64,000 nucleotides of DNA from Candidatus Krumholzibacteriia bacterium (GTDB taxonomy: Bacteria; Krumholzibacteriota; Krumholzibacteriia; JAJRXK01), in contig JBGPIA010000008.1 in NCBI GenBank assembly GCA_041484665.1, positions 96,001 through 160,000 on the forward strand. Reading direction: 5' to 3'. The notes under the pieces were generated by a model. The model was not told the origin of the DNA and did no database searches. It was given only the letters and a program-made list of their open reading frames with translations. Shown here piece by piece: positions 1 through 64,000 of this stretch. Every line of letters begins with the position of its first letter. Within the stretch, counting starts at the first letter, position 1. Made by a program: the position numbers and the translations under genes.

Positions 1-282
1 GTGGCTGATCCCCGCCACGCGGTCGTCCTCGTTGAAGTAGCCGGCCTTCACCCAGGTCACGATGGCGACCACGGGCGAGCCATGCTCCTCCTTCACGAGC
101 ACCGTCAGGCCGTTGGGAAGGACGCGGCGCTGCACGCCCTCGGCGAGGGACAACGACTGCGCGGGGGCCTTGGACATGGCGCTCCTCGGGACAAGCGGGA
201 GTACGGATGAGGCGGCCGCAAGGACGGCGAGAGCCGCGCGAGCCCCGCCGCCGAGGCGGCGCCGGCGCATCGGGATGGACAA
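1..282 (-). CDS. M16 family (insulinase/pitrilysin-like) zinc peptidase, N-terminal part; runs off the window start
   Basis: Not in the ORF track. My own minus-strand translation gives a signal-like N-terminus, then ...GVQRRVLPNGLTVLVKEEHGSPVVAIVTWVKAGYFNEDDRVAGISH, the classic M16 start leading into HxxEH. AGGAGG lies upstream of TTG 282; ATG 270 is an alternative start. Confidence 0.85.
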   Translation of the reverse strand, partial: MSIPMRRRRLGGGARAALAVLAAASSVLPLVPRSAMSKAPAQSLSLAEGVQRRVLPNGLTVLVKEEHGSPVVAIVTWVKAGYFNEDDRVAGISH

Positions 283-314
283 CGAGCCCTCCTCCTGGCT
301 GAAGAAGTCGTAAG

Positions 315-343
315 AGGGTAGAAACCGCTTCCACGCCCGTCAA
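315..343 (-). promoter_or_regulatory. sigma70-type promoter for the M16 peptidase
   Basis: TTGACG-N17-TACCCT on the minus strand. Confidence 0.55.
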
Positions 344-444
344 GCAAGGCGGCAACGGCCGAGCGGCGTTCCGCAGGGGCGCGCGGTGGCGGGCGCGACG
401 CCGTGGCTGCCGCCTCGCCGTCCTCACGCCGGTCGATTCTCCGC

Positions 445-474
445 TTGGAATCGCTGGGTAGGAACCCTTATGCT
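445..474 (+). promoter_or_regulatory. possible sigma70 promoter for a short plus-strand transcript
   Basis: TTGGAA-N18-TATGCT. Confidence 0.35.
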
Positions 475-479
475 TCATG

Positions 480-620
480 GTGGCCGAAGAGTTGAATGCG
501 GCCACGCGGAGCACGCTTGCGCGGGGGGCGGGGAGGCAACTGCACGGTCTCCAGCGTCCCCCGGGCAGGCAGTCTGGCACGGCAAGGCATGATCGGGAAC
601 CCCGCGGCAGCGGGGTTTTG
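480..620 (+). ncRNA. candidate structured small RNA (family not recognised)
   Basis: Lies between a putative promoter and a plus-oriented terminator. Hairpins GTGGCCG/CGGCCAC (480-505) and GGGGGCGGGGAGGC...GTCTCCAGCGTCCCCC. No convincing ORF. Confidence 0.3.
598..620 (+). terminator. intrinsic terminator
   Basis: AACCCCGC-GGCA-GCGGGGTT followed by TTGTCGTTT on the plus strand. Confidence 0.6.
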
Positions 621-674
621 TCGTTTCTGGCCCCGCGGCAGCCCTGGCGCGAGTCAACCGCCAGCGCCGCGGGT

Positions 675-1289
675 TCACCGGCCGGCGTCGCTCGAAGCGA
701 GCCACAGCTGGTGCCAGCGCGGGTCGCCCCGGAGCTCGGGATGGAAGGTGAGCGCCATGTGGCGCCCACTGCGCACCGCCACGGGCTCCTGCTCATGGAC
801 GGCGAGGACTTCCACTCCCTGCCCCAGAGCCAGGATGCGCGGCGCGCGGATGAAGACCCCCCGGGCCGGCTGCGACTGCGCGAAGTCTTGGGGCAGCGTG
901 ACGGTCGTGCCCAGCTCGGCCTCGAAGCTGTCGACCTGGCGACCGTAGGCGTTGCGCTGCAGCGTGACGTCGAGAATGCCCAGCGGCTCGACGCCGCCGG
1001 AGTCGGTGATAACGCGCGCCATGAGGATGGCCCCGGCGCAGGTGCCCAGCAGCGCGTGCCCGGCGGCGAACTCCAGCAGTGGCTGCCACAGTCCGCTGCT
1101 ACGCAGCAGACGGTGCATCGTGGTGGTCTCCCCGCCTGGCAGCACCAGGGCCCGGCAGCGCGCCAGCTCGTCGGTGCGACGCACGAGCAGCGTGGGGACG
1201 CCCATGCGCGACAGGAGCTCCGCGTGCAACGCAAAGTCGCCTTGCAGCGCCAGCAACCCCACGGGCCGGGGCGAGCAGTCGGACTCCAT
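675..1289 (-). CDS. pdxT: pyridoxal 5'-phosphate synthase glutaminase subunit
   Basis: GLLALQGDF, LPGGETT, GTCAG, RNAYGRQVDSFE, FIRAP and FHPE motifs; adjacent to pdxS. Confidence 0.96.
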   Translation of the reverse strand: MESDCSPRPVGLLALQGDFALHAELLSRMGVPTLLVRRTDELARCRALVLPGGETTTMHRLLRSSGLWQPLLEFAAGHALLGTCAGAILMARVITDSGGVEPLGILDVTLQRNAYGRQVDSFEAELGTTVTLPQDFAQSQPARGVFIRAPRILALGQGVEVLAVHEQEPVAVRSGRHMALTFHPELRGDPRWHQLWLASSDAGR

Positions 1290-1304
1290 CAGGAAGGTCT
1301 GCTC

Positions 1305-2201
1305 CTACCAGCCGCGTCCGGCCAGCAGCTCCTCGGCGGGCAGCTGCTTGGCCTGCAGGCCCGCCATCGCCGGGCCGAGATCCACGCTGATCTCGGCGAG
1401 CTTGCGCGGGTCGTCGGAGTAGGTGACGGCCTGGACGATCGCCTTGGCGCGCTGCGGCGGGTCCTCACTCTTGAAGATGCCGCTGCCCACGAACACCGAC
1501 TCGGCCCCCAGCTGCATCATGAGCGCGGCGTCGGCAGGCGTCGCCACGCCCCCGGCTGCGAAGTTCGGCACCGGCAGGCGCCCGTTGCGATGCACCCAGA
1601 GCAGGACGTGGTAGGGAGCCCCGAGGTTCTTGGCCTCGCTCATCAGCTCGTCCTCGCGCAAGACCTTCAGGCGACGGATCCCCTCCTGGACTGCGCGCAT
1701 GTGCCGGACCGCCTCGACCACGTCGCCCGTGCCCGCCTCGCCCTTGGTGCGGATCATGGCCGCGCCCTCGCCGATCCGGCGCAGCGCCTCGCCCAGATCG
1801 CGGCAACCGCACACGAAGGGCACCTGGAACGCGAACTTGTCGATGTGGTGCTGCTCGTCGGCGGGCGTGAGGACCTCGCTCTCGTCGACGAAGTCGACGC
1901 TGATGGCCTCCAGGATCTGCGCCTCGACGAAGTGTCCGATGCGACACTTGGCCATCACCGGGATCGAGACCGCCTTCTGGATGGCCTGGATCATCCCTGG
2001 ATTCGACATGCGGGCTACGCCGCCCATCGTGCGGATGTCGGCGGGTATGCGCTCCAGCGCCATGACCGCCACCGCGCCGGCGTCCTCGGCGATGCGGGCC
2101 TGCTCCACGTTCGTGACGTCCATGATGACGCCACCCTTGAGCATTTCGGCCAGGCCGACCTTCAGCCGCAGCCGTTCGTCGATCAGGTTGTCACTCGCCA
2201 T
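1305..2201 (-). CDS. pdxS: pyridoxal 5'-phosphate synthase lyase subunit
   Basis: [50 protein letters not shown]. Confidence 0.98.
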
Positions 2202-2516
2202 GATCGGTCTTCACCCCTCCTGGATGCGGCGGTGCTGGGTCGGGCCACGCCGCGCGCTCGGCCAGGTCTGCGCCCGGCTGGCGTGCGGCCTCCGCAGGGG
2301 AGCGCAGGGTTCGGGCGCCGGGTGGCCGAGCGCACGCCGCGCCGTCGATAGTATAGGTGGCGGCCCGGGCACGGGCAACGCACGCGCAAGCGCGGCGCGC
2401 GCGCCCGGCGCGATTGGATGGGCGCAGCCGCCGGTACGATTGGTGGGTCCCCGGCGCTCGCGTGATGGGTGGGGCTCCGCCGTCCGCGCGACGGGCGGGA
2501 CACTTGCGCTCGCCGG

Positions 2517-3827
2517 TCAGAACAGCAGGACCACGACGACGCCCGCTGCCAGCACGGGCAGGGCCATCAGCCAGGTGACTGGCCAGCGGCGGCCCTCCCA
2601 CACGCGCGCGATTCCGTAGCCCGCCATCAGACACAGGAACGGCAGCGCCACGATCTGGGCAGTGAGCGACGCTCCGGCCAGCACCGCGGTCACCCAGGGC
2701 AGCAACAGACCACCGAACAGCGGAACGTAGGCCCGTACGCTGCCGGCCAGCGCCACGCAGCCCAGCCACGACAGGGCGAGGATCGCTCCGATCGGCACCA
2801 TGGGCAGCTGCGAGGGTTTCCAGACGGAGGCCGGCAGCCACGCGCTGGGGGGCACCGGGAGCGGCCCGCCAAGATAGGCCACCGCCCGCCGCAGGTACGA
2901 CGTCAGCGCGGATCCGGGATGCCGTGCGAGCTCGCCCGCCGCTAGGCGCAGCCACGCGCAACCGCGGCCGAGCTCGCGACGGGTCCGGCCAGGCTCCAGG
3001 CGCTCGAGCAGCAGCAGCCCGTACTGCCGGCGGGCGAGCAGATCGCTCACGTTGGCCAGACCCTCCCGCGAGGCGAGCCCCCTGCTGGCCGCTCCGAGGT
3101 AGAGCTCGAAGGGCGCGTTGGCGCACGGTGCCACCAGGTCGCGCTGCGTGAGCGCGTTGTGCAGGAGCACCGGACTGAGCACCGCCAGGTGGCCGGCCAG
3201 CAGGTAGCCTGCGCCCACCGCCAGGCGCCATCCCCGGAAGGCCCTCGCACGCATCGCCATCCACACCAGCGCCACAGCGGTCCACAGCACGCCCAGCCCG
3301 CTCAACAGCGAAAGCGCGCCCGAGCCCAGCCCCAGGCGCAACGCGTGCTGGCCGGTACTGCGCGCGTGCAGGCGCGAGAGCATGGACGCGAACAGCAGGC
3401 AGCCCAGGCTGATTGCTACCGCGGGCACGATCGCCATGCATGCCATGAGCGATTGCCGGCTGAGAGCGCACAGCAGCCCGGCCAACACCGCGCCGCGGTA
3501 GCCAATCCACCGCTCCCCTACGTGGAAGGTAGCGGCCGCCAGCAGGCTCCCGAGCAGCCACTGCAGCACCAGCACCAGCACTCCGCCGCCATGCAGCGAC
3601 GAGTCCAGCGCGACCCCGAGCAGATACAGGGGGCTGCCCACCCAAGCGACCTCCGGTCGCACGAGGAAGGCGCCCAGGCCGAAGTCCTGCAGCGTGAAGG
3701 GAACAGGAACCGCGGCCTCCATGGCCACCCGCAGTTCGTCGGGCGCGGTGCGGAGCACGCGCAGCACCGGGACCAGGCGCCACACGACCGCGAGCAGCGC
3801 GATCGCCAGCGCGGTCTTTCGCCGCAC
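2517..3827 (-). CDS. polytopic membrane protein, possibly a GT-C/ArnT(PMT_2)-like glycosyltransferase
   Basis: About 10-12 hydrophobic segments. SPLY..., LQWLLG, SPVLLHN...N..FELYLG and I..HPG...Y patterns recall GT39-like proteins. Start uncertain (GTG 3827 or 3884). Confidence 0.5.
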   Translation of the reverse strand: MRRKTALAIALLAVVWRLVPVLRVLRTAPDELRVAMEAAVPVPFTLQDFGLGAFLVRPEVAWVGSPLYLLGVALDSSLHGGGVLVLVLQWLLGSLLAAATFHVGERWIGYRGAVLAGLLCALSRQSLMACMAIVPAVAISLGCLLFASMLSRLHARSTGQHALRLGLGSGALSLLSGLGVLWTAVALVWMAMRARAFRGWRLAVGAGYLLAGHLAVLSPVLLHNALTQRDLVAPCANAPFELYLGAASRGLASREGLANVSDLLARRQYGLLLLERLEPGRTRRELGRGCAWLRLAAGELARHPGSALTSYLRRAVAYLGGPLPVPPSAWLPASVWKPSQLPMVPIGAILALSWLGCVALAGSVRAYVPLFGGLLLPWVTAVLAGASLTAQIVALPFLCLMAGYGIARVWEGRRWPVTWLMALPVLAAGVVVVLLF

Positions 3828-3926
3828 GCTGGCCGAGACGACGCCGCTGTCGAGGGTCGGTGTCGAGCCGCTGCGTGAGACCAAAGTTAGCCTGTCCGAT
3901 CCGCGCTCCGTCGCGCCGGTTGCGCG

Positions 3927-5492
<1,566 letters not shown>

Positions 5493-5589
5493 TCAGGCTC
5501 GACAGCGGCGCGGCGCGGGGGCGCGCATTGCGGCAGCGGACTGCGCATCACCATCCGACGCCTTGCGTGGGGCGCAGCGCGGTGGCGGC

Positions 5590-8274
5590 CTACTTGGCCA
5601 GCAGGAGCTTCTTCTGCTGCGCGAACCCGCCGGCGGCCATCCGGTAGAAGTACAGCCCGCTGGCCATAGAGCGGCCGGCATCGTCTCGGCCGTCCCACAC
5701 CACCTGGTGGTAGCCGGCCGTCACGCTACCGTCGACCAGCGCGCGCACCACGCGGCCACGCACGTCGTAGATCTCCAAGCGCACGCGGCCGGCAGCCGGG
5801 ACGTCGTAACGGATGGTCGTGGAGGGATTGAATGGATTGGGGAAGTTCTGCGCGAGCGCGTACGCCGCTGGCAGCACGACCACCGGCGGCGCCGCGGTAG
5901 CGGACGACCGGACCTCGAACGCGCCCTCCACCATGGCGGTCTGGCCGTCGGGGTTCTCCACGACGACGGAGTAGGTGCCGGGGTAGGCGTGCAGCAGGTC
6001 GAACGCCGCGCCGACCACCGCGCGATCCTCCCACACGACGCGCGTGGCCCGCACCGGTGGGAACTCCGGCCGGACCAGGCGCACCGTTGACCCGTGCTGC
6101 ACCTCGGCCGCGCCCAGCAGCGTGACCAGCTGCTCGGCCGAGCCCTTGGCGGCCGAGTCGGGCGTGACGCCGGTGAACGCCGGAGCGGGATCGCCGGCCG
6201 TGAACGTTGCAAGGATGTTCTCCCCCGCCGCGTCGATGTTGCGGACGGCGATGATCGTGGGATGCCCGCTGTTGGAGACGCTGCTCGGGTTGCTCGCGGC
6301 ATCGAAGGTGACCTTTGCGCTGCTCCCCGGAAAGGCGTCGCCGCCGTCGCCGCGGTTGAGGCCGGTGAGCAGGCTGCGCAGCCCGTCGGCCTCCTCGATC
6401 ACCACGCCGCGCACGCTGTCGTTGCTCATGCCACCGGTGTTCTCGTTCCCCGAGTCGATGACCTCCTGGTCGACATGGTAGATCACCAGGCCCTTCCCGG
6501 GGACGAAGGCGTCGTAGCCCACCGCCTCGCGGTTCTCCACCAGCCAGCGCTCCGAGCGCGGATTGTCACGCTGCGTATCGGGCTGGTACCAGCCCTGCAG
6601 GTGCTGCTCGAAGTCCGCGGCGTAGCTCTCCCCACCGCCCTGCACGCGCAGGTCGTCGACAACGAAGGGGCTGCACGCGGCGGTGTAATGCCCGTCCTCG
6701 TTGGAGAAGTAGGCATCACTGATGAAGCGGAACTTGACGCGGTAGTCCGTGGGCGCGCTCCCCAAGAGCGGGGTGAGCACGATGCTCGCCGTGCCGGTGG
6801 CGGTGCCATCGTAGACCGCCACCGCCGACTCGTTGTCGCCGACGTCCACCAGGGCGAAGGCGTAATCGTAGAGCGCTTCGGTCTGGACGGCGTAGCGGTA
6901 CGACAGGCTCACCGGGCCGGCGCCGCTGAAGTGGAAATCGTGCGCCACGGTTTCGCGCCAGCCGTTGCCATAGCCCTTGCTCGCCGCCCAGCCACGCGCG
7001 GCGCTTTCGTCCTGGGTGAGCCCCACCGCCAACGACGCGGCCCCCGCCAGCGGACAGTCGGTGCGCCGCCGCCAGCGGTCGTCGGTGAAGCCGAGCTCGT
7101 AAACCACGGACGATTGCTCCACCGGCCTCACTTCGATCGGCGTACCGCGCCAGTCCACCGCCACGGTGTTGACCCACCCCAGCTCCCGCTTGCTCCACGC
7201 GCTCATGTGCGCGGGCGAGGAGGGCACGTTCCAATTGCCGCTAGCCATCAGGCACCAGTGGCCCAGTCCGGAGCTGCCGCCGTTGATGTCGTAGAGATCG
7301 GGCAGCCCGAAGGCGTGGCCGAACTCGTGGCAGAAGACGCCGATCTCGATGCGCTGGCTGGTGCCGACACAGGAGTAGGCCGGCTGGATGGTGTAGTCGT
7401 CGATGAGGATGTAGCCGCCATTCGCCGCAGCATCCTGCGTCTGGTAGGGGGCGCCGCCGCTGGCGTTCCAGGCGCGATACACCCAACGGTGCGACCAGAT
7501 GTTGCCGCTGCCGCCGCACTCGCCACCCTGCTCGGGGTGCACGAAGGCCACGAAGTCGACATAGCCATCGTCATCGCCGCTGTTGGGAATGCCGTCGGGC
7601 CCGTCGTTGTCGTACTGGCCGAAGTCGACCTGGGCGTCGTAGGCGTCCAGCGTGTGGCGGATCAGGTCGCCGACGTGGGCATTGGACGGGTTCGACCCGT
7701 AGGAGGAGCCCTCGTACCAGGTGTCATTCTGGGGGAGCTGGTGCCATCCGTAGACCTGGCCCACCGCGTGGACGCGGCCGCCGCTGATCTCCGTGTAGAA
7801 GTCGGTCAGCGTCCGCGGCGAGGCGCCGCCGCCGAACAGCTCCTGCTCGAGGTCTTGCGTGGGGTACGGGTCGGCCGGCGTGTTGGCGAACTTCACCATG
7901 AACACCGGGATGTGGAACGTGCCGCCGACGGCGGTGGCGACCGCTGTGACCGGGACCGCCGTCGACTGCGCCAGCGATCCCGGCGGCGCGGCCGAGCCCG
8001 ACTGCAGTGCCGGCGACGGGCGCTGCGCCGATCCCGCCTGCGGCGCCACGTCCACCTGCCCCAGGCGCGCGCGGGCCTGCGCGGCGCGCTGGGTCTTCTG
8101 GATCCAGGCGCGGCGCAGCTGGAAGGCGTCGGGATGCTCGCTCAGAAACGCCCGCAGCTGCGCGGGAACCTCAACGCCGGGCGCGGGTGGGCAGATCTGC
8201 CCAGCGGCTGGGGAAAGCGGCGCAACGGCAGCCATGGCGAGCAGGGCGCCGACAGGTAGGAGCGACCGTGGCAT
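5590..8274 (-). CDS. secreted M6 family (immune inhibitor A-like) metalloprotease with C-terminal FlgD-Ig-like sorting domain
   Basis: Signal peptide; IWSHRW; IGVFCHEFGHAFGLPDLYD; HMSAWSK; C-terminal QNFPNPFNPSTTI...IYDVRGRVV...WDGRD...SGLYF...KKLLLAK. Confidence 0.9.
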   Translation of the reverse strand: MPRSLLPVGALLAMAAVAPLSPAAGQICPPAPGVEVPAQLRAFLSEHPDAFQLRRAWIQKTQRAAQARARLGQVDVAPQAGSAQRPSPALQSGSAAPPGSLAQSTAVPVTAVATAVGGTFHIPVFMVKFANTPADPYPTQDLEQELFGGGASPRTLTDFYTEISGGRVHAVGQVYGWHQLPQNDTWYEGSSYGSNPSNAHVGDLIRHTLDAYDAQVDFGQYDNDGPDGIPNSGDDDGYVDFVAFVHPEQGGECGGSGNIWSHRWVYRAWNASGGAPYQTQDAAANGGYILIDDYTIQPAYSCVGTSQRIEIGVFCHEFGHAFGLPDLYDINGGSSGLGHWCLMASGNWNVPSSPAHMSAWSKRELGWVNTVAVDWRGTPIEVRPVEQSSVVYELGFTDDRWRRRTDCPLAGAASLAVGLTQDESAARGWAASKGYGNGWRETVAHDFHFSGAGPVSLSYRYAVQTEALYDYAFALVDVGDNESAVAVYDGTATGTASIVLTPLLGSAPTDYRVKFRFISDAYFSNEDGHYTAACSPFVVDDLRVQGGGESYAADFEQHLQGWYQPDTQRDNPRSERWLVENREAVGYDAFVPGKGLVIYHVDQEVIDSGNENTGGMSNDSVRGVVIEEADGLRSLLTGLNRGDGGDAFPGSSAKVTFDAASNPSSVSNSGHPTIIAVRNIDAAGENILATFTAGDPAPAFTGVTPDSAAKGSAEQLVTLLGAAEVQHGSTVRLVRPEFPPVRATRVVWEDRAVVGAAFDLLHAYPGTYSVVVENPDGQTAMVEGAFEVRSSATAAPPVVVLPAAYALAQNFPNPFNPSTTIRYDVPAAGRVRLEIYDVRGRVVRALVDGSVTAGYHQVVWDGRDDAGRSMASGLYFYRMAAGGFAQQKKLLLAK

Positions 8275-8363
8275 GGAATCTCCGGGAAGGGGACGAAGCC
8301 GCACTTCGGCAGGCCGCGGCCGGTGAATACCCTTCTCGCAGGAGGTACGCCAATGGTACCGGG

Positions 8364-9755
8364 TCAGAATTCCACGCGCAACGCGAGATTGGCCAGGGTG
8401 AGGCGGTTGTCGTCCTGCGCGCGCGCGTGCGACTCGGGCTCGTCGCTCACGAACGCGTGGAGCGATACCTGGGGCCGCAGCTGGACGGATCCCACGAGCG
8501 TGCTGCGCAGGAACGTGTAGTCACTGTAGATGCTCAGCTCGTCGCCGCTGTGACCGTAGAAGCGGCGTCCCACCTCCTGGGACACGCTGACCCAGACGTG
8601 GCCGGCCGAGAACCACTCCACTTGCAACAGCACGCTGGGCTCCCGGTACTTCTCCTCGACGCTGCGGGGGGAGGCCAGCCACGTCCAGCGCGGCTCGACG
8701 CCGACGCGCAGCGCGCCGCCGGCGTGGGTGGCGCGCACTCCCACCCGCCCCGCCCACAGGTCGTAGTAGACCTGCGCCGTGTCCTCCACATCGTAGAAGA
8801 GGGCCTGGTGCGAGGTCCGCAGCTCGAGCTCCCAGCGTGGTGAGAGGTCGGCGCGCAGCACGGGCTCCACGATCGCATCCCAGAATGGGCTGCGCGCGCG
8901 GGGATTCTGGTAGACCCGGCGCTCGACGCGGCCGGGCAGATCGAGCCGCCAACGCTCGGAGAGCTGCAGCGACACGTCGGCGGTGGCCCAGCCTCGCTGG
9001 TAGCTGATCGCCGACGAGTCGGGCACGTCGCGGAAGCCGCCACCGCTCTCGAGATCGGCGGCCACGCGATCGGTGTGCGCAGCGGCGGTGAGGCTGAAGT
9101 CCATGCGCGTCTGGTCCTGCTCGAACGTCGAGCGACGCCGGAAGTTGGTGGCGTCCAGCCGCTCCCTCACTCCCACCTCCCAGCGCGTGCTGACCTCGCG
9201 GCGCAGCTGGGCCTGCTGCTGGATGCGTCCGTAGTTGCTGCTGAGGCTGAAGTCGCTGTCAGCGCGGAACTGCCGGCCTTCCACATCGAGGCTGAGGTCG
9301 GCGCGCGTGGGCCGCTCGACCGGCCGCCAGCGATACTGCAGGGCCAAGCTCTCGCGGTAGAGGTCGGTGCCTGCGGAGAGTCGCGTCCGAGCCTGCCAGC
9401 GGTGCTGCCGGCCGGTCCCCGCCAGCGAGAGCTCCAGCTGTGCGCGGGCCTCGGTGAAGACGTCGGTGGTGTCGCGTAGCGCGGAGTTGCTCCCGATCAG
9501 GTCGCCGGGAGTGGTCCCCTCCAACAACAGCTCGTCGGTGAGGGTGAACGACTGGAAGAAGCTGTCGAAGCCCAGCTCCAGCGCCGCGCCGGGGTCGAGG
9601 CCCGAGGCGAGCACGCAGGGGGCGAGCGCCGCCAACGCAAGCAGCGCCAGCGCCGCGGTCGGCCCGGCAGCAGCCGGCCCGGCCGCGCGGCATTGGGCGC
9701 GCAGGCGGGTGCGGAAGGTGGAGGACAGGTCGGCTCGGGGCCGGTTCGGGTGCAC
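8364..9755 (-). CDS. putative outer-membrane beta-barrel protein
   Basis: Signal-like segment, alternating amphipathic beta-strands and a terminal ...ANLALRVEF beta-signal. Start uncertain. Confidence 0.65.
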   Translation of the reverse strand: MHPNRPRADLSSTFRTRLRAQCRAAGPAAAGPTAALALLALAALAPCVLASGLDPGAALELGFDSFFQSFTLTDELLLEGTTPGDLIGSNSALRDTTDVFTEARAQLELSLAGTGRQHRWQARTRLSAGTDLYRESLALQYRWRPVERPTRADLSLDVEGRQFRADSDFSLSSNYGRIQQQAQLRREVSTRWEVGVRERLDATNFRRRSTFEQDQTRMDFSLTAAAHTDRVAADLESGGGFRDVPDSSAISYQRGWATADVSLQLSERWRLDLPGRVERRVYQNPRARSPFWDAIVEPVLRADLSPRWELELRTSHQALFYDVEDTAQVYYDLWAGRVGVRATHAGGALRVGVEPRWTWLASPRSVEEKYREPSVLLQVEWFSAGHVWVSVSQEVGRRFYGHSGDELSIYSDYTFLRSTLVGSVQLRPQVSLHAFVSDEPESHARAQDDNRLTLANLALRVEF

Positions 9756-9816
9756 GGGGCGGCGCGCGGGCCCCCGTGCGCGTCCCTCGGGTTTGGGTTG
9801 CGCGCGGCGCGGCGCC

Positions 9817-10932
9817 TCAGCGCCGCAGCTCCTCCAGCCGGCGCGCGGCACGGCCCAGCAGGTCCAGCCCTACGCGCAGCTGGGCCAGCGCGCTGTCGTA
9901 GCTGCTGCGCGCCAGCTCGGCCTGCGCGCGGCCGCGTGCCTCGAGCGCCTGCTGGATCACAGCCCCCACCTCCTGCGGAAGCTCGGGCTCGCCGGCGGTG
10001 CGCAGCTGCTCGAGCTTGGCGTCGAAGCGGTCCATGGCCTGGCGCACGTCGCTCTCGGTGACCTGGCCGCCGAGCGCGTCGAGCAGATCGCGGACGATGC
10101 CGCGGCTCTGCAGCGTGAGCCGCAGGGCCATGAACGGATGCTCCGTGCGCAGCGCGTCCTCCGAGCGGTCCTGCAGGCGCAGCGCCTGGTGCAGGCGCTG
10201 GCGCTGCGAGTCGGAAATCGCTTCCTCGCGCTGCTGCGCGCGGTCGAGCAGGTCGCGGGTGCGGCGCAGCTCCTGCTCGAGACGCTCGTGTCCGTAGGCC
10301 CCCGGCTCGCGGTCGCCGGCGAGGCCGCGCAGGATGGCGTTCGCCGAATCGGCCAGCCGCAGAGCCACCTCGAAGCTCTGATCGTGGAACTGGCGCTCGG
10401 CGGAGTCCAGCAGTCGCGCCGCCTCGTCCAGCAGGCGCCGCTGCTGCGCGTCGCCCTCCTGCGCCAGCGCGTCGGTGAGCTCGTCGTACACGCGCCGGCC
10501 GCGCTCGATCTGCAGCCGGGAGCGCTCTTCCAGCGTGCTCTGCTCGCGCAGCACCCGCTCGGCCTGCCGGCCGAGGTCGCGGGCGCGCTGCGTGTTCGCC
10601 AGGACCCGCTGGCCCATGTCGCGCCGGGCGGCCAGGCCGAGGTTGTCGATGCTGGCGCTCAGCTGGTCGAACATCTCGCGGGCGAGTTTCTGCAGCCGCA
10701 CCGCATCGTCGAAGAGGCTCTGGGCCTTGGGACGATTGGACTCGGTCACCATGGAGCCGACGCGCTCCAGGACGTCATCGGTGCGGTCCAGCTGGTTCTG
10801 GAGCAGCTCGAGCAACTCCGAGCCGGCGGCCGCGCGGATCGGCGGTTGTGCCGCGGCGGGGGGGGCCAGGCCCAGGTTGACGGCGCACGCCAGCAGCGCC
10901 ACTGCAACCGGATGCCTCAACGATGCGCCCAT
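9817..10932 (-). CDS. exported alpha-helical repeat protein
   Basis: Sec signal peptide (AAA-Q), then repeated helical units (L..A..LQ..A...) rich in E/R/Q/L/A. Confidence 0.75.
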   Translation of the reverse strand: MGASLRHPVAVALLACAVNLGLAPPAAAQPPIRAAAGSELLELLQNQLDRTDDVLERVGSMVTESNRPKAQSLFDDAVRLQKLAREMFDQLSASIDNLGLAARRDMGQRVLANTQRARDLGRQAERVLREQSTLEERSRLQIERGRRVYDELTDALAQEGDAQQRRLLDEAARLLDSAERQFHDQSFEVALRLADSANAILRGLAGDREPGAYGHERLEQELRRTRDLLDRAQQREEAISDSQRQRLHQALRLQDRSEDALRTEHPFMALRLTLQSRGIVRDLLDALGGQVTESDVRQAMDRFDAKLEQLRTAGEPELPQEVGAVIQQALEARGRAQAELARSSYDSALAQLRVGLDLLGRAARRLEELRR

Positions 10933-11004
10933 GGCTCAGCCTCCTGCAGCAGCCCCCGCCTGCGCCGGGAGCGACCCATCCCCCCGTCTCCACGCGCAGG
11001 AGCC

Positions 11005-11020
11005 TGCATGGCCCGTTCCG
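11005..11020 (-). promoter_or_regulatory. sigma-54 (-24/-12) promoter
   Basis: CGGAACGGGCCATGCA on the minus strand gives GG-N10-GC spacing; lies directly downstream of a bEBP gene. Confidence 0.5.
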
Positions 11021-11138
11021 TGCGAACAGTGGTTGCCGTCGGCCGGATCACACTATCGTAAGTATCGTATTTACAATTAATTGCAACCATATGTGCAAGC
11101 GATCCCTGATGCGGAGCGCGCAGCGCCCGCTGGCGGGC

Positions 11139-11164
11139 TGTACGCGCGGGGACAGGCTGTCCCC
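11139..11164. promoter_or_regulatory. putative bEBP upstream activator sequence
   Basis: TGT-N10-ACA (11139-11154) overlapping GGGGACA-GGC-TGTCCCC, about 120-140 bp upstream of the -24 box. An AT-rich (IHF-like) tract at ~11054-11095 lies between them. Confidence 0.45.
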
Positions 11165-11214
11165 CCAGGGGCGCGCGAGGAGCGGCCGCCGCGCGACGCC
11201 GCCTTGCCTCTGCG

Positions 11215-12561
11215 TCAGGCCGGGGTCTCATCGAGTGGAAGCCCCAGCCGCTCCATACGGCTGTACAGCGCGCGGCGCGTCAGTCCCAGGTGCTGGGCCG
11301 CACGGGTTTTGTTGCCGGCGCTGCGCTTGAGCGCGATGCCGATCAGGCGCTTCTCGTGCTCGTCCAGATTCAGGCTGGCCGGCTCGCGCCCGCCCAGCTC
11401 CTCGCCCGCGGCGGCGCTGGGCAGGAGGATGTGCGCGAGCCCGACCGGGTCGGATCCGGCCAGGATGTGCGCCCGCTCGACGATGTTGCGCAGCTCGCGC
11501 ACGTTTCCCGGCCAGGGGTAGGCGCGCAGCCGCGCGATCACCGCCGGATCGACGGCCGCCGGATCGCGCCCCAGCTCGCCCATGAAGTGGGCGACCAGGA
11601 GCTGCAGGTCCTCGAGCCGGTCGCGCAGCGGCGGCAGATCCAGGGGGAAGACGTTGAACCGGTAGAAGAGATCCTCGCGGAAGCGCCCGTCGGCGATGCG
11701 CTGCTCGAGGTTCTGGTGCGTCGCCACCAGGATGCGCACGTCCACCGCCACTTCGCGGTGGCCCCCCACCGGGATGAAGGTGCGCCCCTCCAGCGCGCGC
11801 AACAGCTTGACCTGCACCGCCGCGTTGGCCTCCGCGATCTCGTCGAGGAAGATCGTGCCGGTGTGCGCCATCTCGAACAGCCCGGCCTTGTCTTTGTCGG
11901 CCCCGGTGAAGGCGCCCTTCACGTAACCGAACAGCTCGCTCTCCAGGAGCGTCTCGGGGATGGCGGCGCAGTTGACGGCGACGAACGGCCGGTCGGCCCG
12001 CTTGCTGCCGCGATGGATGGCCTTGGCCGTGAGCTCCTTGCCCGTGCCGCTCTCGCCGCGGATCAGCACGGTGGCGTCGGTGGGCGCAACGCGGGAGATC
12101 AGCGCGTGGACGCGGCCCATCGCCGGGCTTTGGCCGCGGATCTCCCAGCGCGCGACGTGACGGTCGTGCATCTGGCGCCAGCGGCTGTTCTCGTCCTGCA
12201 GGTCGCGCTCCTTGCCCACGCGCTGCGCCAGCAACTGCACCTCGTCGAGCTCGAGGGGCTTCTGCAGGTAGTCGTATGCGCCGGCCTTCATGGCGTCCAC
12301 CGCCTCCTTCACGCCGCCATGACCGGTCATCATGACCACGTGTGTGCGCGGGTGTTCGTCGCGCACGTGACGCAGCAGCGTGAGCCCGTCCATGGGGACC
12401 ATTCTGAGATCGGTGAACACGAGGTCGGCGGGCTCCTTCACCAGCTGATCGAGCGCCTGCTGTCCGCTGTGAGCGGCGCGCACCGTGTGGCCCTTGCGCT
12501 TGAGCGACTCGGCCAGCAGCACGCACATCTTGGGCTCGTCATCCACCACCAGGATCCTCAC
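11215..12561 (-). CDS. sigma-54-dependent response regulator (NtrC/AtoC/ZraR family)
   Basis: Receiver domain (ILVVDDE...TDLRM), GESGTGKE, GAFTGA, FLDEI, WPGNVREL and a Fis-type HTH; GTG start after GGAG. Confidence 0.95.
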   Translation of the reverse strand: MRILVVDDEPKMCVLLAESLKRKGHTVRAAHSGQQALDQLVKEPADLVFTDLRMVPMDGLTLLRHVRDEHPRTHVVMMTGHGGVKEAVDAMKAGAYDYLQKPLELDEVQLLAQRVGKERDLQDENSRWRQMHDRHVARWEIRGQSPAMGRVHALISRVAPTDATVLIRGESGTGKELTAKAIHRGSKRADRPFVAVNCAAIPETLLESELFGYVKGAFTGADKDKAGLFEMAHTGTIFLDEIAEANAAVQVKLLRALEGRTFIPVGGHREVAVDVRILVATHQNLEQRIADGRFREDLFYRFNVFPLDLPPLRDRLEDLQLLVAHFMGELGRDPAAVDPAVIARLRAYPWPGNVRELRNIVERAHILAGSDPVGLAHILLPSAAAGEELGGREPASLNLDEHEKRLIGIALKRSAGNKTRAAQHLGLTRRALYSRMERLGLPLDETPA

Positions 12562-12605
12562 CGCAGTCTCCTTCGGGTCGCGCTCGGGTCGCGCTCGGCT
12601 CGCCT

Positions 12606-14075
12606 TCAGGCCACCGCGGGGCCGCCGGGCGTGGCTGGGGCGGCGGGCGGAGGTCCCGCCGCGCTCTGCTCGGACAGCGGGAGCACGAGGGTCACGGTCG
12701 CCCCCGCACCCGGGCGGCCGTCGATCTCGATGCGACCCCCGTGGTCCTCCACGATCTGGCGGGCGATGCTCAGCCCCAACCCGCTCCCCTTCTCCTTGGT
12801 CGTCACGAACGGCTCGAACAACCGGCCGCGCTGGGCGGGGTCGATGCCGACCCCGGTGTCCGCCACCTCCACGGTGATCGCGCGTCCAAAGGGTCGCAGC
12901 GTCAGGCGCAGCTCCCCGCCGTCGGGCATGGCCTGGATCGCATTGAGGAAGAGATTGAGGAACACCTGCTGCAGCCGCCGCGGATCGGCCGTGAGGCGAA
13001 CCTGCTCCACCTCCAGGAGATTGTCCAGCACCCGCACCCGGGCGGCCTGGAAATCGGGCGTCATGATCTGCAGGATGCGCCGCACGAGCTGCACGAGTTC
13101 CAGCGGTACCGGACGCGGCGGAGCCTGCTTGGCGAAGTCGAGGTAACCGGTGAGGATGTCGTTGAGCCGGTCGACCTCCTCGGGGATGAATTCCAGCAGC
13201 TGCGCCTGGGCCGTCCCGTCGGCCAGCTCGCCGCGCAACAGCTGCGCCGTGTTCTTGATGATCCCCAGGGGATTGCGGATCTCGTGGGCGATCCCGGCCG
13301 CCATCCGCCCCATGGCCGAGAGACTCTCGCTGCGCAGCAGCGCGGCCCGCGTGCGGGCCAGCCGCAGCTGATAGCCGATCGTAATGGTGGTGAGCACGGC
13401 CACCAGCAGCACCAGCATCGCCCCCACCGCCCACAGCCGCTGACGCAGCTTGCCCAGCGCCTGGAAGAAGTCGGCGCTGGCCTCCACGCCGGTGAAGCCG
13501 CTCACATCGCCGTACGCATCGAAGACCGGCGCATAGGCGGCTTTGAGCCAGGTGCCGCCGATGCGCACAAGCTGCGTGACGCTGGCCGTGCCGGCACGCG
13601 CCTGCTCCACCGCGCCGAGGTCGAGCTTGAGGAAGGGGTCCTGGGTCTCGCGGGACAGCGAGTGGCTGGTGTCGACGATCGGCCGGCCATCCAGAGCGTA
13701 GATCGCTACGCGCGAGAGCGCGTTGTCCGCAACCACGCGTGAGAGCTGGGTCTCCAGCAACAGCGCGTTCACCGGCACGCTGGCCGCCAGGTCCCAGGAC
13801 AACAGCGAGTCACCCTCGACGGTGGCGGCCGCGGCGACGGCAATGTTGCGCAGTCGGATCCCCAGCTCCTGGTCGAGATAATGCTGCGCGTAGGCGTGGA
13901 CCCGCCAGAGTCCCAGCAGAAAGGCCGCCGTCAAGAGCGCTGCCAGCAGCAAGACGCCCAGCCACTGGCGGCGCGGCAGAGCGCCCGAGGGATGGTGGAC
14001 GCGGCCGTGCGCGAGGGGGCGCGCGGGCTCGCCCGCCAGCGGCCGCGCGGCGTCGTCCGCGCCGGCGCTAGCCAA
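12606..14075 (-). CDS. membrane sensor histidine kinase
   Basis: Two TM segments flanking a periplasmic domain; H-box AHEIRNPL, N-box NAIQAM, DTGVG, EPFVTTK, GSGLGL. Start uncertain. Confidence 0.93.
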   Translation of the reverse strand: MASAGADDAARPLAGEPARPLAHGRVHHPSGALPRRQWLGVLLLAALLTAAFLLGLWRVHAYAQHYLDQELGIRLRNIAVAAAATVEGDSLLSWDLAASVPVNALLLETQLSRVVADNALSRVAIYALDGRPIVDTSHSLSRETQDPFLKLDLGAVEQARAGTASVTQLVRIGGTWLKAAYAPVFDAYGDVSGFTGVEASADFFQALGKLRQRLWAVGAMLVLLVAVLTTITIGYQLRLARTRAALLRSESLSAMGRMAAGIAHEIRNPLGIIKNTAQLLRGELADGTAQAQLLEFIPEEVDRLNDILTGYLDFAKQAPPRPVPLELVQLVRRILQIMTPDFQAARVRVLDNLLEVEQVRLTADPRRLQQVFLNLFLNAIQAMPDGGELRLTLRPFGRAITVEVADTGVGIDPAQRGRLFEPFVTTKEKGSGLGLSIARQIVEDHGGRIEIDGRPGAGATVTLVLPLSEQSAAGPPPAAPATPGGPAVA

Positions 14076-15063
14076 GCGACTCCGCTTGCTGGGCGGCGTG
14101 GTAGGAGCTGCGCACGAGCGGCCCGGACTCCACGTGGGGGATGCCCAGAGCCCTGCCTTGCCGGCCAAGCTCGGCGAACTCGTCCGGGGTGTAGAAGCGC
14201 TCGACGCGATGGTGCGCCGCCGACGGCTGCAGGTACTGTCCGATGGTCAGGATGTCGACGCCGACCTCCCGCACGTCGGCCAGCAGCGCCGTCAATTCGT
14301 CGGGCTCCTCGCCCAGGCCGACCATCAAGCCCGTCTTGATCGCCATGCGCGCCGGGGCGCCACCCGCCGCGGGCGCGCGTTCCGCGTCTAGAGCAGCCCC
14401 TGCGGCGAGCGCGCCGCCGGCCGCGGCGGTGGCGCAGGCGCGGCGCAGGATGCCCAGGGAATGGGCGTAGCTGCTGCGCGGGCGCACGCCCGGGTAGAGG
14501 CGCTGCACGGTCTCCAGGTTGTGCGCGAGCACGTCGGGCCCGGCGGCCATCACCCGCTCCAGAGCCCCCGCCTTGCCGGCGAAGTCGGGAACGAGCAGCT
14601 CGATGCGCGTGCCGGGACACCCGGCGCGGATGCGCTCCACGCTCTGGACGAAGATCGAGGCGCCGCCGTCGGGCAGATCGTCGCGATCGACCGAGGTGAT
14701 CACCGCGTGGCGCAACGAGAGCGTCGCCACCGCCTCGGCGAGGCGCCGCGGCTCGTCTTGGTCGACGCGTCCGCTCCAGCCGTAGCCGACGTTGCAAAAG
14801 GTGCAGCGGCGCGTGCAGCGGTCGCCCAGGATGAGGAAGGTGGCCGTGCGCGCGTTCCAGCACTCGGCCTGGTTGGGGCAGCGCGCCTCGGCGCAGATGG
14901 TGTGCAGGTCGTGGTCGCGCACCAGCCGGCGCAGGGCGATGTAGTCCTGCCCGCTGCGGGGCGCCATGGTCAGCCAGCCCGGCTTGCGCACGCGCGGCTC
15001 GCCCATGACGTGGCGGGTCCGCGAGCGCACCGGGAGGGCGCCGCCGCGCTCGTCGGCGCTCAC
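14068..15063 (-). CDS. lipA: lipoyl synthase
   Basis: CAEARCPNQAEC, CTRRCTFC, HNLETV, GQYLQPS, GPLVRSSY. Confidence 0.96.
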   Translation of the reverse strand: MSADERGGALPVRSRTRHVMGEPRVRKPGWLTMAPRSGQDYIALRRLVRDHDLHTICAEARCPNQAECWNARTATFLILGDRCTRRCTFCNVGYGWSGRVDQDEPRRLAEAVATLSLRHAVITSVDRDDLPDGGASIFVQSVERIRAGCPGTRIELLVPDFAGKAGALERVMAAGPDVLAHNLETVQRLYPGVRPRSSYAHSLGILRRACATAAAGGALAAGAALDAERAPAAGGAPARMAIKTGLMVGLGEEPDELTALLADVREVGVDILTIGQYLQPSAAHHRVERFYTPDEFAELGRQGRALGIPHVESGPLVRSSYHAAQQAESLG

Positions 15064-15926
15064 AGCTGCACCTCTTCGCGCAGCACGAAGCCGTCGTCGC
15101 GATACTCGATGGTGCAGGCCTGCACGCGCGGATCGTGGTCGAAAGCGAGCACCCAGCCCTCGGCGTTGGCCTGGGCCAGGATCTGCTTCTTCTCCGTCAG
15201 CGTCAGCAGGGGATTGAGGTCGAAGGCCATCGTCCACGGCACGCGCAGCTGGCTGGCGAAGGGGATCAAATCGGCGCAGAAGAGCAGCGTTGCGTCGCGG
15301 TCCCCGATGCGCGCCAGCTGCTGGCCCGGCGTGTGCCCGTTGACCACCATCACCGTCAGGCCGGGCAGGATCTCCCGCGGCCCCTGCAGCAGCCGCAGTT
15401 GGCCCTCGTGCTCCAGCAGCGTCTCCCAATCCACGCTACGGAAGCTGCGCCGGTCGCGCTCGGTGGGCTGGCGCGCCCACTCCAGATTCTGCCCCTGCAC
15501 CCAATGCGTAGCCCGCGGAAACGTCGGGCGCGGCGCGCCGCCCTCGCGCGTCACCGCGCCGCCAGCGTGGTCGAAGTGCAGATGGGTGAGCACGACATCG
15601 GTCACGTCCTGCGGCGCCACGCCCTGGCGCTGCAGGTCCGCGAGCAGTCCGCCGCCATCGCGTCGGATGTCGTAGATCCGGCGCTCGCGCTCGCCCCAGC
15701 CGTCGCCCATGCCGCAGTCCACCAGCACCACGTGCCCCTCGCCGCGCACCAGCAGGCAGCGCAACGCGAGTTCGATGCGATTGTGCTCGTCGGCCGGGTG
15801 GATGCGTTCCCAGAGGATCTTGGGCACGACGCCGAACATGCTCCCGCCGTCGAGGCGGTAGCTGCCGTCGGTGACGACCGAGACGTCGTAGGGGCCGAAG
15901 CGCACTGCGTGCCTCCGCCGCGTCAA
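15060..15926 (-). CDS. MBL-fold metallo-hydrolase (YtnP-like)
   Basis: LDGGSMFGVVPK, THLHFDHAGG, GHTPG. Confidence 0.9.
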   Translation of the reverse strand: MTRRRHAVRFGPYDVSVVTDGSYRLDGGSMFGVVPKILWERIHPADEHNRIELALRCLLVRGEGHVVLVDCGMGDGWGERERRIYDIRRDGGGLLADLQRQGVAPQDVTDVVLTHLHFDHAGGAVTREGGAPRPTFPRATHWVQGQNLEWARQPTERDRRSFRSVDWETLLEHEGQLRLLQGPREILPGLTVMVVNGHTPGQQLARIGDRDATLLFCADLIPFASQLRVPWTMAFDLNPLLTLTEKKQILAQANAEGWVLAFDHDPRVQACTIEYRDDGFVLREEVQL

Positions 15927-16001
15927 GGGGCCGGGCGGCGAGCGCAGGCCTCTCCGCCGGATCCGGACCCGACGGAGATTAGCCCATGCGTTGCGGGGGT
16001 G

Positions 16002-16889
16002 CTAGGGCTCTCGTCCGGCCCGGCCTCGCGCAGCCATCTGCGCTCTCGCCCGCTCGGCGCGCCGGCGCGTGCGCCCGGCGAAGCGCCGCACCACCAGATC
16101 CAGCAGCCACGGCGTCCAGCGCGCTGCGACCTCCACCGCCTGGCCGCGCCACGATACGACCACGCGCCGGCTTCCGGGCCGCGCGGCGGCCACCACCGCG
16201 CGAGCGACCGCCTCGGCCGCGATCATAGGCGTAGCCGAGCTGGGCGCGATCTCGCCGTGCATCGCGGCTGCAAAGAACTCGGTGTCGGTGCCCGGTGGGC
16301 ACACGCTGCGAACGCTGATGCCCTCCCGCGACAGCTCGCCGCGCATCGACTGCGTGAGACCCTCGATGGCGTGCTTGCTGGCGCAGTAGACCGCCGAATC
16401 GGGGATCCCGACGAAGCCCACCACGCTCCCCACGTTGACGATGGCTGGGCGTCGCCCCCGCCGCAGCAGTGGCAGGGCCGCGCGCGAGCACCAGATCACG
16501 CCCAGCACGTTCACGGCGAGCACCCGCTCGATGTGCTCGGGGCGGCAGCTCTCCAGCCGGTCGTACAGCCCGACGCCAGCGTTGTTGACCAGCACGTCCA
16601 GTCCACCCCAGCAGCGATCGAGCGTCGCAAGGGCCGCCTCAACCGCAAAGCGGTCGGCGACGTCGCACGGCAGCACCACGCTGTGCGGACCGAGCTCCGC
16701 AGCGAGGGCGCGCAAGCGATCCGCGCGGCGCGCCAGCAGCGCTACGCGCGCGCCCCGCGAGGCGAACTGGCGAGCCGTCGCCCGCCCGATCCCGGCGGAG
16801 GCTCCCGTGACCAGGACGCGCAGCGAGCCGCCGGGCGTGGGAGAGCTCGCCGCGGAGCCGGCTGGCGAATTGCGGTCGGGCCGGTCCAT
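16002..16889 (-). CDS. short-chain dehydrogenase/reductase
   Basis: TGASAGIG, NNAG, YCASK. Confidence 0.92.
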   Translation of the reverse strand: MDRPDRNSPAGSAASSPTPGGSLRVLVTGASAGIGRATARQFASRGARVALLARRADRLRALAAELGPHSVVLPCDVADRFAVEAALATLDRCWGGLDVLVNNAGVGLYDRLESCRPEHIERVLAVNVLGVIWCSRAALPLLRRGRRPAIVNVGSVVGFVGIPDSAVYCASKHAIEGLTQSMRGELSREGISVRSVCPPGTDTEFFAAAMHGEIAPSSATPMIAAEAVARAVVAAARPGSRRVVVSWRGQAVEVAARWTPWLLDLVVRRFAGRTRRRAERARAQMAARGRAGREP

Positions 16890-17049
16890 ACCGAACCTCC
16901 GGACTGCGCACGGCACTGAAGGGACTCGCGCGTGGGCGCCGGCAGCAGGCCGGGCTCGCCCGCCGCTGCATTCTCGCGGCCCACCCCCGCCGGGGCAAGC
17001 CTGGCGGCAGAGCACGCCGGCGATACGCACCCTGAGCGGTCGAGCGTTG

Positions 17050-17083
17050 GTTCGACCGTTGGGTCTGTTCGACCGTTGGGTCT
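17050..17083. repeat. perfect 17-bp tandem repeat (x2)
   Basis: GTTCGACCGTTGGGTCT at 17050-17066 and 17067-17083. Confidence 0.9.
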
Positions 17084-17111
17084 TGCCAAGCACGGGGCGC
17101 CGTCGTAGGCT
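17083..17111 (+). promoter_or_regulatory. sigma70 promoter of the cobalamin-regulated operon
   Basis: TTGCCA-N17-TAGGCT. Confidence 0.55.
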
Positions 17112-17134
17112 GCCGCTCGACTCCACCAAAGTCT

Positions 17135-17295
17135 AGGAGTCACGCCCGGCGGGACGAATCGGGAAGCTGGTGTGAGTCCAGCGCGGCCCCGCCACTGTCA
17201 CCGGCGACGACTGCTGCACGATGCCACTGGGGCGCAGGGCCCTGGGAAGGCGCAGCCGGTCGGCCTGAGCCGGGAGCCAGGAGACCGACCCCGGG
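17135..17295 (+). ncRNA. cobalamin (B12) riboswitch
   Basis: AATCGGGAAGCTGGTGTGAGTCCAGCGCGGCCCCGCCACTGT ... GCCACTG ... GGGAAGG ... GAGCCAGGAGACC (B12 box) upstream of a TonB receptor; boundaries approximate. Confidence 0.92.
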
Positions 17296-17421
17296 CGTTG
17301 CAACCGTACCTTCGCAGGGAGGGTCGGTGGTGCCGCCTCACGCGCCCCGCTGCCACATGCTCGTCCCGTTGGACCGGCCTCCGCGAAGGTGTCCGCCCAG
17401 GACCGCTCGAGGAGGACGGGA

Positions 17422-19710
17422 ATGCATCCCCGCACGCGCCGCACGCCCGCCGGCCTGGGGCTGATCTGCCTCCTGTCGGTGGCTGTGCAGCAGGCCGCGG
17501 CCGCCGACATGGGTCGGGGCTCACAGACGGCGACGGCGCTCCCCGACTCGGGCGCGATCTACCGCGTGCCCGAGATCGAAGTGCGCGCACGCCGGCTCGA
17601 TCGCCAGGAGCTCCTGGACAGCGCTCCCGCATTTGGCTCGGTGCTCAGTGCGTCGAGCTGGGCGGGCGGCGTGACCACTGCCGCCACGGCGCTCGCCGGA
17701 GCGGCGGGCGTCAACGTCCGCGAAAGCGGAGGCATCGGCAGCTACAGCACGGTCAGTCTGCGCGGGTCCAGCGCGGGTCAGGTGCCCATCTACCTGGATG
17801 GTGTTCCGCTGAACGCGCCACAGCGCGGCGAGGTCAATCTGGCCGATCTCCCGCTGGCGGGACTCGAGCGCATCGAGGTGTATCGCGGCGCGGCGCCGCT
17901 GATCCTGGGCGGCGCGTCTCTGGGCGGCGCGATCCACCTTTTCAGCGGCAGCACCGCTGTGCCGCCATGGCTCTGCGCGGCGCGGTCGAGCTTCGGCACC
18001 GCCGAGCTGCAGGGCGGCGCGGGCGCGCGCCTGCGCGGATGGACCGTCGCGCTGCGGGGGCGGCTGGTCCGCAGCCGCGGCGACTGGCGCTTCCCCACTG
18101 ACAACGGCACGCCCTACAACCAGGAGGACGACGGAATCGCCACGCGGGCCAACAACGACGTGGGCGGCGCGGGTGGGCTGCTGAGCGCGCGCCGGCCGCT
18201 GCGCGGCTGGACGTTGGTCGCAAGCGAACTGCTCGATGGCCGCGAGCAGGGTGTCCCGGGCTACGCGATCAGCCCGGCGCAACATGCGCGCAGCAGCAGT
18301 TTCACGCATCAGCTGCGCGTGGCGCTGGAGCGGCCCCGCTCCCTCGGCGGGGCGGCGCGCGGGCTGCGCAGCGTCGAGCTCTACCACCGTCTCGACCGCC
18401 AGGGCTTCTTTGACCACGCCGGCGAGCTGGGGCTGGGGCCGGCCGACCGCAAAGACTGCACGGCGAGCCTGGGCGCCGCGGCCATCGGTCGGCTCGCTGG
18501 GTGGCTGCAGCGCTGGCCGGCACTCCAACCCGCGTGGCGGCTCGAGACGCAGTGGTCGCGCTTGCGCAGCGAGGACGGCCTCGCGGCCGACCCGCGCGGA
18601 GCGCCGCAGACCCGTTGGACCCTTGCGGCTGCCGTGCAGCCCGCGCTGCACCTGCTCCACGATCGCCTGGAACTGGTGCCTGGCGCGCGTGTGGAGATGG
18701 ATGCCGATCGCTTCCACGGCGTGCCGTTCGGGACCAGCCTGCCCGGCGGGCCGGCCGACCGGCGCACGAGCTGGGCGCACACCTGGCAGCTGGGCGCGCG
18801 CTACGCGTTGGGGGGTGGGGTGGAGCTCAAGACCAACCTCGGCGCGTACGACCGGGTGCCGACCTTGCTGGAGCGCTTCGGTGCGCGCGGCACCGTGATC
18901 GGCAACCCTGGCCTGCAGCCCGAGCACGGCGTCAACCGCGACCTGGGGTTCGTGTGGAGCGGCGCCGGTCAGGCAGCGCCGTGGGCGCGCCAGCGTATCG
19001 CCGTGAGCGTGTTCCATAACGACGCGCGCGATCTGATCGCCTTCGTGCGCAACAGCCAGCGCACGGCGGTGCCGCTCAACATCGGTGCGGCCGAGATCCA
19101 GGGGCTGGAAGTCGAGGCGGAGCTCGGCGTGCCGGGCGTGGTCACCTGGCAGGCGAACTACACCCGCCTGCTGACGCGCGACCGCACGAACACGCGCTAT
19201 GCAGCAGGCAAGCAACTCCCGGGTCGGCCCGGCCACGAGGCCGCAGTGCGCATCGGGTTCGGCGCGGCGGGCCGCAGCGCTCCCGGCGCGCCACCCGTCT
19301 TCGGCTACACCATCGCGGCGCTCGCCGAGGACTACCTCGATCGCGCCAACCGCGACCGCGTGCCCAGCCGCGTGCTGCAGGGCGTGTTCGCCAACCTGGC
19401 GCTGCACTGGCCCGCGCGCGCGGCGTTGCTCAGCGCGCGCGTCGACAATTTGACCAACGAGCAGGTTTTCGACCTCGCCGGCTGGCCGCTGCCCGGACGT
19501 ACGCTGACGGTATCGCTGTCGGTGGGAGGACGCGGCTCGCCTGTGCCAAGCGCGACGATCGAGCAGGACAACCCCCCGAGCGCAGGAGGACGGGATGCGC
19601 AGCCAACTCCAGACGAAGTGCACGCTGAACAAAACGACCGGCAAGCCGCAGGACCTGATCCAGATGCCGCACGACAGGCATCCCAAGCCGCACGATACGA
19701 TGGGCGGTAG
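17422..19710 (+). CDS. btuB: TonB-dependent receptor, BtuB-like
   Basis: Plug domain (SLRGS...YLDGVPLN...IEVYRG), GNPGLQPE, DNLTN...PGRT; downstream of a B12 riboswitch; GGAGG RBS. Confidence 0.85.
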   Translation: MHPRTRRTPAGLGLICLLSVAVQQAAAADMGRGSQTATALPDSGAIYRVPEIEVRARRLDRQELLDSAPAFGSVLSASSWAGGVTTAATALAGAAGVNVRESGGIGSYSTVSLRGSSAGQVPIYLDGVPLNAPQRGEVNLADLPLAGLERIEVYRGAAPLILGGASLGGAIHLFSGSTAVPPWLCAARSSFGTAELQGGAGARLRGWTVALRGRLVRSRGDWRFPTDNGTPYNQEDDGIATRANNDVGGAGGLLSARRPLRGWTLVASELLDGREQGVPGYAISPAQHARSSSFTHQLRVALERPRSLGGAARGLRSVELYHRLDRQGFFDHAGELGLGPADRKDCTASLGAAAIGRLAGWLQRWPALQPAWRLETQWSRLRSEDGLAADPRGAPQTRWTLAAAVQPALHLLHDRLELVPGARVEMDADRFHGVPFGTSLPGGPADRRTSWAHTWQLGARYALGGGVELKTNLGAYDRVPTLLERFGARGTVIGNPGLQPEHGVNRDLGFVWSGAGQAAPWARQRIAVSVFHNDARDLIAFVRNSQRTAVPLNIGAAEIQGLEVEAELGVPGVVTWQANYTRLLTRDRTNTRYAAGKQLPGRPGHEAAVRIGFGAAGRSAPGAPPVFGYTIAALAEDYLDRANRDRVPSRVLQGVFANLALHWPARAALLSARVDNLTNEQVFDLAGWPLPGRTLTVSLSVGGRGSPVPSATIEQDNPPSAGGRDAQPTPDEVHAEQNDRQAAGPDPDAARQASQAARYDGR

Positions 19711-21259
19711 AGGGGGGGATCGTGCGTGGGGTGGGCCACCGACCGCCGCACGATCGTTCGCAGGGCCATTCGCGCGGGCGGGCGCGCTCGCGGGCACGAT
19801 CGCCGCGGCCTGCGCCGCGGGCATCGCCGCGCCGGGCCCGGCGAGCGCCGACGACCTGTTCGTCACGACCACGACCTACGAGATCACCGGCTCGTGCAGC
19901 GTGATGGCGATGGAGCCACCGTTCAGCGTGCAGCTCGATCTCTACACGATCCACAGCGATGCCGTCGCGCGTCGCTTCGGCAACTACGTTTTCGTCGTGA
20001 ACCGCCAGCCGGCGAACAACATCCTGGTCCTGGACGCCGCCAATTCGTATGGGCTGGTCAAGCAGTACAGCACCGGCGCCGGGTCCGACCCCACCGACAT
20101 CGAGGTGGTCGCGGCGGACAAGGCGTACATTCCACTCTACAACACGACGCTGCTGAGCATCGTCGAGCCGCTCACAGGAGCTGTGCTGGGGAGTATCGAC
20201 CTCTCGCGCTTCGCCGACGCCGACGGGCTGCCGGAGATCGATCAGGTCGCCGTGGTCGGCGGTCGTGCCTTCGTGTCGTTCCAGCGCCTCGACCGCCCCG
20301 GGGGCTGGCTACCCGCGGGCGGTTCGGGCCTCGCCGTCATCGACGTGGCCAGCGACGCGTTGATCGACGCCGATCCCGCCACATCCGAGCTCGACCCGAT
20401 CCGTCTCCAGCTGCAGAACCCGTTCTGGTACCTGACCTACGATCGCTCGCTCCACCGGCTGATCGCCGTCTGTCCGGGCTCGTTCCTGGCGCTCGATGGC
20501 GGCATCGAGGCGATCGACCCATTCACGCTGCGCAGCGACCGCGTGCTCATCACCGAGCAGGCCCTCGGCGGCGAGCTCGATGGCGCGGCGATCGTCTCCC
20601 CCACGCTCGGCTACGCCATCATCAGCGATTCCTCGTTCAACACCTGCCTGGTGCGCTTCGACCCGTCCACCGGGACGCGGCTGGATACGGTGATGTGCTC
20701 CAGCGGCTTCTGGCTCTCCGATCTGGAGGTTTCGGACGCCGGCCGCGTGTACGTCGGTGACCGCACGCCGTCGGCACCGGGCATCCGGATCTTCCAGGCA
20801 CTCACGGCGCAGCCGCTCGTGCAGAGCCCTGTCGACGTCGGGCTGCCACCCTTCGACATGGTGCTCCTGGAGAGCGTCCCGACGGCCACGTCCGCCTTGG
20901 AGCTTGCCCCGGCGCGCCTGCGCCTGGCGGCGCATCCCAATCCCTTCAACCCGTCGGTGACCATCGAGCTGCGCGCGGAGGCGGGCGCGGCGCGTGCGCC
21001 CGGCGCTGCACGCGCGACCGGCGCGGCTTTGCCGCCGCTGCGGATCGTCGACGCGCGCGGACGGCTCGTGGCGACGCTCGCTCCGTCGGGCGCACCTGTC
21101 GGGGACAACGGCGGTCCGGCTGCCGGCGAGGACGTCGTCGCGCTCGTCTATCACTGGAACGGCACCAACGGTGACGGGATCCCCGTGGCCAGCGGCTGCT
21201 ACCGCGCCATCCTCGAGGACGGCTCGACGCCGGCGATCCCGCTGCTCCTGTTGCGCTGA
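19700..21259 (+). CDS. YncE/BtuG-like beta-propeller protein with C-terminal FlgD-Ig-like domain
   Basis: VFVVNR, GSDPTDI, DKAYI and IDLSRFAD blades; HPNPFNPSVTI...DARGRLV...WNGTN...SGCY...LLLLR tail. Confidence 0.7.
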   Translation: MGGRGGDRAWGGPPTAARSFAGPFARAGALAGTIAAACAAGIAAPGPASADDLFVTTTTYEITGSCSVMAMEPPFSVQLDLYTIHSDAVARRFGNYVFVVNRQPANNILVLDAANSYGLVKQYSTGAGSDPTDIEVVAADKAYIPLYNTTLLSIVEPLTGAVLGSIDLSRFADADGLPEIDQVAVVGGRAFVSFQRLDRPGGWLPAGGSGLAVIDVASDALIDADPATSELDPIRLQLQNPFWYLTYDRSLHRLIAVCPGSFLALDGGIEAIDPFTLRSDRVLITEQALGGELDGAAIVSPTLGYAIISDSSFNTCLVRFDPSTGTRLDTVMCSSGFWLSDLEVSDAGRVYVGDRTPSAPGIRIFQALTAQPLVQSPVDVGLPPFDMVLLESVPTATSALELAPARLRLAAHPNPFNPSVTIELRAEAGAARAPGAARATGAALPPLRIVDARGRLVATLAPSGAPVGDNGGPAAGEDVVALVYHWNGTNGDGIPVASGCYRAILEDGSTPAIPLLLLR

Positions 21260-21359
21260 CTAGGGAGCGCCCGTGCGGCCTGGCACCGCGGGTTGCGCGC
21301 ATACCAGGCCGCACAGTCACTCGATCAGCGGTGACGCGAGCCGACGAGCTCGCCCTGCG

Positions 21360-22199
21360 CTAGAAGAGCGCTGACGAGAACGGCCGCCGGTACTGCTGCG
21401 TGACGGGGTGGCCCTCGCCGAACAGCTCGAACAGCGCCACGCACGCCCTGCGCGCGCCGTCGTCGTCGACCTTGCGGTCGCGACGGATCGACGCGATCCA
21501 GGCCTCGATGGCCGCGCCGAAGTGGCCCGCAGCGAAGGCCTGCGCGCCCTCGACATAGCTCGTCCAGGCCTGGGGCGAGCCGGCCCCCGCGGCGGGGCCG
21601 GCCCCTGCGCCCGGCGCCATTGGCTGCGCCAGCTCGATGACGCGCGCGAGGTTGCGCAGCGCCTGCGCCCGGTCGTGCAGCGGGTGCTCCTGCGGCACCG
21701 ACTCCGTCAGCCGCACGCCCTCCGCCGGTTCTTTGGGGAAGAGCAGCTCGGCCAGCTCGACGGCCGCCTCGACATCGTCCGCGTTCTGCGCGAGAGCCTC
21801 GCGGAGCAGCGTCTGCGCGCGATTCAGATCGCCGCCCGCGCGCGCCTCGCGCGCCTCCCGCAGCAGGGGCGGTGGCGACGCCGGGAGATTCTCCTGCAGC
21901 CAGCGCTCGACCTCGCGCTCCGGAAGGGCCCCTAAGAACTCCGCGACGACCTGCCCATCGCGGAACAGCTTCACCGCCGGGATACTCTGGACCTCGAACT
22001 GGATCGCCAGCGCTGGATGCTCCTCGATGTCGACCTTGGCCAGCGTCCAGCGGCCCTGCGACTCCGACGCGAGGCGTTCGAGCACCGGGCCCAGCACGCG
22101 GCACGGCGCGCACCATTGCGCCCAGAAGTCCACGAGCACCGGCCGCTCGAAGCTGGCCTCGAGCACGTCGGTGGTGAACTCGCGTACGGCCACAACCAT
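21360..22199 (-). CDS. cnoX: thioredoxin-TPR chaperedoxin (YbbN/CnoX family)
   Basis: VDFWAQWCAPC, TPR region, terminal YRRPFSSALF. Confidence 0.88.
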   Translation of the reverse strand: MVVAVREFTTDVLEASFERPVLVDFWAQWCAPCRVLGPVLERLASESQGRWTLAKVDIEEHPALAIQFEVQSIPAVKLFRDGQVVAEFLGALPEREVERWLQENLPASPPPLLREAREARAGGDLNRAQTLLREALAQNADDVEAAVELAELLFPKEPAEGVRLTESVPQEHPLHDRAQALRNLARVIELAQPMAPGAGAGPAAGAGSPQAWTSYVEGAQAFAAGHFGAAIEAWIASIRRDRKVDDDGARRACVALFELFGEGHPVTQQYRRPFSSALF

Positions 22200-22233
22200 G
22201 GGTCCTTCTCCCGCGGCGCAGCGGTGGCGTTGC

Positions 22234-23394
22234 TCAGGCCAGGAACATCGGCTCACCTTCGACGCGGTCCAGCTTCACCCGGTAGCGCTCCCCGTCGTAG
22301 AACGACTCGACGTCCACGTGCCGGGGGCCCGCGGTCACGCGCTGCAGCGGGACGGCCGCATAGCAGCCATCCACGATCGCCGTCATGACTCCGTGGCGGC
22401 CGGCCCGCAGCAGCTCGAAGGCGAAGTTGCCGTAGTTGATGGCCACGATGCGGTCGAGCGAGTCGGGGCTGCCGGCGCGCATCAGATAGGCCAGCCGCTG
22501 CACCATGGTTTCGCGCCCGCTGCGCTTGCGGATCTCCTCGCTGAGCCACTCGCCGACGCCGCCGAGCTTGCGGTGGCCGTACGCGTCGGGCTCGCCCGAC
22601 TCCATCACCACACCGCCCACCGGATGCGCCCCTTCACTGATGACGATCACGCAGTAGCGGCTGGGGTTGGCGTCCTGGTCCTCGCGGGCGAAGCGGACGA
22701 CCTTCTCGACGTCGAAGGGGACCTCGCTGATGAGCACGCGGTCGGCCCCGGAGAGATAGCCCGTCAGCAGCGCGCTCTCGCCGCTGGTGCGCCCGAACAG
22801 CTCGATGATGGCGATGCGCTCGTGGCTGCCGGCGGGGGTGCGCAGGTCCGTGATGAAATCCACGCTGCGGGTGACCGCCGTGCTGAAGCCGATGCAGTAG
22901 TGGGTCCCCGTGACGTCGTTGTCCATCGTCTTGGGGATGCCGACCGTTGGGAAGCCTTCCAGATCCAGGCGCGCGGCGTAGCTGAGGGTGTCGTCGCCGC
23001 CGATGACGACCAGGGCGTCGAAGCGCAGCCGCTCGAGCGTACGCAGCACGCGCGCGGTGAGGTCGTAGCGCCCCTTGGCGTCGCGGTGGGCAGGATCCAA
23101 CACGTAGCCAGCGGGCAGCACCTTCTCCTTCATCTTGCTCGGATTGGTGCGCGCGCTATGCAGCATCGTCCCGCCGAAGCGGTCGATGGTGCGCACCACG
23201 TTGGGGGTCAGCTTGACCAGGGCCTGCTCGTCAGCCGCGCCGTTGTCGGGGTCGAGGTCGACCACCCCCTGCCAGCCCTTGCGGATGCCCAGGATCTCCA
23301 CGTGCTCGTCGGCGCAGCGCATGGCCACGGTCTTGATGCACGCGTTGAGCCCCGGGACGTCTCCCCCGCCGGTCAGGATGCCGATCCGCTTCAT
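22234..23394 (-). CDS. pfkA: 6-phosphofructokinase (PfkA family), PPi-dependent signature
   Basis: TGGGDVPGLN, GGDDT, PKTMDND. Confidence 0.92.
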   Translation of the reverse strand: MKRIGILTGGGDVPGLNACIKTVAMRCADEHVEILGIRKGWQGVVDLDPDNGAADEQALVKLTPNVVRTIDRFGGTMLHSARTNPSKMKEKVLPAGYVLDPAHRDAKGRYDLTARVLRTLERLRFDALVVIGGDDTLSYAARLDLEGFPTVGIPKTMDNDVTGTHYCIGFSTAVTRSVDFITDLRTPAGSHERIAIIELFGRTSGESALLTGYLSGADRVLISEVPFDVEKVVRFAREDQDANPSRYCVIVISEGAHPVGGVVMESGEPDAYGHRKLGGVGEWLSEEIRKRSGRETMVQRLAYLMRAGSPDSLDRIVAINYGNFAFELLRAGRHGVMTAIVDGCYAAVPLQRVTAGPRHVDVESFYDGERYRVKLDRVEGEPMFLA

Positions 23395-23480
23395 GCCCCC
23401 CTCCGCTCTCGGTCTGCGCCAAAGGCGTGCCTGATGGAGCCCTGAGACCCGCGCGGGCGCCCCCGAGCTGCGCGTCCGCG

Positions 23481-24734
23481 CTACTGCACCCGCAGCACCA
23501 TGCACTTGAGGTAGTACGTCTCGGGCACGGTGAGGCGGATCGGGTGGTCCGCCGCCTGGGTGCGCTTCTCCAACAGTGTGACATCGCGGCCCGCGTCGCC
23601 AGCCGCCTCCCCCAGCACCTGGAGGAAGGCGCCCTCGTGGACGTGGTAGCTGCACGTACTGGTCACCAGCACTCCGCCTGGCCGCAGGATCCGGAAGGCG
23701 CGCAGGTTGATCTCCTTGTAGCCGCGCAGCGCCGCCTCCAGCGAGGCGCGGTTCTTGGCAAAGGCAGGCGGGTCCAGCACGATCGTGTCGAAGCGGCGCT
23801 GCTCGTCGTCGAGCAGGCGCAGCGCGTCGAATGCGTTGCCCTCGGTCCAGGTAACGTCCACGCCGTTGAGCTGGGCGTTGGTCCGCGCCCGCTCCAGCGC
23901 CGGCGCCGATGATTCGATGGCCAGCACGGAGGTCACGTCGTTCGCCAGCGCCATCCGCACGGCGAACGCCCCCTCGCCGCAGAAGGCGTCCAGCACATCG
24001 CCGCGTGCCAGCTTCGCCGCCGCCTCGCGATTCTCCTGCTGGTCGAGGAAGGCGCCGGTCTTCTGACCTCGCAGCGGCGACACGCGCAGGCGCGCCGGGC
24101 CCTGGTGAACCTCCACCTCGCCGGGGTCCTCCCCTGCCAGGATTCCGCTCACGCGCGGCAGCCCTTCCAGCTCGCGCACGCGGGCGTCGTTGCGCTCGAC
24201 GATGGCGCGCGGCCGAAGGCGCTGCTGCACCAGCTCGCACCATAGCGGCTTGAGACGGTCCATCGCCTGCGAGAGCGTCTGCAGCACGACCACGTCGGCG
24301 TAGCGGTCGATCACCAGCGACGGCAAGCCGTCCCCCTCGCCGTTGACCAGGCGCAGCGCGTCGCGCCCCGGCATGACCCGCTCGCGGTGCGCCAACGCCT
24401 CGTCCAGCCGCCGCGCCCAGAACGCGGCGTCGACGGGGGCGTCGCCGATGGAGACGACACGCAGTGCGATCTCGGAGCGGTCGCTGTAGAGCGCCCGCGC
24501 CCGCAACCTGCCTCGCGCGTCGAGCAGGTCGACCACGTCGCCCGGCCGCGCGCGGGAGGAGTCGGCAATATCGCTGCGGTAGATCCAGGCGTGGCGGGCT
24601 CGCAGGCGATCCAGACCTCGCGGGCGCAGGGCGACGGCCGCAGTTGCAGCGGGCGTGGCGGAGGGCGCCGCGCCGTGGCTCGCGGTGGGGGTTGTCGCCG
24701 AGGTCGCGGAAGGGAGGCTACCGGTCGGGTCCAT
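23481..24734 (-). CDS. rlmI: RlmI-family SAM-dependent rRNA methyltransferase
   Basis: PUA-like HAWIY, EGDGLPSLVID, GQKTGAFLDQ, DPPAF, TCSYH, YYLKC. Confidence 0.85.
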   Translation of the reverse strand: MDPTGSLPSATSATTPTASHGAAPSATPAATAAVALRPRGLDRLRARHAWIYRSDIADSSRARPGDVVDLLDARGRLRARALYSDRSEIALRVVSIGDAPVDAAFWARRLDEALAHRERVMPGRDALRLVNGEGDGLPSLVIDRYADVVVLQTLSQAMDRLKPLWCELVQQRLRPRAIVERNDARVRELEGLPRVSGILAGEDPGEVEVHQGPARLRVSPLRGQKTGAFLDQQENREAAAKLARGDVLDAFCGEGAFAVRMALANDVTSVLAIESSAPALERARTNAQLNGVDVTWTEGNAFDALRLLDDEQRRFDTIVLDPPAFAKNRASLEAALRGYKEINLRAFRILRPGGVLVTSTCSYHVHEGAFLQVLGEAAGDAGRDVTLLEKRTQAADHPIRLTVPETYYLKCMVLRVQ

Positions 24735-24877
24735 AGGGGGCTCCTTCGCCAGAAGTACCAATCTACGGCGGTGCACCTCCGAAGGCGACCGCGGATGCGG
24801 CTGCAGCGTCCGGCCGACCTCCCTGACGGTACTCCGGCGCGCTGGGGCGAGAGTTCTGGTAAGCTAGCTGGACAGTC

Positions 24878-26050
24878 ATGCGAATCCTGACCGACCCCTC
24901 CTCGCTGGCCGCCTTCTGCCGGGAAGCGACCGCCGCCGGCTCCATCGCCCTGGACATGGAGTTCGAGCGCGAACGCACCTACCGGCCCATCCTGCAGCTG
25001 ATCCAGATCGCCACCCCCAGCGACGCGGTCATCGTGGACCCGCTGGCGCTTGCGGACCTCTCCGCGCTGTGGGAGGTTGTGGGCTCCCCCGACGTGGAGA
25101 CGATCCTGCACGCCGCTGCGCAGGACATGGAGATCTTCTACGACAAGACCGGCTGCGTCCCGCGCCGCTTGTTCGATACCCAGGTGGCCGCCGCGCTGTT
25201 GGGCATGGGCGAGCAGCCGGGCTACGCCGACCTGTTGCGCCGGGTGCTGGGCCTGCGCCTGAAGAAGCACGAGCGCATCACCGATTGGGGGCGCCGCCCG
25301 CTTTCCCCCGCGCAGCTGGACTACGCGCTGGACGACGTGCGCTACCTGCCGCAGTTGCGCGACCGGCTCCATGCCGACCTGGAGCGCATGGGGCGGCTGG
25401 AGTGGCTCGAGGAGGAGCTCGCCCATTTCGCACAGCTGCGCAACTACGAGCGCGATCCGCAGACCCTGTGGATGCGCGTGGCGCGCCATCGCTCCCTCGA
25501 TGGGCGCGGGCTGGCGGTCCTGCGCGAGCTGGCGATCTGGCGCGAGGAGGAGGCCCGGCGGCGCAACGTGCCCCGCGGCCGCGTCGTGCAGGACGACGTG
25601 CTGGTGGAGGTCGCCCGCCGGCAGCCGCGCCAGGAGGACGACCTGCGCGTGCTGCGGCGGCTCAATCCCCGTGAAATCGAGCGCAGCGTGGAGGTGATCC
25701 TCGCGACGGTCCGGCGCGCGCTCGAGATCCCGCAACAGGACTACCCCGTGCTGCCGCCGCTGGGCGAGGACGATCCCGAGCTGGACGTCACCATCGACCT
25801 GCTGAGTGTGTTCGTCCGCAACCGCGCCCGCGAGGCCAAGATCGCCGCCAGCTACCTCGCCACCAAGCGCGAGCTGTCCGATCTGGTGGCCGCCGCGCGT
25901 CACCAACGCAACCGCAACGGCACGCCCCTGCTGCTGCAGGGCTGGCGCTACGAGCTGGTGGGGCGCGACCTCCTGCGACTGATGCAGGGACAAATGGTCC
26001 TGCGCGTGGACCCCCGGACCAGCCGCGTGCAGATCATCGAGCGGGAGTGA
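24878..26050 (+). CDS. rnd: ribonuclease D
   Basis: DMEF, HAAAQD, FDTQVAA, DWGRRPL, YALDDV, HRDC domain, GWRYELVG. Confidence 0.93.
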   Translation: MRILTDPSSLAAFCREATAAGSIALDMEFERERTYRPILQLIQIATPSDAVIVDPLALADLSALWEVVGSPDVETILHAAAQDMEIFYDKTGCVPRRLFDTQVAAALLGMGEQPGYADLLRRVLGLRLKKHERITDWGRRPLSPAQLDYALDDVRYLPQLRDRLHADLERMGRLEWLEEELAHFAQLRNYERDPQTLWMRVARHRSLDGRGLAVLRELAIWREEEARRRNVPRGRVVQDDVLVEVARRQPRQEDDLRVLRRLNPREIERSVEVILATVRRALEIPQQDYPVLPPLGEDDPELDVTIDLLSVFVRNRAREAKIAASYLATKRELSDLVAAARHQRNRNGTPLLLQGWRYELVGRDLLRLMQGQMVLRVDPRTSRVQIIERE

Positions 26051-26450
26051 GTGTGGCGCGGCTCGGCGTAATCGACCGCTGGAGCCATCCACACGCTGGA
26101 GTCATCCATAAGAATCTGCTGAGCGCTCGCTGGGCTGGCCCTCTGCCCGTGCAGCCGGGCTCGGGGTCCGCGGCCGCAGCTCCGACAAGGGGCTGGAGCA
26201 AACGGACCGCGGCGGGGTAGGATACGCGCCGCGCGCCGGCGCGTCCCCCGGGGAGAGGCTCGGCGGCGCAGGGATCGGCGCGGCCGCCCCAACGCACGAG
26301 GCGGCGTCCCGGCCGGGCCGCCTCCACCGGCACGCGGACCGCATGTAGGGTCCGCCAGGATGGCTCTCACCTTCCTTGAAGACGACGAGTGCCGTTGAGC
26401 CGGTTCGCAGTTCAAGTCGAAAAACTGCGCAGCGGATGGGAGCGGAGCAG

Positions 26451-27203
26451 ATGAAGCCGCACCTGCAGCGATGGATCCAGGGCCGCGCGCGGTCGCTCGG
26501 ATACGAGCTACAGCCCGTGTGGAAGATGCGCGACCTCCCACTCAGCGCGCATCTGCGTCAGCTCTTCGACCTGCTGAAGATCGACACGGTCCTGGACGTG
26601 GGCGCCAATATGGGCCAGTACCACGACTTCCTCCGCAAGCACGTGGGCTTCACCGGCACCATCGTCTCCTTCGAGCCGGTGCGCAAGTGCGTGGCCGCGC
26701 TGCGCGAGAGCGCGGCGAGCGATCCGCACTGGAAGGTCGTCGACGTCGCCCTGGGGAGCGCCGATACGACCATGACGATCAATGTGATGAAGTGCGACGA
26801 TTTCAGCAGTTTCCTCGAGCCGGCAGCCTCTGCCCCCGGCGAGTACCGGGACATGAACGCCATCGACCACCAGGAGAACGTCCCGGTGCGGCGCCTGGAC
26901 GGGATCCTCGGCCAGCTCCTGGCGGAGAACGCCAACCCTCGCCTCTACCTGAAACTGGATACCCAGGGCTTCGACCTGCAGGTGGTCGAGGGAACGAGCG
27001 GAGTGCTGGACTGCGTCTACGCCCTGCAGACGGAGATCGCCGTGCAGCGGATCTACGATGGCATGCCCGACTACCTCGCGTCGATCCAGACGCTCAACCA
27101 GAAGGGCTTCCAGCTCACCGGACTGTTTCCCGTGAGTCGCGATGCCTCCCTGCGCCTGGTGGAGCTGGACTGCGTCATGATCAACGCAGCGAAGCGGACG
27201 TAA
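26451..27203 (+). CDS. FkbM family methyltransferase
   Basis: DVGANMGQY, SFEP, LKLDTQGFD. Confidence 0.9.
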   Translation: MKPHLQRWIQGRARSLGYELQPVWKMRDLPLSAHLRQLFDLLKIDTVLDVGANMGQYHDFLRKHVGFTGTIVSFEPVRKCVAALRESAASDPHWKVVDVALGSADTTMTINVMKCDDFSSFLEPAASAPGEYRDMNAIDHQENVPVRRLDGILGQLLAENANPRLYLKLDTQGFDLQVVEGTSGVLDCVYALQTEIAVQRIYDGMPDYLASIQTLNQKGFQLTGLFPVSRDASLRLVELDCVMINAAKRT

Positions 27204-27254
27204 GCCGCGGCCGCCTCGCCGCGCGCCTCCCACCCGACGGCGGGACGAGCACCG

Positions 27255-27551
27255 TTACTTCCCCACCACCAGCTTCCCGCGCGTGAACACGTCGGCCAGC
27301 GTGAACGCGATGAGAATCACCAGGAAGATGAAGCCCGAGGCCGCGGTGATCTTCACCACGCGTGTGCTGTAGCGCACGTGCATGAAGAAGAGGATCACCA
27401 GAGTGGACTTGATGCCGGCGATGGCCAGGGCGATCACCACGTTGAGCGGGCCGAAGTCGTGGAAGGCCACCCACACGGTGATCGCGGTGAGCACCAACAG
27501 TATCGTGAACACTGTCAGATAGACTCGCGGAGGGATGACGTGCGCCGCCAT
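27255..27551 (-). CDS. ctaF: caa3-type cytochrome c oxidase subunit IV
   Basis: Three TM segments, IAGIKSTLVILFFMHV. Confidence 0.9.
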   Translation of the reverse strand: MAAHVIPPRVYLTVFTILLVLTAITVWVAFHDFGPLNVVIALAIAGIKSTLVILFFMHVRYSTRVVKITAASGFIFLVILIAFTLADVFTRGKLVVGK

Positions 27552-27564
27552 GGCCGCGTACCTC

Positions 27565-28266
27565 TCAGTGCCGCCCGATCAGGTAGAGCAGCGGGAACAG
27601 GAAGATCCACACGATGTCGACGAAGTGCCAGTAGAGCCCAGTGCCCTCGACGGGGTGGTTGTAGTCGGGGCCGAAGCGTCCCTTCCAGCACTTGGGGATG
27701 AGCGCCGCCACCAAGCCGATGCCCACGATCATGTGCAGTGCGTGCAGCCCCGTCATGGTGAAGTAGAGGTTGAAGAACATGCGCACGTGGGGCGCGTCCG
27801 GCCCGTGCCAGGCGAAGTGGGGCCCGGGCACCACGTGCTCGTGCCACTTGTGGGTGTACTCGATGGCCTTGATGCCCAGAAAGGTGGATCCCAGCAGGAT
27901 GGTCAGCACCAGGTAGACCACCTGCGTCCGCGCTCGCCCCACCTGCGCGGCCCAGACGGCCATGGCCATCGTGACCGAGCTGGTGATCAGCACCACGGTG
28001 TTGGTGGCGCCCATGCGGATGTCGAGCAGGTGGCTGCCGGCCGCGAAGTCGTGCGGATACCAGATCCGGTACAGGATGTAGGCCATGATCAGACCACCGA
28101 AGAACATGATCTCGGTGGCGAGGAACAGCCAGACGCCGAACGCGACCGATTCGCTCTGCTGCTCGAGCGTCTTGAAATGGTGCGCCAGGTGCGGCGGGTG
28201 CACTGCCGCGCCGGCCGGAGCGGTCCCGTGGGCGTCGTGCGCGTCGTGGGCGTCGGGCTCACGCAC
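27565..28266 (-). CDS. ctaE: cytochrome c oxidase subunit III
   Basis: [30 protein letters not shown]. Confidence 0.95.
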
Positions 28267-29935
28267 GGCCGGCCTCCTGGGCGGCCCGCACGCGCTCGGC
28301 GCTGTAGTCATAGGCCTCGGTGGTGACCACCGGCTCGACGGCGAAGTTCTGTGTGATGGGCGGTGAGGCGGTCTGCCATTCCAGGCCCACCGCGCCCCAC
28401 GGGTTGGGCGCGCAGCGCCGGCCGTAGCGCAGCGACCACGTGAAGTAGATCATCGGGATCAGGTACCCCACACCCAGGACGGTGGCCCCTGCGCTGGACA
28501 TGACGTTGAGCACCTGGAACTCCGGTGGATACGAGTGGTAGCGCCGCGGCATGCCCAGGTAGCCCAGGATGAATTGCGGAAAGAAGGTGAGGTTGAAGCC
28601 GATGAAGATCACCAGAGCCGACACCTTGGACCAGAAGGCCGGGTAGAGCTTGCCCGTCATCTTGGGCCACCAGTAGTGCAGCCCGCCCAGGTAACCCATG
28701 ATCGCCCCGCCGACCATGATGTAGTGGAAGTGGGCCACCACGAAGTAGGTGTCGTGCACGTGGATGTCGATCCCCAGGGTCGCCAGCATCACGCCCGTCA
28801 GGCCGCCGATGGTGAACAGCCCGATGAACCCCAGGGCGTAGAGCATGGGGGTCTCCCAGGAGATCGAGCCCTTGTAGAGGGTGGCCGTCCAGTTGAAGAC
28901 CTTCACCGCCGACGGCACCGCCACCAGCATGCTCAGCACCGAGAAGATCGTGGCGGCGTACGCCGATTGCCCGGTGGTGAACATGTGGTGCCCCCACACC
29001 AGGAACCCCAGGACCGCGATCCCCACGCTGGCGTAGGCCACGAACCGATAGCCGAAGATGCGCTTGCGGGCGAAGGCGGCCACGATCTCGCTCACCACCC
29101 CCATCGCTGGCAGGATCATGATGTAGACGGCCGGGTGCGAGTAGAACCAGAACAGATGCTGGAACAGGATCGGGTCGCCGCCCTGCGCCGGGTCGAACAC
29201 TCCGATGTGGAAGACGCGCTCCAGGGCCACCATCAGGATCGTCACCGCGATCACCGGAGTGCCCAGGACCTGGATGATGCTCGTCGCGTAATGGGCCCAC
29301 ACGAACAACGGCAGCCGGAACCAGGTGAGCCCCGGCGCCCGCATGCGGTGGATGGTCACGATGAAATTCAGCCCGGTGAAGATCGAGGCGAAACCGGCGA
29401 TGAAGATCCCCAGCGCCGTGGTGACCACGTAGGTGTTGGAGAACGTCGTGCTGAAGGGCGTGTAGAACGTCCAGCCGGTGTCCACACCGCCATGCAGGAC
29501 CGACCACAGGGTGAACAGCCCGCCCAGGCTGAAGATGTACCAGCTGGCCAGGTTCAGCCTCGGGAACGCCAGATCCTTCGCCCCGATCATCATCGGGATG
29601 AGGAAGTTCCCCAACACCGCCGGGATGCCCGGGATCAGGAAGAAGAAGATCATCAGGATCCCGTGCATCGTGAACAGCCGGTTGTACATGTCCGGCTGTA
29701 CCAGGTCCCCCTGCGGCGTGACCAGCTCCAGGCGGATCAACACCGCCATCAGCCCGCCCAGGAAGAAGAAGAAGGTCACCGAGAACATGTAGAGGATCGC
29801 GATGCGCTTGTGGTCGCGCGTGAGCAGCCACGACTTGATGCCGTACCCGTCGTTGAGGTAGTCGGGGGCGGCTCCCGCGGCTGGGGCGGCCCCGGCCGCC
29901 GCGGCACTCTCGTGGGAGCCAGCATGTGCGTTCAT
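28259..29935 (-). CDS. ctaD: heme-copper oxidase subunit I, A2 type
   Basis: [19 protein letters not shown] (YS motif), WGHHM, VAHFHY, GMPRRY. Confidence 0.97.
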
Positions 29936-29939
29936 GGCT

Positions 29940-30935
29940 TCATCTCCCCTTGCCGCCGGGTGCGGCCCCGCCGGCCGCTTCCCTGCCCGCGGGCGCCTGC
30001 CCTGCGGACCCCAGGGACTTGATGTAGGTGATCAGCTCCAGGACGTCCTGCTCGGTGAGCTGCCCCTTGAAGGTGGGCATGATCGGCTGGTAGCCCGCCA
30101 CGACCTTGCTGGCCGGCATGAGGATCGACTCGCGCAGGTAGTCCTCGTCCGCCCTGGCGGTCTTGCCGCCCAAGAGCGCCACCTGCCTGCCGAACAACCC
30201 CTGTAGGTACGGCGCGCGTGCGTCGGAATCGGGCCGGTGGCAGGTGTTGCATGCGCGGGCGTCGAACAGCTGGGCGCCGGTCAGCGACATGCCCTGCTGG
30301 CCCTTGGCGCCGTAGAGCCACTGCTCGTACTCCTGCGGCTGCTGGACGATGATGCGGCCCGACATCAACGAGTGCTCCGCCCCGCAGTACTCGGCGCAGA
30401 ACAGCTTGTAGACGCCAGGCTTGGTCGCCGTGAACCAGGTCGTGGTGTAGGTGCCAGGGATCACGTCCTGTTTGATGCGGAAGGCCGGGATGTAGAGCGC
30501 GTGGATCACGTCCTCCGAAGTCATGGTGAGCTTGATGGGGCGTCCCACCGGGACGTGCAGCTCGTTGATCTCGCGGTGCCCCTCGGGGTGCTGGAACTTC
30601 CACATCCACTGCCGGCCCACCACGAAAAACTCCTCGGCGTCGGCCGGCGGGCGCGACGCGTGGAAGAAGACCCGCGCGCCCCAGGCGAACATGAACAGCA
30701 AGATGCACAGCGGCACGACCGACCACACAATCTCCAGGACCGCGGGCGCGTGCCCGGGCTGGCCGACGTCGCCCTCGGCGCGCCGGCGGTACCGGACGGC
30801 GAAGAACAGGATCAGGGCCGCGATCAACAGCGAGAAGACGACGGCCACGCCCAGGCCGAACAGGAAGACCGAGTCGACCTCCTTGGCCAGCGTGGAGGCC
30901 TGCTCCGGGAACAGGGGAAAGTCGGTGCGGAACAC
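29940..30935 (-). CDS. ctaC: cytochrome c oxidase subunit II with fused cytochrome c (caa3)
   Basis: DVIH, CuA motif [17 protein letters not shown]. Confidence 0.96.
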
Positions 30936-30937
30936 GC

Positions 30938-31912
30938 TCAGGCCACTCCCGCCGCGGCGCGGCGCTGCATCCGCTTGTCGCGCCGGCGCATTGCAAGGAT
31001 GGAAGCGGCGATCGCCAGCATCGTGATCACGCCGCCCGCGCGGACGATGGCCAGGGTCGTGGCGCTGTAACGGCCCAGCTGCGGGTCGTAGTGGAAGCAG
31101 TAGAGCATCAGTTGGTCGACCACGTTGCCGATCTTGCCGTCGGCCGCCTCCACCAGCGCCAGCCGCAAGTCCTTGGGCGGGTAGTCGATCCCGAACAGGT
31201 AGCGGGCCACCTTGCCTTGGGGCGTCAAGATCGTGATGCCGGTCGCGTGGGCGTACTGCTTGGCCTTCTCATCGTAGACGTAGCGGAAGCCCACGGCCGA
31301 GGTGAGCGCCGCGATCGACTCGGGCGGCCCCGTGAGGAAGTGCCAGCCGGCGTCGGTTCCGGCGCGGCCGAAGCTTGCCAGGTAGTTGGCCCGCTTGGCG
31401 GCGGCGAGCTGCGGCCCCTCGGCGGGGTTGAAGCTCACCACGACCAGCTCGAAGTCCTTCCCGGGATCGAACGTGAGCGGCTTGAGCGTGCTCACCACGC
31501 CGTTGAGTACCATCGTGCACAGCATCGGGCACTCGTAGTAGACCAGCGCGAGCAGCACCGGCCGCTTCCCGAAGTAGCGGCCCAGCGTGACGTCCTGGCC
31601 CAGCTCGTCCTTGAAGCGCGCGTCCAGGGGCACCTGCGCGCCCAGCAGCTGGTCGAAGCCAACCTCGCGCAGCTGTGTGGGCAGCGTGCTGGCGGGGCCC
31701 TCGCGCAGCGTCGTCGCCGACGGCAGGCGCGACGCTGGTGTCACCGGTTGCGCCCGCGCGAGCGGCCAGGGTGACGGCGCGACGGCCAGCAGCAGCGCAA
31801 TGGCCAGCCGGACGCACGCCGGCGGCGCGGCAGACCTCGGCACGGGCGCCCGCCGCAGGGGAGTGAACGGAACGCGCGCCGGGCGCGCGCAGGTCTGCGT
31901 CATGATGCTCAC
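30938..31912 (-). CDS. SCO family copper chaperone
   Basis: YYECPMLC, WHFLTG, YAHA. Confidence 0.92.
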   Translation of the reverse strand: MSIMTQTCARPARVPFTPLRRAPVPRSAAPPACVRLAIALLLAVAPSPWPLARAQPVTPASRLPSATTLREGPASTLPTQLREVGFDQLLGAQVPLDARFKDELGQDVTLGRYFGKRPVLLALVYYECPMLCTMVLNGVVSTLKPLTFDPGKDFELVVVSFNPAEGPQLAAAKRANYLASFGRAGTDAGWHFLTGPPESIAALTSAVGFRYVYDEKAKQYAHATGITILTPQGKVARYLFGIDYPPKDLRLALVEAADGKIGNVVDQLMLYCFHYDPQLGRYSATTLAIVRAGGVITMLAIAASILAMRRRDKRMQRRAAAGVA

Positions 31913-32466
31913 CAGCTTCTGGGCGCCTTTCCCTTAGCCGGGCGGCTCGCTGCGGCGCCGGGCGAGGCGCCTGCAGGGTTGGAGGCCGCCGCGGAGTCCG
32001 CTGGCGCGGGCTCGGGCCACACGGGCAGCCCCGCTCGCGCGACGATCGCAAGCGCGCTGTCGACGGGCACGCGGGCGATGCCGCGCTCGGAGTCCACCCA
32101 GCCGTACCCGCCCAGCACCCGATTCTCTTGTGTCCGCATGGCCGCCAGGTCCTGGCGCGGATCGCGCTGCAGCCTCGGCTCCGGGGGCAGACGCTGCTCG
32201 CGCGCCTCGGCCATGGGCGGCGGCGCGGGGTCGTGGGCGACCTGCTGCCGCTGGAGGGCGCCGAACAACAGCCACATCACCGCGAACGTCACCACCGCAA
32301 GCATTGCCAGCCCGATCAAGAACCCGACGACGCCGCGCACGCTCAGCTCGCGGTCGAACGCCTCCGGCTGCGGTCCGTGTGGCTGCTCGGAATGCGGGCC
32401 GGGCGGCTGGCCGGGCGGGGGGCCGTGCGGCCGCTCGGACGGCGTCGGCGCGCGGGGCTCAGCCAT
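31909..32466 (-). CDS. single-TM ACIII-associated protein (ActG-like)
   Basis: One TM segment, PPEPRLQ, YGWVD...ARVPVD; lies between actF and sco. Confidence 0.7.
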   Translation of the reverse strand: MAEPRAPTPSERPHGPPPGQPPGPHSEQPHGPQPEAFDRELSVRGVVGFLIGLAMLAVVTFAVMWLLFGALQRQQVAHDPAPPPMAEAREQRLPPEPRLQRDPRQDLAAMRTQENRVLGGYGWVDSERGIARVPVDSALAIVARAGLPVWPEPAPADSAAASNPAGASPGAAASRPAKGKAPRSW

Positions 32467-33637
32467 GGGCCGCCGCCTCCTGCAGACGCAGATTCGGGTC
32501 GTTGACCGGCAGCAGGGGCCGCTTGCGCAGCTCGTGGACGAACGCCGCGACCCACAGTCCGCCCATGGCCGCCGGCACAACGAAATCCAGCCAATGCAGC
32601 GTGTGGACCCCCAGGGCGGGCGCGGCGTGCCAGAACAGGTCGACCCAGCGCATGACGAGCACCAGCGCCGCCACCATGGACAGTCGCCGCGCGTCGCGCT
32701 TGACGGCGTGCGGCAGCAGCAACAGGAACGGCACCGCGAAGTTGAAGAGGATCAGGATGCGCGCCACGGCCTGGTAGACGCCGTGGGTACGCTCCATGTA
32801 CCAGGTGATCTCCTCGGGGATGTTGCCCGACCAGATGATGATGAATTGCGACAGGTTGAAATACCCCCACAGCATCAGGAAGGCCAGCATGAGATTGCCG
32901 TAGTCGTGGAAGTGCTGTGGCCGCAGGACGTCGCGCAGGGGCCCATGCTCGGCGAGCAGACGGGCGACCACGATCGCGAACGCAATCGCGGTCAGGGCCT
33001 GGGCGCCGATGAAGTAGATGCCGTAGATGCTGGAGAACCACCGGTCGTTCAGTGACATCAGCCAATCGACGGAGGCCAGCGTGGCCAGCAGGCAGAACAG
33101 CAGGATGCCCGGCCCACTGACCCGCTGCATGCGCCGCGCGAAGTAGGCGCCGTCGCCACCGTCCTGCCGGCGTGACAGCCGGTTGAGCAGCAGGGCCAGG
33201 CCTCCCCAGAGGGCGAAGTAGAGCGCGGCGCGGACCAGGAAGAATGGTCCGTTCAGCCATGGCGCCCGGTGCGCAAGCAGCGCGTCCTGCGCCACCTTGG
33301 CCGGGTCGGCCCACGGGTAGACCCGCCGCAGCCCCAGGGCCAGCGGCACGAACAGCACGACCATGAGTGGGAGCGTGCGCGTGGCAGCCTCGAGGATGCG
33401 CCGGATCATCATCCCCCATCCACCGCCGGTCACATGGTGCAGCATGAGCAGCGCGAGCGCTCCCAGCGGGATCGCCACCCAGAACAGGAACGAGACGAGG
33501 TAGGCGCCCACGAAACGCCCCGGATCCTGCCAGAGCCCCACGAGCGACAGGGCGGACGCCACGCCGCCGATGAGCAGCGCCCGCGCGCGCACGCGCTGCA
33601 GCCCGGCGGGGGGGGCAAAACTCTCGAGACGGCTCAC
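32459..33637 (-). CDS. actF: alternative complex III membrane subunit F
   Basis: Polytopic; DWLMSL...WFSSIYG, HDYGNL, SQFIIIWSGNIPEE. Confidence 0.9.
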   Translation of the reverse strand: MSRLESFAPPAGLQRVRARALLIGGVASALSLVGLWQDPGRFVGAYLVSFLFWVAIPLGALALLMLHHVTGGGWGMMIRRILEAATRTLPLMVVLFVPLALGLRRVYPWADPAKVAQDALLAHRAPWLNGPFFLVRAALYFALWGGLALLLNRLSRRQDGGDGAYFARRMQRVSGPGILLFCLLATLASVDWLMSLNDRWFSSIYGIYFIGAQALTAIAFAIVVARLLAEHGPLRDVLRPQHFHDYGNLMLAFLMLWGYFNLSQFIIIWSGNIPEEITWYMERTHGVYQAVARILILFNFAVPFLLLLPHAVKRDARRLSMVAALVLVMRWVDLFWHAAPALGVHTLHWLDFVVPAAMGGLWVAAFVHELRKRPLLPVNDPNLRLQEAAAHG

Positions 33638-33638
33638 G

Positions 33639-34277
33639 TCAGTGCTCCCCGGGCGGGTGCCCGCCCGCCGACGGCGCTGCGGCCGGCGCGCCGTCCGCGG
33701 CGATCGCCTGCTCGATCCGCGCGCGCTGGGACTGCGGCAGCAGACCCAGCTCCACGTGCTGGCTGAGCTGCAGCACGCGCAGGTACGCCACGATCGCCCA
33801 GCGGTCCTGCGGATGCACCTGGCTGGCGTAACCGGACATCTCGCCGAAGCCGTTGGTGATGACGTCGAAGATGTAGCCGGGGCGCGCTCCGCGCAGCCGG
33901 TCGATGTGGAAGGACGGCGGCTGCTTGAACCCGCGACGCACGATCATGCCGCGGCCGCCCCCGGTACGGTCGTGGCACGGCGAGCAAAAGATCTCGTAGC
34001 GTTCCCGCCCGCGCGCGAGCAGCTCGGCGGTCGCGGGCACGGGCAGCGTCGTGGTGAACTTGCCGTCGTTGCCAAGGCCCGCGTAGAGAGTCCGGTCTTC
34101 ACGCAGGAAGCCGCGGGGAACGGTCCCCGGGGGCAGCGGCCGCGCCGACGCTCCGTCCGCATAGAAATCGCTCGACGAATACGCCTTGTGCTTGGGCTGG
34201 TCCTTCATGTCGCGCGTGCAGCCCACCAACGCCAGCAGCCCCCCGACCAGCACGACCGCCGCCCGCTCAGTCCTCAA
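33639..34277 (-). CDS. actE: alternative complex III monoheme cytochrome c lipoprotein
   Basis: Lipobox LVGC, DMKDQPK, CSPCH, DRWAIVAY. Confidence 0.9.
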   Translation of the reverse strand: MRTERAAVVLVGGLLALVGCTRDMKDQPKHKAYSSSDFYADGASARPLPPGTVPRGFLREDRTLYAGLGNDGKFTTTLPVPATAELLARGRERYEIFCSPCHDRTGGGRGMIVRRGFKQPPSFHIDRLRGARPGYIFDVITNGFGEMSGYASQVHPQDRWAIVAYLRVLQLSQHVELGLLPQSQRARIEQAIAADGAPAAAPSAGGHPPGEH

Positions 34278-34824
34278 CGTCGGACACCTCCATCGCAGCG
34301 AGCCCCAGCAGCTGCTCGCGGGTGCCGGCGCGATCGAAGCGTGGGTCGCACGCGTCGACGAACAGGAAGTAGCTGTCGCGCGACGCCAGGGCGAAGCGGG
34401 GCACGTTGAAGAGCGGGTGGTGCGGCCGGGGCAGCCCGTTGAGCGCCAGCATCCCCAGCACGGCCGCAAAGGCCGCGAACAGGATCGTCGTCTCGAAGGT
34501 CACCACGATGAAGGAGGGCCAGCTGTCGTACGGGCGGCCGCCGATGTTCATCGGGTAGGCCTTCACCGCGGTCCAGTACTGCAGGGTGAATCCGCAGATT
34601 GCGCCCACCACCCCACCCCCAAACACGAGCCAGGGCAGGCGCGAGTGGTGCGACTCCACGATTTGGGAGAGCTCCTCCACTGGGTAGGGTGTGAAGGCGT
34701 CGAAGCGGCGGAACCCCGCGCCGCGCACCGCGGACGCGGCGCTCACCAGCTCCGCCTCCGTGCGGAACTCCGCCAGCAGCCCCACGAAGCGCGCGGGCCC
34801 GCTCTGACCCGTCGCGGCGGTCAC
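34267..34824 (-). CDS. actD: alternative complex III subunit D (DUF3341)
   Basis: DAFTPYP, NIGGRP, FETTIL. Confidence 0.9.
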   Translation of the reverse strand: MTAATGQSGPARFVGLLAEFRTEAELVSAASAVRGAGFRRFDAFTPYPVEELSQIVESHHSRLPWLVFGGGVVGAICGFTLQYWTAVKAYPMNIGGRPYDSWPSFIVVTFETTILFAAFAAVLGMLALNGLPRPHHPLFNVPRFALASRDSYFLFVDACDPRFDRAGTREQLLGLAAMEVSDVED

Positions 34825-36227
34825 CGCGGTTCCTCCGGCGGCTTGGAGGCGGGCAGGATCATGCGCATCTCGAAGATGGAGATCATGGGCAAGAACCGGA
34901 TGAACAGGAACATCAGGGAGAGGAACAGGCCGATCGTCCCGAAGAAGGTCATGAAGTCGAAGCGCGTGGGATGGTACATGCCCCACGACGACGGCAGGAA
35001 GTCGCGGTGGAGGCTGGTGACGATGATCACGAAGCGCTCCAGCCACATTCCGACGTTCACGAACATGGCGATGATGAACAACGCCGTGACGGAATTGCGC
35101 ACGCGCCGCGACCAGAGCAGCTGAACCACCAGCACGTTGCACAGGATCAGCGCGTACCACGTATAGCGGTACGGGCCGGTGACGCGGTTGAGGATCATGA
35201 ACCGCTCGTAGCGGTTTCCGCTGTACCACGCCATGAAGATCTCGACGGCGTAGCCATAGGCCACGATCAGGCCGGTGGCCAGCATCACCTTGGCCATGTT
35301 CTGCAGGTGGCGCATGGTGATGAAATCCTGCAGCCCGAACAACACGCGCAGCGGAACGGACAGGGTGATTACCATGGCGAATCCGGCGAAGATGGCCCCG
35401 GCGACGAAGTAGGGCGGGAAGATCGTGGCATGCCAGCCGGGGACTTGGGCTGCGGCGAAATCGAAGCTCACCACCGTGTGCACCGAGACCACCAGTGGCG
35501 TGGCCAGCCCCGCCAGCATCAGCGACGCCATCTCGTAGTTGTGCCAGTGGCGCGCCGAGCCCCGCCAGCCCATGGCCAAGAAGCCGTACAGCTTCTGCGC
35601 GAGGAGGCTCTGGGCGCGGTCGCGCAGCGTGGCCAGATCGGGGATCAGCCCCACGAACCAGAACAGGAGCGACACCAGCGCGTACGTCGAGACTGCGAAT
35701 ACGTCCCACATGAGCGGGCTGCGGAACTGCGGCCACAGCCCGAAGGTGTTGGGGATGGGCAACAGGTAGTAGAAGCGCCATGCCCGCCCCATGTGGATGA
35801 GCGGGAAGAGCCCCGCGCACGCCACTGCGAACAGCGTCATGGCCTCGGCAAAACGATTGATGGAGTTGCGCCACGGCTGACGCAGCAGCAGCAGGATCGC
35901 CGAAATCAAGGTGCCCGCGTGCCCGATCCCGATCCACCACACGAAGTTGATGATGTCGAACGCCCAGCCCACCGGGATGTTGTTCCCCCAGATCCCGATG
36001 CCCTTGGCGAACAGCATGGTCAGCGAGTAGAGCAGCATCATCAGGATGGCGAACGATCCGCCGAACGCGGCGTACCACCACTTCGGCGTCCCGGTCAGGA
36101 CCACCGCCGAGATCTTGTCGGTGACCGTGGCCGCGGTGTGCCCCGGCGCCATCAATGGAGGCCGAGTCGGCGGGGCGGGACGGGCTGGGTTGGGCCGGGC
36201 TGGGCCGGGAGCCGGGATCTCCGCCAC
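34821..36227 (-). CDS. actC: alternative complex III NrfD-family quinol-binding subunit
   Basis: NFVWWIGIGHAGTLISA, SPLMWDVFAVSTY, GWHATIFPPYFVAGA. Confidence 0.95.
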   Translation of the reverse strand: MAEIPAPGPARPNPARPAPPTRPPLMAPGHTAATVTDKISAVVLTGTPKWWYAAFGGSFAILMMLLYSLTMLFAKGIGIWGNNIPVGWAFDIINFVWWIGIGHAGTLISAILLLLRQPWRNSINRFAEAMTLFAVACAGLFPLIHMGRAWRFYYLLPIPNTFGLWPQFRSPLMWDVFAVSTYALVSLLFWFVGLIPDLATLRDRAQSLLAQKLYGFLAMGWRGSARHWHNYEMASLMLAGLATPLVVSVHTVVSFDFAAAQVPGWHATIFPPYFVAGAIFAGFAMVITLSVPLRVLFGLQDFITMRHLQNMAKVMLATGLIVAYGYAVEIFMAWYSGNRYERFMILNRVTGPYRYTWYALILCNVLVVQLLWSRRVRNSVTALFIIAMFVNVGMWLERFVIIVTSLHRDFLPSSWGMYHPTRFDFMTFFGTIGLFLSLMFLFIRFLPMISIFEMRMILPASKPPEEPR

Positions 36228-39200
36228 TAGCCTCCCTCCAGCTCGGGGTTGGGATTGCGCAGCTTCGCCAGGTAGGTCGTCCGCGGCCGCGTGCCCAACT
36301 CGGTCAGCAGCCCGTAGTTGAGCGGCGTGGCCTTCCAGCGCGTGACCTCCGACTGCGTGTCGTTGATATCTCCGAAGACGATGGCCTGCGTCGGGCACGC
36401 CTGCTGACAGGCGGTCACGATCTCGCCGTCCTGGATCGGGCGGCCTTGCGTCTTGGCGTTGATGCGCGCGACGTTGATGCGCTGCACGCAGTAGGTGCAC
36501 TTCTCCATGATGCCGCGCATGCGCACGGTCACGTCGGGGTTGCGCTGCATCTTGAGCGTCTCGCTGCGGCGGTCGTTGTACTCCAGGAAGTTGAAACGGC
36601 GGACCTTGTAGGGGCAGTTGTTGCTGCAGTACCGCGTCCCAACGCAGCGGTTGTAGGTCATATCGTTGAGCCCCTCGGCGCTGTGCGACGTGGCGGCGAC
36701 GGGGCAGACCGGCTCGCAGGGCGCCTGCTCGCAGTGCATGCACATCACGGGCTGGTGCAGCGCCGAGGCCTCGTCCAGGCCGCCCTCGAAATAGCGGTCG
36801 ATGCGGATCCAGTGCATCTCGCGCCCCTTGTGCACCTGCTCCTTGCCCACGATCGGGATGTTGTTCTCGGCCTGGCAGGCCACCACGCAGGCATTGCAGC
36901 CGATGCAGGCCGTGAGGTCGATGGCCAGCCCCCAGGCGTGGCCCTCGTACTTGAAGCCCGGGTACAAGGAGAGGTTCTCCTGGGCCCGGTCGGCGTCACG
37001 GGCGAAGTCGGGGTTGGACTGGTACTGGGCGAGCGTCCCGACGCGCACCAGCTCGCGCCCCTCCATGCTGTGGTGCTCCTGCGTGCAGGCCAGAGGATAG
37101 CGGCGCCCCAGCGGCGTCACGGCGATCCCCGCGGCGATCCACGGGGCCCCGGCAGTGCGCAGCGCATACGCGTTGAAGCCGCAGCCGTTGCCCACCCGCC
37201 CGGCGCGGGTGCGCCCGTAGCCCAGGTGGAGCGTGATGGCGCCATCGGCTTGCCCGGGCAGCACCCAGACGGCCACGGCCAGCCGGCGCTCGCCGCTGCG
37301 CAGCTCCACCAGGTCCTCGTTGGCGACGCCCAGCCGCTGCGCGGTCGCGGGGCTCAGCAGCGCCGCGTTGTCCCAGGTGAGCTTGGTCAGAGGCTTGGGG
37401 CACTCCTGCAGCCACCCGTTGTTCGCGTGGCGTCCGTCGTGGACAGTGGGATCGGGCCGGAAGATCAGCGCCAGGCCCGCACCCAGCGCCGCAGAGTCCG
37501 AGAGCCTTGCTACGGCCTGCGCGATCCCGGCCGACTGCACCGCCGCGGCGCGGGGCAGAAGCGCCGTCCCGGCGAGCACGCCATCGTGGACTGCCTTGCG
37601 CCAGAACGACTCGAAGTCGGCCGTGGCTCGCGGCTGTGCCCGCCAGTGCTCGCGCACCAGGTCATAGTCCGTCGCATCCGGGCGCTCCAGCAGACAAGCG
37701 AGGACGCCGTGCGCGGAGCGGCCGTCGTAGAGCGGCTCGATCAGCGGCTGCACGATCGTGACCGTGCCGTCGAAGGCCCGCGCGTCGCTCCAGCTCTCCA
37801 GCGCGTGCGTCTCGGGCAGGTGCCAGTGGCAGTAGTCGGACGTCTCGTTCTGGTGGAGCCCCAGGTGCACGCGCAGCGGGACCTTCTGCATCGCCGTGGT
37901 GAAGTCCAGATCGACGGGCGCGTCGTACACGGGGTTGCCCCCCAGCACCACCAGCAGGTCGATCTTTCCCCCCGCCATCTCCGCCACGAGACGTTGTAGG
38001 GAGTCCAGCTGGTCCTCGGGCTGGGCCTCGACCGCATCGGTGAGCAGCACCGTGGCGCCCAGATTGCCCAGCGCCGCGTTCATGGCGTGGGCCAGCGCGT
38101 GCAGCTCTGGCGGCGCATGCTCGCCGGCCACCACCACGCTGGCGCCGCGATGGGCCGCCAGATCGCGGGCGATCACGGCGGCCTTGGCCGACAGCGGCGG
38201 CGGCAGATCGGGCGGCGCAGCGGCGCCTGCCACCCCCAGCTGGGCGGCCAGCGCCAGGACGAAGCCGTCCAGCTGGGCGGGCGCGAGCGCGAGCCGATGG
38301 TCGGCCACCGTGCCCGAGCTGGTGGGCGTGCTCTCGACGCAGTAGAGGCGGCTCATCGCAGCGCCAGCGACCCGCGCGCGCCGCGTCGACATGAAGTCCC
38401 GCGCGTAGCGCACGGCGGCCGGTCCCTCACACATGAAGTCCGCGTCGAGGGCGACCACCACGCGGGCCCGGGTGAAGTCGTAGCGCGCGTCGGTCCAGTC
38501 GCCAAACGCCATTCTGGCGCCCACGCGCGCGCCGTGACGGCCGGCCGGCTCGTACTGGTGCCAGCGCGCCTTCGGATAGCGCGCGAGCAGCTCGCGGATT
38601 TGCGCCGCCAAGGTCGGCGAGGTGATGGTGGTGGTCAGCAGGCGCAGACCGGCGCCCTGCAGCCCCTTCTGTGCGGTCAGGGCGCCCGCAAGCTCGGCCA
38701 GGAACGTCGTCCACGAGCGGATCTCGCCGAGGGAGGTGGGCGTCTTTGAGCGATCGGGATCGTAGAGCGTCAGCACCGACGCCTGCGCGAACAGGTCGGT
38801 CGAGCCCAGGCTCGCCGGATGATCGGGATTGCCCTCGACCTTGGTGGGCCGCCCTAGGTGGCTCTCCACGAGCACGCCCATCGCGTAGCCGCCGGCCGGT
38901 ACCGCGGTGGCGAAGTAGAGCGGCTTGCCGGGGATGATCTCCTCGGGCTGCTTGACGTAGGGAACGATCTTCTCCAGCGGCTGGCGCGCGCAGGCCGCGA
39001 GCCCGGCCAGCGCGAACGAGGCACCCATCAACTGCAGGAAGCGCCGCCGCGAGAAATCCGCCTCCATGCCGACTGGCAACAGCGACGGGAACTCGCGCTG
39101 AACCAGCTCCTGGAACTGCTCGGTCTGCGCCAGCTCGTCGAGGCTGCGCCAGTAGGCAGGGCCCTGTTGCGCCGCCAGACGCTCGCGCACGGCGGACAGA

Positions 39201-39385
39201 TCGAGGCGGCGCGGCGCATCGGTGTCGGCGGGCAGGCACGTCGGCGGACCGGTCGGGGGGCCGGTCGGCGGACTGGCCGGGGCGCCGGTCGGCAGGCCGG
39301 CGGACCCGCTACCGGCCGGGCTCTCGGGCGGGCGCAGCGGGTCGTGCTGATGATGCTGCAGTGCGGCCTCGCCGAGCGGCTCCAC
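36227..39385 (-). CDS. actB: alternative complex III subunit B (molybdopterin-oxidoreductase-like plus Fe-S domain, TAT-variant signal)
   Basis: YWRSLDEL...SRRRFL...[32 protein letters not shown]. Confidence 0.95.
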
Positions 39386-39394
39386 GGCGTCCTC

Positions 39395-40045
39395 CTAGCG
39401 GTGGCAGGTCGAGCAGTAGGTGAGGCTCTGGATCTGGTACTCCTGCACCAACTCGCGCCCCAACTCCTCCTGCGCCCGCGGGGGCTGCCAGCCCATGGTG
39501 AAGATCTGCGAGCGCGGCCGGACGTAACGCTCGGGATGACGGTGGCAGTCGACACACCACTCCATCTGCAGCGAGCTCGCCTGCTGCATGAGGGGCATCT
39601 TGTCCACGCGGCCGTGGCACGTCTCGCAACCGATCCCCTTGGCAACGTGGATACTGTGGTTGAAGTAGACGAAGGCCGGCAGATCGTGAACGCGCGTCCA
39701 GCGGATCGGGAGGTTTGCGCGCAGGCTCTGGCGCACCGGCTCCAGCATCGGACTGTCGGACCAGATCTGCTTGTGGCAGTTCATGCAGGTCGCCGTAGGC
39801 GGGATCCCCGCGAAACTCGACTCCTCGACCGAGGTGTGGCAGTAGCGGCAGTCGATTCCCAGGCCGGCCGTGTGGTGGTCGTGGCTGAAGGGCACGGGTT
39901 GCTGCAGGATGACGGTGCGGCCGGTCGCATAGGACGACCGGCTCAGCTGGGCGAACACCCAAGCGACCGCGGCAAGGACGAACACAGCACCATAGATGGT
40001 GAACCGCGAGATCGCGTTGGTACTGCGATGGAAGATCTGGGCCAT
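39395..40045 (-). CDS. actA: alternative complex III pentaheme cytochrome c
   Basis: Five CxxCH motifs (CRYCH, CMNCH, CETCH, CVDCH, CSTCH) and QPVPFSH. Confidence 0.95.
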   Translation of the reverse strand: MAQIFHRSTNAISRFTIYGAVFVLAAVAWVFAQLSRSSYATGRTVILQQPVPFSHDHHTAGLGIDCRYCHTSVEESSFAGIPPTATCMNCHKQIWSDSPMLEPVRQSLRANLPIRWTRVHDLPAFVYFNHSIHVAKGIGCETCHGRVDKMPLMQQASSLQMEWCVDCHRHPERYVRPRSQIFTMGWQPPRAQEELGRELVQEYQIQSLTYCSTCHR

Positions 40046-40186
40046 CAGGGGTCGCTGCTTCGACGGGCCCTACGTGGCAGGTTGGGCGGCCGGCCCTGCG
40101 GGGCGCGTTCGGTTCGAGCAGTGCCACGCACCAGAAAGCCGGGCACTCCGGAGGGCGCGGCCGGTGCGCCCGTTCGACGGCCGCAC

Positions 40187-40215
40187 CTTGTATCACGCCC
40201 TGCCTGCCGGGTCAA
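40187..40215 (-). promoter_or_regulatory. sigma70 promoter of the act-cta operon
   Basis: TTGACC-N17-TACAAG with a TG extended -10. Confidence 0.5.
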
Positions 40216-40228
40216 CCCCCTCGCCTCG

Positions 40229-40738
40229 TCACTGGCCGCGGTCGACGTCCTGCTTGCTGTAGAACCCCAGCTCGGATGCCGTCAGCAGCTTGGTCAGGAG
40301 CGCCACCTGCCCCACGTGGTAGGAGAAATGCTCGACCACGTGCACGAGCATCGCCAGGCCGGTCTCGCTGAAGGCCTGGATGCGCCGCCGCTGGAGGAGC
40401 GAGCCGGGATCCAGGCGCACCAGGGCGGTCTCCACCGCACGGGAGGTGGTGTTGAGCTGGGCGATCAGGTCCGCCTTGCTAAGCTCGCCGCGAGCGTCGA
40501 ATTCGGCCTGACGCTGGCGCTGGTCGGGCTCCCCGCCCAACCCGTGCGCGATCCACTGACGGGCGTTGCCGCAGACGTGCAGCACGAGATTGCCCACGGC
40601 GTTGGAGGCCTCGTTGGGGCGCCACCAGACCTGCTCCTCGGTGAGCAGCTCCAGGCAGCGGCGCAGCCGTGGGATCGACTCGTCGAGCAAACGGCGGCGC
40701 GACTCCTGGACCAACGCGCGGGCAACGTCGCCGTCCAT
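40229..40738 (-). CDS. DinB/DUF1572-like metal-binding protein
   Basis: WWRPNEASNAVGNLVLHVCGN...R.RQAEF...EHFSYHVGQ. Confidence 0.85.
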   Translation of the reverse strand: MDGDVARALVQESRRRLLDESIPRLRRCLELLTEEQVWWRPNEASNAVGNLVLHVCGNARQWIAHGLGGEPDQRQRQAEFDARGELSKADLIAQLNTTSRAVETALVRLDPGSLLQRRRIQAFSETGLAMLVHVVEHFSYHVGQVALLTKLLTASELGFYSKQDVDRGQ

Positions 40739-42663
40739 CAGCGCCCCGTCCGCGCGACGACGCGCTTGCCCAGGCTCGCCTGGAACTCGATCTGGAGGAA
40801 ATCGATGGTCACGCCCGCGCTGCGGTTGCCCAGCGGGAGCGCATCCACGGTGAACTGGTGGTCGCCATACCAGCTCCCGCTGGTGTAGAGGGCGTCGCTG
40901 TAGTAGGGCAGGTTGGCGCTGGGCGCCTGCAGCGGGGTCGAGGCGTTGAGCTGCCCGTCGAGCGTCCACTGGATCCCTTCGCCGGCGGCGGGCCCCGTCG
41001 AGCCCGGGCTCCAGCGGACAACACCGCTGCTGAACACCGGACCTGTGGTGATCTCACCGGTGAAGGCGAGGCTGCGCTGGCTGCCGGCAGCGGAGTTCAG
41101 CGCGCCCCAGTCCAGGTCGAGGGGGCTGTCGTCCTGCGCGCCGAAGGTGACGCGTTCGTTTCCGACCCGCACCGCGATCCAGTCGAACTGCACGCTTCCG
41201 GAGAACCCGTCGAAGGCAATGGTGAACAGCCGGTCGGTGTCGATGGCACGCACGGGCAGGTCAAACGTGTCCAGCGTCCAGGTCGTTGGATCCGACGTCG
41301 CGCGCTGCTGGCTGGTGCCGAAGGCCAGCTGCTCGTTCTCGTAGTACACCGTGAAGCTCCATGGGCCCGTGCCGTTGCCCGTGATCCAGCGCAGCGAGAT
41401 CTGACTGCCGGCAGGGATCGTCCCGCTCAGCAGGAACTGTGGCTTGGGCAGGACCGCGACCACTGCGTTGGCGGACACCCCGAGGTTGGCGTCGCCGCCG
41501 TTATTGTTCTGCTGTCCGATCTGCAGGCGGGTCAACGAGAGTGGCGCGCGGCGCGTGAGGCGCGTCTCGCTCGCGGCGATCTCGGCTCCGCGTGAAACCT
41601 CCGCCCGGATGGTGTTCACGCCCAGGTCGAGGGGGACTCCGACGTATCCGAAGGCTGAACCGTCCAGCCAGCCCGGCCCGACCGGCTTGCCGTTGACCAG
41701 GACGACCACGCTATCGGCTTGCGAGTCGTTGATCGTCCCGCCGAGATCCACCGCGCTGCGCGTCGTCACGACGCCTTGGGGCGGCTGGTCGATCGTGATC
41801 ACCAGCGGCGCTTTGCGCACCACGATGACGGTGTCCGCGTTGCTGCCGGACAGCGGTGCTGGCCGGGTGGCCGCCACGATGATGGTGTCGGGGCCGTCGT
41901 GCAACGCAACGTCCGCCGCGAACGAGCCCAGCTGCAGGGGCAAGACTGTGGAAGCAACGCCCGGGCGGAGCGAGATGGTTCCTGCCGTCAGGAAGGGGTC
42001 GTTGACCTGTCCCGTCACGTGCAGCGTGGGGCTGGTGACGTTCTGCCCGTCGGTGGGCACGGTGATCTGCATGACCAGCGGCCCCGTGCCGGGCAGGGAG
42101 TACCCGCGCGGCGGAGCGACCCGCAGCGTCACGGTGCCCTCCACTCCTGGCTGCGCGAATCCCGGAGCGATCCCGATCCACGACACGGCCGTGCTGTCGA
42201 GGAATGCGATCGCTACCAGATTCCAGCCGATGGCAGCCGCGAGCACGCCGTCGGCCACCTGTCCATCGAAGTGCAGCTCGCTTTCGGCGACGATGGGGAA
42301 GCGCGCGCCCAGCAGGGCGCGCCACGACGGCCACGAGAGCACGGGCGGTTGGTACGACTGGATCAGCGACTGGTACGGGGCCGAGACCGGGATTCCGCCC
42401 ACGATGGGGATCCCCGAAGCGTCGAGCACCAGGGCCATCGCGCGGCTGATCGCCCGGCTGGGGCTCGCCCCGGGCAATCCCGGGCGCGCCGCCTGCTGCG
42501 CGCTGTCATCGAACAGAACACGCAGCTCCAACCGCGCGGGGCGGGTGGCGTCGTCGCTCGCGCAGCCGGGCGGCAGCGCGAGCGCCAGCGCGATGAGCAG
42601 AACGCTTCGCACAGCGGCCGCACACAAAGCCGACAGCCGCCGGCGGCACGCCCATCGGGCCAT
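40738..42663 (-). CDS. putative lipoprotein with tandem Ig-like (glucodextranase domain B-like) modules
   Basis: Signal ending PPGC; two ITxP..G...V.G.(V/I).D...F...V.L..G.(D/N)TI modules; AGGAGG 9 nt before ATG 42663. Confidence 0.65.
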   Translation of the reverse strand: MARWACRRRLSALCAAAVRSVLLIALALALPPGCASDDATRPARLELRVLFDDSAQQAARPGLPGASPSRAISRAMALVLDASGIPIVGGIPVSAPYQSLIQSYQPPVLSWPSWRALLGARFPIVAESELHFDGQVADGVLAAAIGWNLVAIAFLDSTAVSWIGIAPGFAQPGVEGTVTLRVAPPRGYSLPGTGPLVMQITVPTDGQNVTSPTLHVTGQVNDPFLTAGTISLRPGVASTVLPLQLGSFAADVALHDGPDTIIVAATRPAPLSGSNADTVIVVRKAPLVITIDQPPQGVVTTRSAVDLGGTINDSQADSVVVLVNGKPVGPGWLDGSAFGYVGVPLDLGVNTIRAEVSRGAEIAASETRLTRRAPLSLTRLQIGQQNNNGGDANLGVSANAVVAVLPKPQFLLSGTIPAGSQISLRWITGNGTGPWSFTVYYENEQLAFGTSQQRATSDPTTWTLDTFDLPVRAIDTDRLFTIAFDGFSGSVQFDWIAVRVGNERVTFGAQDDSPLDLDWGALNSAAGSQRSLAFTGEITTGPVFSSGVVRWSPGSTGPAAGEGIQWTLDGQLNASTPLQAPSANLPYYSDALYTSGSWYGDHQFTVDALPLGNRSAGVTIDFLQIEFQASLGKRVVARTGR

Positions 42664-42879
42664 GGCCGACATCCTCCTGGGAACGCTGAGGTGAGGCTCA
42701 GTGGGGACGGATCGCCGCCCCGAGCGCAAGCATCCTCAAGGAGGGGTACCCTGGCAAGGGCGAACCTGCGGTGTGCCGGGAGACGCGCAGCGTGCTTGGG
42801 GCGAAGTGATCCCGAGCGGCGCGACGCTGCCACGACGATGCCGCGGCGAGATCGCGGCCAGATCGCGCTGGACTCGAGG

Positions 42880-42916
42880 AAGAGAAATCGGCCGGAGGCT
42901 CTCGCCTCCGGCCGAT
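42880..42916 (-). terminator. terminator hairpin downstream of the Cys-Thr repeat gene
   Basis: Perfect 13-bp stem ATCGGCCGGAGGC-N4-GCCTCCGGCCGAT (42887-42916) followed by TTCTCTT on the minus strand. Confidence 0.65.
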
Positions 42917-43000
42917 CGCTTCCATCAGGGCGTGCGCCACGTCGCGCCGCGACGCGCGCGCTTCAAGCGCAGGGCAACCGGTTCGCGACCGTCGTGGTCG

Positions 43001-44392
43001 CTAGCGATCGTACCCGTGCTTGACCTCGCCCCAGCTCTTGGTCGCGTCAGGCACCGGGCAATTGACGCCCAGCGTACAACGTGGCCCGCTCGTGCAGACT
43101 GCAGAGCTCGTGCAGCCGATCGCGCTTGACGTGCAGATTGTCGCCGTCGTGCACACTCCGCCGGTGCAGTTGGCTCCTGCCGTACACCCCGGCCCGGCCG
43201 TGCACGCGAACGGAGCGGCTGTGCAGCCCGCGCCGACCGTGCAAGCGTTCGGACCCTGTGTACATGCGATGCCGAGGGTGCAACCCGCGCCCAGCGTGCA
43301 GGCCTGGGGACCCTGCGTGCAGGTGGGGCCGCCCGTGCAGCCACCGCCGAAGGTGCAGCCCGGTCCGTTCGTGCAGACGTTGCCGGCCGTGCAGCCCGCC
43401 GCGCCCGCCGTGCAGGTCGCGCCGTTCGTGCAGGCGGGTACGCCAGCCGTGCAACCCGCGCCCAGCGTGCAGGCCTGGGGACCCTGCGTGCAGGTGGGGC
43501 CGCCCGTGCAGCCAAGGCCGAAGGTGCAGGCCGGTCCGTTCGTGCAGACGTTGCCGAACGTGCAGCCCGCCGCGCCCGCCGTGCAGCCCGCGCCGTTCGT
43601 GCAGGCCGGTACGCCTGCCGTGCAGCCCGGACCGGACGTGCAGGCCGTCGGATCGAAGGTGCAGTGACCGCCGCCGGTGCAACCCGCGCCCTGGGTGCAG
43701 CCTGCCGCCCCGGCCGCGCCGGATGTGCAGAATGCGCCCCTCGTGCACGCGTCCGGACCGGAAGTGCAGCCAGGGCCCTGCGTGCAGGTCGTGCCGACCG
43801 TACACGCGTGGGGACCGAACGTGCAGTTGTCACTCGAGGTGCAGTTGGTGCAGTTGGTGCAGACCCCGGACGTGCAGCGGTCGCCTGCCGTACAGGCCGC
43901 AGGCCCCGCCGTGCAGTTCGCGCCCATCGTGCACCACGCGCCCGTGGTGCAGCTGGGGCCGTCCGTGCAGACGGGAGACTGAGTGCAGTAGACGCCCTGC
44001 GTACAGCCCGAGCCCTGCGTGCAGGTCGCTCCACCCGTGCAAAGTGACTGCGCCGTGCAGTCGGGAGTCACGGTGCAGATACTCTGCGTGCATTCCGCCC
44101 CCACAGTGCAGTCTTGCGCAAGGGTGCAGTCAGGGCCCTGCGTTTGCTCGTTTGACTTGTCGACGCCGGCCTGCGGTGGGCCGGTCAGGAACGGGTCGCC
44201 GACCTTCCAGACCTTGCCGGCCATCCCGTTGGCGGAGAGATCGATGATGTGCGTGAACAGCGGCGACGCTTCCGCGTCGGTGGCCTGCACCCGCAGACCG
44301 TGCTGGACCGCCACGTAACCGACCGCCCCCACCGCGAGCAGGAGCAGGCACAGGATCCGGGTACATCGGCCGACCTTGAACGTTGTCCTCAT
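43001..44392 (-). CDS. secreted Cys-Thr hexapeptide-repeat protein with SWGEVK C-terminal motif
   Basis: Sec-type signal, ~50-aa non-repetitive segment, 58 CT-initiated units of mostly 6-7 aa, then CPVPDATKSWGEVKHGYDR. GGGGGTGA RBS before ATG 44392 (alternative ATG 44428). Confidence 0.9.
   Translation of the reverse strand: MRTTFKVGRCTRILCLLLLAVGAVGYVAVQHGLRVQATDAEASPLFTHIIDLSANGMAGKVWKVGDPFLTGPPQAGVDKSNEQTQGPDCTLAQDCTVGAECTQSICTVTPDCTAQSLCTGGATCTQGSGCTQGVYCTQSPVCTDGPSCTTGAWCTMGANCTAGPAACTAGDRCTSGVCTNCTNCTSSDNCTFGPHACTVGTTCTQGPGCTSGPDACTRGAFCTSGAAGAAGCTQGAGCTGGGHCTFDPTACTSGPGCTAGVPACTNGAGCTAGAAGCTFGNVCTNGPACTFGLGCTGGPTCTQGPQACTLGAGCTAGVPACTNGATCTAGAAGCTAGNVCTNGPGCTFGGGCTGGPTCTQGPQACTLGAGCTLGIACTQGPNACTVGAGCTAAPFACTAGPGCTAGANCTGGVCTTATICTSSAIGCTSSAVCTSGPRCTLGVNCPVPDATKSWGEVKHGYDR
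43278..43622. repeat. 171-bp (57-codon) tandem duplication inside the Cys-Thr repeat gene
   Basis: The same ~65-bp string begins at 43278 and 43449; protein units 29-37 are repeated as units 38-46. Confidence 0.9.
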
Positions 44393-44525
44393 GACGATAG
44401 AGTCACCCCCCCAGAGATTTGCCCTCATGGGCTTCTGGTTGAGAGAGCTGCAAAAGCACGTCCTGACGAGCGCCGGGCACCAAGGGGGCAGGACGCGCGG
44501 CTGGGACGTGCCCGCAGCATACCTG

Positions 44526-44539
44526 TCTACGATCGTAGA
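44526..44539. promoter_or_regulatory. 14-bp perfect palindrome in the divergent intergenic region
   Basis: TCTACGATCGTAGA. Confidence 0.45.
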
Positions 44540-44715
44540 TCTCTTGGCCTCGGGCGCGATATAGGGAAAACTCTGATGCGGCCACGACGTCGCAGAAGTT
44601 GTTCAGGGACAGCGGGCGGCAGCGGCGCGGGGAGCGATGGGCGCCCGACCCGCGCCCCGGGGACCCCCGGGGCGGCTTGCATCTGCCGGTCCCTTGTGCT
44701 CTGCTCAGGCGCAGC

Positions 44716-47391
44716 ATGCATCCCTTCCTCATCGCTGCTTGCGTCCTGCTCGCCGCTGCCTGCCAGGAGCGCGCGCTCGGTCTCAACGGTCAGGCGCCCA
44801 ATACCTTGCTTGGACTGGTCGCGCTGGTTCTCGCCCTGGTCGCGCTGGTCGGGCCTGCGCCCTCCCCTGCGGAGCCCGGCGGGGGGGCTGCCGCTTCGCC
44901 CGCCCGGCCCACCGCCCAGCCCACGATCGGGCGCCGCGTTTGGGCTGGCGGCATCGCCGGCACTGCCCTGATGCTGTTGGGGCTCATCGCCTGGATTGGC
45001 GGAGTTCGCATCGCGCAGCCGTTCGCCCTGGCTGTGGCATTGGGCGGGGCGGTTCTGGTGCAGCGCCCGGGCGGCTCGCACCAGCGGCTCGCGGGCGCCC
45101 TGCTCGGCTTCGCCCTGCTGCATGCCACCTGCGTGACCGTGCGGGACCACCTCCCGCTCTGGTGGCTGTACGAGCGCGCGAGCGTCGGATTCAGCGGCGC
45201 TGTTTCGGAGCTCAGCGGCCGCCGGCTGGCCCTGGGTCCCCAGTACGCGGGGACGCATCTGGGCGTGATCGCCGGCGTCTACGCAGCGGCGCATCTGCTC
45301 GGTGCCCGGCAGCGGCGCTGGATGTGGGCCGTGCTCGTGCTCGCTCTGCTCCCGCTGGCGGTGGCCCTGCACGTGGCGCTGGGCACGATCGCCTGGTGGT
45401 GGCCGTGGGCGGCCCAGCAGCCGCTGCTGGACGGCGTCGACGCTCCCATCATCCTGTTCGGATTGCTGCTGCTGCCGATTGGATTGCTGTGGCGAACCCA
45501 ACCGCTCGCGCCGCGCGGGGGTGGCCCGCGGGTACGGTCGCAGCCAGGGTCGCAGCCGGACTCTCAGCCCCCGTCGCAGCCACGGTCGCAGCCGGGGTCT
45601 CTGGCCGCCCGCAGGCCGTGGCTCGCCGCGGGCGTGGGCCTCACTCTGCTGGTGCTGGGGATCATCCTCGCCACCTGGGAGCGCGCCGTCCCGGCCGCGC
45701 ACGGCCGGGTCACGATCTGCACGCGTGGCACCTGGTCGACGAAGCTTCCGGTCTGGGGCCTCTACGGCAGCCAGGCGACGACCGGTGCGAACGCCTCTGC
45801 TCTCCCGTTGCTGCTGCAGGACGCCGGCTTCACGGTGGCTCTCCACGACACCGTGATCGATGACGCGCTGCTGCAGGGCACCGACGTGCTGTTCTTCATG
45901 GACCTGGGCGAGAAGCTGGACCCGGCCGAGCGGCAGGCCATCTGGCGGTTCGTCGAGCGCGGCGGCGGACTGCTGGTGCTGGGCGACCACACGGACATCC
46001 AGGGTGTGATGCACCCGACCAACGAGCTGCTGGAGCCCGTGGGAGTCCGCCTGAAGTTCGACTCGGCGATCCCGTTCGTGCCGCGCTGGACCTGGTACAA
46101 CGCCATGCGCCTGCACCCGCATCCAGCGTTGCGCGGCTTGCGCGACGAGAGCGACGTGAAGGTGAGCGTGGGCGCGTCGCTGCAGGCGCCGCCCGGGGCG
46201 CGGCCGCTCCTGACCGGCCGCCTCGCGTTCAGCGACGCGGGCAACCTGTACAACGCCCGGGGCGCCTATCTGGGGAACATGCAGTACGACGCCGGCGAGC
46301 GCACCGGGGACATCCTGCTTGCCGTAGAGGCGCGCTATGGACGCGGCAAGGTGGTGGTGTTCGGTGACACGTCTTCCTTCCAGGTCACCTCGTCCCCCAA
46401 TACCGTGCAGATGGTGTGCGGGCTGTTCCAGTACCTGGCCGATCCGCGCGGCCACGGCCCCGGCGCCGGCCGTCGTCTGGCCGGGAGCCTGCTGCTCGTT
46501 GCCGGCGCGCTCCTGCTGGTGGCCAGCGGCGAGCTGCTGCCGGCCGCTCTGGCCGCGGCCGCGGTGGCCGGTTGGCTGGCCCTGGCCGCCACCGACGCGC
46601 ACGGACGGGTCGACGCGCCGCGTCCCACGCACGGCGCGCTCGCCTACCTCGACCTGGCGCATGGCAACCGCGTCGACCTGCACGCCGGCCAGGTCAACGG
46701 CATCAACGGCCTGCTCCTCACTCTGATGCGAGCCGGTTTGCTGCCGCAGGGGCACAAGGACTTCGATCCGAGCGCCCTGCAACGTGCGGAGCTGGCCGTG
46801 GTGGATGCGCCCGCCTTCTCGTTCTCGGCCGGCGAGATCCGCGCCCTGCACCACTACGTTGAGCAGGGTGGCAATCTGATCGTGTCGGTCGGCTGGGAGG
46901 AGCGCAACGGTGCCCAGGCACTCTTGTCCAGCTTCGGCTACGCCATCGGGCGTACGCCCATCGGCGCCGCCCACGACGCGATCTGCAGCATCGACCGCCA
47001 TTACGCCAACATGCACGAGTCGTGGCCGGTGGAGCGCCCCGCGGCGCGCGGCGAGGTGCTCGTCAGCTCATGGAACTACCCGCTGATCGTGCTCGAGGCG
47101 ATCGGCAAGGGTCACTTGCTGGTCATCGGAGACTCATTCTTCCTGCTGGACGGCAACCTCGAGAGCAGCGAGTCGTTCAACGCCAACAACATCCTGTTCG
47201 TGCGCGCGGTGCTCGAGCGCATGCTTGGGCGGGAGCTGGGGCCGCCTGAGGAGCCGTCCCACCGTTCCGTGCGGATCGCGCCGCGGACGGCAGACCAGCC
47301 CGCGCAACCCGCGGCAGCCGGCGCCGGCGACACTCCAGCACGGCACGATCCGGTCACGCCACCACGGCGCTCGCACGGAGGGACCCCGTGA
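44716..47391 (+). CDS. polytopic membrane protein with two GldG/GIFT(DUF4350)-like extracytoplasmic domains (paralog A)
   Basis: About 9 TM segments; TDVLFF...FVERGGGLLVLGDHT...GKVVVFGDTS; 2 TM segments; LDLAHGN...YVEQGGNLIV...GKGHLLVIGDS. Confidence 0.8.
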   Translation: MHPFLIAACVLLAAACQERALGLNGQAPNTLLGLVALVLALVALVGPAPSPAEPGGGAAASPARPTAQPTIGRRVWAGGIAGTALMLLGLIAWIGGVRIAQPFALAVALGGAVLVQRPGGSHQRLAGALLGFALLHATCVTVRDHLPLWWLYERASVGFSGAVSELSGRRLALGPQYAGTHLGVIAGVYAAAHLLGARQRRWMWAVLVLALLPLAVALHVALGTIAWWWPWAAQQPLLDGVDAPIILFGLLLLPIGLLWRTQPLAPRGGGPRVRSQPGSQPDSQPPSQPRSQPGSLAARRPWLAAGVGLTLLVLGIILATWERAVPAAHGRVTICTRGTWSTKLPVWGLYGSQATTGANASALPLLLQDAGFTVALHDTVIDDALLQGTDVLFFMDLGEKLDPAERQAIWRFVERGGGLLVLGDHTDIQGVMHPTNELLEPVGVRLKFDSAIPFVPRWTWYNAMRLHPHPALRGLRDESDVKVSVGASLQAPPGARPLLTGRLAFSDAGNLYNARGAYLGNMQYDAGERTGDILLAVEARYGRGKVVVFGDTSSFQVTSSPNTVQMVCGLFQYLADPRGHGPGAGRRLAGSLLLVAGALLLVASGELLPAALAAAAVAGWLALAATDAHGRVDAPRPTHGALAYLDLAHGNRVDLHAGQVNGINGLLLTLMRAGLLPQGHKDFDPSALQRAELAVVDAPAFSFSAGEIRALHHYVEQGGNLIVSVGWEERNGAQALLSSFGYAIGRTPIGAAHDAICSIDRHYANMHESWPVERPAARGEVLVSSWNYPLIVLEAIGKGHLLVIGDSFFLLDGNLESSESFNANNILFVRAVLERMLGRELGPPEEPSHRSVRIAPRTADQPAQPAAAGAGDTPARHDPVTPPRRSHGGTP
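45538..45597. repeat. 5 x 12-bp in-frame tandem repeat (SQPx)
   Basis: TCGCAGCCAGGG TCGCAGCCGGAC TCTCAGCCCCCG TCGCAGCCACGG TCGCAGCCGGGG. Confidence 0.85.
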
Positions 47392-50135
47392 CGCTGCTCT
47401 GGCTCGCCGCACTACTGGTTGCCGTGGGCTGGGTGGAGCTCTTGCCCACCGTCGGAGCGCCACGCACGTCGCTGGGCGTGGTGGAAATCGTGTGCGCTGC
47501 GGCTGCCACGGGCGTCGCGCTGCGGCGCGTGCGCGTGCGTCTGCGGGCTCGGACGCGCCTGCTGCTGATCGCGGCCGGGATCGCGGCCATCGCCGTGCTC
47601 CCCTTCCCCTATGGCCTGGGGCTGTTCCTGGTGGCCCTGGCCAGCGGGCTGCTTTGGCTGCCAGCGCCGCGGCCGCCCGCGCTGCTGCAAGGCGCGATCG
47701 CGGCGCTGGGAGGCGTCGGGCTCGCGCTGGCCGTCCTGGGAGCGCTCAGCCCCGTCTACTTCCTGGTGGCCGCCCGCGTCCACGAGCTGGGACCGCTCAC
47801 CTATCCGGTGAGCTGGGCGCTGCGGCTGCTGGCGCAGCACGCCAGCGCGGATCCACCGTTCGTGCACCTGGGGGCGGTCGGCGGAGTCGTGACCTTCGAC
47901 GTGAGCCTGGAGAAGCTGGGCGGCTACCCGCTGTTGTGCTTCGTGGCCGTCGCCGCGTTGCTGGTTTTCCTGGCCGGAGGGCGCCGCTCGTGGAGCGCGC
48001 TGTTCGCCCTGCTCGGGCTGGGAGCGATCTACGGGCTGCTGCGCCTGCTGCTGCTGTCGCTGCTGCAGCAGGGAGGCGAAATCCCCGAGATCTACTACAA
48101 CCGCGTCTGGGACTGCGGAGGGCTGGCCGTGCTCTGCGGCTTCTGCGTGCTCGCGCTCGTCGTGCGCGGGGGCGCCGTGGTGGATGCGCAGACGGTGGGT
48201 GAGCAGGGAGCGCCGGCAGCCTCGGGCGGACCGGCCGCCGCGGCGAGGCGTCCGGATCGCGAGCTCACGTTGGCGCTGTTATCGGCCGCCCTGGCGCTGG
48301 CCGTGGTCGGCGCCTACGGCTACCAGGACCCTGGCCATCCGAAGCGCGGCCGCGTCATGATCGATGAGGCCCACTCCAACTGGGAGTGGAGCACGATTGC
48401 ACTGGATACCGAGTCCTACGGTGTGCAGACGGTCTACAACTACTCGGAAATGATGCGCTACTTCGGCCATTACTACGAGGACATCACCAACTTCGACAGT
48501 CTCACGACCGACGTGCTGGCCAAGACGGACGTGCTGATCCTCAAGACCCCCACGCGTCCCTACGCGGAGGCCGAGGTCGACGCCATCGTGCGCTTCGTCG
48601 AGCAAGGCGGCGGTCTGTGGTTGGTGGGCGACCACACGAACATCTTCGGGATGAGCAGCAACCTCAATCGCGTCGCGCGGCGCTTCGGCATGCGCTACAA
48701 CTACAATGCGGTGGTTGACCTGCTGACGCGCGGCCGCCAGCTCTATCTGCACCCGCGCCTGCTGGCGCATCCCGCCGTGATCAACATGCCGCCGCTGCTG
48801 CTGGCGACCTCCTGCAGCATGCAGGCGCCACTGAGCAGCCGCGACGTGATGATCGGGCAGTCCCTGCTCGCCGATCAGCTCGACTACTCGCAGAACACGT
48901 TCTTCGGCAACTTCGCCCCCGACCCGTTCGAGCCGTTCGGCACGATCCTGCAATCGGCGGCGACGACGCGCGGGAAGGGACGCGTGCTGCTGTTCAGCGA
49001 CAGCACGGTTTTCAGCAACTTCTTCATGTTCATCCAGGGCAAGGCGGAGCTGGCGCTGGGCAGCGTGGCGTGGCTGATGCGGGAGAACCACACCACCTGG
49101 GTGCCGCCCTTCCTGGCCGCGTGCGCGTTGCTGTTGGCCATCGCGGCGGCGACGCTCGCGGCACGCTTGAACCGCCTGCGCGCGCTAACGGCCGCGCTGG
49201 GTCCGGGAGCGCTCGCGTTCATCGTGGGCGCGCTGCTGCTCACCGCCCAGACCAAGCGCGCCTACCCCCTGCCCTCGCCCCACCAGGAGCCGCCGTGGAT
49301 CGCCTTCGAGCGGGGGCACTGCTCCTACGGGCTGCCCGAGACCCATGAGATCCCCGACAACTCGGCGGAGAGCCATCAGACCTTCTACGTGTGGACGGGG
49401 CGCGTAGGCTACATGCCGTTCACGGCACCGCTGGCGCAGTGCCTGCAGCGGGCGCGGATCCTCGTGCTGGTCAACCCACGCGATCCGTTCGATACAGCCA
49501 GCCGCGACGCAATCGAGCGGTTCGTGCGGGACGGGGGCCGCCTCCTGGTGTTCGACTCCCCGCATGTCGGGCAGGTGCAGATCCGCGAGCACGGTCAAGA
49601 GCGTAGCGCAACCATCGGGACGACGGCCAATGACCTGTTGCCCGCCTTTGGGATCCGCATGCTCGGGGCCGAGGTCGACTCGGTGGTGGCGATCAGCACC
49701 GCGACCAAGGACTCGGTGACCATGCTCTACCACGTGGGCGCGCTGGAGGGCGGCACACCGTTGCTGACTCGTCCCGACGGAACCCCGATCCTCGTGGTGG
49801 CCGATCACGGCCGGGGAAAGGTCGCGGCCATCTGCGCCTCGGACAGCTTCACCGACGCGGTGCTGGGCACCACGTCGCAAATCCCCTCGCCGGAGCAGCT
49901 CGCGCTCTATCGGATCGAGTTCTCGCTGCTGGACGACGTGCTGCGCCCGCCAGACGTGCCGCGCCCGGTGCGCACGCCACCGCCAGTGCGGCCGTCCTCG
50001 TCCGCGCGTACGTCGTTCGCGCCGGCTGGCGCGCCGGCTGGCGCGCCAGCCGCCACGCCCGGCACCACGCCCACCCCCGTCCCGTCCGGGCCCAACGCGC
50101 CTGCAGCGCGGATCCCCGCCCAGACACCACGGTAG
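47388..50135 (+). CDS. polytopic membrane protein with exosortase-like segment and two GldG/GIFT(DUF4350)-like domains (paralog B)
   Basis: GTGA overlap with paralog A; IDEAHSNWE...TDVLILKTP...FVEQGGGLWLVGDHT...GKGRVLLFSDS; 2 TM segments; FERGH...FVRDGGRLLV...GRGKV. Confidence 0.8.
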   Translation: MTLLWLAALLVAVGWVELLPTVGAPRTSLGVVEIVCAAAATGVALRRVRVRLRARTRLLLIAAGIAAIAVLPFPYGLGLFLVALASGLLWLPAPRPPALLQGAIAALGGVGLALAVLGALSPVYFLVAARVHELGPLTYPVSWALRLLAQHASADPPFVHLGAVGGVVTFDVSLEKLGGYPLLCFVAVAALLVFLAGGRRSWSALFALLGLGAIYGLLRLLLLSLLQQGGEIPEIYYNRVWDCGGLAVLCGFCVLALVVRGGAVVDAQTVGEQGAPAASGGPAAAARRPDRELTLALLSAALALAVVGAYGYQDPGHPKRGRVMIDEAHSNWEWSTIALDTESYGVQTVYNYSEMMRYFGHYYEDITNFDSLTTDVLAKTDVLILKTPTRPYAEAEVDAIVRFVEQGGGLWLVGDHTNIFGMSSNLNRVARRFGMRYNYNAVVDLLTRGRQLYLHPRLLAHPAVINMPPLLLATSCSMQAPLSSRDVMIGQSLLADQLDYSQNTFFGNFAPDPFEPFGTILQSAATTRGKGRVLLFSDSTVFSNFFMFIQGKAELALGSVAWLMRENHTTWVPPFLAACALLLAIAAATLAARLNRLRALTAALGPGALAFIVGALLLTAQTKRAYPLPSPHQEPPWIAFERGHCSYGLPETHEIPDNSAESHQTFYVWTGRVGYMPFTAPLAQCLQRARILVLVNPRDPFDTASRDAIERFVRDGGRLLVFDSPHVGQVQIREHGQERSATIGTTANDLLPAFGIRMLGAEVDSVVAISTATKDSVTMLYHVGALEGGTPLLTRPDGTPILVVADHGRGKVAAICASDSFTDAVLGTTSQIPSPEQLALYRIEFSLLDDVLRPPDVPRPVRTPPPVRPSSSARTSFAPAGAPAGAPAATPGTTPTPVPSGPNAPAARIPAQTPR

Positions 50136-51958
50136 GGCAGCGCGCCCTGCAGCGGCCCCGCGCCGGCAACGGCGCGCTCGATCAGCATGCGCCATGCACG
50201 GCGCGCATCGCGCAGGGCACAGGCCGCCTCGGCCGCGGTGGCGGGCAGGACCGCGATGGTGCGGCTGCGATGGTAGCAACCGTCGCCGAACGCGGCGCCC
50301 ATCGGCCAGCACAGCGCGCCCGGCGCGCAGCTCCAGTGCCGCGGTACTCCCCAGGCACGCTCGTCCTGCGGCAGGATCACGCGCAGCGCCACGTCGATCG
50401 ACGCGTCCCAGGGTGTGGCCGTGAGGCCCCGGCCGGTGGACTCCACACGCGTCCAGCGCCCGGGCGCCAGCCGCGCCTCCACCACGAAGTGCTCCTGCGT
50501 TGCCGCGTCCACGGGAATTACGGAAAGCAGCCGCGCCGGGATGCCCCGGGCGCGCAGCAGCGCTGCGAGCAGGTTGGCGTGACCGGTGCAGACGCCGAAG
50601 CCGCGCCGCAGCGTCGAGAGCGCATCCTGATTGCCCAGCGGCCGGATCGCGATCGCGCAGCGCTTGAAGGACTCGGCGGCGCGCGCGACGGTCGCCGGCG
50701 GGGCCCCCGCCGGCGCCAGCGATCGCGCCGCGGCAACGATCTCCGGCGCGCCGGACTGGATCGCGGGCGAGGGCGCGCTCCAGCAGGCGTCGTCGTCCAG
50801 CGGGAGGTCAGCCGGCAGGATCGGCGCCCCCTGCGCCAGCACGACCTGCTCCTCCCAGTACACAAAGAGCAGAGTGTCCTGCGGCTCGGTCGAGAGCTCC
50901 ACGTGCACGGAAGCGTTGCCGCGCTCCTCGAGCAGCCGGAACGAGAGGATGCGGTCCGCGGGCTGTGTGCGCAGCGCCAGCCGCAGAGGCGCTTGGTGTT
51001 GCTCGATGGGAGGAACGGCGAATCGCAGCCATGATCGGCCCGCGGACGACGCCGGGCGCAGCACGTACGCGCCCTCGGCGAGAACGATTTGCAGCCGCGC
51101 CTGGGGCGCTGACCGAATCGCCGCGCCCACCGACTCATCCGCTGCCTCGCCCGGCTCCGCCCGCGGCGCGCGCGCTACGGCGTCCGGTCCAGCGGACCGG
51201 CCGTAGGGATCGAGCCGCCAGGGCGGGCCCGCCACATCGCTCGCACGCGCGAGCTGCAGCGCGCGAAAGCTGGCCGCGCCGGAGCCGTAGAGCCCAGCGC
51301 GCACCAGCACGGTCTGTGTCCCAGCGGGGAGGACCAGCGAGCGCTCGAAACGGCGCCACGGCTGCGTGCCGCCCAGGTCGCCGGCGGCGCGTAGCGGGAA
51401 GCGCGCCAGCTCGCGATCCTGGGCGAAGCACTGCAGCACGACGTTGGCGGCGACCGCTTCAGCCGTCGCCATCCAGCCGCCCAGCAGCAGGCGATCGCCC
51501 GCGCGCACACCCTCCACCCGCTGTGTCCAGGAGCGGAGGTAGCCCTGATCCGGCCGGGCAACGACGATGCTGGCGACGCCGTCCTCGATCGCGAAGCGTG
51601 CCCGCGGCGCGCGGCGGGGCTCGGCAGCCGCCTGCGCCGGCGCCACCCGGCCCAAGTCGGCAAGCGCGCGCGTGTGCGTCGCGCCAACCGAGTCAGCGGC
51701 CGCGGGCCCCGGCGGCACGCGCTGCGAATCGGCGGGCGCGACCGCGCGCGAGCGACCCACCGCGCGCCAGGCGATGGGTTGGCCCTGCTCCAGCTGCGTG
51801 AAGTCACCGTTGCGCAGCAGGTTCTGTGGCGCGCGCGCCCACGACGCAGGGGCCGCCGCGCACGACCCGGTGCGGGATCTCCCGACGGGCGGCGCGCCAG
51901 GCGCCGCACACGACGCCACGCACGCGAGCGCCACCGCTGCAATCCGCCCAGCGCTCAC
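49907..51958 (-). CDS. transglutaminase-like domain lipoprotein with N-terminal CBM-like jelly-roll
   Basis: VASC lipobox; NLLRNGDF...W; GVCTGHANLLAALLRARGIPAR...H..VEA...W..VEST. Confidence 0.8.
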   Translation of the reverse strand: MSAGRIAAVALACVASCAAPGAPPVGRSRTGSCAAAPASWARAPQNLLRNGDFTQLEQGQPIAWRAVGRSRAVAPADSQRVPPGPAAADSVGATHTRALADLGRVAPAQAAAEPRRAPRARFAIEDGVASIVVARPDQGYLRSWTQRVEGVRAGDRLLLGGWMATAEAVAANVVLQCFAQDRELARFPLRAAGDLGGTQPWRRFERSLVLPAGTQTVLVRAGLYGSGAASFRALQLARASDVAGPPWRLDPYGRSAGPDAVARAPRAEPGEAADESVGAAIRSAPQARLQIVLAEGAYVLRPASSAGRSWLRFAVPPIEQHQAPLRLALRTQPADRILSFRLLEERGNASVHVELSTEPQDTLLFVYWEEQVVLAQGAPILPADLPLDDDACWSAPSPAIQSGAPEIVAAARSLAPAGAPPATVARAAESFKRCAIAIRPLGNQDALSTLRRGFGVCTGHANLLAALLRARGIPARLLSVIPVDAATQEHFVVEARLAPGRWTRVESTGRGLTATPWDASIDVALRVILPQDERAWGVPRHWSCAPGALCWPMGAAFGDGCYHRSRTIAVLPATAAEAACALRDARRAWRMLIERAVAGAGPLQGALPYRGVWAGIRAAGALGPDGTGVGVVPGVAAGAPAGAPAGANDVRADEDGRTGGGVRTGRGTSGGRSTSSSSENSIR

Positions 51959-53085
51959 GGCGTGATCCCGTGGTCCTTCAGCCACCCCTGCCACAGCGCG
52001 CGCACGGAGTCAGGGACCGCGGCCCGAGCCGCCCCGCTCCGGCGCGCCAGCGCGGACCAGGGCGCCGCGCCCACGGGCAGGCTGTCGCAGGGGCTGCGGA
52101 CGAGCAAGGGCTGCAGCCCGTCCTGCGAGGTGAGTGCGCCAGGATCGGCCTCGCAGTTGCCGTCGACCTCGATCGCCGGCGGTTTGCATGCGCCGCCCGC
52201 GGCACCGCCTTCGTTCTGCCACACGAGATTGCGGTGCAGCACCGCCGGCTTCTGCTCTCCAAGCAGGTAGACGGCGGCGCCCTTGCGGCTGCGGGCGATC
52301 ACGTTGTCCCGGATCAGCGCCGGCGAATCGTCCAGGTAGATTCCGCCGCCGCTGCTGGTGGCCGCGTTGCCGATCATCGTGTTGCCGATGATCACCGGAG
52401 TCGAGACGTGCGCCAGGACCGCCCCGCCCGACACGGCGTCGTTGTCGACGATGAGGTTGTTGTAGACGAGCGGCGCGCACCGCGCGTAGGCGGCCACGGC
52501 TCCGCCCAGGTATCCCTCGGCGCGCCGCATCACGTTGCAGGCGATCACCGCGTTGCTGCCATGGTTCATGTACACGCAGGGGCCCAGGTAGCCCAGGTGG
52601 TCCTGGATGATATTGAAAACCACGAGGGGGCTGGAGCCCTCCAGATAGATGCCGCCGCCGCCCGAGTTGGGGTGGTCCCGGCGGCCGTGCTGGAGCGTGA
52701 AGCCCTGGATGAGGGTGGAGGCGTCGAGCTGCTGGCCGAACAGCACGTAGCGATCTCCCGCCGCATCGAGGATGGTCGAGTCAGCGCCGGAGGCGCTCAT
52801 CAGCGCGACACCTGACTTGAGCGTGACCGTCTTCTCATAGCGCCCCAGTCCCACCAAAACCGTATCGCCCGCGGCAGCGGCCGCCATCGCCGTCTGGATG
52901 GTCGGTGCCGCGTTCCGCCATGTCGCAAACGGGGGAGCGCCGTGACCGTCGGGGCGCACGTGCAGCACAGCCGCCGCCGCGACACCCGCGCACAGCGACG
53001 CCGCAACGACGAGCGGGAGCAACCGGACACGCAGCACCAACGACCGGTGCCGGATCGCCGCGAGCGGGACCTGTAGACGCTTCAT
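51955..53085 (-). CDS. secreted right-handed parallel beta-helix repeat protein
   Basis: Signal peptide; TIQTA...GDTVLV..G.Y; IQGFTL; repeated GGGIY/GGAV...N.I..N. Confidence 0.85.
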   Translation of the reverse strand: MKRLQVPLAAIRHRSLVLRVRLLPLVVAASLCAGVAAAAVLHVRPDGHGAPPFATWRNAAPTIQTAMAAAAAGDTVLVGLGRYEKTVTLKSGVALMSASGADSTILDAAGDRYVLFGQQLDASTLIQGFTLQHGRRDHPNSGGGGIYLEGSSPLVVFNIIQDHLGYLGPCVYMNHGSNAVIACNVMRRAEGYLGGAVAAYARCAPLVYNNLIVDNDAVSGGAVLAHVSTPVIIGNTMIGNAATSSGGGIYLDDSPALIRDNVIARSRKGAAVYLLGEQKPAVLHRNLVWQNEGGAAGGACKPPAIEVDGNCEADPGALTSQDGLQPLLVRSPCDSLPVGAAPWSALARRSGAARAAVPDSVRALWQGWLKDHGITP

Positions 53086-53257
53086 CGATCTCCCCGGGGG
53101 GTGCGGATCGTATCAACCTAACGCAGCGGGCGGTGACGATCCAGGCTGCCAGCAGGCGAGGAGCGTCCAGCGCCCGCCGCACTCCACCCTATGGTACGAT
53201 TGTGGACGGCTTCCAGCCCTGCCATCGCCCACCCCTGAGCTCCCCGGAGGTCCCTCC

Positions 53258-53485
53258 ATGCCCAGGAGGCTGTGCCCGCTTGCCCCGTTCCTGCTCGTTT
53301 CCTTGCTGTGCGCGGCGCGCGCGTGGGGTGACGTCCAGGCGCCGGTGAGCACTCGGCTTCCGCGCCAGCCACCGCCGCCGCAGGCCGGCCAGTGGTTCCA
53401 GCAGCCGATGTCGGCTGCGGCGAGCGGCGCTTCGCGGTGGACCCATTCCGCGCGGCCGGTGCGCAACATGGTCCTGCTGCGCTGA
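53258..53485 (+). CDS. small exported hypothetical protein (75 aa)
   Basis: GGAGG RBS, signal peptide (ARAWG-D), upstream TGGTACGAT extended -10 at ~53192-53200. Confidence 0.45.
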   Translation: MPRRLCPLAPFLLVSLLCAARAWGDVQAPVSTRLPRQPPPPQAGQWFQQPMSAAASGASRWTHSARPVRNMVLLR

Positions 53486-53513
53486 GGTGCCCGTGTGGAA
53501 CCTGCAGCGGGAG

Positions 53514-54380
53514 ATGCGCGGCTTGAAGGCAGTTCTGCTCGATCTCGACGGCGTACTCTACGACGGGGAGCGCCCGATCCCGCAGGCAGCGCCCGCCGTG
53601 GCGTGGCTGCGCGCGCAGGCCATCCCGCATCTGTTCGTGACCAACACGACATCGCGCCCGCGCGCTGCCCTGGTCGCCAAGCTGGCGGCGCTGGGCATCC
53701 CTGCCGACGTCGAGCGGGTCGCCACGCCCGCGGTCGCCGCCGCGCGTTGGTTGCGCGAGCGATTGGCGCGCGTCTGTGCGACTTCGCGCGCGGACACCAC
53801 GCACTCCAGCGCCGCGCCAGCCGCCGTGGCGCTGTTCGTCCCGGCAGCGACGCGGGCCGAGTTCGCTGGATTGCCGGTGCTGGACGATGCGGCCGAGTCG
53901 GGTGCGGGATTCGTGGTCGTCGGGGACCTGGGCGACGAGTGGGACTTTGCACGTCTGAACCGCGCATTCCGCTTGCTGATCTCCAACGCGCAGGCGCAGC
54001 TGATCGCGCTGGGCATGACGCGCTACTGGCGCGCGAAGGACGGGCTGCGCCTGGATGTTGCCCCGTTCGTGACCGCGCTGGAGCACGCCACGGGTCGCGC
54101 TCCCATCGTGCTGGGCAAGCCGGCGGCGGAGTTCTACCGGTCCGCGCTTGCGCAGTTGCGCGTGCCGGTGGCCGAGGCGGCCGACGTCGCGAGGATCGCG
54201 ATGGTGGGCGATGACGTGCTCGTGGACGTGGCGGCGGCGCAACAGGTCGGGATGCGCGAGATTCTCGTGCGTACAGGCAAGTTCGAACCCGCCGACCTGC
54301 AGCGCGGCGTCGCGCCCGACGCCGTGCTCGACTCGATCGGGGACCTGCCCGCGTGGTGGCAGCAGCAGACGCGGCGCTGA
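53514..54380 (+). CDS. HAD subfamily IIA hydrolase (LHPP/HDHD2-like)
   Basis: DLDGVLY, VTNTT, GKP, MVGDDV..DV, VRTGKF. Confidence 0.9.
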   Translation: MRGLKAVLLDLDGVLYDGERPIPQAAPAVAWLRAQAIPHLFVTNTTSRPRAALVAKLAALGIPADVERVATPAVAAARWLRERLARVCATSRADTTHSSAAPAAVALFVPAATRAEFAGLPVLDDAAESGAGFVVVGDLGDEWDFARLNRAFRLLISNAQAQLIALGMTRYWRAKDGLRLDVAPFVTALEHATGRAPIVLGKPAAEFYRSALAQLRVPVAEAADVARIAMVGDDVLVDVAAAQQVGMREILVRTGKFEPADLQRGVAPDAVLDSIGDLPAWWQQQTRR

Positions 54381-54507
54381 GTCGGCCACGGCCGACGCTC
54401 ACCCAGCCGTCGTCGATCTCTCCCGCCTGATCGTTGGTCCCGGTGGTCGATCAATGCCGACCGTATTGCCTGGATCGCCGGGCAGCGCGCCGCAGGCAGC
54501 GCGCGCG

Positions 54508-54537
54508 TTGACACGCGAGCGTGGCGACCTCTATGGT
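54508..54537 (+). promoter_or_regulatory. sigma70 promoter
   Basis: TTGACA-N18-TATGGT. Confidence 0.55.
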
Positions 54538-54621
54538 CGCTCCCGGCCCCTCAACGCTTCGAGGTGAGCGGTGCTGGCAGAGGTTCAGCGGTACGCTGGT
54601 CACGGAGTCTGCCGGTGCCGG

Positions 54622-56295
54622 ATGCTGGCGGCGGCGCTGCTGCTCATCGGACTGGCTTCCCTCGCCGGCTCCATCGCGACCGACCGGCCCGCGAGCGCCG
54701 CGCTCCGCGAGCAACTGCGCGCCCAGCGGATCGCCGCGCGCGGCGCGATCCTCCAGGAGCTGCGCGCGCTGCTCTGCCTGCCCAACGTTGCGACCAACGA
54801 CGCAGACATCCGCCGCAATGCCGCGCTGCTGGTCCAGATGCTGCAGCGCAGAGATCTCTCGCCCCGCCTGCTGGAGATCGAAGGCGGCCCACCGGCGGTC
54901 TTTGGCGAGTTCACTGTCCGTGGCGCCAAGCGCACGGTCGTCTTCTACGCGCACTACGATGGCCAGCCCGTCGTTGCGTCGGAGTGGACGAGCGATCCCT
55001 GGACGCCGGTGCTGCGTGACAAGCTGCTGGAGGACGGCGGGATGGAGATCGCCTGGCCGGCCGTTGGGGCGCCTGCGACGCCGGCCCGTCGCGCCACGGG
55101 TGGCGCGACGTCGCAGGCGGGCGGCGGCACCGGCGGCCGCGACCGCGACGGGGACACCAGCGGTAGCGGCGCGAACGCTTCCGGCGCCAATGGCGCCTAC
55201 GACGACGGCGAGTACCGCCTCTACGCCCGCTCGGCCAGCGACGACAAGGGCCCGATCCTGGCGCTGCTGGCGAGCCTCGACGCGCTGCGCGCGGCCCGGA
55301 TCCAGCCGTCGGTCAACGTGAAGCTCTTTCTCGAGGGCGAGGAGGAGCAGGGCTCACCGCACCTGCACGCGCTGCTCGAGAAGCACCGCGCCATCCTCGC
55401 CGCCGATGCCTGGATCTTCTGCGATGGGCCCGTGGACCCTACACACCGCCACCAGGTCGTCTTTGGCGTGCGCGGCGTGATGGGCCTGGAGCTGACCGTC
55501 TACGGACCGGCGCGCCCATTGCACAGTGGGCACTATGGCAACTGGGCGCCCAACCCCATCGCGACGCTGGCTGACCTGCTGGCGAGCCTCCGCTCGCCCG
55601 ACGGGCGCATCTTGATCGAGGGGTTCTACGACGACGTCCTGCAGCCCACCGACGCGGAGCGGCGTGCGATCGCGGCGTTGCCCGACGCGGAGACCGGCCT
55701 GCGGCAGGAGCTCGCCTTGGGCCGTACGGAGGGCGGCGGCCAGCGGCTGCCGGCGACCCTGCTCGAGCCGGCGCTCAACTTCCGCGGGGTCCAAGCGGGT
55801 GGCGTGGGAGAGCACGCGGCGAACCAGATCCCCAGCGAGGCGCGCGCTTCCATCGACTTCCGCCTGGTGCCGAATCAGACGCCCGAGCGCGTTCGCCTGC
55901 GCGTCGAGACCTACCTGCGCGGACTGGGCTTCCACGTCGTGCACGAGGCGCCGGATGCGCAGGTGCGGTCCGCGCATCAAAACGTGGTCCTCTTGCAGTG
56001 GGAAGCGGGCTATCCCGCCTACCGCTGCGCCATGGACCTACCGGTCTCACGTGCCGTCGTGGAAATCGTGGGCGAGACTCTCGGTGAACCCGCGCTGCAG
56101 GTGCCAACGCTGGGTGGGAGCCTGCCGCTGTCGATCTTGCAGGACGTGGTGCAGGTGCCGCTGATCACCGTCCCCATCGTGAATCACGACAATCGCCAGC
56201 ACGCGGCCAACGAGAACCTGCGGCTGCAGAACCTGTGGGATGGGATCGACGTCTACGCAGCGCTGATGGCGGAGCTGGGAAAGCGCTGGAACTAG
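54622..56295 (+). CDS. M20/M25/M40 family metallopeptidase, exported
   Basis: YAHYDGQP, ARSASDDKG, EGEEE.GS, HSGHYG, QHAANEN. Confidence 0.92.
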   Translation: MLAAALLLIGLASLAGSIATDRPASAALREQLRAQRIAARGAILQELRALLCLPNVATNDADIRRNAALLVQMLQRRDLSPRLLEIEGGPPAVFGEFTVRGAKRTVVFYAHYDGQPVVASEWTSDPWTPVLRDKLLEDGGMEIAWPAVGAPATPARRATGGATSQAGGGTGGRDRDGDTSGSGANASGANGAYDDGEYRLYARSASDDKGPILALLASLDALRAARIQPSVNVKLFLEGEEEQGSPHLHALLEKHRAILAADAWIFCDGPVDPTHRHQVVFGVRGVMGLELTVYGPARPLHSGHYGNWAPNPIATLADLLASLRSPDGRILIEGFYDDVLQPTDAERRAIAALPDAETGLRQELALGRTEGGGQRLPATLLEPALNFRGVQAGGVGEHAANQIPSEARASIDFRLVPNQTPERVRLRVETYLRGLGFHVVHEAPDAQVRSAHQNVVLLQWEAGYPAYRCAMDLPVSRAVVEIVGETLGEPALQVPTLGGSLPLSILQDVVQVPLITVPIVNHDNRQHAANENLRLQNLWDGIDVYAALMAELGKRWN

Positions 56296-56399
56296 AGGAG
56301 CCTCACGCCGCGGCGCGCGCGCGTCGCGACGCGTCAGCCGGCGCCGGGGCTCGTCGCGCAGCTCGGCGCCGAGTCTGCTGTGGCGCCCGTGCTCAGACC

Positions 56400-57479
56400 T
56401 TACGCCGTGCCCACCGCCGGAGTCACTGCCATGCCTACCGCCGTCTCACGCAACTGCCCGCAGGCGGCGTTGACGTCCTCGCCTTGGGTGCGGCGCACGC
56501 GGGCGAACACGTCGCGCTCGCGCAGGATCGCCAAGAACACCTGCATGCGCCGCGGCGAAGCGGCTTCGAAGGGGAAGCCGCTGATCCCCGTGCCGATCGA
56601 GTTGTATGGGATGAGATTTACGTGCGCGCGCAACCCGTCCAGCCGGTCGGCGAGCGCGCGGGCGTGATCGTCGCTGTCGTTGATCCCAGCCAACATGCAG
56701 TAGCCGATGGTAGGAATGGTGCCGGTGCGCTGCGCGTAGCGCCGCGTCGCGTCGAGCACCTCGGCAACGCCGTAGCGGCGGTTCAGCGGAACGAGTCGTG
56801 CCCGCGTGGCGTCATCGGCCGCGTGCAATGAGAGCGCCAGACGGACGTCCAGCCCGGAGTCCGCCAGCCGGTCCATCTCGGGCACTAGTCCCACAGTCGA
56901 GACCGTGACCTGCTCCCATCCCAGCTCGCCCAGCTTGGGGGCCGCGATCAAGCGGATCGCGGCGATCACGCTGTCCAGGTTGTGCAAGGGCTCCCCCATG
57001 CCCATGAACACCAGCGTGGAGAGACGGCGGCCCAGCGATTGCGCCTCGGCGCGCAGATGAAGAAACTGCTCTGCGATCTCGCCGCCGCCGAGATTGCGCT
57101 CCAGCCCGTTGCGCGTACTGGCGCAGAAGTCGCACCCCATGGCGCAGCCCATTTGCGACGAGACGCAGCCGGCCGCCCGTTGCGCACCGTACGCGGGCAT
57201 CAAGACCGACTCGACCGCGCCGCCCGCGTCGAAGCCGACCAGTAACTTGATCGTTCCGTCCGCGCTGCGGCTGCGCGCGAGGATGCGCGACTGCCGCAGC
57301 GGGATCTCCTCCTCGACGCGCCGCTGCAATTGCTTTCCCAGTCGCAGGCCGGCCAGGTCGCAGTCGCCGTTGCTCCAGTAGAAAGAGCGCAGCAGCCGCG
57401 CTGCGTGGGCGGGGTGGTGTCCCCACTGCGTGAACTGCGCCGCGAGCGTCTCCGGGGTGAAGTCGGTGAGGGCGGGCAT
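56400..57479 (-). CDS. rlmN: radical SAM rRNA/tRNA m2A methyltransferase RlmN
   Basis: DGTIK, CVSSQMGCAMGCDFC, MGMGEP, SLHA, NLIPYN, AACGQL. Confidence 0.9.
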   Translation of the reverse strand: MPALTDFTPETLAAQFTQWGHHPAHAARLLRSFYWSNGDCDLAGLRLGKQLQRRVEEEIPLRQSRILARSRSADGTIKLLVGFDAGGAVESVLMPAYGAQRAAGCVSSQMGCAMGCDFCASTRNGLERNLGGGEIAEQFLHLRAEAQSLGRRLSTLVFMGMGEPLHNLDSVIAAIRLIAAPKLGELGWEQVTVSTVGLVPEMDRLADSGLDVRLALSLHAADDATRARLVPLNRRYGVAEVLDATRRYAQRTGTIPTIGYCMLAGINDSDDHARALADRLDGLRAHVNLIPYNSIGTGISGFPFEAASPRRMQVFLAILRERDVFARVRRTQGEDVNAACGQLRETAVGMAVTPAVGTA

Positions 57480-57692
57480 GCGACTCCCGGTCGCTTCCAG
57501 ACGGCGCGCAAACATGGGAAACCCCGCACGCCGCGCGGCGTGGGGGGCGCAGGACCAGGCGAGTAGTGTAGCCGAGCGGGCGGCGCGATGGAAGGGTGGC
57601 GCGTTGAGCGTCACGCTCCAAGGCTCCGACACCAGGATTCCGCCATCGCACCGCCGCGCTCACATCGGGTCGGGGATTCGCATCTCCCAGCA

Positions 57693-60600
57693 TCACTTGA
57701 TCATGGCGAGCTTCATCGTCTGGGTCTGGCCGAAGCCCTGAACGCGGCAGAGGTACACGCCGCTGGCCACCGGGCCCCCACGGGCATCCGAACCGCTCCA
57801 GAGGACCGACTGCTGGCCAGCGTCGACGACACCATCGAGCAGTGTGGCCACGAGCTCACCGCGCAGATTGTAGATCCGCACCGACACGTGCCCACGGGCA
57901 GGGGCGGTGAAGGCAATCGTCGTGTTGGGGTTGAAGGGGTTCGGGCGGTTTTGCTGGATGACCAACTTGCCGCTGGTGATCGGGCCGGTCCCCACCGCCC
58001 CCCCATCGTTGATCAGGGCCCCCTGGCCAAACTGGATCAGCAGCTCGCGGGCGAGCTCCGCGCGCGCCGAACGGCCGCCCGCCTTGGGGAAGACGTCCTG
58101 GACGTACAGGAACCCGTACGGAAATGTCACATTGACGCGATCGAACGGCGTGGGTGTCCCCGCCACGAGGATGGTGTCCTGCCTCGAGTTGTAGATGCTC
58201 GCGGACGGAGTGTACGGGCCGGGCAGGAACCCGTGCGCCATCTTGGCCGTCGCAGCGCCAGGAGCGAGGTTGTCGAAGACATTGATCCCCGGACACCCGC
58301 CGAACACGATGAAGTGCGTGCTGAAGCCCGCCACCGTTCCCGTCGGAGCCACCTCGGGGGCGGTCTGGTTCCCGATGGAAGGACGGGCATTGTCGCCGGC
58401 CAGCTGCACGCCCATTACGTCTCTACGGAACGCGACGCCGCTGCCCGCGAGTCCGAACGCGACGTTGTCCCCCCAATACGCCGCATACCGGTTGCCCGCT
58501 TGTGCCATCCAGCCTGTGAGGGCCGCGACGTCGTTCCCCTTGTCATTGCTGCCGCTGCCGCCGCCGCTGCCGTCGCTGATCAGCCCCCTGCTGAGCGCCG
58601 CGCAGTCGTAGAACAGGCTGCGATATCCGATCAGCTGCCCGGAGCTGGCGCCGTGGGCCCCCGCCGACCCCAGGCCGTTGGACGCGAGCGAGGCTGCGCC
58701 GTTGGTCCGATACTGGTCGTAGTCACGCCCCAGCACCAACCCGTTCTGGCCGAATGCCTGCGCGAGCTCGTCGACGTTCCCGCGGTCCGGCGCGTCGTTC
58801 CACAGCAGGACGCTCGGTTGCGTACACGGATCCGTGTCGGCGCCGCACCGCAGCGACGGCAGTCCGTAGACCGTGAACATCCGGTTGTACCCGACACCGC
58901 TGCTGAACCCGCTCGTGTCGGCAGGCAGCGTCGTGGACTCGGCTGGGTTGATGATCGAGGCCGTCAGGTAGTACCGCAGCACGTCGCCGGGGAAGAACAG
59001 CGCCGCCTCCGGGCGTTCGTACGAAGCCAGCGTAACCGGACCATCCGGCAGGTCGAAGAAGTAGCGGTCGGCGACGGTGGAGCCGTCGGCAGCCGTCGAC
59101 TGCCTGCCCCCCACGTAGCCGCGATACAGATTCTCGCCAATGGACTGGATGTCGGACGCGCCGGAGCCCGCGCCGGCTCGCAGGGCCGCGAAGCCGCCCG
59201 CACGCTCGGCCGCGAAGCAAGGATTCGTCACGAGGAGGAACTCCATGCGAATCGAGCCCGGGACCGTTGTGGATCCCGGCGCCTGGGCGACGAAATCACA
59301 GATGATGGAGTCACCCGGGACGTTTCTGGGCTGCGCGCTCGCGCGGATATCACGCGCCATGTCGAGGCGGATGGCCAGGTCGGTGTCATCGGCGGGGGTG
59401 CACGAAACCGCTCCCGAGGTCGGGAAGCCGTCATTGAAGAGGTCGATCTCGCGGGTGCTCTCCCTTGGCTCGGCGGCGTCATACTTGGCAAAGGCCACGT
59501 TGTCGAAGGCTGGCGACTGGGTCGCGTAGGAGCCCGGGAAGTTGAACAGGTCGGCGAGGTCGGTCATTCCAAGGGCGATCTGGACTTTCTGCGGCTCGGG
59601 CGCGAGCAGGTCGCGAACCTCCAGCTGCGTGTTGATGTAGGCTGGTACTCCACCGCCGTAGTACACAAATGTACGGTCCTTGAAGCGAGTCCAGTCGCCC
59701 GTGGCGGGATCGGGGAAGCTGCGCACGTGCCACACCCAGAAGATGCCGTTGCTCAACGGAAGGTACTGATAGACGCTGAAACGCAAGAACGCCCCATCCG
59801 AAGCGCAGTCGTCGGCCGTCCCGGGGAGGTCCCAGTCGATCTCCGGGGACCAGACTTCGTTGGCCAGTGGCCGTTCGCCAAACGTCAGACCGCCTGTGTA
59901 GTTGACGAGCGGATAAAACCAGCCGCAGTCGGAGGTCTTGTACGGGCCCTGGTCCCACGTTCCACCCGTGCTCCTGTGCAGCGGGTCATTACTGGGCGGC
60001 GTGCCGTCGTCGACGAAGGTCATCTGCGGAGACGGATTCTCTCGGCACGGATCGAATCCGCAGTCCAGCACCCTGACGTTGGAGAAGTCCCCCGCGATGT
60101 CTGCAAGCACGGGCTGCCAGCCCCCCGTCTCGCCCCCTTCGAAGGTCGCCTGCGAAAGCACGGCGCTGCCGCGGCGGATCTGGATGTTGTCGACCTGGAC
60201 GGCGCCATCGCCATCGTAGAGCCCGTCCTCATCGGACCAGGCGCCGTCCGAAACGAAGGACATCAGCAGGATGACCTCGTCGCGATGCTGCCCGACGAAG
60301 TCGCCGGGCCGCACCACCACCTGCGTGCCAAGGGTGGCCGGCGACGTGAACTGCCCGCCGCCATCGCGATTGCTGCCGTCGAAGCGAGCGAGATCGACTA
60401 CCGTTCCGGCGAAGTCCCACTGCACGAGGAAGAAGTCATAGCCAGGCTCGCTGTCGTGGTTGAACTGGAGGTCGACCTGGAGCGTGCACGCGACCGCCGG
60501 GTTGGCGACGGTCGTCCGCCAGGCGAGCACTTCGCTCCAGTGGTTGCCGTAACCAGGGGTCGCAAACCCGTCCATGCCAGCGCGCAGCCCCGCCCACATC

Positions 60601-61085
60601 GCATGATTGGGAGCGGGCGCTGCGTACGCGTCTCGCCAATAGGGCGGCCGGGCGCCCATATCCGAGGCATTGAACGTATCGACGTGCCAATGCCACGGGA
60701 GCCCGGTGAGATCGACCCCGCTCCATCCCTGCCGATCGGGTCGGCCTTGCGCAGTCTCGAATCTTCCCTGCAGTGAGCCTGGCCCGCCGTAGAGGTAGAA
60801 CGTGTCGCAGGTCGTCTTGCCGAAGGGTGCCGCGGTGCCGCCATACAGCAGCGGCGAGGCGTCGAAGTCGATGATCTGGTAGGCCGTTGGCGGAGGTGCC
60901 CCATCGGCAGGGCGCGGTGGGCCGGCTCGCAGCGCCTGCGCGCACACGATCACGGCGAGCAGTCCACCGGGCACCGCGACGTGGAGCGCGCGACCGCCGA
61001 TGTCACCATGCGGCCAGGCCCGCGCGAGCAGGCGCTGAACGGGGTCCCGGAGGAACCGGGGAAGTGGTTTGTGGTGGGCACTCAT
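57693..61085 (-). CDS. large secreted protein with C-terminal FlgD-Ig-like sorting domain
   Basis: AGGAGG RBS; signal-like N-terminus; beta-rich body (DSEPGYDF, SDEDG..DGDG); tail NRPNPFNPNTTI...IYNLRGELV...SGVY...KLAMIK. Confidence 0.85.
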   Translation of the reverse strand: MSAHHKPLPRFLRDPVQRLLARAWPHGDIGGRALHVAVPGGLLAVIVCAQALRAGPPRPADGAPPPTAYQIIDFDASPLLYGGTAAPFGKTTCDTFYLYGGPGSLQGRFETAQGRPDRQGWSGVDLTGLPWHWHVDTFNASDMGARPPYWRDAYAAPAPNHAMWAGLRAGMDGFATPGYGNHWSEVLAWRTTVANPAVACTLQVDLQFNHDSEPGYDFFLVQWDFAGTVVDLARFDGSNRDGGGQFTSPATLGTQVVVRPGDFVGQHRDEVILLMSFVSDGAWSDEDGLYDGDGAVQVDNIQIRRGSAVLSQATFEGGETGGWQPVLADIAGDFSNVRVLDCGFDPCRENPSPQMTFVDDGTPPSNDPLHRSTGGTWDQGPYKTSDCGWFYPLVNYTGGLTFGERPLANEVWSPEIDWDLPGTADDCASDGAFLRFSVYQYLPLSNGIFWVWHVRSFPDPATGDWTRFKDRTFVYYGGGVPAYINTQLEVRDLLAPEPQKVQIALGMTDLADLFNFPGSYATQSPAFDNVAFAKYDAAEPRESTREIDLFNDGFPTSGAVSCTPADDTDLAIRLDMARDIRASAQPRNVPGDSIICDFVAQAPGSTTVPGSIRMEFLLVTNPCFAAERAGGFAALRAGAGSGASDIQSIGENLYRGYVGGRQSTAADGSTVADRYFFDLPDGPVTLASYERPEAALFFPGDVLRYYLTASIINPAESTTLPADTSGFSSGVGYNRMFTVYGLPSLRCGADTDPCTQPSVLLWNDAPDRGNVDELAQAFGQNGLVLGRDYDQYRTNGAASLASNGLGSAGAHGASSGQLIGYRSLFYDCAALSRGLISDGSGGGSGSNDKGNDVAALTGWMAQAGNRYAAYWGDNVAFGLAGSGVAFRRDVMGVQLAGDNARPSIGNQTAPEVAPTGTVAGFSTHFIVFGGCPGINVFDNLAPGAATAKMAHGFLPGPYTPSASIYNSRQDTILVAGTPTPFDRVNVTFPYGFLYVQDVFPKAGGRSARAELARELLIQFGQGALINDGGAVGTGPITSGKLVIQQNRPNPFNPNTTIAFTAPARGHVSVRIYNLRGELVATLLDGVVDAGQQSVLWSGSDARGGPVASGVYLCRVQGFGQTQTMKLAMIK

Positions 61086-61137
61086 GGGCGACCTCCTGCG
61101 CGGCGTGGGCAGTCAGGCCGGCAGCCCCGCCGACGGT

Positions 61138-61166
61138 AGAGTACGGCAAGTCTGCACGCGTGTCAA
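61138..61166 (-). promoter_or_regulatory. strong sigma70 promoter with AT-rich UP-like region
   Basis: TTGACA-N17-TACTCT; AT-rich tract 61167-61200 upstream. Confidence 0.65.
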
Positions 61167-61357
61167 TATTAATACTCTTTAGAGTAGTTCTGATTTTGTG
61201 ACGCCGACCCGCGGGCGCAGCTGCGTGGGGCCCCCGCCACTGCGCCGGTCCCGCTTCCGCTGCCGTTGCTGGCCCTGATGCGCCGGTGCATAGTCAGGCG
61301 GCTGCCCGCCCGCGCGGGATCACCCCCGGCCCGCACCACGCCAGGAGGAACACCGGG

Positions 61358-64000
61358 TTGTCCGCTGCCTGCCAGCGTCCCCCGCTCCACATCCGTGCCG
61401 CGCTCGTGCGGCTGGCCGGTTCCGCGCGTGGGGGGCTCGTCGCATCCACGCTCGCAACGTTGGCCGCACCCGGGCGCGCCGCATCTGGGCTCGTCGCCCT
61501 CGCCATGCTCGCCGCCGTCACCACCTGCTCGCTGCTGGGCGGGTGCAGCGTCGCCGCGCGCGGCCGCGCCGCGCTGCAGCCCCTGTTGACGCCGCGCACG
61601 CCAGTTCTTCGCCCGTTGGAGCACCCTCTGGTCGACGCGGCGGCCGTCGCCCTCCTCGACCAGCTCCGCGACGCGGGCCAGCGCGGTGACTACCGCTCGG
61701 CCTCGCGCCGCCTGCTGCTCTCGCCTCTCGCCGATGGGACGAACGCCTGGGAGGCGAGCGCGCTGGGCTGGGCGTTGCTGCGCCAGGCGCCAACGCTCCT
61801 GCCAGCACCGTGGCCCACCGAGCCGCGCTCGGAGCCCGCGCTGCAGGCGTGGCTGCGGCTCGAGCTGGCGCAGGGCCGCGCGCTCGACACGGAGCTCTGG
61901 CTGGTGCAGGCACGGGGTCAGACGCCGACCGACTGCGAGCTGGTGATCGTGGGCGGGGACCACTCGTGGCGGTCGGGACCGCAGACTCTCGCCGTCCCTG
62001 CTCGGGATAAGCGAAGCTGGCCGCTCGCTGCCGATGCCACGTTGCCGCTGGCGACCCTGCAGGCACCGGGCGCCGAGTTCCTGCGCGAGCTCGACGGCGC
62101 GCTCTGGCTGGAATCCCGCGACGGCCGGCGCGGCGTCGACCTGCGTTCCGGCGCGCTGACGCTCGGCCCGCTGCGGTCGTGGGCCGAATGGAACATGACC
62201 TGGGCCGAGCGCCGCGAGGGGCGTACTGGGCTCGCCAAGCCCGTCCTCGCCATGCTCGCGCGCGACGTACGCCTGGAGCTGCGCACCAGCGATCTGCCCG
62301 TGGGTGAGGGGGACGTGTGGAGCTGGTGGCTCGCGCGCGACGGCGCCTGCGCGCCGCTTCCGCTCACGCGGCCCACCGCCCGCACGCTGGTCTCCCTGGT
62401 CGCCGCCCCGCACCGCTGGGGAATCGAGCAGGGCTGGCTCACGCTGGAACGCGACGCGTCGGGAAACGCGACGCTGGCGCTGTTCGCAGCGCCGTTGCGC
62501 GCCCTGCCGCCCGCTGATGCCGGCGGCGCGGCGGCCCGGGCCGTCACGGCCGCGGCGCGAGCGGACTTGGCCGCCTCCGGTGGTGGTCCGACCATCTGCC
62601 AAGCTATCCCGCCGCGTCCTGCTGGCGACTGGCCCCACGATCGAACCCGCGAAAGTACTGGCAACCGTACCGGCGAGCGTGCGGGTGAACGCGCGGACAA
62701 CCACGGCAGCACGGCACGCAGGGCACGCGGTGGCTTTGACCCGTGGTTCGCGTGGCGTCTCGTCCACACCGGAGTCCTGCTCGCGCGATGGGACCCCCGG
62801 CAGGGCGCCGTGCCCGAGCCGGGCGTCACCTGGTCGACGCACGACGGCGGGACAACGTGGGAGCTGACGCTCCCGCTGCCCGGCGCGCGCGCCGCGCTGC
62901 CGGCGATCACGCCGCAGGACTGGGCCAGGGCGTGGCGAACGGCGATCGGTGGCAGCAGCAGCACTCGCAGCATCGGCAGCGTCGCCGGCACGGACAGCAC
63001 ACAAGCGCTCGCGGCCTCCAACACTTCGCCCGTGGACGCCGACGACTGGCTGCTGGGCCGGCTGGCGCGCGGTCGGGTCACGCCCTCCTCGCGCGGTCTG
63101 CGCGTGGAGTTCGATGCGCCTGTCCCCGACCTGCCCGCTCGACTGGCCTGCCCCCGGCTCGCGCTCCAGGATCCCACCCTCTCCGCGCGATTCGCCACCC
63201 ACCGGTTCGCCACGCTCCCGCGCCTGGACCAGCTCGCCGCACGGCACGCCGACAGCGCATCGCTCGCGCTCGTCGAGGAGGCCGATCCGCTAGTGCGCCG
63301 TACGCAGTTCCTGCTCGGCGAGACGCAGATCCTGCGCCCCTGGGAAATCGCCCTGGACGATCCGCTGACCCGTGCTCCGGTTGCCGCGGGCCCGGCAGCC
63401 CTCGGCGATAGCGCGCGCTGGCGCGCCGTGCGGGAGCCCGACCGGTGCGTGGCGCTCACCTGCGATCCAGCTTCGCCCCCACAGGCGCGGCAGCGTCTGT
63501 CGCAGGTGCTGCGGCGCCTGTCGCCGGTGGAGTTGCTGGCCATCGACGACGAGCGGATGCGCCCCATCGGTCCGATCACGCAGGAGCCGCTCGCTTCAGA
63601 CGAGCAAGGCGACGAGACCATGACCGAAGACGCCGGCGAGGGGGCGACAACCGGGCGGCCGCTGGAGATCGAACTACGTCTGACGCCCGATGTGGGCGCC
63701 GAGCTCGCGCGCGCAGCGCAGCGCCTGGCGGTGCTGCTCGCGCCCTTGGAGATCCAGGTGATCGTGGAGGCGACCCCAGCTCCGCCGACCGAAGTCGGGA
63801 GTGCCGAGCGCAACGCGCCCCTCACGATCCACGCGCGGCTCGAGCGCGTCGTGTTGACGGCGGGGGAACCGCTGCTGCGCGCCCTGGAGCTTGCGGGGCA
63901 CGTGGGCGCGGGCGGCGCCGCGCGGCGGACGTCCCAGGATTCGCGAGCGTCGCAGGACTCGCAAGGAGCGCCACAGGCGCAAGTGTCCCCCGAGTCGCAA
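61358..64000 (+). CDS. large hypothetical lipoprotein, partial (runs off the window end); distal half resembles a degenerate family-5 solute-binding domain
   Basis: Not in the ORF track. AGGAGG then TTG 61358; frame appears open to 64000; LLGGC lipobox; W.THDGGTTWELTL...ITPQD...W...LRVEFDAPVPDLPARLA. Confidence 0.6.
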   Translation, partial: MSAACQRPPLHIRAALVRLAGSARGGLVASTLATLAAPGRAASGLVALAMLAAVTTCSLLGGCSVAARGRAALQPLLTPRTPVLRPLEHPLVDAAAVALLDQLRDAGQRGDYRSASRRLLLSPLADGTNAWEASALGWALLRQAPTLLPAPWPTEPRSEPALQAWLRLELAQGRALDTELWLVQARGQTPTDCELVIVGGDHSWRSGPQTLAVPARDKRSWPLAADATLPLATLQAPGAEFLRELDGALWLESRDGRRGVDLRSGALTLGPLRSWAEWNMTWAERREGRTGLAKPVLAMLARDVRLELRTSDLPVGEGDVWSWWLARDGACAPLPLTRPTARTLVSLVAAPHRWGIEQGWLTLERDASGNATLALFAAPLRALPPADAGGAAARAVTAAARADLAASGGGPTICQAIPPRPAGDWPHDRTRESTGNRTGERAGERADNHGSTARRARGGFDPWFAWRLVHTGVLLARWDPRQGAVPEPGVTWSTHDGGTTWELTLPLPGARAALPAITPQDWARAWRTAIGGSSSTRSIGSVAGTDSTQALAASNTSPVDADDWLLGRLARGRVTPSSRGLRVEFDAPVPDLPARLACPRLALQDPTLSARFATHRFATLPRLDQLAARHADSASLALVEEADPLVRRTQFLLGETQILRPWEIALDDPLTRAPVAAGPAALGDSARWRAVREPDRCVALTCDPASPPQARQRLSQVLRRLSPVELLAIDDERMRPIGPITQEPLASDEQGDETMTEDAGEGATTGRPLEIELRLTPDVGAELARAAQRLAVLLAPLEIQVIVEATPAPPTEVGSAERNAPLTIHARLERVVLTAGEPLLRALELAGHVGAGGAARRTSQDSRASQDSQGAPQAQVSPESQ

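Follow-up and report, generated by a model that had tools for sequence, protein, structure and literature searches.

A Cys-Thr thioether is one known link in ranthipeptides, and peptidases occur among both the GATase-like and the exosortase folds. We know of no GIFT domain that catalyses Thr/Ser-Cys cross-linking, and the nearest folds, those of IFT52, S1P domain 4 and OST48, are to our knowledge non-catalytic. Exosortases depend on a catalytic triad that includes Cys and His, according to the part of a preprint drawn on here (bioRxiv 10.1101/2023.06.07.544157). A search of open-access full text found no account of the A/B-precursor system described below, and the consulted part of PMC7726332 mentions DUF4350 in an expression table only.

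The repeat gene and the grammar of its core

The locus lies in the window, a stretch of 64,000 nucleotides from a Candidatus Krumholzibacteriia bacterium. The three ORFs of the original prediction were all present, the repeat gene lying on the minus strand across a divergent gap (323 bp, predicted at ~320 bp) from gene A, whose TGA stop overlaps the GTG start of gene B as GTGA (47388-47391). The features of the repeat gene and its surroundings are:

~42878-42917, minus strand: terminator-like 14-bp hairpin with U-rich tail (folding energy)
43001..44392, minus strand: precursor gene P0001, with signal peptide, leader, 59 Thr...Cys units and host-type tail (18 homologues)
43001..43057, minus strand: C-terminal tail P..[ST]WGx[VIL]KxxY, genome-wide and not system-specific (41 ORFs)
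43058..44143, minus strand: core, Thr96-Cys457, 59 units Thr-first and Cys-last (sequence)
44198..44266, minus strand: conserved leader in the variant of the CT clade, residues 55-77, in which an amphipathic stretch comes after the SPLF motif (leader profile)
44282..44392, minus strand: signal peptide, a basic N-region and a hydrophobic stretch (hydropathy 2.15, residues 23-41)
44393..44715, no strand: divergent intergenic region of 323 bp between the repeat gene and gene A

The ORF of the repeat gene extends over 43001-44428; its start is likely to be ATG 44392, encoding 463 aa, and a further in-frame ATG lies upstream at 44428. The gene has a GC3 of 0.84, and its product found zero matches in Pfam up to E 1 and no usable match in the atlas. 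Cleavage of the signal peptide is probable after ...VQA, as judged by eye. The terminator that the gene had been said to own was seen as a hairpin with a U-rich tail, a 54-nt stretch folding at -37.7 kcal/mol (z -6.4), but was missing from the consensus terminator scan. No sigma-70 consensus promoter was found in the 323-bp divergent region. Contigs from four DNA runs span the stretch with one differing letter listed and support the assembly, the repeat number not being fixed by them.

The core of P0001 contains 59 Cys, 58 of them directly followed by Thr, in units of mostly 6-7 aa. The distance from Thr to Cys is five residues in 40 units, six in 13, four in 3, two in 2 and nine in 1. The unit had been described as Cys-Thr-x-Gly, but because the array opens with Thr96, five residues ahead of the first Cys, and closes on Cys457, which no Thr follows, the sequence is best read as repeating Thr-x-Gly-x-x-Cys.

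This order was followed through 71 non-redundant complete cores, from which the frameshifted precursor of locus L025, open-ended or N-containing ORFs, cores with fewer than six Cys and duplicates by the first 25 core residues had been left out. Cores with very different periods obey one rule, Thr or Ser first and Cys 4-9 residues later, which is valid over Cys periods of 4, 6, 7 and 11-15. Arrays start on an unpaired Thr and end on a Cys without its usual neighbouring Thr: a Thr is found 3-10 residues ahead of the first Cys in 65/71 cores and after the last Cys in 33/71, while Thr or Ser adjoins the last Cys in 7/37 TC-type and 5/22 CT-type cores, against 846/963 and 694/711 internal Cys respectively. 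Between 95 and 98% of Cys could be assigned to an upstream Thr of their own, compared with 66-78% in shuffles, and 86 of the 191 Cys in other secreted proteins of the P0001 genome had one. A caveat that must be applied is that pairing each Cys with a Thr downstream of it succeeds for 90-93% too, and direction is therefore given by the array ends only; moreover, the cores are related and small p-values overstate. The Thr position was occupied by Thr or Ser in 542/544 six-residue units and never by Val. Segments between Cys lacked Thr in 169/2,214 cases. Most cores contain more Thr than Cys, whereas in parts of L219 there are several Cys to each Thr.

Two explanations treat the core as a fold or a ligand. 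It could form a disulfide-laddered beta-solenoid like the beetle antifreeze protein, with A/B as a folding chaperone or oxidase, and the CT hexamers do resemble the TmAFP repeats. PF02420 is precomputed on 3 of the 18 P0001 homologues, and one CT homologue gives sub-threshold matches to hexapeptide beta-helix models. Even Cys counts tend to prevail among the genome's other secreted proteins, which makes disulfide formation in this host probable, and for the same reason the failure to find DsbB and VKOR in 10/10 system-bearing genomes is not counted as evidence. However, the core Cys number 59, which is odd, and no even bias is seen over the 71 cores (36 odd and 35 even, against 20 even and 8 odd control proteins; p=0.07, a weak test). 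The P0001 units also show no 2- or 3-unit periodicity (0.119/0.121 against 0.104/0.106 shuffled, with 0.114 at lag 1), Val is absent from the Thr position, CxxC has no conserved copy in the A or B families, and periods from 4 to 15 go with the same leader and A/B. One fold shared by Cys periods of 4, 6, 7 and 11-15 is unlikely, and the solenoid as a whole we consider quite unlikely. Alternatively, the Cys of the cores may be ligands of metal or metal-sulfur centres, with A/B loading the metal. This is consistent with the very high Cys content of the cores, the anaerobe-type labels of many hosts and conserved His/Glu/Asp/Tyr that could bind metal, but it is highly improbable, leaving Thr-first polarity and the restriction to Thr/Ser unexplained and being at odds with the rarity of CxxC spacing (46/2,214 gaps).

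Distribution of the module and its leader

The A profile at E 1e-30 reaches 1,607 representatives (50% identity; A, B and fragments counted together), and the A/B family spans ~20 phylum-level labels, archaea included. Conservation of a Cys-rich ORF near A/B homologues was borne out, a Cys/Thr protein flanking A/B in 28/35 genome loci (3 kb flanks) and 9/16 metagenome loci (flanks of at least 3 kb) after one spurious 6-Cys grammar match at locus L031 had been removed; a 38-aa leader match, L224, was left out of counts. In 4/7 genomes without a nearby precursor an unlinked one occurs elsewhere. Sequence comparison thus defined A/B and the Cys/Thr precursor as a conserved, widespread three-part module in many bacteria and some archaea. 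Many of the hosts have anaerobe-type labels, and archaeal genomes have several short precursor copies. One genome has a precursor while A was not found.

The Cys/Thr proteins share solely a signal peptide and the SPLF leader, the leader being conserved and the core and tail variable. This N-terminal handle had been missed in the original prediction. P0001 ranks first among the 47,850 ORFs of its genome with the leader profile; in a separate search it scores E 4e-7, P0001 itself being part of the model. The leader was found in 5/5 related genomes with full-length A+B, in one (71% completeness) without them and in 0/54 remaining related genomes, using a model built partly from four of the five A+B genomes plus the window. 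B proteins adjoining CT-type cores form one group (6/6, SH-aLRT 99). It is very probable that A/B have a leader-directed maturation role of some kind.

The absence of an adjacent radical SAM gene was largely borne out across loci: among the 30 largest flank clusters of 161 loci, examined by eye, there was no further gene family conserved across phyla and no linked radical SAM/SPASM maturase, and these clusters did not show the genes adjoining the system at 40738-42729, 49907-51994 and 51955-53085 to be conserved partners. At a single locus, L023, a radical-SAM-like ORF adjoins B. An unlinked cytoplasmic radical SAM/SPASM enzyme might nevertheless install a ranthipeptide-like Cys-Thr thioether before export; A/B would then be a receptor, a quality-control device or a leader peptidase. 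SPASM-domain proteins are present unlinked in 5/5 genomes tested, and the peptidases among GATase-like and exosortase folds fit the last of these roles. Such an arrangement is very unlikely given that the flank clusters examined contain no such family, that core type follows the B tree, and that the leader comes after the signal peptide and stands 23-173 aa from the core with no fixed cleavage motif.

Architecture of the membrane proteins

The features of the two membrane proteins are:

44716..47391, plus strand: gene A, ~891 aa, with a degenerate exosortase-like TM domain, GIFT1, two TMs and GIFT2
45703..46440, plus strand: A GIFT1, with H425-T426, D449, W460, D507 and D551-T552 invariant (56/56; numbering from ATG 44716, the likely start)
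46633..47223, plus strand: A GIFT2, elbow position without His; D646, H649, R672, D806 and E816 conserved
47388..50135, plus strand: gene B, 915 aa, on the plan of A, with a low-complexity tail beyond ~residue 856
47679..48167, plus strand: B exosortase-like membrane domain, R219 kept in 89/92, without catalytic Cys or His
48342..49088, plus strand: B GIFT1, candidate catalytic domain (invariant polar residues)
49290..49943, plus strand: B GIFT2, few polar residues conserved (W669, R672)

By sequence A and B are paralogues, as had been proposed (BLASTP 23% over 537 aa, E 5e-18; profile-profile P=100% over 637 columns), and models of both (pLDDT 86.9 and 93.7) agree on the shared plan of many TM helices, domain 1, two TMs and domain 2, with FVExGGGLxxxGDHT in domain 1 of each. 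A precedes B in 133/133 loci carrying both, and it is this gene order that suggests a heterodimer; a search for fused forms of A above 1,570 aa came back empty, which is weak evidence.

The atlas and hhalign lent some support to an exosortase-like membrane domain, and fold searches upheld the GIFT folds. B matched exosortase in the atlas at 0.85, with best family matches agreeing in 10/10, and by hhalign at P 52%, E 1.5e-4 (A, P 24-43%; reversed controls <1%), so that a distant kinship is likely for B and weak for A. PF09721 had zero matches in 56 A and 25 B members. No Cys column reaches 30% in the TM domains of either family; the exosortase Cys site reads T/S-x-E-K in B and G-P-T-x-x-G in A, the His column is F/W/Y in B with His not seen in A, and the Arg is kept in B only. 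Also conserved in the B domain (of 92) are H132 (78), T/S173 (78), E/D175 (85) and K/R176 (67).

The original prediction had A/B process or anchor the C-terminus of the repeat protein. An exosortase-like domain in B points that way, as does the failure to find PF09721 in the P0001 genome although 41 ORFs share the tail. The missing catalytic Cys and His speak against this reading. The tail occurs on 13/71 cores and has no TM helix in P0001, so that the exosortase-type signal (motif, TM, basic) is absent from this tail, and other hosts replace it with T9SS-type, choline-binding-like, beta-propeller or TM tails. Since tails differ by host, A/B would not be C-terminal sortases, and cutting and anchoring by them is hardly credible.

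Both proteins have two DUF4350/IFT52_GIFT matches, with PF14258 and PF23355 above cut-off in each, while the GldG equivalog (TIGR03521) scores 22 bits, far below its cut-off of 389.85. GIFT domains fill the matches of whole-protein fold searches with A/B, the question of a GT-C fold included, and IFT52 ranks first in Foldseek and VIA. B GIFT1 aligns with IFT52 at Z 21.7 (rmsd 2.4, 207 aligned), and OST48 shares the GIFT fold at Z 18.2 (rmsd 3.2, 218 aligned). Invariant in 92/92 B GIFT1 domains are Y350, K386, H416, N427, D538-S539-T540 and S543, and E327, W332, T417, H461 and R532 are kept in 91/92. Judged from topology, these polar residues appear to lie at the ends of the strands where class I GATase folds have their active site.

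The same observations can be read as a leader-directed transferase that puts a lipid-derived group (sugar, glycerophosphate or acyl) on Thr/Ser hydroxyls or Cys thiols, the downstream Cys being a relay or position mark with no cross-link. The GIFT fold of the OST subunit OST48, the strict hydroxyl requirement at the Thr position and conserved Arg/Lys/Glu/His in the B membrane pocket argue for it, and archaeosortase is tied to lipid attachment in the consulted part of PMC7157517. We consider it unlikely, however, as by itself it has no need of one Thr ahead of each Cys, array ends included, and by eye the 30 largest flank clusters contained no glycosyltransferase or donor family.

Proposed maturation and comparison with known systems

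The reading that we tentatively prefer, at a little under an even chance, is that the A/B enzyme faces outward and, once a chain has been exported, cross-links its Thr/Ser to Cys in a lanthionine-like manner. Together A and B would make up an enzyme, bound to the membrane, that matures secreted precursors of RiPP-like type. The signal peptide would export the precursor, and A/B, whose GIFT domains are predicted to face outward on the strength of the models and of basic loops on the inner side, would recognise the SPLF leader, as co-occurrence suggests. They would then move along the core, linking every Thr/Ser with the nearest downstream Cys that is still free, at a distance of 4-9 residues; the pairing rule is seen in the sequence, and the bond would most likely be a methyllanthionine- or lanthionine-like thioether. 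P0001 could in this way carry as many as 59 small tandem rings. Because ATP is absent outside the membrane, the hydroxyl might, we speculate, be activated with a lipid-derived group sitting in the exosortase-like, Cys-less pocket of B, elimination or displacement then taking place at the Lys/His/Asp/Tyr site in GIFT1. By analogy only, the Lys/His/Asp set can be likened to class III/IV lanthipeptide lyases, which use a Lys base, a His acid and Asp in the consulted part of PMC8341899. The host's own C-terminal signal would finally display the stapled protein. No activating donor was identified, which counts against cross-linking, as do the inter-Cys segments that lack Thr, the excess of Thr over Cys in most cores, the Cys-crowded parts of L219, the weakness of the parity test, the genome with a precursor but no A found, and the unlinked SPASM-domain proteins.

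A broader possibility, given slightly less credence than the cross-link itself, is a new RiPP-like class outside the cytoplasm, in which a pseudo-exosortase/GIFT enzyme reads an N-terminal leader and uses a lipid donor to install tens to >100 Thr/Ser-Cys thioethers without ATP. In bacteria the products would be stapled surface proteins that withstand reduction, and in Thermoplasmatota archaea they would be short cyclic peptides present in multiple copies. If cross-linking is true, it would be a third route to thioether-stapled proteins, post-export and with no nucleotide triphosphates, would give a catalytic role to the GIFT fold, a scaffold in eukaryotes, and would offer a two-gene tool with which any secreted chain bearing a 20-residue tag could be polycyclised. 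If the chemistry differs, this would still be a leader-directed envelope protein-modification machine with a defined, testable substrate rule.

Exosortases and archaeosortases (PF09721; PEP-CTERM, PGF-CTERM) appear to share with A/B a helix, beta-hairpin, helix-helix membrane unit, and B keeps their Arg, but A/B lack the catalytic Cys/His, are fused to two GIFT domains and go with a conserved substrate feature that is N-terminal. GIFT/DUF4350 proteins (IFT52, MBTPS1 domain 4, OST48/Wbp1, GldG, ThuA-like) resemble A/B in their class I GATase-like fold (Z 16-22), whereas A/B bear a tandem GIFT pair on a polytopic membrane protein, with GDHT and D-[ST]-[ST] as invariant motifs. The Tenebrio antifreeze protein (PF02420) has, like the CT clade, Cys every six residues, Thr next to it and, at +3, a small residue; here the Cys count is odd, two-face periodicity is absent and most family members have other spacings. 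Cys-x-x-Thr repeats of the TC clade recall ranthipeptide/SCIFF and CXXX-repeat radical-SAM targets, but these precursors are secreted, no radical SAM family is linked, and NCBIfam models of this kind had no match in 15 precursors scanned. Lanthipeptides (LanB/LanC, LanM, LanKC/LanL) share, in the best reading, a conserved leader, a variable core and Ser/Thr paired with Cys, a precursor type that is found here, and several short precursor copies in some genomes. A/B have no LanB, LanC, LanM, LanKC or kinase domain in Pfam, and PF05147 (LanC) and PF04738 (LanB) matched 0/5 genomes, controls likewise being without match. In contrast to lanthipeptides, a signal peptide precedes the leader, the enzyme would be in the membrane facing out, and the product stays joined to a surface-targeting tail, with up to ~118 Cys per chain.

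Genes and predicted folds

According to the original prediction, a minus-strand gene for a secreted Cys/Thr repeat protein diverged from two overlapping genes for paralogous membrane proteins, A and B, and all three were present as claimed when the open reading frames of the window were re-read.

Genes of the window
36227-40045, minus: multiheme cytochrome and molybdopterin/Fe-S fusion genes, which we take to resemble alternative complex III subunits
43001-44392, minus: repeat gene, ATG at 44392 (alternative 44428), from ORF reading
44716-47391, plus: gene A, start most likely ATG 44716, overlapping B through GTGA
47388-50135, plus: gene B
49907-51994, minus: transglutaminase-like protein, its ORF sharing ~230 bp with the low-complexity 3' end of B
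51955-53085, minus: beta-helix protein

Downstream of the repeat gene is a strong hairpin whose tail is U-rich. Sequence comparison showed A and B, each present once in the genome (G000), to be paralogues along their full length with two DUF4350/GIFT matches apiece. Their predicted structures were confident (pLDDT 86.9 for A and 93.7 for B) and the soluble domains matched the fold of IFT52 (Z 21.7, rmsd 2.4, 207 residues aligned), followed by site-1 protease (Z 19.1), OST48 (18.2) and ThuA-like proteins (16.1). Loops flanking the helices that adjoin the GIFT domains were rich in Lys/Arg on alternate sides, consistent with an outward orientation of both GIFT domains; some outer loops were basic as well.

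Residues 95-262 of B are exosortase-like, with an atlas score of 0.85 to PF09721 clusters and an hhalign probability of 52% (E 1.5e-4) against 25 exosortases, as opposed to 0.4% for the reversed control. The preprint bioRxiv 10.1101/2023.06.07.544157 gives the exosortase triad as Cys, Arg and His. B retains the Arg alone (89 of 92 B sequences) and adds conserved residues of its own (His132, Thr/Ser173, Glu175 and Lys176), while no triad residue was kept in the alignment of A. With the exosortase Cys and His lost, sortase-type anchoring by A/B is barely credible. Conservation in both proteins peaks in GIFT1, where His416, Lys386, Tyr350 and Asp538-Ser-Thr were found in 92/92 B sequences and His425, Asp449, Asp507 and Asp551-Thr in 56/56 A sequences; judged from fold topology, these invariant residues would occupy the nucleophile-elbow and His-x-Glu loop sites of class I GATases. 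A lone 582-aa open frame (L024:8330-10078, G021:C83), at a distance from the A/B pair, contains a single domain resembling GIFT1, which matches the A profile at E 6.5e-34.

Distribution, leader and tails

Scans confirmed 405 of 423 genome stretches and 294 of 342 metagenome stretches, with 80 loci retained from each, and the taxon labels spanned ~20 phyla, including Thermoplasmatota archaea. Both genes occurred in 133 of the 161 loci examined, in the order A then B in every one. A Cys/Thr-rich ORF lay nearby, up- or downstream and on either strand, at 28/35 genome loci and 9/16 metagenome loci flanked by 3 kb or more on each side. The loci include several near-copies and cannot be counted as independent. 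For the seven genome loci with no such adjoining ORF, the precursor was encoded elsewhere in four genomes and a further, archaeal, genome gave weak precursor matches only; three of the seven corresponding metagenome loci encode a protein in which the leader is followed by one lone Thr...Cys unit and, after that, a TM helix. Next to A/B at L141, L190, L198, L201 and L209 are ~220-aa proteins made up of a signal peptide, SPLF leader, one Thr-x-x-Pro-x-x-Cys unit and a TM helix; these may be membrane substrates that bear one ring. Inspection by eye of the 30 largest flank clusters revealed no other family conserved across phyla beside A/B, and the transglutaminase-like and beta-helix neighbours in the window were absent among the conserved clusters.

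Precursors have in common a signal peptide followed ~10 residues later by S-P-[LA]-[FY]-x-x-x-L-x-x-[SA]-x-x-x-L, a variant of which was present in 18/18 homologues of the window repeat protein. Run on 60 related genomes, the leader model matched 5/5 with full-length A and B, four of these five and the window being among the sequences in the model; it also matched one 71%-complete genome in which no A turned up, whereas the remaining 54 gave no match. Independent results are these 54 blanks, an unlinked precursor in G021, the match in G041 and five further unlinked precursors. The precursors are probably exported, and A and B would form a complex that recognises the leader. P0199 carries a PF07452 domain that separates its leader from its core, which means that the two can lie apart.

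Several short precursors with a conserved leader and hypervariable Thr/Cys ends were found in four of five archaeal genomes tested, the layout usual for RiPP precursors. Short archaeal precursors with an ESPL[FY]xIRT leader occur in multiple copies at L233, L234, L237, L238 (G078, G084), L235, L239, L242 (G083), L140 and L146. Such archaeal precursors can be 100-170 aa long, one example being L146:429-932. Precursor C-termini differ by host: they are T9SS-type, choline-binding-like or beta-propeller ends, a TM segment with basic residues, or a WGxVK tail. The last of these, P..[ST]WGx[VIL]KxxY with no TM helix, is encoded at 43001-43057 and in 40 other G000 ORFs (41 in total, mostly signal-peptide-bearing); the window copy had no Pfam or NCBIfam match, a PF09721 exosortase was not found in G000, and the tail is a candidate uncatalogued sorting signal.

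Order of Thr and Cys in the core

The 71 complete, non-redundant cores fell into three styles: CT, with Thr right after Cys (n=22, Cys period 6); TC, with Thr/Ser right before Cys (n=37, period 4-7); and spaced (n=12, period 7-15, e.g. T-M-N-P-M-D-x-x-C). Every style fits Thr-first units with Cys 4-9 residues downstream, the window protein having 59 Thr-first units and 59 Cys. Thr was found 3-10 residues ahead of the first Cys in 65/71 cores and after the last in 33/71. After trimming of stray end Cys, Thr/Ser immediately preceded the last Cys in 7/37 TC cores, the second-last in 32/37 and internal Cys in 846/963; in CT cores it immediately followed the last Cys in 5/22, the second-last in 21/22 and internal Cys in 694/711. 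The last Cys mostly lacks its usual neighbour, and a Thr beside a Cys is therefore assigned to the following Cys rather than to the adjacent one. The Thr slot is reserved for a hydroxyl residue: of 544 six-residue units, 508 carry Thr there and 34 carry Ser. The precursor of L219 (G074) has a mixed core, with C-D-P-C stretches between Thr...Cys units and more Cys than Thr.

We tentatively favour, at slightly under even confidence, outward-facing A/B making lanthionine-like Thr/Ser-Cys cross-links after export; no donor or precedent for such chemistry outside the cytoplasm was found. That A/B transfers a lipid-derived group is unlikely. Folding into a disulfide solenoid, on which Cys parity bears, is distinctly unlikely: 36 cores were odd and 35 even, with no even bias, although this does not differ significantly from the other secreted G000 proteins (20 even, 8 odd; p 0.07). 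Against the cross-link reading, Thr is in excess in the cores, 169 of 2,214 inter-Cys segments lack it, and L219 has Cys-rich stretches short of Thr. Metal loading by A/B is highly improbable. Unlinked SPASM proteins are present and also count against cross-linking by A/B; the alternative that an enzyme in the cytoplasm modifies the core while A/B serve as its receptor is very unlikely.

B proteins beside CT cores formed one group (6/6, SH-aLRT 99) in a quick tree of 73 rows, 24 of them unlabelled, and as core labels are common to kin this grouping is no proof of co-evolution. Same-class relatives with A and B had TC cores in four of five cases, which together with the CT group suggests that the cassette travels whole.

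Comparison with known systems

No Pfam or NCBIfam family covered the leader or core (15 precursors by NCBIfam, one by Pfam), and no published description of the system was found in open-access full text. It does not qualify as an exosortase, GldG, radical-SAM RiPP or antifreeze-protein system, and no lanthipeptide enzyme domain was found in A or B. The A/B-precursor system, whose mechanism is a proposal, would work like a RiPP pathway.

Follow-up and report, generated by a model that had tools for sequence, protein, structure and literature searches.

A threonine-cysteine repeat protein with a conserved leader and a pair of membrane GIFT proteins: a candidate module for extracytoplasmic protein maturation in diverse bacteria

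The genome of a Candidatus Krumholzibacteriia bacterium encodes a protein of 463 amino acids built largely from short units that each combine one threonine and one cysteine. Patterns of sequence conservation and gene neighbourhood indicate that this protein is very probably a precursor and the substrate of two membrane proteins, A and B, encoded next to it, which would process it outside the membrane under the direction of a conserved leader. The most far-reaching reading, to which we assign a probability of roughly one in three, is that A and B together constitute an extracytoplasmic, ATP-free lanthionine-type synthase of a new fold, which would draw on a membrane-derived activating group and install tens to more than 100 Thr-Cys thioether rings on Sec-exported, surface-anchored proteins as a reduction-proof replacement for disulfides, in more than 10 bacterial phyla and in one or more genomes labelled as archaeal. 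The precursor, its leader, A and B are covered by none of the curated families. A literature search, with supplements and most subscription papers outside its scope, returned no description of the module, no paper joining DUF4350 with the term cysteine-rich, none of the Thr-Cys or Cys-Thr repeat phrases and no account of Krumholzibacteriota with a cysteine-rich secreted protein. All coordinates refer to the window, that is, the whole stretch of 64,000 nucleotides that was analysed (contig JBGPIA010000008.1, positions 96,001 to 160,000).

Results

The precursor gene occupies positions 43001..44392 of the minus strand, with the start placed at the ATG at 44392 and with homologs of the same layout; an alternative upstream ATG at 44428 is possible. 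The N-terminus is basic and continues into a hydrophobic helix at residues 11-37, recognizable in the sequence and present also in the otherwise unreliable structure model, so that residues 1-37 (44282..44392, minus strand) are a putative signal peptide or signal anchor. A conserved leader motif follows at residues 43-57 (44222..44266, minus strand), composed of SPLF and a predicted amphipathic helix. The core extends from Thr84 to Cys445 (43058..44143, minus strand) in the register T-x-G-x-x-C; it opens with TQGPD-C and its closing cysteine is followed by proline. Between Cys89 (nucleotide 44128) and Cys445 (nucleotide 43060) there are 59 cysteines, 58 of which directly precede threonine and the final one proline, exactly as counted in a preliminary description of this DNA. 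That description had located the array at 43050..44130, where it does lie, but the N-terminal helix and the C-terminal tail of the same protein fall outside these coordinates. It was also right that glycine occupies the +3 position in most units (45 of 59) and that charged residues are almost absent (Asp, Glu, Lys and Arg make up 11 of the 357 core residues). The spacing that it gave, mostly six residues and sometimes seven, fits 39 and 13 of the 58 intervals, respectively, but spacings of five (three times), three (twice) and ten (once) occur as well. The 58 CT dipeptides compare with at most 21 in 10,000 composition-keeping shuffles.

A pattern scan of the 5.45-Mb genome identified this as the sole coding array of its kind, the remaining four matches looking like shadow frames. 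The plus-strand frames that run across the repeat (VQ-rich and CR/CS-rich) were likewise rejected as shadows because the signal helix, the leader and the homologs belong to the minus frame. In pieces, the array is also present on contigs from four other sediment runs, with 0 differing letters; none of them covers it whole, and one bridges the junction of a 171-nt duplication within it. This recent tandem duplication (43278..43619, minus strand) comprises 57 codons and nine units and is 95% identical, the copies differing by two silent and four changed codons, with the unit threonines and cysteines untouched. The protein ends in an SWGxxKxxY tail (43004..43036, minus strand) common to 31 other open reading frames of the genome; the pattern [ST]WGxxK ends 32 reading frames, the precursor included, and is probably a lineage-wide sorting signal. 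A promoter or terminator consensus was looked for and none was found.

The preliminary description had likened the array to beetle antifreeze proteins and proposed a disulfide-braced, ice-binding beta-helix. The Tenebrio protein TmAFP (PDB 1EZG, PF02420) is indeed also a secreted, threonine-rich repeat of small residues with a cysteine about every six positions, and excerpts of PMC8038014 give the beetle consensus as TCTxSxNCxxAx, each coil having a C2-C8 disulfide. Unlike TmAFP, the repeat protein does not have this consensus, its cysteines are all alike and odd in number, it is five times longer, and it comes with a conserved leader and dedicated membrane partners. The beetle unit TCTxSxxC occurs in it 0 times (TCT, five times), and there is no 12-residue alternation of odd and even cysteines, the two sets having like surroundings. 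Sequence searches with the repeat protein yielded 0 families in Pfam, no match in NCBIfam or the ESM Atlas and 0 chains among PDB sequences at E 10. The AlphaFold model is unreliable (pLDDT 46.6). TmAFP is its top structural row (residues 98-170, Z 2.7, rmsd 3.6, 68 aligned), at noise level, and the Foldseek comparison that had been envisaged returned no row. A precomputed PF02420 label is attached to three homologs and was not reproduced at E 0.01. We also considered the left-handed hexapeptide beta-helix (PF00132), in which Leu, Ile or Val precedes Gly in each hexapeptide; this is the case in 10 of 59 units here, compared to 46 of 79 in short leaderless CT proteins, and the protein does not follow the pattern. 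The core may nevertheless have a solenoid-like shape of some other kind.

The notion that the repeat protein is a bacterial copy of a beetle antifreeze protein is thus not supported. In a broader form, the protein would be a stand-alone disulfide-braced beta-helix presenting threonine ladders to ice or another regular surface, with neighbours that are incidental or serve export only. The predominant six-residue spacing, the TmAFP row for the model and the three precomputed labels are compatible with this explanation. We nevertheless regard it as very improbable, given that the diagnostic unit and the 12-residue alternation are both missing and the labels irreproducible, that the same leader and the same A/B pair serve T-x7-C cores, whose units of 11-15 residues make such a helix impossible, that threonine is substituted by serine rather than valine, and that neither DsbB nor VKOR was found in the genome. 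Another suggestion of the preliminary description, namely a very large precursor that is modified after translation and has a leader (ASPLF...QGPD), is the one that we favour: across phyla the SPLF leader is conserved, and it is found together with the membrane pair.

Eighteen homologs share the order of signal region, HIxxLSxxGM motif and CT core, and most of them end in a C-terminal anchor; HIxxLSxxGM after SPLF is the CT-class form of the leader. The Ser and Pro of SPLF are at least 90% conserved among 43 leaders, and a profile made from 33 leader sequences matches only the precursor among 55,669 frames of its own genome. Secreted Cys-repeat proteins encoded beside A and B have this leader in common and differ in their cores, which are of CT, TC, TxC or T-x7-C type; in one genome, a Ser-type core lies directly upstream of its own A/B pair. 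The best 150 proteins from a search with a CT profile include 138 new ones, 13 of them leader-bearing CT proteins, and 84 long matches without leader, which we take to resemble the myxobacterial CDDGNxCT type and which were set aside from the family counts. Precursor C-termini comprise T9SS tails, dockerins, cell-wall repeats, membrane helices and TWGxxK, and precursors are present in both monoderm and diderm hosts; with such a diversity of anchors and envelopes, A and B are unlikely to export or anchor the precursors.

Protein A (44716..47391, plus strand, probable start ATG 44716) is a predicted polytopic membrane protein with two GIFT/DUF4350 domains; its longest open reading frame begins at 44599, and the protein contains a DHT motif. 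Protein B (47388..50135, plus strand) has 915 amino acids, about 11 predicted membrane helices and two soluble domains, GIFT1 and GIFT2. The two proteins are paralogs, each with Pfam matches to DUF4350/GIFT in two domains, and the precursor gene is transcribed divergently from the pair. In the model of B (pLDDT 93.1), both soluble domains adopt the GIFT fold, their closest neighbour being IFT52 (Z 22.0, rmsd 2.4, 207 aligned; Foldseek E 8.7e-9), followed by site-1 protease (Z 19.3) and OST48 of oligosaccharyltransferase (Z 18.5). Judged from hydropathy and the charge of its loops, B would have about 11 helices and expose both GIFT domains on the outside, one loop being ambiguous. A weak similarity of the pair to GldG lies far below the cut-off for that family. 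Known GIFT proteins (GldG, IFT52, OST48/Wbp1, the site-1 protease domain; DUF4350, PF23355, PF09822) thus share the fold of B and the Pfam matches of A and B, but the latter differ from them in the fusion of two GIFT domains to about 11 membrane helices, in forming a paralog pair and in a strongly conserved polar pocket. Across 85 sequences, 37 polar or aromatic residues in GIFT1 of B (approximately residues 312-570) are conserved at a level of at least 85%, with K386, H416, T417, R532, D538, S539, T540, S543 and N544 invariant, as opposed to two such residues in GIFT2.

In the membrane part of B, Arg219 is kept in 82 of 85 sequences, and H132 and E175 are common. With this part as query, the ESM Atlas lists exosortase clusters at 0.80-0.81; profile comparison did not reach significance (hhalign P 0.057, with uninformative HMM ranks), none of 24 members has a Pfam match there, and the fold searches of B, which matched the GIFT domains alone, barely probed the membrane part. 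The exosortase/archaeosortase family (PF09721) offers a possible fold for it and likewise has a conserved membrane arginine, but the Cys-Arg-His triad described for that family in part of bioRxiv 10.1101/2023.06.07.544157 is not matched in B, which has no conserved membrane cysteine and no histidine after Arg219. The kinship is only a lead. Archaeosortase ArtA has been tied to lipid transfer in a speculative model outlined in excerpts of PMC7157517, and is a loose precedent for lipid-linked chemistry in an exosortase-like membrane fold. Two other enzymatic identities were rejected. A disulfide catalyst of the DsbB/VKOR type is not indicated, as a CxxC is found in just five of the 85 sequences of B and two of the 49 of A and is not conserved. 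Class I glutamine amidotransferases have an invariant nucleophilic cysteine; the sole cysteine columns of B are 66% and 84% conserved, and A has none. A further gene of the window, for a predicted secreted parallel beta-helix protein (51955..53085, minus strand), is an accessory of some CT-class loci only: it occurs near loci G139, L050 and L051 and was not seen at L053 and L058.

GTDB genomes contain 395 places with a confirmed relative of B, and the analysis was carried out on the best 80 of these 395. The titles of these 80 loci name Chloroflexota, Planctomycetota, Lentisphaerota, Verrucomicrobia, Thermodesulfobacteriota, Bacillota, Bacteroidota, Acidobacteriota, Latescibacterota, Eisenbacteria and archaea, with the proviso that bin labels may err; locus L084 is labelled Desulfatirhabdium butyrativorans. 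In all 62 loci that have both genes, A lies upstream of B on the same strand. A leader together with at least six cysteines is encoded at 42 of the best 80 loci, 13 of which are outside the training set of the profile, and the addition of four loci found by core alone brings the secreted Cys-repeat protein to 46 of 80. Where at least 3 kb is available on both sides, a precursor is present at 33 of 44 loci; the 11 well-flanked loci of the same set with no precursor nearby count against the linkage. Of 34 genomes with no precursor near A/B, 10 were searched and 7 encode one elsewhere. Among the top 40 neighbour clusters, judged by eye, no third family recurs beside A and B across phyla.

A survey of 208 genomes of the phylum detected B in at least 14, 12 of which carry a leader with a Thr/Cys core. 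The other 194 genomes gave two clear leader matches, one followed by a core (G007, 71% complete) and one in frames that end before the core (G037, 84% complete), as well as six weak matches with no Cys core. Three CT proteins on metagenome contigs (L133, L145, L166) are accompanied by neither A nor B in the 2-7 kb available around them, which argues against linkage. A pattern scan of metagenome DNA gave at least 119 stretches, mostly shadow frames of unrelated tandem repeats; among the matches listed, four are true family members with flanks and one of these is accompanied by B. Dominated as it is by shadow frames, the scan does not amount to a fair reverse test of the linkage. Finally, in a quick tree of B GIFT1 (67 rows, with core classes labelled by the analyst and related rows sharing labels), core class clusters across phyla: a branch with a support of 90, not starred, sets the four CT loci of three lineages apart, and the TxC loci lie inside one branch with support of 100, the TC and T-x7-C loci being scattered.

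The composition of the cores follows a simple grammar. In 62 cores, a set partly picked for threonine near cysteine and including kin that are not independent, the median Thr/Cys ratio is 1.16, and 94% of the Cys-Cys intervals contain a threonine, compared to 73% after shuffling; 9 of 11 proteins found by leader only have threonine in at least 83% of their intervals. In the CT class, where the unit threonine is at +1, it is present at 634 of 683 interior cysteines and at 2 of 21 last cysteines; in the TC class (-1), the corresponding values are 736 of 833 and 0 of 26. Matching each cysteine to a threonine, with four possibly cut proteins dropped, works better with the upstream than with the downstream threonine in 44 proteins and worse in three, with 11 ties. 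In six T-x7-C cores, the threonine is fixed at -8 (107 of 111 in one example) and the spacing varies from 10 to 15. The difference between interior and last cysteines and the fixed T-x7-C distance lead us to conclude that a unit opens with threonine and closes with cysteine. In the protein described here, Thr84 (TQGPD-C) therefore opens the array, which then consists of 59 Thr-Cys units, and the odd number of cysteines is accounted for. Such rules for the ends of arrays could also stem from solenoid capping.

The 13 new leader-bearing CT proteins conform to the same polarity, with the unit threonine at 287 of 327 interior cysteines, at 1 of 13 last cysteines and, in 12 of 13 proteins, before the first cysteine; five short CT proteins that have no leader match break it, threonine following the last cysteine in three of the five. 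Where the key position of the CT class is not threonine, it is serine in 24 of 34 cases (background 13%) and valine once, and serine again dominates the substitutions in the 13 new proteins; neither the TC class (15 of 72, not significant) nor the T-x7-C class (0 of 23) shows this preference. From threonine to the next cysteine, the distance in our protein is 5 in 39 units, 6 in 13, 4 in three, 2 in two and 9 in one; the constant distance in the CT class is that from cysteine to threonine (+1), not that from threonine to the next cysteine. The stretch CTNCTNC is too tight for rings between next neighbours. Both observations go against thioethers. Cysteine parity among the precursors (29 even, 31 odd) is uninformative because other exported proteins of the genome show no even bias. 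As to disulfide formation, DsbB and VKOR were not found in the genome, which is 93.65% complete, nor in any of five carrier genomes including this one (0 of 5 for each), these genomes being incomplete; control searches were positive in both cases.

Discussion

What has been observed is the array, its leader, the linkage to A and B, the ratio and polarity of threonine and cysteine, the preference for serine as substitute and the GIFT fold. We infer the export, topology and binding of the module, as well as all of its chemistry. The repeat protein would be exported by way of its signal peptide, as its sequence implies, and the helix of the SPLF leader may dock on the complex of A and B on the outer surface of the cytoplasmic membrane, as co-conservation implies. 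The complex would then move along the core unit by unit, each consisting of a threonine or serine and a cysteine 5-9 residues downstream, and would join the two with loss of water into a beta-thioether ring similar to methyllanthionine, 59 of which would form here. More speculatively, the possibly exosortase-like membrane part might hold a membrane-borne donor that activates the threonine hydroxyl, and the activated hydroxyl might be eliminated or displaced in the conserved GIFT1 pocket. The product would be a rigid rod on the cell surface, resistant to reduction and fixed by the anchor that the particular host employs: the SWGxxK tail in this case, and in other hosts a T9SS tail, a dockerin, cell-wall repeats or a membrane helix. 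A beta-thioether is proposed because it is the simplest chemistry that uses each hydroxyl and each thiol once and in order; that A and B in fact make Thr-Cys thioether rings is possible, at somewhat less than even odds. We know of no enzyme of the GIFT fold that makes thioethers and of no energy source that would be available to A and B outside the cytoplasm, and both considerations count against the thioether reading.

A close analogy is to the lanthipeptides (LanA with LanB/LanC, LanM or LanKC), in which a conserved leader likewise precedes a variable core with many Thr/Ser and Cys residues, and in which, according to portions of PMC13692751, beta-thioethers arise from cysteine and dehydrated serine or threonine. 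The precursors differ from these in having a signal peptide before the leader, 8 to more than 100 units and surface anchors, and in the nature of the candidate enzymes, which are membrane GIFT proteins that probably face outward. No LanB/LanC-type family was seen by eye among the recurring neighbours of A/B, and the LanC and LanB profiles PF05147 and PF04738 have no match in the genome, but their controls matched nowhere either. Cys-rich proteins encoded beside their maturase are also known from CrpA/CrpC of Methanococcus voltae and from QhpC/QhpD, where, as stated in the same portions of PMC13692751, radical SAM enzymes introduce multiple thioethers. Unlike the radical SAM/SPASM enzymes CrpC and QhpD, A and B have no conserved Cys motif, and no such maturase was noticed by eye among families present in at least 3 of 81 loci, whose neighbours were partly scanned against Pfam. 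Known enzymatic thioether rings, as far as those portions of PMC13692751 extend, are the work of Lan or radical SAM enzymes in the cytoplasm, and most of the substrates are short peptides. The RiPP CefA (NF038108) has a cysteine at every fifth position; the Ser-type core scores 16.8 bits with this model, short of the cut-off of 30, and the repeat protein has no match to it.

The alternative that deserves the most attention, doubtful as it is, holds that A and B are a leader-directed transferase that decorates threonine and serine with a glycan, phosphate or acyl group from a lipid-linked donor, the downstream cysteine being an element of recognition or folding with no Thr-Cys bond, and the cysteines being free, paired in disulfides or modified on their own. 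The GIFT domains whose structures are known are either non-catalytic or, as parts of PMC7226087 propose, bind sugar or a lipid-linked oligosaccharide. Such a sugar-binding precedent fits glycosylation better than thioethers, and the nearest structural neighbours of the B domains, namely IFT52, site-1 protease and OST48, accord with it. The preference for a hydroxyl at the key position is in keeping with decoration too, as is the placement of threonine in the TC class, since eukaryotic O-fucose sites have threonine immediately preceding cysteine. What decoration leaves unexplained is why the arrays open with a threonine that has no cysteine and close with a cysteine that has no threonine, and why the ratio is near 1:1 in CT and T-x7-C cores alike. 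In addition, no glycosyltransferase or sugar-pathway family recurs by eye beside A/B across phyla, and neither DsbB nor VKOR was found that could oxidise dozens of cysteines.

It is also conceivable, if unlikely, that the core stays unmodified and binds a metal or mineral (Fe, Zn, Cu or FeS, in anoxic sediment) through thiolate and hydroxyl, with A and B acting as a folding or metal-loading factor, much as GldG stands beside an ABC transporter. Many carriers among the best 80 of 395 B loci are labelled as anaerobe groups, free thiols would be expected where DsbB and VKOR are lacking, the weak resemblance to GldG points the same way, and the cysteine and hydroxyl of each unit are a possible ligand pair. 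Threonine is, however, generally a poor metal ligand, the core is nearly devoid of His, Asp and Glu, no transporter family recurs beside the module by eye, and the 37 residues kept in GIFT1 of B are what an enzyme pocket would be expected to retain. The readings predict different masses for the mature protein: a loss of about 1063 Da for 59 dehydrations, a loss of about 58 Da for 29 disulfides, and a gain for adducts.

If A and B do process dozens of Thr-Cys units on exported proteins under the guidance of a portable leader, this minimal three-gene module of precursor, A and B would represent a new class of protein maturation and provide the first catalytic role for a GIFT domain. It would also hint at how anaerobes that have neither DsbB nor VKOR stabilise surface proteins that are very rich in cysteine. 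Even under the rival explanations, the module would be a previously undescribed, leader-directed system for modification of the cell envelope.

Membrane genes A and B and locus layout

In the fetched DNA of nine loci that carry B (L065, L068, L069, L087, L089, L119, L121, L123 and L105), no gene was found for A, its paralogous partner with two GIFT domains, and at several of them a precursor of the secreted Cys-repeat type is encoded nearby or elsewhere. Such loci could mean that B is the core subunit, or else that A is unlinked. Since the CT-class gene (repeat Cys mostly followed by Thr) and the gene for the secreted parallel beta-helix protein lie together downstream of B in genome G139 and at loci L050 and L051, the layout of the window is a rearranged one. 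The CT gene of L050 (13254-14697, reverse strand; P0002) is split into two frames with the break in mid-array, probably through an assembly slip.

In the window, a transglutaminase-like gene (PF01841; 49907-51994, reverse strand) lies between B and the beta-helix gene; it was not seen at related loci. A radical SAM gene with a CxxxCxxC motif (56400-57632, reverse strand), judged by eye to be presumably of the RlmN/Cfr RNA methyltransferase type, is 6 kb from B and is no recurring neighbour. Genes for a multiheme cytochrome, molybdopterin/Fe-S and NrfD-type membrane proteins (34267-40045, reverse strand) form what we take, again by eye, to be an alternative complex III operon.

Leaders and repeat cores

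Genome G217 has a second, diverged A/B pair, and immediately upstream of it is a Ser-type precursor gene (L312, 8126-8653, reverse strand), whose product has the SPLF leader followed by a CxGSx core with Cys at every fifth residue; its match to CefA (NF038108) is weak and under the cut-off. SPLF-like leaders also occur beside A/B without a Cys core, in a TPR protein (L128, 5108-6106, forward strand; a weak leader match) and in a 216-aa frame (L109, 2185-2835, forward strand) that may be shifted.

Leader-bearing CT-class proteins (metagenome contigs L133, L145 and L166; P0007 and P0012) have neither A nor B within 2-7 kb. They are probably of Armatimonadota origin; P0012 carries the name Fimbriimonadales. 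Two secreted proteins whose CT and CS units alternate (P0072, P0075), for which the leader search gave no match, possibly constitute a further class. Separate from these is a group of short, leaderless proteins with runs of CTLGxx or CSLGxx hexapeptides (P0104, P0108, P0130, P0097; L184, L194, L217, L230), possibly left-handed beta-helix proteins of phages.

C-terminal tail

The precursor of the window ends in the motif [ST]WGxxKxxY (43004-43036, reverse strand), as do 31 other ORFs of its genome (32 in all) and many precursors across the phylum. No NCBIfam model matches this tail; it appears to be a lineage-wide sorting signal of a kind not described before.
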